DNA of 63,912 nucleotides, filler included, from Folioceros fuciformis (taxonomy: Eukaryota): the NCBI GenBank assembly GCA_049999805.1. It is 14 parts of 14 records of this genome, joined end to end, with 100 filler letters (N's around TTAATTAATTAA, not from the genome) between each part and the next. Parts side by side here need not be neighbours in the genome. Positions count along the whole stretch, not along the records: positions 32,522 to 44,506 come from JBNGIO010001577.1; 13 more parts are not named here. One strand, written 5' to 3'. Made by a program: the position numbers and the translations under genes. How positions within the stretch are numbered: the stretch's first letter is position 1; the number at the start of each line of letters is the position of its first letter. The notes under the pieces were generated by a model. That model was not told the origin of the DNA, made no database searches, and was given only the letters and a program-made list of their open reading frames with translations. Positions 1-63,912 of this stretch are shown here, piece after piece.

Positions 1-476
1 GCCCCCCGCTCTCTGGCTCCTCCTCCTTCTCCTCCCGCTGCCTCATCGCGCCGGGACTCGGGCTCTTGGGAGCCTTTGCGCGAGCTGCCCTGGCCGTCTC
101 CCACTGACACTCGCTGCTCTTGCCAGGGTCCTTGTCGCCGCTCCAACCCGGCTGCGCATCCGCAGCTGGACGCCGCATTGTGACTTCTCTTGCTAAACGT
201 GATTTCCTTCAGCTTGCTTGTAGAAAGCTTGCCACCTCGGGCCGCAATTCGTCCAGCCCCGGGCCAGCTCCACGGCTTCGGGGATGTAGCTCTGCTGCTA
301 GGGTGTGCCTGCTGCGGACAGCGTTGTCTGGGGTCTCGTTTTTGGAATCGAATTTGCTTCTGGATTGGCACCCAACTCTTGTTCCGGTGGCAAACCGCTG
401 GGTATTCATCGCAATTGCGCACCTTATGCACCGGAAGTGGCCTTCCTCGAGCATGTTTTGAGCACGGCCGTACGCA

Positions 477-3400
477 ATGGCGTCCGATTCTTCGCGGCAG
501 AAGACGGCCAGACAGAACTGGGAGAAGCTGCTGGTTAAGGCTTTGAACGCCAGCGATACTCGCAGCGGTTGGGGCCGTTTACTGGGTCCCTCTCTCTATG
601 ATTCCACGCCAACACTACCGTCTGCGCTTGGTGACACCAGCATTGACGCAGTGCTAGCGGCGTCGAACGAGATCAAGCACGACAGTCCGGAAGTCGCTCG
701 TATTCGTAAGTCCGTCACTTGCAGGCTTGGCTGTGGAATTGAGTTTATTTTCCGGGGTAGGGGACAGCATGTCTCTTCGTCGCTACGTTTCTTAGCTGCC
801 AGTCCCTCTGTCGGGGCATTGCCGTCACCACTTCGCTCTCCTGTCCAATCTCTCCACATAGGTGTGGGGCAAACAATGCCGTGTGCGTTCTCTTTGTCGC
901 ACTTTGCAAACAGGGACCCTCAGTGCTGTGGTAGGCTGCTTGCTAAAGTCTTGACGGACACCGGACGAAGCTGCAAGTCATTGTTTTTACAACCGGATCT
1001 TTGCAATCCACTATCATACAACGGTCCGATGACGAACTGATTACTCTGTAGGCTAATTTTGTGGTGTTTGGCAGTCTGCGAGCATGCGTACAGATTGTCA
1101 CAGAAGTTGGATCCTCAGAGTCGAGGACGGGGAGTGTTGCAGTTCAAGACTGGCCTGCTGTCTATCATCCAGGTAGTGTCGTCCAATTTGAGCAGTTTGG
1201 GGGGAAAGGGTCTTCATGAGTGCTGTTGCCGGTGAATGCACTGCATTGTGATCCCGTTCAGCGTTTACCTAGGAGTGGCCTCCTTGTTTCTAACCAAGCG
1301 CGACTTGTGCATTTCGTCCAGCAAAAACATTCCAAGAAAGACGGAAAAATTATTGACCGTAGTAATGATGTTGCGCTCATCTTTGAGTTCTACAAGTTCT
1401 ACCGCAAAAAGCATAAGATTGACGAACTTGAGGAGGAAGATAAAGAATGGCGCCAGCATGGTGGTGAGGGAGATCTGGTGATTAAAGCGTAAGTCTTCCC
1501 TTAGAGACTTGTTTGCTGCTGTACATTTCCCTCCCGTGTATGAAATTCCGTTTGTTGGCAGCCAGTTTTTTAGTTTGTTCTGTGCTCTTTCCAGCCTCTT
1601 CTGGTCTTCTCATTCCTCTGGTGCTAGGCAATGAAAAGCTGGTATGATCGTCAGTTCCTGAACCATGCAGGGAAGACAGAAAGCGAGCAGCAAGCATACG
1701 GAAGGCATATGAGACTTCGAAAGTCCTGAACGAGGTTTTGGATGCTCTTATATCAGAAGCACCCCCCGAAGAAGTCGAGAGGCTATTCGGTGACCAGCAG
1801 GTGCGCCTTTGCTGTCATCCTCAGACGGATCAATGTTGCAAGAGTCCGTTTGCGTGATGGCTTACGGCCAGAGCTTTCTGCACAATCTTTCAGCTTAAAC
1901 GAGATCTCGAGAGGGATGCAGCGAAAATATCTGAGTTCAAGCCTTACAACATCATTCCGCTAGAAACCACTGGTGTTGCGGATCCTGTTATTCTGTTACC
2001 GGAGGTGACTTGTTCACTGGCCTTTTTGTGGCTATCAACTCATTGCCGTGCCCTGGTTTGATCTTGGGCCGTGAATGATGATTGGAGTCCTCGTTACAGA
2101 TCAAAGGAGCTCATTATGCGATTAAGCTTCAGAAAAACACTGAAATTCCTCTGCTTCCTGAAACATTTCCTCGCCCTAAGCAGAGGACCTTGGACATTTT
2201 CGACCTCCTCCAGTATGTATTCGGCTTTCAGGTGCTCCTGTAGTCCCTGTGTTACTTTCTCTATGACGTCTCGTTTTGTTTATGTGGTGTCCATCCAAAG
2301 TTGTTGATCATGATGATATGTCGACCGTACTGTTGGAAATCGCTTCGTCCTGAACTTCTCTCCTTCTTTCATGGCAGAAAGATAATGTGAACAACCAGCG
2401 GGAGCATGTGTTGCTCCTGCTGGCAAATGCTGAAGCTCGCCTCCGAATACCGGATGGGAAGGTGAATCTTTTTTATGTGACAGCTCAGTTCGATGTTCGA
2501 TCTGGGTGCAATCTTATAATTCCTTGATCGTTGCCCTGTATATGTGTTTTGATTTCAGGTGGATGAAATCAGCGATTCGCTTGATAACAAAGCGATCACG
2601 GGCTTGCATGATAAGGTTCTTGAAAACTACATGAAGTGGTGCTCCTATCTGAGGAAGGAGTCAGTGTGCAAAAGGTACGTGGAGTTGGCGATCCAAGACT
2701 TCTTGTGTGTGGTTCATGTCCTTTGTGCCTTGTAGTCCTTGTCATTAAGACCTGTTCGCTCTGGTTCACATTTCTGTAGGCTACAGACATTCTCAAGCTG
2801 TTGACCTTAACAGCTGCCGGCGGATTATTCTGCTTCTCATACGTTATATCCTTTGTGAATTTCAGGAATAATTCTGTATCAGTGCAGCTGCTTCTGGCGT
2901 CGCTGTACTTGCTAATTTGGGGTGAAGCCTCCAATGTTCGGTTTCTACCAGAGTGTATCTGTTACATATTTCATCATGTATGTCGGAAATTCCTTCGGAG
3001 CCGCTAAATGTGCTGTTTGTGGTGATGTCTTATACCAGCTTCTGTTTCCATCAAACAGTAGTTGTAGACATGAAGGACCGCCTGACATTGGTGTGCTTAA
3101 CGATGTGGTGAACTTTCACAGATGGCCTCGGAGATTCTGACACAGCTGAACAAGCCTGTGGCTGATCGTGGGAAAGGTGTTTCTGATAAAGACCATGAGT
3201 TCCTCGAGACGGTCATAAAGCCAATATATGATGTGATCGCCGCGGTGCGTGATCGGACCTCTCAACGTTGTAAATGCTCCAGTTTGGACGATCTTGGTTG
3301 TCATTATATTTAATAATTGCTGTGTGCCTTTGCTGTGTTAGGAAGCGAAGCACAGTGAGAGCAGCAAGAGCTACACTCACTCTAAATGGCGAACCTACGA

Positions 3401-6400
3401 TGATCTCAATGAGTACTTTTGGTATGTGTTTAAAGTCACTGGTCCATGCTGTTCTGAACATTCCGTAGGTTATTAGCGTAGACTGAGTTGTTCAGCACCG
3501 TCTGGAATTTTGCTATCTAGGTCGGATCACTGTTTTACCCTTGGGTGGCCATGGAATCTCGAGTCGTCATTTTTTATCAAGCCGGGCAACAAAACCCAAG
3601 TGGTGGTACTGTTCTTGGCCCTTTCACGATCTACTTGGGGTTTAAATTTTGCAGTAAAATCTTCTATGTATTTCTTGTTTCATTGACACACCTTGGGAAG
3701 CCAGGATGGTGATGTTGGACGACAAAGGAAGACAAGGATGGGCAAAACACTTTTTGTTGAACATCGTACAGTAGTGCACATCTACCATAGTTTCCATCGA
3801 CTATGGATGTTTTTCCTTATCTTTCTTCAGGTACTACGGACTGCCCAAATGTTGTGCTGCTGGCATCTCAAAATCTTGCTGCTAGTAATGTGTAATTTCA
3901 TGCGTTGCAGGGTCTGGCAATCTTTGCTTTTACTAGTGACGTGCAACTTTTACATCGCATCAAGATTCATCTAAGCTGTGGGCCGTCATATGCTGTTCTG
4001 AAATTCGTTCAGTGTAAGTGTGCCGGGGTGGCCTTGTTGCACAAGGTATTATTCAGTTTAGAGACAGTGAACACGGCCCTGTGCGACCGGGTCGATGTGG
4101 TTGAGGGCAATGTATCTGACAGCTACTGATCTTCAATTGGTCGTTTCTGGGTCTTCTGTTTCTTGATTTGCAGCTGTTTGTGATTTGTGCTTGATGTATG
4201 GAGCGTACACCAGCACTCGGGGGCAAAATGTTGCAAGAATCCTTGTCCGGTTTGTGTGGAATTCGGCAGCTTCTGCGTTTGTGGTCTACCTTTACGTGTG
4301 AGGCTCTCACTCTTAAGCCTTGCTGCCCGTGAGTTGTGAATGTTTCATGTGGAATATGTGAAACCCTGCTGCTTGATATTCGTGCCACATCTATTTGTAG
4401 AGCGAGTTTGTTCGAAGTGTTGAGGCTTAGGTTTTTAAGCTCTGCTGTCACAGGAAAGTCATGAAGGAACCAAATTTGGATCAAGGCTCGGCGCTGTTCT
4501 CCATATATCTTCTTGTTGTTGGAGTGTACATTGGATTTCAGCTCTTTGTTTTTACCATCTCCCGTATTTCTGCGCTGCGGATGCTAGCAGACAACTATGG
4601 AAGCTGGAGTATTATTCGCTTCATTAGTTGGGTACATCAGGTGGGCTGCGGGACATGTTTCTCTCTTTGACACTTGCGTTGCGCATCCGTTTTGGCTGTG
4701 CTGTTCTGTGCACTGTTTAAGTTTAAAGGTTTTGATGCTCTGGATCTTCAGGAGCGATATTACATTGGACGAGGCCTCTATGAACGGACACAAGACTTTG
4801 TATTGTATGTTCTGTCTTGTTTGAGTCCTTGTTGTTTTCAGTTGTGTGTCATGTAGAATTTGTTACACCTTACCCATTGTGTGCTGCATCAGGTACACTG
4901 TGTTCTGGGTGTTGATATTGGTGGCAAAGTTTTTTTTTAGCTACTATTTCCAAGTGAGTCTGATGTATGCGGAAGTGAATTCAATTTACCTTAGAGCACT
5001 CCATGCTGATTGTCTTTTGTTTGTGCTGGAACAGATAAAGCCTATGGTGGCTCCAACACTGCTCATTATCCAGAAGCAATCCATTCAATACAACTGGCAT
5101 GATTTTTTTTCTTCAAGTAGGTTCTTAGGTTTTGGCCCATATAGTTGGTTTTGGCTGGTTGTCCTTTCGTTGTGAGCAGTGCCTTCACATAATTTTTGTG
5201 TGTGGACAGGTAACCACAACGCTTTGACGTTGTTTTGGCTTTGGGCCCCAGTTGTTATGGTAAAGTAATCTGGATGCCAATAAGGATTTCTACTGCATGA
5301 ATTGTGGCACAAACATTGTTGAAGAGTATGGTACAGGCGAGCCATTCATGGTTTTGGTTGGTGTAGATATACTTCGTGGACACTCAAGTCTGGTACACAG
5401 TTTTCTCCGCTCTTTGGGGCGGCATTCATGGAGCTGTGCTTCGCCTTGGAGAGGTTGGTGCAATCATGGCTAGAATCTGCTGTATGTCGTCGCAACACGT
5501 CCTGTACGTGATTGGAGAAGTGATTTATCTATTCCAGATTCGTTCTTTGAGCATGTTACGAAAAAGGTTTTACTCTTTCCCGGAGGAATTTGTTGCAACC
5601 TTACTGCCCCCTGAAGTCAAGAAGTCCATGTGAGCGCTTCCAAGATTATTTTTTGTTTTCCTGGAACTTCATGTGATCTGTTTTGTACTTTGTGTCGGCT
5701 AATCCAGTAGTGAATATCATTCAAAGGCTGGACCTGTGTGGTGCAGGCACAGTGGAGTGATGGATGGTGGTCGTGGTAGCTCAGAGGTGCAGGAAAACCT
5801 TTTAGGGTCTAAATTCTGCTAGCTTCTAATGGCTTGGTTCTGGGTGGCAAATCTTACTACTCTCTGGAGTTGGTTTTGGATCCCATTATCCTGATCTAGC
5901 ATTTTCCTCGGTTGAACCTGAGCAGACAGAACGTGATCTGAAGAAGGTCCACGCAGCAAAGTTTGCTTTTCTTTGGAATGAGGTAGTGAGGAATCTCCGA
6001 GAGGAAGACTATATCAGCAACAGGTGCTTAACTTGCTCCTCTCTAGTTTCGCTGGCGTGATTCTGTGCGCTTTGGAAAGTTGATTTCTTCCGGGCAGTGG
6101 AGGAGGATGAATTGCTTTGTTGGCAGAGAGCGAGATTGGTTGATGATGCCCTCAAATGCTGCGAAATTGGCAGTCGTGCAATGGCCTCTCTTTCTCCTGG
6201 CTAATAAGGTGGGAACATGCTTCGTTGGGTTTAATGAGTTCTAGGTGTAAGTGGTTCATGGGAGTAATGCAAATTTGGGCTGGTTTCAGGTGCTTCTTGC
6301 TGTAGATTTGGCTGCAGAGCACAAGACTGCTCAGTGGGAACTGCATGAGAAGGTCTGGAAAGATAGCTACATGGGAACAGCTGTCTCGGAAGCTTACTTC

Positions 6401-9400
6401 ATTTTGCAGAGAATGCTGGAAAGACTAGTCGAAGACGAGGCAGCTGGATGGTGATTATTGAGGATTTCCTATTCTAGCATCGTTTCCCCCAAAAAAACCT
6501 CACATCTGGCTTTGTTTTCTCCAAAGGTTCCTTGCAAATCCGAATTGCGTTAAATGTCTGCAGGGTCTCGATGATTTTTCAAAACATTGAGGTTGCTATT
6601 GATGAGAATGCGTTGGTGAACTTACTTGCTCTGAAGAAGCTTAGCGGTCCTGGTGGTCTGGTTGCGAAACTTGTAGCTCTTACTGCGATACTGGTACGAG
6701 AAGTTAACATGTTATTACTCTGCTGGATCTAACATGTCCCATTGAAATGCTAGTTTATATTGATCGACCATGTGTTAAATCTTTGCTCAGGAAAAGGAGG
6801 TGAGTGATGAGCGGATCCTCAATGCGAGGACAGCCCTCCTGGATATTTATGAGGTGGTGATGAATGATGTGGCATCACTTGATCTCAGGTGGGATAGTCA
6901 CCTTCAAGACGCTTGTAGTCACTGGTTAACCAAGGTGTGAACTTGGATTCTTGGATGATCTGAGTACCTGAGCTGGTTGCAGGGAGAAGCTGGATACAGG
7001 TCGAAATAAAGAGCAGATCTTTACAAAACTGAACTGGCCTTCAAGCCCAGAAGAGGTTGCTCTGTGTTGAGAAGTGTTACTCCAGTGTTGTTGTGTGGAA
7101 GCCAAGACTTGACAAATTTCGCTTGGCTCTTATGGCAGTTGGAGGAAATTCGGAGACTCAATTTACTTCTGACTGCCAAGGACTCGGCATCTAACATACC
7201 CAAGAATTTAGAAGCTAGTCGCAGACTAGAGTTTTTCTCGAACTCCTTGTTCATGGAGATGCCTTTAACGCCGTCTGTTCGTCAGATGTTTTCTTTTAGG
7301 TGGGTTACTGTCCAAGTTTGGGAATGTATGTTTGGCTGTGTGATATGTTGCGCCCATTTTCTCTGAATGCTCGTCATGCAGTGTCTTTACACCCTACTAT
7401 GCCGAGGAAGTCATCTATGGGTACACTGCCTTGAACAAACCTAATGAAGATGGGATCACTGTGTTGTTCTACCTGCAGAAGATCTTTCCAGGTAAGTGGT
7501 GCTGGGATGGAAATGGTGCTCTCCAGTTGTGTCGTATAGTAGCCAAAACAAGTCTGTTTGTTCTGTATCTGTGAAGAGAACGTGATTGTTCGTCTGCAGA
7601 TGAGTGGAAAAACTATCTTGAGAGGGTATCCCGCACACAGAATCAGCTGGAAAGGGAGTTAGAGTGGCATTTGGAGAAGCTGAAAGATAAAAAGGATCAG
7701 AAAGACACGCCAGAGCTTCTTCAGCTTCGTCTTTGGGCTTCCTACAGGGGCCAAACGCTTGCCAGAACTGGTGAGTGCCTGTTTAGGCCTATATCTTGTT
7801 GTACATGTATCATAGTAGCTGTTGCTGTGATTTGGCCGTTGTTCATTTGCACTGACTGGAGTTACTCATGCGGGTTGATGTGTTCCAGTGCGTGGTATGA
7901 TGTATTACCGCAGTGCACTGATGCTTCAGACGCTTCTTGAGAGTTCAGGAGTACCAGGTTCGGGCTTGTCCTTCAGGGGTGTGGCTCTTCCAATTTCCGC
8001 TCTGCACAGGATCATGTCAATCACTGTGGCCTTGTTGGACAGATCTGGAAGCACAATCCTCCAGACACGTTTCTGCGTCTTTTATGACACCTGGAGTTTT
8101 GGGGCAAGCCATATCTGATATGAAATTCACCTACGTGGTTAGCTGCCAAATATACGGGGAGCAAAAGCAGAAACGGCTTCCCCAGGCTGCAGATATTGCT
8201 TATCTTCTTCAAGTGTAAGCCCGGTCGTTCATTTCACAACTTTGTTTGGGTTCTACTGTCACCTACTACTCATCCTGTTTGGTCGTGGGTGCACTTTCTA
8301 CCTACTCGTTGGGCTCTTCGGACTCACTAGTTTCCACCTCTTCGTTGGTCAGGCATGAAGGACTTAGAGTTGCATACATTGATGTAGTCGAGAAGCTTTC
8401 AGATGGAAAAATACACAGGGAGTACTTCTCGAAACTGGTTAAAGCAGATGCGACTGGTAAAGACCAGGTTAGTTTGTTGTTGACAGTCAATTGTTGAATT
8501 AGGCATGTTTTTTCTTGTGATCTTATCCTCTGTCCTCTTTTGTTAGGAGATATACTCCATCAAGCTTCCAGGACTGCCAAAACTCGGAGAGGGGAAGCCT
8601 GAAAATCAGAATCATGCGATTATTTTCACTCGGGGAGATGCCATCCAAACCATCGACATGAATCAGGTGTTTGTCTGTTATGAATAAGCTACGATTGTAT
8701 GTGACCGTAGCTAGCTGAAATACTCCGTGCTTATGTTTGACATGTGATTGGTGGTCATTTTGAAGGATAATTACTTTGAAGAAGCTTTCAAAATGCGGAA
8801 TCTTCTGCAGGAGTTTGATGTGAAGCATGGTCTACGCAAGCCATCAATTCTAGGTGTTCGTGAGCATGTCTTCACTGGAAGGTATTCCACTCTGTTGATC
8901 GTTTCGGACAACCCTTTTAAGAGGCCAGGGTCTGTGCGGTATGGCGCTGATCGTGGACATGTGGTTCTTGGGTTTAATTATATTGATGTCGCCTATCTGC
9001 AGTGTTTCTTCGCTGGCATGGTTTATGTCGAATCAGGAGACGAGTTTTGTCACACTCGGACAGCGAGTTTTGGCCACGCCGTTGAGGTGATCAGAAATAC
9101 AGATATTTATGCTCTAGTTTCCACTAGAGGTTGTTGTTCGTATTACTTTATGTTTCATCCTCTCAATCCCAACACAAACAACACTGCAGGGTTCGCATGC
9201 ACTATGGGCATCCTGATGTTTTCGACAGAATATTTCATATTACGAGGGGCGGCATAAGCAAGGCTTCTCGCGTCATTAATATTAGTGAAGACATCTATGC
9301 AGGTTATTTCAAACGTTCTATTTTTTGTTAGTAGAAAATGTTTTTGGTCGGATGTTGATTCATAGTGTTGGTCGTTTACGTGACAGGATTTAATTCCACT

Positions 9401-11865
9401 CTTCGGAGGGGAAATGTCACCCATCATGAATACATTCAGGTCCGTGTGTAGTTGACGCAGACGTCTTTTTTCACCTACTCACGGCTGACCTTAAAGATGT
9501 GCACATACTGCATTTTGCAGGTAGGTAAAGGCCGAGATGTTGGTTTGAATCAGATTGCTACCTTTGAGGCGAAGGTGGCCAGTGGGAATGGCGAACAAGT
9601 GTTAAGCAGGGATATCTATCGACTGGGGCAACTCTTTGATTTCTTTAGGATGTTGTCATTCTTCTACACGTCTGTTGGGTTTTACATTTGTACTCTGGTA
9701 GGGTCCTCCTCCTTGCTCGGTTTGCAAAGAGTTTTTTCTCCACTGTACGTCATCGTGTCCCTCTTGACGGGATAAAATGGCTTGTGTACAGATGACTGTT
9801 CTGACCGTTTACATTTTTCTGTACGGGAAAGCTTACCTGGTAAACTACGTATTCATGGAGTTCTTGCTCTGCCAGTCATGGACAGGGTAGTAATGAGACA
9901 GCTTATTTTGTTATTCGACATGTGTATGCGGTTGTAGGCCTTGTCTGGTGTTGGGAAAGCACTTGATGAGGATGTTACCAACAACACGGCTTTGCAAACT
10001 GCCCTTAATACGCAGTTTCTGTTCCAAATTGGTGTTTTCACTGCAGTCCCCATGATCATGGGGTTCATTTTGGAGCAGGGGGTGTTGAGGGTAAGCTTCT
10101 ATTTGTGTACTTATTCTGTTCGGGCAGTTTGAGTGGGTTCTTCTACTAAGTATTTCTCTGCTTACAGGCCGTCATCAGCTTTGTGACTATGCAGTTGCAA
10201 CTTTCGGCTGTGTTCTTCACATTTTCCCTTGGTACAAGAACTCATTATTTCGGTCGAACTATTCTTCACGGAGGTGCCAAGGCATGAGATTTCGATGACA
10301 GATCTAGTGTTTGGAGTATTGTTTTGTGGGTTTGTTAGAGGAGGGTGGTGACTTAACAGAAAATGGGGGATTTTGGTGTGGTGAACAGTACCGAGCCACA
10401 GGACGGGGTTTTGTGGTGCAACATATTGCTTTCGCCGAAAACTACAGACTGTATTCGCGAAGCCATTTCGTAAAAGGGTAACACAGTATCTAATGTGTGG
10501 TTCACATTTTCTTAATGTTTTTAGTGGAGAGCACTTGGCGACGCCCATCCACTTTTGCAGGTTGGAGGTCGCGATTCTTTTGATTGTTTATCTAACGTAC
10601 GGGAGTTCGAAGGGAACAGTGAGCTATGTCCTCCTCACTTTCAGCAGTTGGTTTCTGGCGCTGTCGTGGCTGTATGCCCCTTATATTTTCAACCCTTCAG
10701 GCTTTGAATGGCAAAAGTAAGGCTTCGCCGTTCGGTGGAGGTACCATTACGAGCTGGTGTTTTGGGCATCGCAGGGTTCTCATGTGTCTTTGTTCTTGGC
10801 AGGACCGTGGAAGACTTCGATAACTGGACCAACTGGATTTTCTACAAGGGGGGAATAGGAGTGAAAAGTGAAGAAAGTTGGGAGGCGTGGTGGGAGGAAG
10901 AGCAGGTTCGTGGGTTCAATCTCAAGCTTTGGCCTCTGCAAATCATAATTGAATGCTTTTTTCTTGGGACTAATCGGACCCTGTTATACAGTCACACATC
11001 ACTTCAACGTATGGAAGAATTTCGGAAGTGGTGCTCAGCTTGCGCTTTTTCATTTTCCAGTATGGCGTAGTGTATTCGCTGAGTGCTACGGGAACGGATA
11101 CTAACCTTGACGTAAGTTGCCGGGAGAAAAGGTGGGACTTAGTTGGGGGTCCTGTGTTAAAGACTGTTTGGTAATCCAGTGCGGCATGTTTGTGTTCTTC
11201 AGGTGTACGGATATTCGTGGGCGGTATTGATCGGGCTGCTCTTTGTGTTCAAGGTGAATGTGTTGTGCTATTAGAAGGAGGTTCTTGGTATCTTGGAAAC
11301 AACGGCGGCAGGGAATAAGTGGTCGTGCGCGTTTGCAGATGTTCACTCTGAGCCAGAAAGCATCAGCTAAATTTCAGCTGGTTGTGCGGTTGTATCAAGG
11401 CACATTATTCTTGGTATTGGTCACCGGCGTCGTTGCAACTATAGTGCAGACCGCGGTGTCCGTGGGTGATGTGTTTGCGAGCCTGCTGGCGCTGCTTCCC
11501 ACGGGATGGGGAATTCTTTGTGTAAGACGTTGCTGAGTTGTAGGAAGGGGGACGATGGGGCTTGTTTGCGGAGGGTCCGATGTGTCTAGAAGGTTATCCT
11601 GGGCTGACATGTTTAAGTGTGATGGTGGCAGATTGCCGTGGCTTTAAGACCATTGCTGGAAGGTACTGGTTTGTGGAAATCAGTGCGCGCGCTGGCCAGG
11701 TTTTACGACGCGCTCATGGGGATAACGATCTTTATTCCCATCGCAGTGTTATCCTGGTTCCCGTTCGTGTCCACGTTTCAAACCCGTCTGGTGTTCAACC
11801 AGGCTTTCAGCCGAGGTTTGGAGATATCTCTCATTTTAGCTGGGAACCGACCCAACCAGTTGTAG
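477..11865 (+). CDS. CALS: Callose synthase (1,3-beta-glucan synthase, GT48), GSL8/GSL10 (CalS10/CalS9) clade, about 51 exons, apparently complete
   Basis: ATG at 477 (MASDSSRQKTARQNWEKLL...IDAVLAASNEIKHDSPEVARI|LCEHAY...RGVLQFKTGL, the GSL8/10-type N-terminus). Spliced exons give LLIWGEASNVRFLPECICYIFHH, RTYDDLNEYFW, LEASRRLEFFSNSLFM, LRLWASYRGQTLART, GEGKPENQNHAIIFTRG, RMHYGHPDVFDRIFHITRGGISKAS and QVGKGRDVGLNQIATFEAKVASGNGEQ, ending FNQAFSRGLEISLILAGNRPNQL-TAG at 11865. The first intron is 706-1074; most others are about 75-150 bp. Confidence 0.97.
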
Positions 11866-12524
11866 AAGGTCCTTTAGCTAGGAAGCTGTAGGTGCAGAGC
11901 GATTCCCGGTAGGGTTCTGAAAGAGCTGCGTGCGGTCGAGTATATTTTTTGGTGGTGGAACGTGTAGCTCAAAGTTTTGGCCTAGTGGACATTTTGTAGC
12001 ATATGCGTTGAGGCTATTATGTCACGATATCAGGCTTTGTATCATGTGGCCTACTCGACGCTCTACTTTGTACTCTCGTCTGTGAAGAGGAAGGAAGGGT
12101 GGAGTTGTATGCAGCGACAGAAGTGTTGGCGAAGCCGGCTGCTCGCGTAGCAGCCCGCGATTGGCTAATGAAGCCATAGAGGATTGTGTTGGTATCGTGG
12201 AGACGTTGGAGGCACGAAGGTTGCAGACAACTGCGGAGGAAAAGTGCTGGTGAGGAGGTCCAGGTGGTGCGCATGCCTGACTTTGATGATGGGAAGGAAA
12301 GTACTGAGATGTGTAGTGTGCCGAGCCTGCGCTGGATGCGGGCGCAGACTAGTAGGTCAGAGGCGGCAATTAGCATCGGCAGTGGAGTTGGTGCTGACGC
12401 GCAATTGTGGAAAGGGTGGAGATGAACAACATCCGAATGATGAGCAAGGCGGCGGGTGGGCGAGCGGACAGGCAGGCAAACCGGCGGGATTGCTATCACG
12501 ATGTGCAAGTAGAATCGCATGGAC

Positions 12525-12624
12525 NNNNNNNNNNNNNNNNNNNNNNNNNNNNNNNNNNNNNNNNNNNNTTAATTAATTAANNNNNNNNNNNNNNNNNNNN
12601 NNNNNNNNNNNNNNNNNNNNNNNN
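12525..12624. other. Artificial contig linker (44 N + TTAATTAATTAA + 44 N), first of 13
   Basis: Identical 100-bp spacers with stops in all six frames at 12525, 14829, 20964, 23582, 27097, 29379, 32422, 44507, 46669, 55958, 58349, 60642 and 62800. Confidence 0.99.
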
Positions 12625-12625
12625 T

Positions 12626-14295
12626 GTGCATGAAGTAGTGAAGGGCACCAGGATCGACTGGGGAAGGATTTTATACACCTGGATGGATGAGGAGAGGCAG
12701 AACCTGATCCGACCCACCCCTTAACCTTCTATGATTTCCCCGTTTCTAATCCACGTGTATAGTTACGCTAACCTGGTCAGTGAGCTAGAAAGGCTGGCCT
12801 CGCTGCACCTGTGGAAGCCAGTTCATGATGTGAAGTGGAAGCCCGCTGAGCCAGCAAGGACTGCCTCCAGTAGTTGGGAAGCTGACAGTGGGAATAGAAG
12901 GCAGGAGGAAACCCCAGTCAAGCCCAGGAAGAGGGTGGCACCACAAAAGAAGGTTCCTGCCAGGAGGAAAGGATTAGAGGACAAAGTGTGAGCATGGGGG
13001 CTTATCAGGAGGAAGGGGGGACAGCCCTGGATCAGACAGGTCAGCAGGAGACAGAACGAGAACCAGCTGTCCAGGGAATCAAGATCCGAAGGTTGGAGGA
13101 GCAAGGTCAGGGTGGGACAAGACCCAAGGAGCCACCGGATCAGGTGATGGCAGCCGACATAGTTTTCTCCAGACAGGAGCATAAGTTAGGGCACGCTTTA
13201 GCACAGGAGGGTTCCTCAAGGTGGAAGGACATTTTCAGGTGCAGGCCTCAGAGAGACAGGTTGCAGGTGGGGGACCTGGACAAGTTGCGAGAATTCATGG
13301 GCAGACAAATCACGGCGAGAGGAATGGGCACCGAAGGGGTGCAGGAGGTGGACCTACCCGGGCTGACTGCTGCGATGGTGCAGGCCCAAGCAGACCTCCT
13401 GGATCAGGCTGCTAGGGCCCTGACCTGGTTAAGTGTACAAGCGGAGCGAGAGGCCGAGGCTTGGGGAAAGGAGGAGAAGGCTCGTGAGCAAGAGGCTGAA
13501 GCAAGGAAGGACCTGGCGGAGTCGGAGATGGCGCGGCAACTGCTGGAGAAGAAGCAGCGGGTCCTGGACAGGGAGAAGGCTGAAGCCGAGGAAGAGGCGC
13601 GCGAGGCGAGGGGAACGGTAGTTGAGGGGACTACCGGTAGTCTGGTAGTCCACGGGACTACCGGTAGTCGGGTAGCCGACGGGGCTACCGGTGGCCCAGC
13701 AAGGCCCAGGATAGCGGAAGAACCAACCCTGGAACCGAAGGAGGAAGCAGTTGGGGCGCCTACCCCTAGGCGCTCCAGGAGGGTGACCCGTACCAGGAGG
13801 ATAGAGCCGGAGGAGGCAACAGCTGGGCAGGCAAAGAACCTTCAGATACCCCAGCAGGAGGGGGAGCAAGCAACCCGAGGTAGCCCAAGGGAGGACGGGG
13901 TAAGCACCTCTGTTATGACAGAAGGTCGGATTGTGCTGCAGTATGAGGAGGAGGGCTCCTATGTGCCAGGCCTGTATGTAGAAGGGGCCAGAGTTCTGAA
14001 GCTGTTTCTGTATGTACGTATGGGCACAGGAGGGACGCGGGGCTACGTCCTACAGCTGAGGATGCGCCTGGGACTCTACCACTACAGATGGTGGGTGACA
14101 AGACTGCCCCACTGCTATGCGGAGGTAGTTTTGGAGGATCTGACGGAAGAGGAGGCCCAGCGCTGGGTAGAACGAGGGCCTGTGGCTGTCCTCAGCAACC
14201 AGAGAAGGAGGAGGGGTGGTGGACCACAGCTGCAGGACCCACCTGCGCCGCCAGCCAGGTCCAGCAGCAGCAACAGTGATGTGGAGATCCTCTAG
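12626..14295 (+). pseudogene. Degenerate transposon-associated ORF with a charged coiled-coil region, probably an accessory ORF of an LTR retrotransposon
   Basis: The frame from the contig start reads VKGTRIDWGRILYTWMDEERQNLIRPTP*PSMISPFLIHVY, resembling the IDWG...SPFLxHxY signature I associate with plant TE-borne ORFs. There is a stop at about 12722 and a frame change near 12990 into the intronless 435-aa E/R/A-rich ORF 12988-14295. No gag or pol domains on this contig. Confidence 0.4.
13617..13697 (+). repeat. 27-bp tandem repeat x3 with a 14-bp palindromic core (GACTACCGGTAGTC)
   Basis: Units ggtagttgaggggactaccggtagtct / ggtagtccacgggactaccggtagtcg / ggtagccgacggggctaccggtggccc, in frame as a 9-aa repeat (VVEGTTGSL-type). 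Confidence 0.85.
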
Positions 14296-14928
14296 GAGGA
14301 TCTGCCGGACCAACGGAGGGGCAGAAGAGCGAGAGGAGAAATAGCAAGGGGTGACACGCGAAGGCTAGGAGGAAGCCGCCAGCGGCGTGGAAAACGGAGA
14401 CAGTAAATGCAGGCTAGAATAGGATTTTTTTTAGCGTGCTTTTTTTGGACCTAAGTCGCTCAGAAATGAAGAGCGCAGCTCCCCTGCCTGACAGACTTTA
14501 TGGCAGAAAAACCGCCATCACCGTGTACAAGAGGCCAGTTTGGAGGCCTAAGAAATCAGCAAGCACCAGCCGAACAGTCGACCTTGCAGGGACTTAGCGA
14601 TGGCCGTTGCTGGACAGGAGGTCCAGGCAAGCGAGCGCACGTAGCAACCTAGGGTGCGGGTGTAGGTGGTGGGCGCTCCGTGATCAGGTCCGAGGACGAA
14701 TCGGGAGGAGGAGCCTCGCCGAGTGGGATAGAAGCTCCCCAGCTATCATTGAGGTGGTCACGTGGGGTGGTGTGGGTGTCGGAGCCGAATCCGCGAGTGC
14801 GGAGTGGAAGGGACTCCTCTTCCCTTAGNNNNNNNNNNNNNNNNNNNNNNNNNNNNNNNNNNNNNNNNNNNNTTAATTAATTAANNNNNNNNNNNNNNNN
14901 NNNNNNNNNNNNNNNNNNNNNNNNNNNN

Positions 14929-15389
14929 GCATCCTTATCCGGGATACAAGGTTGGAGAACGCAATGATATGTCAGCCACAGCAGCGGAACATGCACGGGC
15001 GGATCTTTGGGGGCTTTCTAATGCGCCGGGCTTATGAGCTGGCATACTCCACCTGCTACGTGTTCGTGGGAAGCAGGCCTCGCTTTCGGGAAGTGGACCA
15101 TGTGGATTTTCATCGGCCAGTGGACGTTGGCGATCTTCTCAGGTTCAAAGCGCGTGTTCTGTACACAGAAACTGAGAAGCCAGATACGCCCTTGATTCAT
15201 GTGGAAGTGGTGGCTTTCGTCACACAACCGGAGCTGCGTTCCAGTCTGGTTTCCAACACTTTCTACTTCACGTTTACAACTGATGTGGATGGTTCCAAAG
15301 TTCTGGTTCGCCGAGTGTTGCCTGCCACGGAAGAGGAAGCCCGCACCTACCTTCTCCGTTATGACGCTGACCACCCCGAGAAGGTTTAG
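14929..15389 (+). CDS. ACOT9: Acyl-CoA thioesterase 9-like (double hotdog fold), 3' part only
   Basis: ILIRDTRLENAMICQPQQRNMHGRIFGGFLMRRAYELAYSTCYVFVGSRPRFREVDHVDFHRPVDVGDLLRFKARVLYT...VSNTFYFTF...VLPATEEEA matches the second hotdog domain of ACOT9-type enzymes. The 5' end is cut by the gap; TAG at 15387-15389. Confidence 0.92.
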
Positions 15390-15740
15390 GGGACATGCCA
15401 CTGGAATTGGGAGCGCCATCAGAGGTCCTCCCCAATTTGTTGTCTTTCCCTCTCACGGCTTTGTGACTCGCTGCAAGAAGCGATGTCTTGAGGTACAGCC
15501 CTGGACAACGGATTCTTATTATGTTTTTCCCCGCCTTCAGCCTTGCTATGCAGGGATCCATGGCAGCAGGTTGCCGGCCTTTAGCCTTCCTGCCTTCAGT
15601 CATGGACTCTGAGCAAGGGAGCGGGTTGACAGTAGGATTTCAAAAATTTCTAATGCTTATCCCATAGGTAGTCGACAGGAGTTTCAAATGAGTACACACT
15701 TAGCTCATGGGTAGTTGAGAGGTCTCGCAAATGCGGGCTT

Positions 15741-15804
15741 GAAAGCTTCTCATTCTTCCTCATTATTCGAAAGCTTCTCATTCTTCCTCATGATTCGAAA
15801 GCTT
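15741..15804. repeat. 28-bp direct tandem duplication (about 2.3 copies)
   Basis: gaaagcttctcattcttcctcat(t/g)attc twice, plus gaaagctt. Confidence 0.85.
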
Positions 15805-16498
15805 TGAACCAGTGAGATATATCGTAAACGGCATGTAGGCGAGCGATGGATAGACAAATGGGAAGGTTCGCTGTCGAGATACGAAATGCACTTCACTCGT
15901 CTTCATGCGCTGAAAGTCCGTGCTTTGCACATGATTTTCGATGATACAAGGTAGCAAGTACTGGTGGGCAAAATTGAACCGTTAACTTGAATCAAAACTT
16001 GCACTCTTTTCTCGTACAGACACATAATGAATGCCGATGTTTGCTGCTCTTCCAGCATGTTTCTCATCGTTGATCTGTTTGAACAAGTTTGAAAGCTCCT
16101 CTTCTCGATGAGCTACGGCTCTTACCAGCCGGTTTATGAGGGCAACCTTTCCTACGTTTCGACTAGTATTGGGTCCCGTTCCGACTTCTGCAACACCCCT
16201 TAGCAAAGCCAGTCACGCGAGGTCCACTGTCACAAGCCTGCAGGCACTTCGACACCACTGTGCTCCAGCCTCCAACCCGTCGGACCTGCAGCCTTGAGAG
16301 CAAGAGAATCGGAGCGGGAGGCGTGTTGCGTTGAGCACAAAACGTGAAACTCTGATGTATTCTCTGAAGCCCACAGCATCCAAAGATGCAGTGGGACACC
16401 TGGTCCAAACACAAACTCTCAGTATCCACAACTCCGTGCACATACAGTCAGCGTTGGTTTCGGACACATAACCAATGGCTAACTAGGGCGGGGCAGTA

Positions 16499-16631
16499 GG
16501 GCATCCTTCATTCAGATGGAGACAAACATATGGAGCAACCCATCCTTCATGTGGCCATGGCTTGGGCCGGGCAAGAGGTATGGTGGGCATCCTGAATGCA
16601 TATGGAGACAAGCATATGGAGCAACCCACCC
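16499..16631. repeat. Imperfect ~47-bp direct repeat, two copies 86 bp apart
   Basis: gggcatccttcattcagatggagacaaacatatggagcaaccca versus gggcatcctgaatgcatatggagacaagcatatggagcaaccca. Confidence 0.7.
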
Positions 16632-17292
16632 ATCTTCAGGACGACAAGGCCAGCGTGTCCTCATGGTGGTCGACGTGGTTTGTTTGAAGAATCACTTCCC
16701 CGCTTTCTTGATGGAGTGGGTCGGGAAGGAAACAAAATCTACATACTGAGCTCTCCAATTGCTTTCTTTGCAACACGGGCATGATGTCCTTGTGACGCAG
16801 GCGCAGGCGCAGGATAATGGCATTGCGCTTTTGTGGACACTTGATCGAATCTACTCGAATTCAGCTAGCTGCATGTTTTGGAAAGAATAGTGTACAATCG
16901 TGTCATCAAAGCAATGACGTCCGTTCTGCAATTGCTACAAGCTTAGGTGACGACTTCTAAGGGTGAGGGGAAGAGTTGAGAGGACTCCATTTCATGAACC
17001 GAACTGCTCGCTCCCAGGGTGAACCCGATACCTGCGGCAAAAGCGAAGAGAAGAGCATGTGATGATAAGGTCTGGGTGGCCTGTCCTTCATCCTTTTGAA
17101 GTGGTGGTGGGTAGGCACATGCAGAAAGACGGACGTAGTGATTACCTGATTTGCGGTTGGTGTGAGGAGGCCGATGTGGGACATACACGGCGAGTGCGGT
17201 GAAGCCTGGGCCTCAGTCACTGCCTTGCTATTTCCTGCAAAGCTCTTGAGGCTGCGTGGGGGCGGCAGACCAAGCTGGTAATTAGTGGAGTG

Positions 17293-20200
17293 TTATCGCC
17301 ATGCAGAGACCCCCATAAGCGGCATGCTTGACCAGCGGAGCCCCAGATATCCGTTGTTGTTGGCCAATGTGTAGTTGTTGGAGTAGTACAGATTGAGCAG
17401 CAGATCCGCCTGGCTCACCGCCCTGCTGCTCAAAGGCACCGGAGAGAAGCCTGCTGCCTCCATCCTCTTAGCCCACTCTGTCATGCTCTCGTGTCTTTCC
17501 ACTCTGTCGGTACCCTCACACGCTATGATGTTCCGGATCTTCTGGGCTGCGAAGAGCTGCTCTATCTTCATGCGAACAGGCGAGTCGTGGGGCAGGGAGG
17601 AGTCGAAAGCATCAAACACTGCCGAGTAGTAGTGCAAGCACGCCATAAACCTGCATAGCCAGCAAAACAAAGTTAGATGCCTGGCTGGGCATGGGTGCAA
17701 TCGAATTGCAAAGGTACTATAGCATGAATGACATCCTGGGTCACCTGGCGGGAAAATGAAGACTGTTGTGATTGCCGTCGTTCTCGGTGAGGGCGAACAC
17801 CTTGGGATTGAGAGAGCGGAGGCCTCGCAGGATTCTGTTGAAGTTATCGTCCCCCTTATGCAGCAGGCAGTGCAGCTGGCAGAAGGAATTCACCACGCAC
17901 ACCTCCCCTCTCCTCAGCTCCAGAAGACGGATGTTGAATTCCTCAAGAGGAACCACGATAGGGCAGTACTCGAGCGGCAGATTGAGCTGCTTAGCGCACT
18001 CCTGCAGAGTCTCCCCAGTATCCTTGAGCTCGTCGTAGCTTGGGCCGACAGCTGAGATTCTGAGATTCGGGGGTCCACCTTCTCTGGTTGCCAGGGCCTG
18101 TGCACGGAGAGAGAGGCATCAAGCTTGAGCCATGTCAGGAAACAGCAACACTTGTGACAACAATTCGCAGTGCTCATATGAATGGGCCGGGAGCAAACAA
18201 GTGTGGAGTGTACAATTGAAGGGTGGGATTCCTATTACTACGACGACACACCTGGAAGAAAGCCGGCCACTGCATTCCATACCACATGTGCAGGTCGATG
18301 AGATGCACATTGCGGTCGTTCTCGATCGCATCCAGCAGGACCTGGTTGGAGGTGAGGTGGCCAAACTTGCCGTTAGGGATGCAGTCGTAGAGCACGCTGA
18401 GGGCCTCCAGCTTCTCCGTTTTGGGGACGGACTTGTCGCCATGCAGGCCCCGGAAGAGATCCGAGCGCGTCTTGCGCGTGACGCGGGCGGCCAGGGCCTC
18501 GGCAAAGTAGGCGGCCAGGCGCTGGATGGGGCTCCCCAGGGGAGCCACCAGCGTGCTGAGCCGCTCCAATAGCACGTGCGCCAGCTCCATGTTGTCTTCC
18601 GCCACAGCCTCGGCGCAGGCCAGTAGCAGGCGCACCAGCTGCAGCCCCATGGCCATGACGGCCGGGTCGGGCACAGCGGCCGACATGACGGAGCCCGCCA
18701 CATCCTGCAGCTCCATCCCCCCGCTGTTAGGCGCATTGGGATTGTGGGTCCGGTAGAGGTGCGCGGGCCGGTACTGCAGGGAGTTGGAGGAGACCTGGAG
18801 GGGGAGGAATTCCGGCGCCTGCCCCAGCTGCTGGTAAGAATTGGAAGCAGGCTTGTGCTGGGCATGCGGATGCGGATGCGCGCGCTGCCCCAGCAGGGAT
18901 CCCGCCGGGAACGACATGCTGTGGGAGAGGTAAGAATTCCCCGTAGCTCCGGCCCCCAGGGGACTCGGGGCGTGGCTGGTGCTGGTGCTGGTGCCGCTGC
19001 TGCCCTGCCCTCGCTGCGACGGCAGCGAATTGCTGCGGTTGAGCTGCCCCCCCATATCCCCCAGCTGCAGCAGCGGCTGGGAGGCCGGGAGCTGCTGTAG
19101 GTTGGGCAGCGAGTGGGAGCTCAGGAACCCCCTGCCGTAGCCTGGGCTGGAGGTGGAGGAGCCCGCAGTGGAGGCGGGGGCGAAGGCCTGCACCAGAGCC
19201 AGAGTGGAGGAATTGGACGCCGGCTGGGCCGCCATGAAGTTCACAGACATTTTGTTGCTCTTCAGCTGCGCCAGCGGCTGGGGGTAGTGCTTGTAGCCCG
19301 CACTCCCCGCTGCTCCCCCCGGCCAGGAGGAAGACAGACCGGAGCTTCTCCCCATCCCACCGTCGGAGAGGAAGCCCATCCCTCCCGCTCCCAAGCCCAG
19401 GTGGTGGGCGTGTTGTGGCTGATGCTGCTGCTGCTGCTGCAACTGCAGTGTGGGATTGTCCGAGAGGCCGGTAGAGTAGGGCGAGCTCATCATGCCGCCG
19501 TGGGAGTGTTGTTGGAACCCCAGATCCATCCCGGACGACACGAGAGCGTCCGCCGTGAGCTGGTTCATGGATCCGGAGCCGTCCGGAAGGGGATGGTTCA
19601 TGGTCATGGAGAGCGAATCCAATTCCAGCATCACCGTGTCCCCCTCGGCAGACTCGAATTGGTGGTGATCCAGGGCGGATGTGAATGAAGTGACAGAGTC
19701 CATCCCGTCTCGGAGGTGGAGAATGTTGGGCTCGCTCTCCACCTTCACCATCCTGCCCCCGGCGCCTAGGCCCCCCATACGCAAATTCACGTTGCTGCCG
19801 TAGATCCTCATGAACTCCTTCTCCAGCTCGTCCACCTCCGAGGCCGCGCCCTTGCTCCCCACGTTCATCCACTGATCGGGCTGCTGCGAGGAGAACACTC
19901 CGACCCCCGACCCACCCCGGCTACTCATCGCCTCCAGGAACGTGCGATGGTTGTGGTTGTTGTTGCTGCTCCCGCTGCCCAGCCCGGTGGAGTACGCATT
20001 GGAGTCGGACGAGGTGTCCATGAACGTACTCACTACGGGGTTGCTGCTGCTGTAGAGCACTTGTCCCGGATTGTTGGTGTTGCCCAAGACGCTGTGGTTG
20101 TTGTTGGTCGGAGAGACGACGAAGCTGGGCTTGACCCCACCGGAGCAGAAGCTGCTCTTGCTGCGCTGCTGCTGCTGCTGCTCCGATTCCATGTAGGAGA

Positions 20201-20963
20201 AGGAGGGGCTGTGGGTGTCCGGCGCGGCCGTCACCGTGGCGTCCATGAAAGTCGGGGAGGAATCGAGAGCCATCTCCATGAGCGACTGGTACGTGGAAGC
20301 CGCACCAGGAGGCTGCTGCTGCTGCTGTCTTGCGGTGTTGAGCATTTGCATTTGCATCCCCGCCGGCTGCTCCGTTGGATTGGTGCCGAAGAAGGCGTTG
20401 GATCCTGTGGAGGAATTAGGGGCAGCGGTGGCAGGCTGCTGCAGCAGCTCCAACAGAAACTCCTCCATGTCCGAGGACTGCGCGTCCTTGAGGAATGCAT
20501 CCACGTCGTCCACCACACCTCCTCCCCCCGCGGTGTATGGCGAGCTGGGCCTGAATTGGAAGTTGAAGGCAGAGCTTGGGGACGCAGCAGGAGGAGGAGC
20601 AGGAGCATTGACGCTGTTGTTGGGGGACCCGGCTGGGGCTGCAGCCGTGCTCTTCAAGGCTGCGGGAAGCTCCGACTGCGAGGCTGCAGCCGGGGCTGAG
20701 GCGGAGGCATCCCCGGTTGCTACAGCAGCCGCATCGACATCGGAGGCGGGGAGCATGGCGGAGGCATCGTACGCCCCCAGATCTCCGTAGACGGAGAGGG
20801 GAGCGTGGGAGGAGGAGGAGGAGGAATTCATGAGGGGAGGCGGGCTGGGAGCCTGGGTGAGATTGGAAGAAGGGGAGGAGGTGGAGGAGGTGGAGGCGCC
20901 GGTGCAGGAGGAGGGGAAACAGCTGCTACTGGTGGGGAAGGTGCAAGCGGTGGCATTGGAGGA
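17293..20963 (-). CDS. GRAS-family transcription factor (RAM1/RAD1/SCR-related), at least about 1100 aa, 3 exons, 5' end possibly truncated
   Basis: Exons 20831 (frame open to the contig end at 20963)-18252, 18097-17745 and 17650-17293, with GT-AG introns of 154 and 94 bp. Motifs: LHRI GLQLVRLLLACAEAVA...PIQRLAAYFAEALAAR; VHIID-like [33 protein letters not shown]; PFYRE-like RFMACLHYYSAVFDAF; IIACEGTDRVERHE; terminal VSAWR. Confidence 0.93.
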
Positions 20964-21063
20964 NNNNNNNNNNNNNNNNNNNNNNNNNNNNNNNNNNNNN
21001 NNNNNNNTTAATTAATTAANNNNNNNNNNNNNNNNNNNNNNNNNNNNNNNNNNNNNNNNNNNN

Positions 21064-23581
21064 CGTCGACAAGTGCCAATCGCGGCTGGCGAACACCAGT
21101 CCCGCGGACGGGCGAGGCTACGAAGCCGAATCGCGGGCTGTTGTCGCATGTGAAAGTAGATGACGCCAGGCACTGGATTGCAAGTGCCAGAGCACCGACG
21201 TCGAGAGCAAAGACAGGAGCTACTTGGGATCCCGGCCGCAAGGTGGAATCGGATCTCAACGGAGGATTTAGGTTTAACATGTCATCCTAAATTGTGTACA
21301 GAAGAATCGGAACGAGGGTAACAAAATCTACATTACATTTCGACAGTTTCTAACTAGCGTTTTGCTTGATTTGCATCGATTTTGAAACATGGTGTCCTCA
21401 GAAAACGTCATGTTCAAGATCGAGAAGTTAGATGGTACTAACTTCCCGTTCTGGAAAGAACAAGTGTATAATGTTCTAGTGCAGAAGAAGCAAATCAAGC
21501 CGATAAAGTTACTAGGAGTGAAACCTGTTAGCATGACTCAGGATGAGTGGCAGGACCTAGATGAGCTTGCTAGGTCTACGATCATGCTAACATTGTCGAA
21601 GTCGGTCTACTTCAACGTGAAAGACAAGACCACAAGTTACGAGCTATGGCAGAAGTTGCGTGACCTGTACGAGAAGCAAAGTGCGGCTTCTCAGGTGTAC
21701 TGGTTGAAACAGCTGGTGGACTTGAAGATGAAAGAAGGGACAAGGAAGTCCGATCATCTGAACGAGTTCAATACCATTTTCAGCCAGCTCTCATTGCAAG
21801 GTATCTCGTTCCCAGATCCCGTGAGAGCTATGTTTCTATTGGTCACATTACCAGAGAGTTGGGACACGTTTCGTACAGCTCTGAGTAATTCCGCTCCTGC
21901 CAGTGGTCTTACCGTTGTAAATGTAGAAGGTAGTCTGTTAACAAAGGAGGTGAACAGGAAGAATATGGAACCTTCGAAAGGTTCCAATGCCCTCATGGTG
22001 AGAGGAAGGTCCACTTCTAAAGGGAAGAACAAGGAGCGAAGTTCTTCCCGTAGCAAATCTTGTAGTCGTAACAATGTTGAGTGTTACCATTGTCACAAGA
22101 AGGGTCACATCAGGAAGGACTGCGAGAAGTTCAAAAAGGACAAAGGAAAGGAGAAGAAGCAGAGCGACAACAAGGCAAGTCCGAGTACGAAGCCTATCGA
22201 GGTGAATTCTGTTGACGATGGAGATGTTCTTATCTCATCTTCCTTCGATTCTGCACAACTGACAGCCGTAGAGAGTCACTGATTCTCTAATTGGATTTTT
22301 GACTCTGGAGCATCTTTCCATGTTACTCCGCATAGGGAGTGGTTTAGCACCTATGATGCTACTAGGAAAGGATGTGTTCGGCTTGGAAATAACTACGCAT
22401 GCGAGATTGTAGGCGTTGGTGATGTGCAGCTGAAGTTCGACAACGGATCTTCATTCGTACTGAAGGATGTTAGGCATGTTCCGAAGTTGACAAAGAGCAT
22501 GATTAGTGCAGGGCAATTGGATGATGCGGGCTACCACTGTTGGTTTGGAGATCATTCTTGGAAGATCTCCAAAGGTTCTCTTGTGTTAGCTCGTGGAACG
22601 AAGTGTGGCACTTTGTACTCACTTCAGGTAACCACTGTCAAGGATCATGTGATTTGTGTAACGGAACAGCCAAGTGTTTCCTTGTGGCATAATCGGTTAG
22701 GACATATGTCTCAAAAAGGAATGAAGATACTATCTCGTTTTGGTTACGTCCCTGCTTTTGACTTCTCCGATTTCTCCGTGTGTGAGCACTGTTTGTATGG
22801 GAAACAGACAAAGTCACCACATGGAGCAAGAGGTAAACACAAAAGTAAACCTCTTGAGTTGGTTCACAGTGACGTTTGTGGACCTATGCCCACTGTATCA
22901 TTAGGTGGTGCATCCTATTTTGTCACTTTCATAGATGATTTCTCACGCAAGGTGTGGGTTTATCCTTTGAGGAAAAAGGATGATATTCTGACAGTGTTTC
23001 AGAAATTCGTCACCCTTGTGGAGAATCAGTCTGGCCTCCGACTGAAGTGTCTAAGGATAGACAATGGAGGAGAGTATGTCTCGAAGGCTTTCTAGTCATT
23101 CTGCGATTCTAAGGGAATCAAGAGAGAATTGACTGCGCCGTATACTCCTCCCCATAATGGTATGGCTGAACAGATGAACAGGACCATCCAGGAGAGGATG
23201 CGAAGTTTATTGTCAAACTCCGGTTTGCCTAACGGATTTTGGGCAGAAGTAGTGGCTACTGCGGTGCATCTTATTAACAGATCTCCTAATAGGGCTGTGG
23301 ATGAACAGGTTCCAGAGGAGATGTGGTCTGGAAAGAAGCCGTCATACAAGCATCTACGAGTGTTTGGCTGCGAGGCGTACTACCATGTCCCAAAGGAGTT
23401 TCAGGACAAGTTGGCACCCAAGTCCAAGAAATGTATTTTTCTTGGCTATGGTGAATCTGGTGAGATGGGATACCATCTATGGGATCCAGAAGCCAAGAGG
23501 GTGGTTCGCAGCCATGACGTGTTCTTCAATGAGACCAAGATGCACAAAAAGCCTACTCCAACTGTGGAGGTGCGACGGGTG
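21064..23581 (+). mobile_element. Ty1/copia retrotransposon fragment: leader plus gag-protease-integrase (ORF from 21389), with two in-frame stops
   Basis: Gag start KIEKLDGTNFPFWK, zinc knuckle CYHCHKKGHIRKDC, protease WIFDSGASFH, GAG-pre-integrase LWHNRLGH...CEHC, integrase LVHSDVCGP/FIDDFSR/DNGGEY/NGMAE. All in one frame, with TGA at 22280 and TAG at 23093. Confidence 0.96.
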
Positions 23582-23681
23582 NNNNNNNNNNNNNNNNNNN
23601 NNNNNNNNNNNNNNNNNNNNNNNNNTTAATTAATTAANNNNNNNNNNNNNNNNNNNNNNNNNNNNNNNNNNNNNNNNNNNN

Positions 23682-26600
23682 TGCTGCCTCTACCTCCAAA
23701 CCCCAGAAGCGCCAAGGTGTTTGTAATTGGTGCCAAATTCCTGGCCATTGGGAGAGGGAGTGTAGAAAGAAGCAAGCTGGTGAGGCCAAGCGAGCGCCCA
23801 AGTCTGCCAACATGGTAGCTACGCCCAAGGCCAAGAATCAGCTTAATTCAGAGATTGCTCTAACAGTGTGCCTTGTCGCATCGGCACACAAGACATCGTG
23901 GCTCCTTGACTCTGCAGCTACTGCTCATATTTGCAGTTCCAAGCGAATGTTTACTACCTATGAGGTGTCTTCTGATCCTCCACGGTATGTACTCTTAGGA
24001 GATGACTCCGGTCTTGCCATTCATGGCATAGGGACGGTGACTTTCAAATTAGACGATGGTTCTATCCTTATTCTGAAGGATGTTCTCTATGTTCCACACA
24101 TGGCCAAGAACCTTATCTCCATTCGGCATCTTATGCAAGATGGTCTTTATAAATTGGAGTTTGTCAAAGCCAGTTGTCTACTCTATCGTTCCTCTCAGCC
24201 ACACAAGGTGGTTGCCAGAGGTTGTCTCCAGAGCGATCTATATATATTTTCTGGCACCCTTGTGTCTTCCTCCAGTGTTTCTGTGGTGGATTCAACTAAG
24301 GCTGCAGTTATTACAAGGCACTCGTCCCCCGGGCAAGCCTTCTTATGGCACTGTCGGCTTGGGCATCTTAACTCTGCCAAGCTTCTTGCCATGTCCATGC
24401 AGGATCTCTACCGTGACAAGCTTCCAGCCTTGGCGAAGACTTACCCATTTTGTGAAGCCTGCGTGTTGGCTAAGCAGCGTAGTGCTCCATACTCTAGTCT
24501 TCCTGCCCACAGAGCTTCTCAGCCCTTGGAACTAGTTCATGTGGATTTGTGTGGACCTCTTCCTGTACTCTCTTTAGGCGGAGCCCGCCATTTTATGACG
24601 ATTGTTGATGATTACTCTCGTTATACCTTTGTGTATCTGCTCCGTCTCAAGAGTGACTCCTTTGCTGTGTTCCAGCCCTTTGTCTCGATGGCCGAGTTGC
24701 ACACAGGGTGCAAGCTGCGGTGCATTCGTTCCGACGATGCGGGGGAACTCAACAGTGGTCTCTTCCAAGCATTCTGTGAAGATAGAGGGATTACTCGCCA
24801 GTTTACAGTCCCTTACACTTCTGCTCAGAATGGTGTTGCGGAGAAGGCCAACGGTGACCTTATGGCCATGGCTAGGGCAATGCTCGCTCAGTCTGGCCTG
24901 CCGAAGTCCTTTTGGGTTGAGGATATCTCCACATCCTCTTATATAAAGAACCGGCTGCTTACGAAGGCTATTGCTGGTCGTACTCCCTTTGAATGCTGGT
25001 TTCGCTATAAGCCTCTTATCTCTCACCTTCGGGTTTTCGGCTCTCCAGCCTATGCCTATGTTCCTTCTCCTTTAAGAGATAAGCTCTCTTCTCAAGCACG
25101 GAAACTTGTGTTTGTTGGCTATGGGGAGGACCGCAAGGCGTATAAGTTAGTTGATACTCAATCTCATACTCCGGTGTATGCTCACACGGTTACTTTTGAT
25201 GAAGGATCTGTGCTGTCTCGTGGCCCTGTTGGGGATGCCGACGAGGATGACAGTTCTCATACTTCTACTCCTCGTCCCCTGGACGATCTATCTGTTTCTT
25301 TTGACCTTCATTCTTCATCCTTTCCGGATGCTTCTGTTCCAGAGGCTCCTTCATCTCAAGCAGCTCCAGATTCTCCGGCTGCTGCTCAAGGGGGGGAAAT
25401 AGAAGAAATTGAAGACAATGAAGATGAAGAACCTGCCGATCCAGTATTCGATCCTCCTAATCCACCTCCTGTACCTGATGTACCTTCAACAGGTGGCAGT
25501 ACAGGGGATAGTGCCCCAGAGCGGCGGTATCCTTCACGTCAAAGACAGCCACGACATTTGTGGGCGGAAAAACCATTTGATTTAGCGTTTAATCAAGCTG
25601 GATATATTGGTGTTGATCCCACTATGTATTCTCTAGCGGTATCCTCTGCTCTTTCAGAGGGAGATCCGCTAACTCTCCGAGAAGCCTACTCTAGGCCGGG
25701 TGGAAGTTAGCTATTGACGATGAGTACAATTCCTTAGTTAAAAATAATACTTGGTAGTTAGTGGATCTTCCTCCAGGAAGGACTACTGTCAAATGTAAGT
25801 GGGTGCTGAAAACCAAGTTTCAAGAGGTAGAGCCCCGCATAAGACACAAAGCAAGGTTGGTCGCTAAGGGTTATAGTCAGCGAGAGGGAGTCGACTATCA
25901 GGGTGACTAGGTTTATTCACCTGTAGTCAAAGCCGCGTCTATAAGGATGCTACTGGCCCTGTGTGCTGAACTTAACCTTACCATCTACCAATTAGATGTT
26001 TGCACAGCCTTTCTGTATGGTCATTTAGAAGAAGAAATCTATATGGATCAGCCTGAGGATTACGAAGATAAGAAATATCCTCATAAGGTGTGTAAACTTC
26101 TACGTTCCATATACGGGCTTAAACAAAGCCCACGTCTTTGGTACAAGCGGATTGATACATATCTCAAGAAGATTGGCTTTGTGCAAAGTGAAGCTGACAC
26201 TAATCTTTATGTACTGCGAAAAGATAGTTCGCTTGTGTTAATAGCTTTGTATGTGGATGACTTAGTCATTCCTGGTACTAATGTAGAGCTGGTTAACCAG
26301 ATCAAGACTGATCTCAGTAAAGAATTTGAGATGAAAGATCTTGGTCAAGTTAAGTATATATTAGGAATGCACGTACATAAAGATAGATCCGCAGGAGCAA
26401 TCTATCTTCATCAAGGGAGATATGTAGCAGGCATGCTGAAGAAGTTTAATTTGGAGAATGCTCGTGCAGCTGCGACTCCAGGTGCTGTTGGTATTAAGCT
26501 GTCCTCGTCGTCATGTCCTCAGTCTGAAGAGGATAAGAAGGAAATGGAAAGTGTGCCTTACAGAATGGCAGTGGGCACTCTCATGTTCCTTAGCAACTAG

Positions 26601-27096
26601 ACGAGACCAGACATATCTAACACTGTGAATGCAGTTGCGCAATTCTCTGAGAATCCAGGTAGAGACCACTGGGTTGCAGTTAAAAGGATAATGCGATACC
26701 TTAAGGGCACTCCTAACTTTGGTCTCTGCTACAAACCTAGCGGGAAGAAGCATTTGCAGCTCAGCTGTTATGTAGATGCAGATTGGGCTTCTGATGCTGA
26801 TACCCGCAAAAGCCTTTCTGCTTATTGTTTTCTGGCTGGTTCCACAGTAATTAACTGGTCTTGCAGGAAACAAGCCTCCATCTCTCTGTCTTCTACAGAA
26901 TCAGAGTATAAGGCATTGATAGAAGCCACAAAGGAAGCTGAGTGGGAAAGGAAACTATGTGAGGATCTGGGAATGCTCCAAAAGGGCCCTACCATCCTCA
27001 ACTGTGATAATATGTCAGCCATTGCTATGGTGGCTAATCCTGTTTTCCCTGCTCGCACTAAGCACATCGAGATCCAACATCATTATGTGAGGGATG
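23682..27096 (+). mobile_element. Ty1/copia retrotransposon fragment: zinc knuckle-protease-integrase-RT-RNase H, degenerate
   Basis: CNWCQIPGHWEREC, WLLDSAATAH, LVHVDLCGP...IVDDYSRY...SDDAGE...NGVAE, RT KARLVAKGYSQREG, LDVCTAFLYG, IYGLKQSPRLW and LYVDDL, RNase H YVDADWA...CDNMSAI...RTKHIEIQHHYVRD. Copia order INT-RT-RH. Frameshift near 25700; TAG stops at 25755, 25908 and 26598. Confidence 0.97.
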
Positions 27097-27196
27097 NNNN
27101 NNNNNNNNNNNNNNNNNNNNNNNNNNNNNNNNNNNNNNNNTTAATTAATTAANNNNNNNNNNNNNNNNNNNNNNNNNNNNNNNNNNNNNNNNNNNN

Positions 27197-29378
27197 CGAC
27201 CTTGGTAGCTGTCAAAGAGGAACCCAAATCTCCAACACACGGCTTTGAGGCCCTAGAAGCTGCTTATACCGAATATAAGTACAACGAGGCTCCATCCCAA
27301 GCTTCTACAATGGAACAACGCTCACAACACTATCATAAGCTTTGGGAGTCCATAACCAATTTGGTGCACGACGTGGAAACTGTGCGCAAACTTGAGTCTA
27401 GCTTCGATCGTGACTCAGTTCCGGCGAGCTCTCAATTGCTGTAGTTACCGGACAGTGGTCCATAGGTGGTTGATGTGACATACACAATATTTTCTTTGAC
27501 ATACTCTTCTACTCTGACGTTATTCTAAGCCTTGTGTTTTAATGCAATACTTGCCTAACTCTCTGTTGAAGACTAAACCACAAGTATGTCAGGGACAAGT
27601 ACTCCAATGACCTCTATCCCTCCATCTATGGCATCGGTGATCAATTTTATGAACGTTTCCACCGACTTCAAAGAAAAAGATAGGTTCAATGGGACCAAGT
27701 ATGAAGTTTGGTCTTGGGGGATGAAGGCGGCACTGAATACGCGCGATCTTCTTCCACTTGTGGAAGGAACTTCCTCCAAGCCTTTGGCACCCCAGACAGC
27801 TGTCGAAGCTAGGTTAAAACTTGATCGTCAAGCCATGCATATGTTGATATCTGGCCTTGACGAGACTACGTTACACCATACCGATGGTGCAACTACAGCA
27901 GCAGAAGCATGGAAGCAGATAAATGACATTTATCAATCCACCAATGTGATGACCCTGGTCACTGTGCGGCAGGAGTCTTATACTCTTCGTGTGCAATCAG
28001 GCGATAGTATTGCTCACCATGTGAGTCGATTTCGTTACCTCCGGGCACAATTGGCTGCACTAGGCACTACTATGTCTGAGTTTGATGCTGCTGTACAATT
28101 GTTGGCTAGTCTTCCGGCTAGCTATCAATCCTTTGTCTCTTCACACAACCAGTCGGTCCGTAACTCTCAGCGAGCAGTGGCGACTGGTGGTCACTCCACC
28201 CTTACTGTGTCCGAGATTGCTGGAGCGCTTCTGCAAGAGGAGGCTTCTCGCTACAATTCTGGCACATCTAAGCATGGTGGTGAACGCGTGATGTTTGTTA
28301 CCCGAGGCCGGTTTCAACATCAGCCTAAGAAAAGAGACAATACCACAAAACGGATGCCTTCCAATAGTCATCCCAAATCCACTTCTTCTGCCTCTACCTC
28401 CAAGACCCAGAAGCGCCAAGGTGCTTGTAATTGGTGTCTAATTCCAGGTCATTGGGAGAGGGAGTGCAGGAAGAAGCAAGCTGGTGAGGCTAAGAGAGAG
28501 CCCAAGTCTACCAATATGGTAGTAGCTCCTAAGGCCAAAAATCAGTCTAAATCAGAGATTGCTCTTACTGTGTGCCTTGTTACCTCGGCACTCAAGACAT
28601 CGTGGCTCCTTGACTCTGCGGCTACTACTCACATTTGCAGTTCCAAGCATATGTTTACTACCTATGAGGTTTCTTCTAATCCTCCACGGTACGTGCTCCT
28701 AGGAGATGATTCCGGTCTTGCCATTCATGGCATAGGGACGGTAACCTTCAAATTAGAAGATGGTTCTATCCTTATGCTGAAGGATGTACTGTATGTTCCA
28801 CAAATGGCCAAGAACCTTATCTCCATTCGTCATCTTGTGCACGATGGTTTTTATAAATTGGAGTTTGACAAATCCGCTTGTCTACTCTATCGCTCCTCTC
28901 AGCCACACAAGGTGGTTGCTAGAGGTTGTCTTCATAGCGATCTCTATATCTTTTCAGGCACCCTTGTGTCTTCCTCCAGTGTTTCTGTGGTGGACTCGAC
29001 TAAGGATGCAGTGGCTGCAAGGCACTCACCCACCGAGCAAGTCTTTTTATGGCATTGTAGACTTGGGCACCTTAACTCTGCCAAGCTTCTTGCCATGTCC
29101 ATGCAGGATCTCTACAGAGACAAGCTTCCCGCCTTGGCCAAGACTCCCCCATTTTGTGAAGCCTGCGTGTTGGCCAAGCAGCGTAGTGCTCCATACACTA
29201 GTCTTCCTGCACACAGGGCGTCTCAGCCCTTGGAACTAGTACATGTGGATCTGTGTGGACCTCTACCTGTACCTTCTGTAGGCGGAGCTCGCCATTTTAT
29301 GACGATTGTTGATGATTACTCTCGTTATACTTTTGTGTATCCGCTCCGTCTCAAGAGTGACTCCTTTGCTGTGTTCCA
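27197..29378 (+). mobile_element. Ty1/copia retrotransposon, second copy of the same family: leader plus open gag-protease-integrase ORF from 27586
   Basis: Uninterrupted ORF with RFNGTKYEVWSWGMKA, CNWCLIPGHWEREC, WLLDSAATTH, LWHCRLGH and LVHVDLCGP. Segment 28388-29378 aligns closely but not identically with 23682-24673. Confidence 0.96.
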
Positions 29379-29478
29379 NNNNNNNNNNNNNNNNNNNNNN
29401 NNNNNNNNNNNNNNNNNNNNNNTTAATTAATTAANNNNNNNNNNNNNNNNNNNNNNNNNNNNNNNNNNNNNNNNNNNN

Positions 29479-30960
29479 CCTCCACCTCCACCACCTCCTC
29501 CAGTGATGGGTCTGGGACCTCAGCAGTCTCCAAGCTCAGTCACTAAGCCAGTACCTAGTGTCTCCGCTAAGCCATCAGCTGAGGCAGCACCCCTTCCACT
29601 TTCGCCTGCTCAGGCAACGCCCGCTGGTGAGTCCAGGTTGCAGACGTATGGCTAGTGGCATGATCCATTTGGTCTTCGTCGGAGTGCCTTTCAATTAACG
29701 CCGTGGCTCTCCTGTGTGACTGAGCTCCTGGGTGTGCAAGGACGATGCTTAGAGCCGTAACGTCTTTTCGTGTTTTGTCAGCAGGGCAAGGGACTATGAG
29801 TGATTTCATGGTTAGAACTGAAGAAGGAAGGTGTGTCCTGGCTCGCTCTCCCATGTGTCTTCACCTCATACTGCTTTGAACATGTGAGTCGTACTCTTAA
29901 GTGTGGTCAGCTGACCTTGCCCCGTGTTGTAACAGGACAGTGCCTCTTGGGGAAGGACTCCAGCTTGTTCTTGAAGGTGCTGATATGAGCGCAACCAACA
30001 GAGGGATTGCGACGAACAACTTCCTGGAGGCGTTTGTGGAAGGCAAGCTGTCTCCCAAACTTGAAATGCATCGTTCTGAACATCGGTTGTCACACTAGTA
30101 GCAAGAGTAACTCATGATGCGATCAGCGTATGTTGCGGATTTTTTTACAACTTACGTATGATGTGGTGTACAGAACCGGAAGAACTTGGCAGAATGATCG
30201 AGAAGTATCCAAAATTGATGCAAAAGTATCCTTTAAAGCCGCAGCTGTGCTATGATCTGATGATGGCGTGGGAAGAAAATTGTCTAGACCTTTTGACAAA
30301 GGAGGAGTGGGTAAGATGATGTTATTATTCCGTTGGCAGGGTTATACCAAAGTCCACGTTGTTACTGAAATCTCTTCAAATAGGCGTGCATTAAGACTGG
30401 GCCTTTCCATGATGCGTGCAGGCAAAGCATGGCCGGTCGATTGCTGCCTTTGATCTTTGTCGTCTCGATGACCCAGAAGGAGCAGTTGAGGAAGCTAAGA
30501 AGAAGTTTGCAGCCATTCTTAAAGTTCGGAAGTATGTCAAGATGCGTTCACTAGATTTCGCACGTCCACAGTGTCCACCCTAAAGCACGCAAGGAGGGCT
30601 GTTGCTATCTGGATGGTTTGACCTGAAATTTGTTTGTGGTTTCTGTTGTCTGGATTCAGAGAGAAAGAGTGGAAGGAAAGGTCTAAGCAGATCAAGGGTG
30701 ACATGTCTGCCGAGCTTTCAAAAGCTGTGAGCGGTAGGAAGGTACGCTCACCAACCACTTTTTTCTGGGAAGTGTAGTCTTGCGAAAAAATTTAGTATGG
30801 TTGTAAGAGTGCTTGTGGCTGTGCCTGTGAGCAGGAGAAGATCAATGTGGAGATAGCGCAAGATGAGTTGAAGAGCATGTCCAAGGGCAAGATCAAACTC
30901 AAGAGTAAGAAATCACAGTCAAACCTTGAGAGTTTGACGGATCCGGGCCGTTCCTCTTAG
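29479..30960 (+). CDS. 3' portion of a multi-exon gene for a polyproline protein with a helical, basic C-terminus (model uncertain)
   Basis: The contig starts in frame with PPPPPPPPVMGLGPQQSP...ATPA|GTGAGT (donor at 29627). Later exons with good splice sites read PEELGRMIEKYPKLMQKYPLKPQLCYDLMM, EKEWKERSKQIKGDMSAELSKAVSGRK|GTACG and EKINVEIAQDELKSMSKGKIKLKSKK...GRSS-TAG (30960). The best join of the middle exons needs single-G indels near 29810, 30310 and 30434. Confidence 0.6.
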
Positions 30961-32521
30961 TCCCCTTCCATTTCGTTCTCTCATTTTATCGTCCTTAGGC
31001 TTGAGGCCCCAAAATTCATGGGGCATGCGTGTACATGAGGTTTTTCTTATTGGGTAGGACAATCAGCACTATAGAAGTGTTCAGACATTTTTTTAACATA
31101 GGACAGTGTACAACAAAAATAGAAATCAGGTAGATAACGTGTTGCGAGGCATTGCTGCCCTGTAAGGTGGTCCAGCAGTCTGTATGTAGTGGCCTGCCTG
31201 GATCTACGAAGCTTGGTCTTGATCAGGGTGAGACCAATAAGTGCCATGAGCCAGCGTCCAATTCAGTTGTACCATTTCTCCCCACAATTTTGAATTGAAT
31301 TGGATCACGCTAAATTTGCTTCCTTTCAACCAAACATGGTGTACGCACCTTCCTGCAAAATTGCGTGAGAGTTCTTGTGTGAAAACCAAGCAAGAAAAGT
31401 AGCCATCTCCATGGAGCTTTGGCGAGCAAGCAAGTTGAGCTTCCGTATTCACATGGATTGATTCGTGAGCGGCACGTGGTGCATCAGTCTATGACGTATT
31501 ATTATAATACTACATATGCATCCCCACTGCGTGGGGCAAATCATGTGACTGCATTACACTTGACCTGGTACAACCTTACGCAGGTACCTACAATCTTCAA
31601 AAATATCTGCTTAGAGCGCGTGTCTGCCTACGTCGGAGAAGCAGGAGCGTCCTCCTGACAGATGAAACAATGTGGGCCGAAGAAGTCAGCAAAGCTCGAA
31701 GGGTGGAAAATCGGAGATGGGAACTAACGAAACTCTCCTAAGACGTGTTTCCTCCAATTCCCTGCAGCTGAGGATACGGGAGAGGGGGCGAGGAAGGGAG
31801 TGAAGACTGGGTCTTTCTCAATTGGACACATTCTGGGTGACATCGATGGGCACTGGGGGAGACTAGGCATTCCGGGGATGGGTAGGGCCCTCTCAATGTC
31901 GTGAGCTCTACTGAAGGTGGTGGCCTTCCAGGCCAAATCAGTAGCGATGGTGTGCACATGGGCTGAAAAGAAGAACTAGGTGGTCGGCTGTCAAATCCGA
32001 TAACGTTTAGAACAGTGGGTAGGTTAAGCGTCGGGGACAAAACAAGGCCAAGCCTGTGGTGTCCATGTCATTCAAATCCTTTGTATGTCGGATGGTGGAG
32101 ACATGAGAAGGTTTAATTGGGATTGAGTGAGATTGCGAAAAAGCAGAGAAGTGAATCTAAGCTTGCAGTCCACCTCAGATGAGTGGAAGGCCAAATGTCT
32201 TCTCAAGCTCCCAGGACGATCAATCATGCAGGTGTAGATAGATGACGCCGGAAAGCGAGAATGGGTTGGCTGTCAATTCCGATGATGAGTCAAGAGACAG
32301 AGCAGGTCAATCGTGAGACTAGGTCAAGGGACGGCAAAGGGTCAGGAGCAGGATATCTGGCCTTGCAAGGGGGTCAAGGTTGTGTGTGTGTGTGTGATCC
32401 AGCTGATTCGGGGTTGCGTTTNNNNNNNNNNNNNNNNNNNNNNNNNNNNNNNNNNNNNNNNNNNNTTAATTAATTAANNNNNNNNNNNNNNNNNNNNNNN
32501 NNNNNNNNNNNNNNNNNNNNN

Positions 32522-35500
32522 TGGTCATCAAACCAGATGGGGGAGGAGGTGGTGGAGGAGGAGGAGGGGCAATAGGTCCTCGAGAGAACCCATTTGCAGT
32601 GAGAGGTGGTTGAGGTGGTGGTGTTGATTGTTGTTGTGCTGGCAGTGGAGAGGAGCTACTGGTTGGCCCGCTTTCAGGTGAGGAGACGTGCCCTGGGGCA
32701 ATTGACGGTGCAAAAGATGGCCGCTCCTCAGACTCTGAGACTCCCAAATTTCTTGCTGACACAGAAAGAGAATCTAAACTAGGAACATCAGAGCTTGGAA
32801 GGGACACAGGAGATGATTGATTGGAGGAAGACTGCATGATTGGGGAGGGGGAAACAAACTTGTCTGACAGGGATCGGGAAGGTTCGGGATGCTCACGATC
32901 TTCCACCGTAACCTGTGACGAGATGAAAGAGAGAGATCTAACAACAGACGGAATCTGATCAGCTGATTTAAACGATGAGACTGACACCAAGGAAGGAGCT
33001 TGAACTGGAACCTGTCCTTCTAACGCTGAAGTTTGAGGAGACTGAATGAAGAAGGGCGTTTGTTGCGGGGTAGGTACGAACCCTGAGGGTGGGCGATACA
33101 CAACCTGAGCGTGCCCAGTCCCTCCTGCACCTGCGGGCAGCTGATACACGAACTGAGGTTGCTGCTGCAGCACAAAATTAGCTCTGTCTCCGAGCTCCAC
33201 CCCTGACGCACGAAGCAGCTCTTCAGGTGTTTGTGTGCCCTGCACGTATATCACATTGACATCTTTCTCCGAGCCGTTCCTAGCAAGCGCTGGGGGAGTT
33301 TGACCGCCAGTCATGTAGACAATCTGCACGGTTGGAGTAGACTTTTCTGGTGTTAATACTGTGTTCTTTCTCCAACTTCTTCCCCTGGCGAGGTGAGGGA
33401 TGAGCTTTAGAGCAATAGCTGTCACCATGGGAACCCCCATAGGCTCAAAAAACTTGGCCCCAAACACTTGATTGCTGTCACTTTCAAGCTTCTCTTTGAA
33501 GGCACGGGCATCCATTTCAGGTTCCCTGATCTTCCCGTGCTCATGCTTGCTTCTCTGGAAATAGACCTCGAAGTCTATAATAATGCTCCCCGTCCGCTTC
33601 CGGAGTATGTGTACATCTCTCATTTCAACCCGAGCCAATGTCGCAATGCTACGTCTGAATACGCCTTCTGCTTCGTCATTGAAATCAGACATCTTTGCCT
33701 TGGGAAATGTTACAGTTGCCTCCACAATTGTCACAGGACCACTTGGGTCTGCATCAGTTTCATTTGTTCCTTCAGGAGTATCGAGAACCCACCACCCTGA
33801 GGGGTACCTATGTTGCAGAAAGTGTTTGAGAGTTCTGGCATCGATCACGTCGTCCCGAATGTTGGAGATTGGAATGTTCCAAGCTCCATAGCCCTTAGCA
33901 TTCTCTGGTATGAGCTTGTCCAGGAGCTTGCTGACTTCTTGACCACGTCGCTTGTCAGAACACATTATAGCCAAACATTCTGCTGCTCTCTGTCTCAGTA
34001 CAACTGACCCATCGATATCCAATACAAAATCTGATATTTTGGAAACAAGACCCAATTTGAAAGCCATCTCCACCGTCTTATGGCTAAGCCGCATCAGGCG
34101 GAGGAGTAACATTAAACTGCAAAGTCTTGGATCCGTGCCTGCATTTCCTGCATCTGATTGTGGTACATGTAGACTCAAGAAGGATGAGAGGGTATAAATC
34201 AGCTCCTCCGAAATCACACAGTCTACAATATCTTTGTGTTTAGCTGTGCAATGAAACAAAAGCATGGCAGGTTGAGCAAGCGCTCTTCGCTCAGTCCCGG
34301 GGACCCCGCTGATGTAATCCTGCAGAGGTAAAAAAATATCAATGTTTGAAGAGTAGCCAGACAACAATGCCGGGCGACCCTTGAACAGCAGGAGCAGAGC
34401 GAGCAATAATCGCCTCCGGTCATCCAGATCAAATTCATCAGAGTGTATTCCATCAGTGGGGACTCCGATAACCACTGCTTTCCGGATCTCCCGCATGAAC
34501 CGATCCTCAAGAACTGTACCAAAATCATACTGAGGGTTACGCAAAAACTGGTCAACATAAAAACCCCCAAGGTACAATTCCCTCGCATAGCCCTCTTCCT
34601 CCTCATCCTGAAACAGTGGTCTCTGATCATCATCAGAGACTGTTACAAGCACCCACCGCAAAAACACGGGCCGTTTCCGTACCAGCGACCAGGATGGTAT
34701 GCCAAGCAGACCCTTCTGCAGGAAGGCTGTTTTCATTGCTTCATTTTCAAGAGTGGCCTTCACCTGATCCCTTGTATTATCATCCCAAACCAGCCTAGGG
34801 GAAAGATAGTTCTTGTCATACATAGCACATGCTTCAGACGGATCCCTTGTAAGGGTGGATAGCAGGTCCACTGGTAAAAGAAGAAGCAAAGTCTTTAACA
34901 CAAGCGGTTCCTCTCGGTGGCCTCCGGGCTCCATGACATCCATCAGCTCATACATGTCAGTTGCTGCACCTATAACCTCATCACCACCTGCCCGCCCATT
35001 TGCAGAGCCGTGTCCAAAGCTCTTCCGCTGAGCCAAGTCATTTAACAGCTTCACCCTCCTGCTGACCCCACTTCCTGCCAAGAGAAGCTGCCCAATAATC
35101 TGTGCAGCTAGAAGCCTACAGAATGGTGACACTGACGGCACCGTAGAGTCAAAAGCGGAGCTGTCTCGGAGACTGGGGAGCCCCACTTTACAAAAGAGAG
35201 CTAAGAGCGGCAGCAGGACTCCACTGGTAGAAAAGATATTAGTGGCAGCCACGTTGGCTGGAATGCTTTCGCTGAGCAAGAGCAAAGCGTCTGTGGATGC
35301 CACAATAACATCTTCCCGATCACCACCTTGGTTGTCTGCAATAGCTTCCCAGAGTTGCATGGTTAGGGCATTTATCATTTCGGATTGCAGCACAAGTTCC
35401 CTTGCCAAATCGCGACCAACCAGAACCTTCACAATGGATGCAAACAACACCTGTGCACGGGGTAAAGTTCTCTTAGGCATTGGAATTTGTGAGAGGATCG

Positions 35501-38500
35501 AATGTCTCAGATGCGGTAGCAGATCTTCCCTACCACTCTTGAACGCATAACTCAGACATTCTTTCAAAGCTCCCAACACTGTTAAGTACTTCTCAACAGC
35601 ACCATCCTCAACAATCTGATCACTGTCCGACTCAGCATTCTCGTTCTTCTCGGTGGGAACCGAGATAACATCCTGGTGTGTTTCCAAATAATCCTGTAAG
35701 ACAATGAAAAAGTTGTATCCTTGTGGAAGTTCGAAGCCCTGCCACTGGCCACTTGCAAGGCCTTTCACATATAGGCCACCAACGACAAGTTCTTCTTTGA
35801 GGCAATCAAACTGGAAGGCCTGCAGCCACTCAAGGTCATCTCCAGTCTCAACTCCTCCCCCTGCAACGGCAGCATTGTGCAGTTGCAATCGTTCAGTGAC
35901 ACGAGATCTCAGCTCCTTACGCACTTCACCAGTCCATATTGCCATTGGTTGCTGAATGTTTGCTGTTATCATTGAAAGGAACTTCTCTGGTCCTTCAGAT
36001 TCTTCCAAACTGGCCAACAAAGGTTCTGGGATGATCCTGGCCATGACGTTACGTCCAATAACCTGTCTCGGAGTAGGACTATCACCTCCAGCCTTATTCA
36101 GTACACACAACAGGGAACCCAGCACATCCGCGGCAGAGTACAAAAGAGCAGACTTAGAGTCTCGAGATTTTACAGCCGCATCTTCTGGCGGAATCGCAAG
36201 TAACAGCAGCGGCAAGTATAGACCCTGCAAAATCAAGCTTGATTATGCCGCGTCCCTTTGCTCAACAAACCTTGCATCAAAAGTGCGCATGGCCAGAGAA
36301 GGATATTGCAAAACTCCGGAGTGATGCCCTACCTGTTTAAGAATGCGGTCACAATACTCCTCATCTTCTGCAAAATTCTTCAGACAACTCAGTGCAGCAA
36401 AAGACACTGGGCTGGGGCCCTTGGGTGGGATTTCGGCAGCATCACCAGCAGCCGAGCACAGTGCCCACCAAAGACCTTTTCTCCAGCGAACATCGTCACG
36501 AACAAGTTGCCGTCCAGCTCTACAAAACGGAACATGAGTCTCCTGCACCCTCATTCAATAGGTCAAACGGAATTCAAACCAAGTACATTCGAATTTACCT
36601 TGATGAGCATGCTTGTTCAAGCACAAAAAGTGAGCCGGCAACAGCAGACTCGAGACTTGCATTGCTGCTAGACTCTGGAAAGCACCCGTCGACCCTTAGT
36701 TTTGTTCCGAGTGACAGAACACTCATGGCAAAATTTACGGACGCTTGTGGGGCATTATCTTCCCTGTAACCAATAGGACAACGAATCAAGAACATGCCCA
36801 TGATTCTCAAGGACTGTCATTGTGAGAAAAGATACTCACTTAGAAAATGCTGCACAGTATCTCTTTAGGATTTTCGTAGTGTGCTGCAACATGTCGATAA
36901 GATGCAAGGGAGACTCGTCCTTTTGAGCAAGGCACGTCCTCAGGGCAGGTGTTGCCAGGTTAATCACAACAGGCTCAACATCACTAGGTAGTACAAGCTG
37001 TGGAAATCTCTCCAGGACATATGCCTGCGCAGAATGGTGAGAAAAACTTATTTAGAAGTGGTTATAAAAAACAAGCATGTGTACTGGGCACAACATCCAG
37101 TTGACAGTACCTGTGCGTGAAGAAGAGGGTGGACGCGAGGCAGCTCTTTTCGCCAAGAAGACCCAGGAGATCCAGCATTTGCGAATGCATTACCTGACTT
37201 TCGGAGCTCCTGCAGAGGCAATGGTTGAACCGCTGAAAGTGACATGAGAGAACGAATCGAGCAAAGAAATGCACACTACTCACCAGCATAATACTATTTA
37301 AAAAGCCCACAGGATCGATAATCTGGTATGTGGGGAACCTCTCGGAGTCGAGCAGATTTTGCAAGTAAAAAGGTGCAGCAAACACAGATTCTGAAAGAAA
37401 ACATGTACAAAACAAGGGGCCGTGTCTGTCAATCCGCTTTGCTACATGCATCACGCGTGAAGGGTGAGAAAAAGAAATCAATCGCGGATTGGGCTGAGTT
37501 TACCTTCCAGTTCCGTATAAGTAAGAGGTGGTTTTGGAACATGAATGTACAATGCCATGGGATCACTAGCCCTAAACTTCACATATTCCCCCAGCTCATT
37601 GGCGAGGTGTTCAACCAATCGCTCCCGCATCTCCAGATTCCAAATAACCTCAGGTGTATTTTGCTCAGAATCCAACAGCACTGTGAAGGAGTCTGGTCCC
37701 TGCACAGACTCCCCCTAGATCAAACCTGGCTGCCCAAATCTGGATGGGCACAGGTTCAGGTCAAGAAGATAAACAAATACCTCAGACATCAGTTTAGTAA
37801 TCATTCCTTCTGGTAAATACAGTTGAAGAATGCTGTCCCGCCATGGTGCATGATCAGTTTCCTGCTGCTTGTCCTTCCCCTGTGATAGAGGTACTGGATC
37901 CTACCATGGGAGAGAACATCAACCACTTATCCAAACTGTACGAGATGTTGAATCCACTGGCCTGAGCATTCACAGAAAATGTAATACCTGCAGTAAATGG
38001 CACTGGAGCAGAAACTGGGAAATGGCGAGCCTATCCAGCTCAACGAGGTCCCCATCCAGAAGTTTCCACAGAAGAATCTCAAAAGCTCCTAGTTTATAAA
38101 GACGAGACATGGCGGTCTTGTTGGTTTTGACGAGATAGGTGACAATATCCAATATCCTTCAACACACAAAGACATTCGCAACCCAAGTCAAACTTAGCAG
38201 AAAGGAGCTGACGCAAATCTGCAATAAAATGTACTTGAAGAGGTACAGTACCTTCCAAACACTGGTGTCTTAGCTCGAAGAAGTGCTTGCACTAAGTGAC
38301 ACATAATTTCTTCTCTTGACAAATTTAAACAGGCAGCACTTGGAGGGTAGGTCTCAACATGGCTGTCGCTACCAGAGAACCTTCACGAGCGAGCCACCTC
38401 AGAAATCTTATGTGAAGCAACACAGTGTGTTGACCTGTGGCAAGAAGCAAACCAGCAGAAGTTGTTGAGGAAGTTCTCAGTACCTTAAAATTGCTTCCAT

Positions 38501-41500
38501 CAGATCGAGTGAGATCCCCAATTGAACCTTGTCAGGAACCTTCTCATCTTGCCACTTTATGGCTTCTTTCGCATCCATGCTTCCATCCAGCACTGCTTTC
38601 TCCAGGACTTCACGTGCTCTGCCTGATGGAACCCTCACAAACCTGAGTTCTCCATCTGAGCCAATGAACTGAACAGTTTCAACAGCACCTCGGACCCTGG
38701 TGTCTTCTGTTTTCCAGCCGTCGGACTCAAAAGCAGATTTATCCCTACAGCACTGCAGACATGACCAACGTTGAGGCTTTCCAGCAACATACGCTCCGAT
38801 CATCAGGAAAACAAAAGCTGCTATTGCACTGATAGTGAGTACATGAAAGTTGTCACCTCCTAAAAACCAGAAAATCATTTACCTGGGCCAGTGAAAATGT
38901 GATCAGAGGTACAAGAACTGTTGCACCGCCAGCGCGTATGAAGCGCACAACGTTATCACGGCCACCACTTTCTACTAGAGCAAGCAGAAACACCACCAAT
39001 TTGAAGACAAGCACTTGATGCTCAGTTTCTATTATTTCTCGCAACATTCCCACTGCAGCCTGCCCAACAACAAAGGCTGGTCAAAAGAGAAAACTCAATT
39101 CGCCCTGCAGACTCCCAAGGCAGGCAGATAGTGCGCAAAGAAGAAGAAACAGGATAGCCACAAACCTCAATCACATTGAGTGCCTCAAGGCAATAAGCAA
39201 CTTCCTCAGCATGCCTTTCGTATATCCAGGCTAAGGTATGGGCTGCAAGTCGAAGATCTATCTCAGGCAGATTATTGTGCCCAAAAAGCGGGGTAAAGCC
39301 AAGGACCATAGCCTGAAAGATGGACTGGAAAATGGACAAGGGATCCCGAAGCTGTCACATACAACGAAAACGTGTTCAGACGGCACTTTCCAGCTTCCAC
39401 AAGGAAAACCAGGCCTTCTACATACATAGGCATTCAAATTATTTTTCGAAAATACACCTTCCAGAACAAATCATTGGAACCATCTGCAGGTGGATTTTGA
39501 TCAACCAAAAGCTCCAGATGCACACCTCCAACCACTGAGCCTGCAAGGGAGAAAACACCGCATGTCACATGATCCACACGGTGTCTTGACTCTCTTTACT
39601 AATGTCGGAAAAAAAAGCTTGCAACTGCATAGACATACTTGGACTGACGTGGACCCATAAATGAGTCGCACTGCATGCATACCTTCACCCTCACTGGCAG
39701 GAGAGTAGACCAGCAGCACATCAGCACTGTTATAAACCAAGTCACGATTCCCAGCCAACGCTAACTCATAACCCTTCAACTCTTCTCGCAAAAACTGAAT
39801 CCAACAAACCAATTCATCAGACGTTAGAAATCAGAAGACAAATAAGCAAACATGCACAAAGGAGGGGATTTCATGACCATGTTTTACAAAAAGAGCAGAC
39901 AACCTTCCGAAGTTCCATCCTCTTCTGATCATTCCACACCAGAACAGGAGTTTCCAAACTTTCCTTTTGCAAGATTTCCAGAGTTTCCATCCAAGCTGGC
40001 AACCTGCTGGAGGATCTCTCCTGCACAGATACACAACACAATCAGAAAATGACCCTCTTACTTGTCACAGGACTCCTCTACCCAATTGATTATTTACATT
40101 TCTTAAAAAAGATTGTTCTGGTATTGGGTTGAAGAGGCTAATCAACCTTTTCAGCTGTTGACATCTCAAATGCCTTAATAGCATACAGACGCATCACCCC
40201 CTGAAACAAATGATAACAGGAGTCAGCAAAATGTTACCAGTGCTAAACAACTGCACCTAATTAGGACACATTACCTTCGGAAGAATTGCCTCTAAAAGCC
40301 TGCGAGATTCCCTGTTCCCCTCCAGCATCAGATACACGAGGTTGCCACTCAACACCCTTACATGCTTCTTCTCTGAAAAGATAGCATTCCTCAAATGCAA
40401 TAAAAGAACACAGCGATCCAAGCATGTTTTCTGGCACAACATGATCGTCAGTTATCAGAGTAAAATCAAATGACAAAATATGTACAACACTGATTCACTA
40501 TGTCTCGTGAGACAAAACTTGCACATCAATTACCTGCAGCTGATTTGATATGTAAGGTGATGTCTTCATTAACAATCCTTTCAGAAGCGAAGAAGCACTG
40601 CACAAGTATGCTTTGCTCATCAAGCTGGTTCCCCAACACGTAAAACAACTATTCAAAATGAAAATTTCTGAAAGAGAAAGCAGAGCCTCTAAAAACAAGC
40701 ATAGCGTGCCAAGATACCTTTGGAAAACCACAAAGCTAGGGGACCAGAATATTGTACAAATGATGTCAGCAGCCGCCACAACAGCAGACTCAAACGCCTG
40801 CACGTCATTACAGAACGACATATTAGTGCACATTCAGAGAGAACAGAATTCAAACCTACCTAGAATTCAAGTCTACCTAGATTTAGCATACCTTCATCCA
40901 CATTCGAGTTGCCTCACTCTCGGTTGTCTGAGAGAGCAGAAGTCCAACAGAGATTATCTCTAGCAGACCAAACACCTGTCATATACAGAGATGTTAGGCT
41001 TCCACAACAGAACGTCAACTCGCACTTAGACCCACAGAATAGGTGTGACAAATTCATAATGGGAAGTGAGGATTGCATGCCAGGGAAGCAACCGATCACC
41101 TGGAGAGCATGGTTCTTAGCTAAAGATCTCGTGTGAAGCAACGTCACTAGTAGTTGTAAATTTTCCGCGTTGAGGACAGCAAGCTTGTTTGTGATTTCTT
41201 GCTACAAATATCAAGAACAATATCAATTCATCTTCTCCAAGGGAAGAGTGGAAAACAGCAGAAGCAACTTGCTCCTTGCTGGCAGCAAAGGAAAGACAAC
41301 TACTTGTGCATCAGGTCACCTTGGATGGACTGAAGTCCGAACTGCCTCCTTCCACAGGTAGTTTGAAGCAAGTCCGCAGGGCAACGGATGCTAGGTAGGA
41401 AAGCACTGCGTTGTCTGAACGAAGACACTGAAAGCAACACCAAAATGCTTAAGTAACCTGCAACCTACTGCATCTTCACAACTGTGCCATCAGAATATGT

Positions 41501-44032
41501 AAAAGTAGCAAAACAAAAGTAGATAGTAATGTCCACAAGAGTCATGCCCTTTCAAGAGGAAGAGCCTGTAACAATATGTAGCACATCGAGGAGCACATAG
41601 CGATTTTGCTACTGTCATTCTGACCACTTCTTCTGCTGGTCATAACTTAATAGGTCAGGCCTACATTCTAGAACAGTCAAATAAAGCTTTACCTGGAAAA
41701 GGACAGCTACGACATCTGAAAGATTTCTCATTGCATCAAAACAGGCTCGTGAGGCTAGTAGTCTTTGAAGCACAATGCAGCAAGTAGTTGCACACACAAT
41801 ATCCCTCCCAAGATCCACTGTTCCACAACAACCACATCAGCATTCGGACGTCTAACCAGTTTCAAGAGACTTGTGGCAGCGACGCAAGGAATACGTTCAC
41901 TTGACTTACCAAGGCAATCTTTCAGAACATCTGCAACAGCCTGAGCTATTTTCGGATCAACACATTGAGAGTCCCCAACCTGCATAAAACGCAAAAATTT
42001 AATTAATCCTTCCTCAGAAAATCGAACCGTTGCCCTGCATCATTGAAAAAGGTGTACTGCCTGACAGAGGTCAGGTTTTCCATAAAACGACATGTAACCT
42101 GTGAATATGTCCCCTACAAATCAAAACATCCACAGAAGGTGTCTATGCGGCTATTTGAGGACACCAACAGCCTGGGATACTCACATGTATGTTTGCTGCA
42201 TATTCCTTGAGAGAGACATGCAATACTTCAGGGTCACGACTTCCATAGTATGAGCCAATGATCCTATTCAGGTAATAGGTCTCACACTCACTCTGTAATA
42301 TACACAGATGCAAACACATCAGGCCCTCTGCCCAGTGATGAGAGATCCACACAGCCGTACAGGGAACCGATAGCAAAAATCAGTGCGTGCATCCGGCTCA
42401 GGATGATAAGAACCAACCTGGTAGACCGCTTGCAGCTTCTCTGGAAAGCTGTACGGATAAAGATGTTCCATTCGGATACTGAACCATGAGCCCTTGCCGA
42501 TGCCCATGACATTTGCAATGCTTGCAAGGAAGTCATCTCTATCCTCAAGGCAATACTGAGTTGATCGCCATGCCTTGAACTCAACCGTTACCTCTGTGCG
42601 ATTTTGATCGTCCACACTAAGCCCTACAAGATCACTCAAGCTACACCAAATAGCTGTAATGTCACGTTCCCACTCTAGTAGCCATCATTCAGGAGAAGGA
42701 TAGTGGAGAAAATGCATGTATTGTAGTTAACGTACACAATTGGAGAACTCCGTTACCTGTGCACACCGATCACCTCATCACCACATTTCTCAATGAAAAA
42801 GGACTCTGTGATGGTAATTGTACGACGACGGTCTTCATTACTAGAATTCATATGCTTAGTCACATGGAACTCGTAGAGCACAGGCGAATCCTTCTGAACG
42901 ATTAAGCACCATTTCAGTTACAGGAAGGAAGGTAACTGGAAAGTTGTGGAGGATAGATACCCAAGTCTGTTCCGATCCTTACCAGCTTTCGAAGACGTGC
43001 AGAGAGATTGTCTATCATTATAGGTGTTGTTATCCTCTCGATCTCGACGTCAGTGCTTAAGTACGTCTGCCACCAAAAGCAGAGGGATCCAACTTTCTTT
43101 CAGCATGCCAGCCGATGCAACACGATATCTAACAATCCCAGGCCATCGCCCACCAACCTTCATGTTTCGGCGCACTGCTTGCAGAAATGGCAAGGAATCC
43201 TTAAGCGACAGTCTCAGCACACGAGACTTCAGATGCAACAGCACAATGTGCTCGTCATCAACCAGAGTTTCCATCTTAACGATATCTCCGAAGTTGATCT
43301 TTTTAGCTGGGTTGACCTGAGATCAAAGTGCGTCCAGATCATGAGGTGAATGGCAGAAGAAACTGTACTGCACCAGACTGCTCATCGAGGCTATCTCAAC
43401 CCCCACTACTACACGTCTACCCAAACTGATACAGAGGAATCCGACAACCACAAAACCCGTACCCTGCGTCTTTCATGTCGCACACCAGCATTCACCATCT
43501 TCACAATGGATGCACTCCGAATGCGCAGAACTGTGTCCGTCAACCCACCTCGCTGGTTGCTGTGCTTCTTCAGAGGAAAATCTGTGCCTGAAATACCACA
43601 GGAGCTGAATCCAGGAACACGTCGCACTGACCAGCGACGCAAGCGAAGAGAACACACAGCAAGAGGCAGCCCTGCGCTAGGCCAGGCAGCTCAACCATCT
43701 CATAAATCCAATCCCTTACCAATGCCATTGACCTCGTCCAACTTATTGAGAAGCGCAGTCAACAAGGCAGTCCTAGAATCGCAACAGAGCCGAACAGATT
43801 CATGGCCACCCCTGGCTCCGTCAAACATTTCCACCGTCAGCTCAGTGCTGTCGTCGTGCGAGGGGAACACCCTTGACATGCGCTCGAAAGTGTACTCCAT
43901 CGCCGGAGCATTGAAGGAGGACAGGGGGGTGATGGTGATCCCATGATCCGAAACCCGGAGAATCCGCAATACTCCTTTCGCGGACCTGGTGCCGCTCCCG
44001 GGAGGTCTGACCAGGAAGACCTGGTAATCCAT
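32522..44032 (-). CDS. RME8: Divergent RME-8/DNAJC13/GRV2 (KAM2)-like protein lacking the J-domain, with a C-terminal SEA-like domain and polyproline; 3' end truncated by the gap
   Basis: ATG at 44032. N-terminal PH-like blocks (RILRVSDHGITIT...CDSRTALLTALL; LYEFHVTKH...RRTITITESFFIEK; LVGLSVDDQNRTEVTVEFK...YCLEDRDDFLASI) align in order with my recollection of the RME-8 N-terminus. Four IWN-type repeats: LVWND (~39925), EVIWNLEMRERL (~37640), AIWTGEVRKEL (~35935) and LVWDDNTRDQV (~34785). Also YLQNLLDSERFPTYQIIDPVGFL and ELYLGGFYVDQFLRNPQYDF. The last exon (36224 to the gap) is about 3.7 kb and open. Confidence 0.85.
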
Positions 44033-44606
44033 GACTGGCAACCGACCCGAGCCCACTCAATTCCTCTCTACATCCCACAACGGACGGCGACTCCCCACCC
44101 CCTGACCTAACACGAATCCTCTTCCCTACCCAACCCGGTACAACACAATCCACCTCTCCCCACAACCGCACCAGGAATTCCAATTGCTGGATCCCGCACA
44201 AAAATCCGTTTTCTCCACAATACGAAATCTACAGCCTGCCCTGCCCCGTGGCTAAGTTTCGCCAAACCCACCTCCGATCCCGACACCCGAGGCCCCAAAT
44301 TCGGCCCTCCACCCCGGGTCACAGATCCGCGAAGCGGCAATGCGTCGTCCAGAGACGCACGCTCTCACTCTCGCGGGCCCGCGACCTGCAAACTCAGCCC
44401 GCACCAGCTCGGGGGAGCAATCCGGGCCCGGAGGCACGCCAAGGGACGTCAGAATCCGCATCTAGGAGCTGCCTCCAGATCCGTCATCCTGGACTCCTCC
44501 CACCGCNNNNNNNNNNNNNNNNNNNNNNNNNNNNNNNNNNNNNNNNNNNNTTAATTAATTAANNNNNNNNNNNNNNNNNNNNNNNNNNNNNNNNNNNNNN
44601 NNNNNN

Positions 44607-45519
44607 GCCTCATCATGACCTACACCCTGTCCATCTTCTTCAAAAAAAAGGTCAGGGAACAAATCATGGTCATCCTCGTTATGGAGTCTGAAGTCCAGGT
44701 CATTTGGGCCTAACATGTTGGCCTCATCTGCTGCAGGTGCTGAAGGTTCGTCCTAATCACGTTGAATATCCTCAACATCCGGCAGGAGTGCTGGATTCTG
44801 TAAATTAGGAGCAACATCCAGATCGCTTGGAGGATCAGCCACATTACCAACAGCAAGAATGGCACCATCAGCATCATCAGAGTAAAAGGAAAACAGTCCA
44901 ACAGGTTCATCCAAGTCATTTGAACTATCAGCAGGCTGTGGCAAAGGTTTGGCCTTACGGTCAATAGGCTGTAAAGGCTCAACAAAGGTAACACTTCGTG
45001 CTAAAACCAGCTCCCTTGAATGTGGATCTAGAAGCTTATATGCTTTTACATGTTCACTGTACCCCATAAATGTGAGGCACCGAGAACGATTGTCTAACTT
45101 CTTGCGTTTTTCTGCAGGAATATAAGCATAGGCTTTAGACCCAAAAACCCTGAGATGTAGAAGACTAGGTTTTCGTTTCCAGGTAAGCTCAAAAGGTGCG
45201 GCAGAGACAAGGGACCTAGTTGGCAATCTGTTCAAGATGTATGTGGCGGTGACTATAGCTTCAGCCCAATAAAGAGAAGGTAAGCCAGACCACAACAACA
45301 TAGCCCTTGTCATACCCATCAACGTTTGGCTTTTGCGTTCAGCAACACCATTCTGTTGTTGAGTATATGGAACTATTAACTAATGGATGATGCCTTGTTC
45401 TGCCAGAAAACTGGTGAAGGAATGGTTAACAAACTCAGACCCATTATCCGACCGGAAGACCTTCAACAGAAGACCTATTTGTCGTTGAACCAAGAGCAAC
45501 CAGTCCTGGAACAAGGTAA
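44607..45519 (-). mobile_element. Ty1/copia integrase fragment, degenerate, interrupted by a nested LTR element
   Basis: KVFRSDNGSEF...GIIH*LIVPYTQQQNGVAERKSQTLMGMTRAML...YWAEAIVTATYILNRLPT...HLRVFGSKAYAYIP...FMGYS. TAG at 45380-45382. Confidence 0.95.
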
Positions 45520-45692
45520 TGTTAGTAAATGGTGTTTAACCACGCCCTTAGGTTAATTTATTTAGGGTTGTTTATTAAACAATAACTTAGGGTTACACGG
45601 ACATTTTGTATTTAAGTATACTTTGTCTTAATTAAATTCATTCCTGCTTGTGCACTTGTTTCGTGTGCACGAGAGCTTCCGCTTTATTTACA
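45520..45692 (+). repeat. 5' LTR (173 bp) of a nested LTR retrotransposon whose body runs to the gap at 46668
   Basis: Starts TGTTAG exactly where the host integrase homology stops, ends TTTACA, and is directly followed by a PBS. Confidence 0.88.
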
Positions 45693-45704
45693 TGGTATCA
45701 GAGC
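45693..45704 (+). promoter_or_regulatory. Primer-binding site complementary to the 3' end of initiator tRNA-Met
   Basis: TGGTATCAGAGC immediately after the LTR-terminal CA. Confidence 0.93.
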
Positions 45705-47280
45705 TCAATACAATCTAGTGTCGTGATGATGAGCCTCTCAGTCGCACCTTGCACATAAGATAGCTCACTCTATTTTTAGAGTAGGCTACCTCATGTGCAT
45801 GATGGATTGTAGGCCCTGCATGTTTGGCACTAGGTTAATTGATTCTGGAGAATGTCAAAAATTCTAACAAATAATGCAATCTAAAGTTGCTAGGAAATCT
45901 TGTCGATATGACTCGTAGGAATTCCAATCGTCCTCATCGGGCTCTTGTGAATTTCTGCGATCACAAGGCTAGGTGTCTATCAGCTGGCTGGAATTCAGAT
46001 AGCTATCAGACAGAGGCATCTTACCCTTCCTCTAGTCGTTCTCAAAGGCTAGCTGAGTTGATCTTTGAGTCACAGCTCAATCCTCCTCTCAACAGAAGTC
46101 AGCACAGGGCTGAATGTACAAGGCGAACGGCTGCACATCGACAAGAGACCCCTGTGTTAGAAGACAATCGTGAGACAAGGCTAACTCTCTCAAGTCTACG
46201 TGCGGAATTTGCAACAAGAGGTCTCGATTCTGCTTCAACCTTGCTGGATGTCCAATCAACATTGAGAGATCAGTCTGCTGCTTCTCCTCAGGGGAGACAC
46301 GCATCTGAGGCGGCTTGATCCGCCACAGATCAAGCGCAGGTGGGCGCCCCAACGCTGGTGCAGGGCGTCAGCCAGCGCCAGGCGCTGGAGGCCAGCAACC
46401 TGTTCTCAACCGTCACGTTCATTTGACATGACGGTTGGCTGTGCTTGACATCTGTCACCAAACGCTGTCTTTGAGTAGGTTTTGTGCCCTAAAAACAGCG
46501 TTTCATATCATGCTTAGTTTTGAACTAATGCTGACCTAATGAAACGTCATTAGTTTGCTACTTACCGTTTCATGTCTTTGCATTGGGATACTGAGTCTGA
46601 TAGTTAGGTAGACGAATCTTCGGATGTAGAGGAGGTTTTTCTACAGTCTCTTGCATCGCAGTTCCCTTNNNNNNNNNNNNNNNNNNNNNNNNNNNNNNNN
46701 NNNNNNNNNNNNTTAATTAATTAANNNNNNNNNNNNNNNNNNNNNNNNNNNNNNNNNNNNNNNNNNNNACATCAAGGATGTAAAAACGACGGCTTTGTGT
46801 TCACTATGTATATGAGGCTGGACCAGGATGTGCAGAAAGCGACTCCACGATTCAAACTGGTTTCCAACATGCATATATTTTCTGAAAATAATTTCAAGGG
46901 AGAAATAAATTCTCAGACCTGTATTTATTTACCGTTTTTATACGTAGTGAGTAATTCTCATTTCATATTACAAACAAGCTGCGTGACAAAAGTGTGTGTA
47001 AGTGTGAAGTTTGAGTTACTTCATGCTGCTATTGTGTGGCTAGATATGTGTAGATATTACAGTGATAATGATGGGATTTCGGTTATTTTATGTATTGGTC
47101 ATGATGTTTATGTGGGCGAGATAAACAAGTTGGTTGATTTCCATGTTAGGTTAGATTATCTCTTGTATGATAGTTAATAGATAGTTAGCACACGTTTAGG
47201 CGTCATCTTGGTGACGTCTTGCAGCTCAGAACTGGAGACTTTGTACTGAGATCGTGTGGCTTCTTAATCTGATGAGGAAG

Positions 47281-50158
47281 CTACTGCTTATCAACTCTGT
47301 AAAGGGATCTGAGCTCTTTGAGTTGCTCGATGCTGAAACCGAAACGAGTGTTGGGGCTGTGGTCTGCCATGCAGTTGAACAAGATTGGTACTGCTTTGGC
47401 GCCTCCCATCTTTGATTTTCCATGGTCATTGTTGGGCTCGGTGTTGTCTTGAGTGGTGGGTTGTGAGTCCACTTCTATCATGCCGAAATTGGTCATGTAC
47501 TCCCTTTCCACGATGTGGAAATCAGCGATGTTTTCTTTGTCATCCACACGAGTTGCTTCAATGCTGGCAGTGATGGAGCCACGTTCCAGTTCGGATACTG
47601 ACAATCCTGGAGCAAAGTGGTCCAGGAGAGTGGCTACGATGAACCTGGCCTTCTCCCCCATCAGCCTCAGAGCCATGGGGAACCTGCCGCACCTGGTTAT
47701 GGCTTCCAGGATGTCGAATAACCATAGGATGTCTGGATTTGGTGTTGGGTCGAAGGTGTCGTCGGCACCTGAAGGTTTGTCCTCACAAGTCGGGGTGACA
47801 TCCGGAAAACTGATTGGGCCACTTGACCTGGTCATGGACGATCGTTGCTCCTGCTGTTGCTGCCGTTCGTCTGTGTCAGTGGAGAATCTGACATCGCGTT
47901 CCGAGGTAGTCACTGATGTGAAGTCTCGTACTTCCAGCCTGACGTTTCTCCGGCGAGTGGAGACATCACCCTGTGCTGACAGTCTGACGCTACCTCCGTG
48001 GTCTGAGCTTGGACCAGAGAGGTAGTCACGCCCGCTGAATTTGAGGTTCTTGATCTGAGCAGCGACGTCGTCTGACACGGCTGCCGCAATGCTGGCGTCT
48101 CTGGTAGGGCTGGAAATGGCAGGCGGCTTGGGGTTGGGAGGAAGAGGTTGCTTCGCGGTTCCGACGCTCGAGGTAGGTTCCCGGTGCCGGTGATCCCGCA
48201 CCCGGAGCTCGTCTGCAGGGACGGGCTTGAGTATGCCGAAGCTGCTGAGGATGTCGTCAAATCTTTTGAGGTTCTCGCAGGGCTGGATTATGAGGCTGTA
48301 CTTGGGGAACTTCTGTTTGCGCGTTGTCTCCCTGTCGATGGCCCAGGCTTGAGGTTCGGCTGGCGGTGGCCTGTTTTCATCCAGACATGCCTGTGAGGCG
48401 GCCATCTCTGTAGCCAGCATGCGTGCTTCCAACTGCACCGCAGCATGCTCCGCTGCGCTGCGCGGGACGTGCCTGTCAGCGCTTGCGCTGGCAGTGTCCA
48501 CATCCCAGGTTACGGTTGCATGGTGCTCGGGTTCCTGCTTTGGGTGAACGTTTGCCCGTGCTCCTGCGCCTGGCTTCTTCCTGGCTCCAGCCCTTGCCTT
48601 GGCACTGGGAATATCCGAAGGAGGGTCATAGCAGGCAGGCTGGTCATGCCCCTGTCCTTGCGCGCCCGTCTGGTGGCTCTTTCTGACATCTGCCAGTCCC
48701 GGGTCTGCCAGATCTCCGTCCTCAAGAGACGGAGCTCTTCGGTTTCCTCTTCTGCGAGAGGTTGTGGAAGCTTTGTCCCCTCTCGGAGGGTTGGGGGTGG
48801 AGTGGGAGCCTGAGCCTGAGTCTACGCCATTCTGAGTCTGCTCGGATGCTGTCCCGGCTTCGGGGGACGAGCAGCTCACCTGTGTGAGCTGCCAGTCCCA
48901 TAGAGTCTCCAGAATTTCCCCAAGAAGACTGGAAGGGATCTCGTCCCTGAACATGAGAGGAAACTCATGAGGTGACAGCCTTCTCAGCATCCGAAACCTT
49001 GCATTTGAATCTTTGCCCATCCTCTTCCACTCTTTCCTGAACGTCTCAGCGTGGCAATTGCTGCCTGGGAGACTAGTGGGGGCCTGGGCCCCGGTATGCA
49101 GGGCTCCGGTATACTGGCCATAAGGAATGGTAGATATCTTGCCGAGTGTTGGAGGCACATCGTGCATGCCTTTGAAGGCTGCTTCTGGTGCTCCATACCT
49201 GTTGTTCTCATAATGCTCTTTCATGGCACCATCCAGGCCACATCCTACTGCAGAGCCTGAGGCTGGCAAGCCCTTGGCTTGCCGACGCACGTAGGGCAAT
49301 CCAACGTTCCCAGTTCCACCTTGTAGGTCATAGCCTGTCAGTGTGAGAAGATGCTAAGAACTTGACATGACGACAGGGCAACTTGTTTGATCAACAAAAA
49401 AGCGGGGTACCGTTGGAGGCAGCCCCGAGAGGTTTGATTCTGCCACTGGCCAAGGGTGCTCGAGCATTGGACAGGAGCCGAGCAAGTTTGAGGTCTGCAC
49501 CGGTTGGGGGAGCCTTGTCTGCGTCTGGTCGGATCCGACGCCCATTTGCATCATATAGTGGTGGAGGAGACCTTCGCTTAGGAGACCCATCTCGCCCTTT
49601 GGATCGTGTAGGGGAATTTGCCCCGATCTGATCATTGGATACCTGCAGTCCAGAAACCCGGAAGTTGATCATTTATGCCAACAAGTAGGGAAGGCAGGTC
49701 TGTAAAGGTAGGGCTTAAAACCCTTCCACCTACAGAGTCCCGACCACCAGTACCAGAGCAGAGATGGTTGTGTAATCCACACTTTGAGCTTCAGCTACAT
49801 CCACCAAAACAGAGGCCTTGCTATTGGCACCATTCTTCTGTTTCGAACCCTTCTCCGATTTCTTCCCTTGCTTTTCATCCATCTCCTTTTGCCTGTTAAA
49901 AGCCTTGCTGTTCCTCAGCGGCTTACACCCCGAGCTTATAGATTCTGCTACCTTCCTGGCCATCCTGCGTGACTGCAGATAGCCCAAATTTATGGCTTTT
50001 TAGGAAGTCGGAAACATGCAACAATTCAAGTCCATGGGGAACTGAAATTCCAACCCTCATGCCCACAAATGGATTGTAGAAATGCACTCTTGGTTTGAAG
50101 CAAGAGGGAAGAAAACCAGTACCTGGAACTTTTTTTCGGGTCCCGCAGTGGAGCTCAT
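47281..50158 (-). CDS. RPAP3_C-domain protein (CCDC103-like architecture, no TPRs), about 846 aa, 4 exons
   Basis: Phase-consistent exons 50158-50123, 49972-49754, 49642-49411 and 49334-47281. RPAP3_C-like motifs AETFRKEWKRM...RFRMLRRLSPHEFPLMFRDEIPSSLLGEILETL, then LFDILEAITRCGRFPMALRLMGEKAR, and terminal EQLKELRSLYRV. Confidence 0.72.
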
Positions 50159-51667
50159 TTTTTGTGGGGTTGCTATAGACTACCAAGATTAGGATTATTT
50201 AGATGGATTATCAAAATTATTCAGATAGCACAAGATCACAAGCACTCAAACTAGCTTAGAGGGAGATAGGAGAAGATGGTGAAAGCTGCTTTTCTTAAAG
50301 CATTTGTGACATTTTGAACCATTTTCACATGCCATACATTGGACAACATTTGCAACTTTCACTCATACATGTAGGTTTGCCAAGGATATAAAAACTTATA
50401 AGATTTTGTATATTAACACTTTGGACAAAATGGTTTCTACGTTCCTTATACTAAATAGTTTTTAGTAAACTACATTATTTTCATTTAGAAATTATATTTC
50501 TTTTCATCTTTTCCATCATGTGCACATGGTATCTATGTAACTTCAAAGAATGTACTTAATATAAATAAAAATTATCGATATATTTGACTGGAATGGATAG
50601 AAAAATGTATTTAAAAATATTTTAATAACTATTTATTATATAATAAACTATATACTTATAAATATAGAACTAGTGCTTTGATATAGAAAGTATTTAGAAA
50701 ACTTGTACTCAGTCAATGACATTAGAGGTGAAATACATGATAGTTTGATGATTTTTTGGATGTTTTAGTTTCTATTAGATGAAAAAAAAAAAGAGAAAAC
50801 TAGGTAAATTGTAGCATGTATATGAAAATACAAAGGAAATAAAGACTGTCTAAAAGGGCAAACACATTAGACTACTTAATATGATAATCTTAAATTATCT
50901 AATAAAATTGATGATATTTTACGTCCTTAAGAACTGTTCTCTTGTCATGCCAGAGAATTGTACTTTGACAATGAATTAGAATCTTTTAAAGAATGAAATT
51001 TGATGTCAATGTTTGAGTAAATTTTTCATATGAGCTATTTGGAAGGTCACACACAAATTGAAAAGTAGCATGTAACAAGAGTGTTTAGTAGTTTTGGATT
51101 GGCACAAGAACTAACATGTAAACTTCAAGGAATGTATCTTGTTAATTATGTTGGTCTAAGTTCAATCTAAGATGAGTCTTTGTCAAACTTATTACAGGAG
51201 GTATAGGTTGAGAACTGTGTGCTTTCAAGTTGTTCAATCTTGGGGACAACTACTTAGTTTCAACCGTCTTGGGATGTGTTGTTGTATTTACGACACCCTT
51301 TCTCCACTTGTTCAACTAACATCACGATTCCAGAGTCAATTGCGGCTTTTATATCAGGCAACTTATATCTTTGATTCATGTAGATTCCCACAAATGTGCC
51401 CAATGTGAAGGAACACACATTTACAAAGAAACCCATCTAGATTTCGTCCTTAGAGCTCACATATTATAACTGTCAAGTGTTATTGTGGCCAAGACATTGT
51501 TAGTAGATTGCATATAACTTTACTCACTTATAACATGCATGTTTATTTTTTATCAACATGTTCCTATTGCATGAGGTTCGTAAACTTATACGACTCTCAT
51601 TGAAACCAAAACCAAAAATTCCCAAGTTCTATTGAATCAAATGAACAAAAAAATATGTAAAGGTGAA

Positions 51668-63912: not shown

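Follow-up and report, generated by a model that had tools for sequence, protein, structure and literature searches.

The window analyzed here, i.e., the whole stretch of 63,912 nucleotides from Folioceros fuciformis, is a chain of assembly pieces connected by N44-TTAATTAATTAA-N44 linkers; on the minus strand of 32522-44506 lies a gene of which 32 exons were defined by homology-guided spliced protein-to-DNA alignment, with the Marchantia protein P0001 as guide. All introns of this model are GT-AG, the start ATG is at 44032 (-), no stop codon interrupts the 32 exons and 1581 of the 2564 residues aligned with P0001 are identical. With its 5' UTR (44033-44146), the main part of the gene occupies 32522-44146 (-), as deduced from the spliced alignment and from a spliced contig of 8103 letters, obtained from a public run, that maps to 32576-44146 with 31 joints and no mismatches; among the joints listed, 15 of 15 coincide with introns 17-31. 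The type of the run is RNA by guess, and the contig, from which 31 introns are excised exactly, is for this reason taken to derive from mRNA.

No stop codon has been reached at 32522, an edge of the assembly piece that falls at the start of a poly-proline tract (32523-32579, -), where the spliced contig ends too. On a neighboring piece, tblastn (P0001 residues 2768-2928), spliced alignment and a stop codon define the last seven exons (29479-30960, +), namely 29479-29626, 29785-29830, 29936-30042, 30174-30310, 30422-30531, 30660-30741 and 30835-30957. The first of these is open at the piece edge and begins with PPPP..., the stop codon is at 30958-30960 (+), and the C-terminal 248 codons so supplied complete the Pro-rich region and add a conserved domain of ~180 aa with a lysine-rich tail. 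Because Marchantia, Calypogeia and Physcomitrium each have a single protein with which the two pieces, 32522-44146 (-) and 29479-30960 (+), are collinear, these pieces presumably constitute one gene. In all, the intact spliced gene comprises no fewer than 38 exons and 2916 codons; of the span 32522-44032 assigned to it by an earlier note, the upper limit stands as the ATG, whereas the lower limit is the piece edge inside the poly-proline tract and not the end of the gene.

Within this gene, the spliced model and the alignments place at 37284-37390 (-) exon 27, which ends with FYLQNLLDSERFPTYQIIDPVGFLNSIML, the conserved block that canonical RME-8 has directly ahead of its J domain (YYLRNLCDxxRFPxWPI...). 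There follow a 74-nt intron (37210-37283, -; GT..AG), exon 28 (37111-37209, -; 99 nt, 33 aa), encoding ELRKSGNAFANAGSPGSSWRKELPRVHPLLHAQ, an 86-nt intron (37025-37110, -; GT..AG) and exon 29 (36840-37024, -), which starts with AYVLERFPQL and is homologous to the canonical post-J block. In the alignments exon 28 provides a linker of ~25 aa where canonical RME-8 has a J-domain segment of 75-100 aa; its first half is variable, and the second (WRKExxRxHLLL), which the alignment pairs with the post-J block LLLKxQ, is a conserved feature of the clade described below. The earlier note had reported this 33-aa exon, with its small flanking introns, and the loss of the J domain at exactly this homologous site, and had proposed an RNA-seq check of the junctions at ~37000-37400. 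The spliced model reproduces the arrangement exactly and the spliced contig matches it, its joints being 37208->37283 (74 letters skipped) and 37023->37110 (86 skipped); at neither joint do the coordinates of the contig record leave space for additional letters, and the contig carries no HPD-bearing exon there.

The loss of the domain is borne out by searches of wider scope. A J-domain HMM built from 11 canonical RME-8 proteins, which as a control matched 50 of a set of 155 proteins at E<=5e-15, found no match in the spliced model at E<=100; when the whole window was translated in six frames, the best of its 2848 ORFs reached E 7.8. In a motif census HPD was present at the J site of none of 19 streptophyte J-less proteins, as opposed to 16/16 canonical ones, and Pfam DnaJ, found in 16/17 distant matches, was detected in none of the 14 clade members scanned (0/10 and 0/4 in two scans).

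Other canonical elements are missing besides the J domain. According to alignments and motif census, the N-terminus MDYQVFLVRPPGSGTRSAKGVLRILRV (43952-44032, -) occupies the position at which canonical RME-8 carries ..TKHSW[KR]G[KR]YKR.., the W20 PI(3)P-binding signature; KHS.?W[KR] occurs in 0/19 streptophyte J-less proteins versus 8/16 canonical ones. The position of GYF_2 in plant and animal RME-8 is taken in the alignment by a clade-specific conserved segment (38516-38752, -), and scans of 14 clade members (10 at E<=0.01, 4 at E<=0.001) gave no GYF_2 match; both the KHSWRG-type motif and the GYF-like signature are missing, as had been noticed earlier. The QxHDLF tail is likewise absent from the streptophyte J-less proteins (0/19, versus 11/16 canonical). 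On the other hand, all four IWN repeats that had been recognized at the outset are present in the spliced model: PVLVWNDQKRMELRK (39904-39948, -), PEVIWNLEMRERLVE (37610-37654, -), PMAIWTGEVRKELRS (35904-35948, -), located within the 3.7-kb exon 32 (36224-32522), and PRLVWDDNTRDQVKA (34755-34799, -). The end of the RME-8-like body (..HRYPSGWW) and a first C-terminal extension module of ~125 aa are aligned at 33381-33830 (-); the module is common to Marchantia, Calypogeia, Physcomitrium, Sphagnum, Ginkgo and Closterium, has no Pfam match at E<=0.01 and gives only a weak SEA lead (Atlas score 0.84).

That the RME-8 scaffold is kept, as originally proposed, is indicated by a canonical-only profile that matches the spliced model with 489.7 bits in six collinear stretches (model positions 26-2066, with 1299-1533 omitted from the alignment) and matches none of 200 shuffled controls. 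Comparison by hhalign of nine J-less with 13 canonical sequences yielded a probability of 100 and E 2.7e-99 over 1960 columns, and PF19432 was found in 10/10 scanned orthologs (E 1e-18 to 1e-47). The window protein is 61.7% identical to its Marchantia counterpart, 42.0% to that of Chara and 18.6% to canonical Acer GRV2, overall identity to canonical RME-8 being about 19-21%; pairwise BLASTP against Acer GRV2 detects the IWN units only (best E 2e-09), and the deep homology therefore depends on profiles. Within the clade, conservation is even over the entire body. In the predicted protein the RME-8_N (PH-like) region, the alpha-solenoid body and all four IWN repeats are thus retained and collinear with their canonical counterparts; as judged from its sequence, it is devoid of J domain, KHSW[KR]G signature, GYF_2 and QxHDLF...[YL]LT tail; its identity as a J-less member of the RME-8/DNAJC13/GRV2 superfamily, with this pattern of losses, appears highly probable.

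Homology searches recovered J-less orthologs from Chara, Coleochaete, Zygnematophyceae, liverworts, mosses, ferns and gymnosperms, an ortholog set made up mostly of predicted gene models, some clearly truncated; in one search 10 of the 21 matches were placed in the clade by the tree alone. The streptophyte clade, to which the sequence comparisons assign the window gene, has SH-aLRT support of 100, and a tree built from 32 of its sequences follows the species phylogeny, from streptophyte algae up to gymnosperms. The idea that the family is restricted to seed-free plants does not hold, for clade members are found in the gymnosperms Ginkgo, Cryptomeria and Taxus and, at the other end, in Chara, Coleochaete, Closterium and Spirogloea. 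The same searches gave no angiosperm match, and the J-less form, not found in flowering plants, would therefore have been overlooked by research; indeed, in keeping with the earlier remark that no such family had been described, the literature searched yielded no description of a J-less RME-8 clade.

Compared with Arabidopsis GRV2/KAM2 and canonical plant RME-8, for which Acer saccharum P0109 stands here, the window protein shares RME-8_N, four IWN repeats and the alpha-solenoid, collinear over ~2200 residues, and the blocks immediately flanking the J site are recognizably conserved; unlike GRV2/KAM2 it lacks the four elements listed above, has a clade-specific C-terminal extension and sits in a separate clade. 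The scaffold is also that of human DNAJC13 and C. elegans RME-8, and the natural protein resembles engineered HPD/J-deletion mutants of these. According to PMC11702692, such HPD or J mutants still have their PI(3)P-binding PH-like domain and accumulate to excess on endosomes, and the localization of human DNAJC13 is controlled by a single circuit made up of PH-like domain, HPD triad and the YLT motif of the tail. Unlike the mutants, the window protein also lacks the signature for lipid binding and the regulatory motif of the tail, and the mutant phenotype is therefore not simply transferable to it.

As to its origin, the clade may derive from canonical GRV2 by a gene duplication, either in the green lineage or in the streptophytes, after which one copy would have evolved fast and lost J domain, W motif, GYF_2 and tail, and the deep placement of the clade in the tree would be due to long-branch attraction; to this origin we would give somewhat less than an even chance. 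It is favored by the very long stem of the clade (1.76 substitutions per column in the PMSF tree; 1.94 plus 1.0 across the root in a tree without the other J-less lineages), by the long branches flagged as meeting by the tree program, by forks of the canonical backbone that are "open" in both trees and by the fact that all named clade members are streptophytes. However, uniting J-less streptophytes and green canonical proteins in one clade lowers the log-likelihood by 28.8, and a green-lineage duplication is weakly rejected by the AU test (p 0.029); moreover, when the other J-less lineages are omitted the clade still joins the center of the tree, not beside the green canonical group, and the identity with Acer GRV2 is lower than that of Acer with the distant canonical P0068 (32.2%).

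An unlikely origin is a single ancient J-less/HPD-less paralog, older than the split of the eukaryotic supergroups, with survivors in streptophytes (not angiosperms), oomycetes and Heterolobosea. Ten more RME-8_N proteins, including those of Pythium, Lagenidium, Globisporangium, Pharyngomonas (two) and Willaertia, give no J-HMM match, lack Pfam DnaJ (nine at E<=0.01, P0065 at E<=0.001) and, in the motif census, KHSW and QxHDLF (10/10); like the window protein, these uncharacterized heterolobosean and oomycete relatives have RME-8_N and IWN without a functional J. The PMSF tree groups all J-less rows on one side of one branch, and the AU test disfavors the green-lineage alternative, but this branch has a support of 62 and a length of 0.033. 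Furthermore, the J sites have other boundaries, one oomycete group retaining a degenerate J-like segment without HPD and Heterolobosea having a shorter clean gap; the two Pharyngomonas proteins begin with MG, the plant clade with MDYxxFLVR; and identity to these relatives is about 18-19%, their matches to the window protein (E 3e-08 to 1e-03) being weaker than the best canonical one (E 1.4e-14). The joint loss could also be convergent if the three elements act as one circuit.

Taken as a whole, the findings are probably best explained by a conserved J-less streptophyte RME-8 lineage, which might act as an Hsp70-independent scaffold. The absence of J domain and HPD speaks against classical stimulation of the Hsp70 ATPase, and the protein might, as we tentatively suggest, operate independently of Hsp70 through its IWN/solenoid surfaces, the counterparts of which in the RME-8 of C. 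elegans bind SNX-1 and serve self-association. An endosomal site is presumptive, and the known PI(3)P-binding signature is gone; the PH-like lipid signature, HPD and YLT tail being all lost, recruitment would have to occur by other means, for which the bryophyte proteins could use their added C-terminal modules, i.e., the first extension module, which has no Pfam match, the poly-proline tract and the conserved domain with its polybasic tail. A possible but rather doubtful alternative is that the protein regulates canonical GRV2 as its partner or opposes it as a natural antagonist, e.g., hetero-oligomerizing with it or competing for SNX/retromer-type partners. IWN repeats 1-4 are retained, and human DNAJC13 homodimerizes via an IWN1-ARM2 segment and an insertion in ARM2 (PMC13618431), and PMC9642905 proposes oligomerization of RME-8, IWN3/4 touching the J domain of another molecule; yet the identity to canonical RME-8 is low and the region past the GYF_2 position, which in the human dimer supplies the interface from one side, is remodeled in the alignment.

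The J-less form is quite improbable as the sole RME-8 homolog of the organism, replacing GRV2: canonical GRV2 was not seen within the 64-kb window, but absence from 64 kb of scattered pieces carries no weight. The green canonical proteins (Acer, Phoenix, P0112, P0122) form a clade of their own with support 100 and the J-less clade reaches streptophyte algae; both must therefore have coexisted in land-plant ancestors, and canonical GRV2 is usually reported across land plants. Finally, although the assembly is fragmented and the gene split across two pieces, it is hardly conceivable that the finding reflects a pseudogene, an assembly error or an overlooked J-domain exon, given that the spliced contig and the model agree letter for letter through the J site, that the introns beside exon 28 are so short, that no frame of the window holds a J-like ORF by the HMM, that the reading frame is open throughout and that the same architecture recurs in 19/19 clade sequences.

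The gene for the RME-8-like protein was modelled with a spliced protein-to-DNA aligner written for the analysis and guided by the best homologue, the 2943-aa orthologue from Marchantia (P0001). The main part lies on the piece 32522–44506 and consists of 32 minus-strand exons with the ATG at 44032, every intron being of the GT-AG type; 1581 of the 2564 aligned residues are identical to those of P0001, and no stop codon is reached before the piece edge (32522). Exon 28 (37209–37111, 99 nt), at the site of the J domain of canonical relatives, lies between introns 74 and 86 nt long. The spliced alignment recovered the size of this exon and of these introns as reported in an earlier note and, letter for letter, the translations of the exon and of its neighbours; the two introns also agree with the joints of X1, a public sequencing run whose kind is RNA by guess. 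In X1, a single 8103-letter contig extends over 32576–44146 with 31 joints and 0 mismatches; the 15 joints shown all correspond to model introns 17–31, including both joints flanking exon 28, and the coordinates of the contig record leave no possible spare letters around this exon. Since 31 introns are excised exactly, the contig is most simply mRNA-derived, and being intron-free it therefore supports the exon structure at the J site beyond homology. Nearly none of the query words were present in two other public runs, X2 and X3. A second X1 contig of 391 letters, found at 44159–44506 directly upstream of the 5′ UTR, may stem from an adjacent transcript or prolong the 5′ end of the gene.

The window strings together separate assembly pieces, with thirteen N44-TTAATTAATTAA-N44 linkers between them (12525–12624, 14829–14928, 20964–21063, 23582–23681, 27097–27196, 29379–29478, 32422–32521, 44507–44606, 46669–46768, 55958–56057, 58349–58448, 60642–60741 and 62800–62899), and the genomic order is not readable from coordinates across a linker because adjoining pieces take either orientation. 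Residues 2768–2928 of P0001 match the plus strand of the piece adjoining the 32522 edge, where a second spliced alignment yields seven exons (29479–30957, +) followed by the stop codon (30958–30960). On that piece the intron after exon 29936–30042 (+) is modelled as GC-AG, the sole non-GT donor of the gene. Both piece edges fall within a poly-proline tract, in which the X1 contig ends as well; a tandem-repeat finder reported nothing at the two poly-proline piece ends. Because the orthologues of Marchantia, Calypogeia and Physcomitrium are single collinear proteins, we infer that the minus-strand part at 32522 and the plus-strand part at 29479 belong to one gene; together they comprise at least 2916 codons.

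Judged from sequence comparisons, the relationship of this protein to RME-8 is real but distant. The family PF19432 (RME-8_N, with PH-like folds) is present in 10/10 orthologues with E values from 1e-18 to 1e-47; the single exons of the window gene, too short to be informative, have no Pfam match. A profile built from 16 J-bearing sequences, whose underlying alignment was made jointly with J-less rows, matches the spliced protein with 489.7 bits in six collinear stretches between model positions 26 and 2066, skipping positions 1299–1533, and matches none of 200 shuffles; the N-terminal RME-8_N region (model positions 26–674) contributes 184 bits. Profile–profile comparison (hhalign) of 9 J-less with 13 canonical sequences gave a probability of 100 and an E value of 2.7e-99 over 1960 columns (8–2222 vs 9–2218), so that the alpha-solenoid body is collinear with the canonical one. 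The four IWN repeats, consisting of [ILV]-W followed by hydrophilic residues and described in PMC9642905 as a defining feature of RME-8 homologues, occur at homologous positions as VLVWND, EVIWNL, MAIWTG and RLVWDD. Taken together, the profile score, the hhalign result, the repeats and PF19432 bear out the earlier assignment to the RME-8 type. BLASTP against the canonical GRV2 of Acer saccharum detects only IWN units (best E 2e-09), the identity to canonical forms is 18.6–21.3%, and the Atlas neighbours, to be taken as leads only, are ARM/HEAT-type clusters.

In canonical RME-8 a central J domain with its HPD triad is located between IWN2 and IWN3. The blocks surrounding this domain can be aligned with those of the streptophyte J-less proteins (hereafter, the clade): the segment from IWN2 to FYLQNLLDxERFP corresponds to canonical YYLRNLCDxxRFPxWP, and RxHLLLxAQ to canonical LLLKxQxIL, whereas between them the window protein and its orthologues have ~25 residues in place of a 75–100-aa J segment with HPD. 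An HMM of 11 RME-8 J domains, which recovered 50 of the 155 collected database proteins at E≤5e-15 as a control, reached a best E of 7.8 across all frames of the entire window, and the spliced model gave no match; Pfam DnaJ was found neither in the ORFs around the J site nor in clade members (0/14). An HPD at the J site is present in 0/19 streptophyte J-less, 16/16 canonical and 0/10 other J-less proteins, while incidental HPD triplets occur away from this site in 3/19 and 2/10 of the two J-less groups, respectively. Nor did the J-domain HMM give any signal for a J-like helical segment without HPD in the linker, which speaks against a J-like protein of the class that has kept the J fold and lost the HPD. 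An extra exon being excluded by the X1 contig, the loss of the J domain claimed earlier stands.

The J domain is not the only element missing. The N-terminal KHSW[KR] signature is found in 0/19 streptophyte J-less, 8/16 canonical and 0/10 other J-less proteins and, in the alignments, the full PI(3)P-binding signature KHSW[KR]G[KR]Y, which includes W20 of human DNAJC13, is absent from the window protein. The C-terminal motif QxHDLF, part of the QxHDLF...[YL]LT tail that contains the YLT control point of DNAJC13, is found in 0/19, 11/16 and 0/10 proteins, respectively, a loss additional to those of the KHSWRG-type motif and of a clear GYF signature, both of which the earlier note had rightly failed to see in the window protein. 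Indeed, GYF_2 (PF14237) was detected in 0/14 scanned clade members, whose IWN1–IWN2 region is shorter and remodelled; this domain is found in plant and animal RME-8 forms, though not universally, and its absence carries little weight because only 6/17 distant canonical matches have it. An N-terminal myristoylation signal (MG...) in the clade was considered and rejected, the proteins starting with MDYxxFLVR (MDYQ... in the window), with no glycine at position 2.

A word-indexed search returned 21 long relatives in which PF19432 is the sole precomputed Pfam family, from Marchantia, Calypogeia, Physcomitrium, Sphagnum (four entries), Ginkgo, Cryptomeria, Taxus and Ceratopteris, plus 10 without species name; their database names, such as “DnaJ homolog subfamily C member 13” or “GRV2/DNAJC13 N-terminal domain-containing protein”, are given by similarity only. 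An exhaustive HMMER scan of 1.84 billion representatives yielded 13 matches below 1e-30 and then a gap up to 1.4e-14, where canonical RME-8 starts. Further named members come from Chara braunii, Spirogloea muscicola, three Closterium strains, Coleochaete scutata and a second Ceratopteris locus. The tree of 32 clade sequences mirrors the species tree, from algae through the bryophyte lineages and ferns to gymnosperms; in it the window protein and a nameless sequence 79% identical to it form a separate bryophyte lineage, and the nameless sequences nest within mosses, ferns or gymnosperms or in a land-plant group of their own (P0021, P0025 and P0145), none holding an angiosperm-like position. No angiosperm J-less protein was found. 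Angiosperm GRV2 is abundant in the database: the best 120 of the 330 matches to the Acer GRV2 are all angiosperm or nameless, with no canonical GRV2 of bryophytes or algae among them, and the canonical green protein P0122 used as query gave 4 matches. The clade is a streptophyte lineage kept up to the gymnosperms and apparently lost in angiosperms, which would explain why Arabidopsis genetics missed it. Uniform conservation over the entire body of the protein, with an identity of 61.7% to the Marchantia and 42.0% to the Chara sequence, points to very long-lasting purifying selection. A distribution linked to cilia or sperm was rejected, as conifers such as Cryptomeria and Taxus, which are not known to have motile sperm, retain the gene.

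As to the origin of the clade, the LG+C20 PMSF tree gives it a support of 100 and a stem of 1.76 substitutions per column, with an unresolved backbone, and places it apart from the green canonical group (Acer, Phoenix, P0112 and P0122). The J-less rows all fall to the same side of a single branch, which has support 62 and length 0.033. When the other long J-less rows are removed, the clade joins the tree at its unresolved centre, and forcing the clade and the green canonical group together makes the tree 28.8 log-likelihood units worse (AU p 0.029). A recent, plant-specific duplication is thereby mildly disfavoured; an obvious alternative is that the deep placement is due to long-branch attraction.

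Ten more RME-8_N/IWN proteins without a functional J domain were found among the matches of the HMMER scan (P0065, P0103, P0120, P0131, P0125, P0067, P0091, P0102, P0128 and P0104); they derive from the oomycetes Pythium insidiosum, Lagenidium giganteum and Globisporangium splendens and from the Heterolobosea Pharyngomonas kirbyi (two) and Willaertia magna, four being nameless. Like the plant clade, all ten also lack KHSW and the QxHDLF tail. Unlike the plant linker, one oomycete group (P0065, P0103, P0120 and P0131) has kept a degenerate J-like segment without HPD; the heterolobosean forms have a clean gap at the J site and share the absence of a J domain with the plant clade. In the tree the Heterolobosea form a separate group, whose union with the plant clade is unsupported. 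That the J-less RME-8-like scaffold might represent an ancient sister family of RME-8, predating the split of the supergroups, with scattered survivors among streptophytes as far as the gymnosperms, oomycetes and Heterolobosea, marked by the joint absence of the W20-type lipid motif, the HPD and the QxHDLF/YLT tail, and endowed with an Hsp70-independent trafficking role lost in animals, fungi and flowering plants, seems to us an unlikely proposal. Should the oomycete and heterolobosean forms share the origin of the clade, the history of this family, a core regulator of endosomes, would have to be redrawn.

RME-8/DNAJC13/GRV2 is regarded as a co-chaperone of the J-domain type that binds Hsc70, stimulates its ATPase and sits on endosomes and, to our knowledge, all models of its action centre on the delivery of Hsc70 to endosomal coats. 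According to the literature, the PH-like domain of human DNAJC13 binds PI(3)P (PMC11702692), the IWN3–IWN4 region of C. elegans RME-8 binds SNX-1 and touches the J domain (PMC9642905), and the dimer interface of DNAJC13 is formed by the IWN1–ARM2 segment and an ARM2 insertion (PMC13618431). The plant clade has jointly lost the three parts of the localisation circuit of human DNAJC13 while retaining the IWN/solenoid scaffold. Most simply read, the plant J-less protein would be a scaffold that no longer passes substrates to Hsp70 and would be recruited by another route.

The C-terminal extension, ~700 aa in bryophytes, is encoded at 33381–33830 (-), 32523–33332 (-) and 29479–30960 (+). In the bryophyte, Closterium and, in part, Ginkgo forms it comprises a ~125-aa module, a Q/P-rich stretch and a ~180-aa conserved C-terminal domain with a lysine-rich end, the long poly-proline runs being those of bryophytes; the poly-proline and polybasic parts suggest possible protein–protein and acidic-lipid contacts. 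Pfam gave no match at E≤0.01 for 33381–33830 and 33123–33332 and none at E≤10 for the 183-aa C-terminal domain of P0001; a PDB sequence search with the extension returned chance-level rows only (E 0.13 and 1), and whole P0001 had 0 PDB matches at E≤0.01. Atlas offered a weak SEA lead (score 0.84) and otherwise generic ARM-type neighbours.

The earlier interpretation of a second, Hsp70-independent endosomal scaffold possibly restricted to seed-free plants holds in its core; its taxonomic range is contradicted by the clade members of Ginkgo, Cryptomeria and Taxus, its place as a second copy beside a canonical GRV2 is putative, and the function is speculative. In agreement with the statement that no such family had been described, a full-text literature search found no paper on a J-less RME-8/GRV2 paralogue in plants, and none combining GRV2 and Marchantia. 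The survey of Norris et al. 2022 (PMC9642905) searched for DNAJ proteins carrying IWN repeats and flags homologues whose J residues are mutated or that lack W20; its main text describes no J-less clade. That a 2200-residue scaffold has been constrained from charophyte algae to conifers without J domain, lipid signature and tail argues for an independent function of the scaffold. The clade also amounts to a naturally occurring deletion test of the PH-like/HPD/YLT control circuit that has been proposed in human DNAJC13. Since orthologues exist in Marchantia and Physcomitrium (P0001 and P0003), knock-outs, tagging and interactomes are directly feasible.

Other features of the window, in keeping with a draft assembly of a land plant, comprise a long GRAS-domain ORF (PF03514, E 1e-34) at 18174–21011 (-) on a separate piece, Ty1/copia-type retrotransposon fragments (gag, Pol beta-barrel and integrase) on three pieces at 21386–23095, 23638–25710 and 27577–29430 (+), and an ORF of 690 aa encoding an RPAP3_C domain (E 1e-10) at 47281–49353 (-). 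Rfam and ARAGORN agree on a tRNA-Val with anticodon AAC at 62535–62610 (-).
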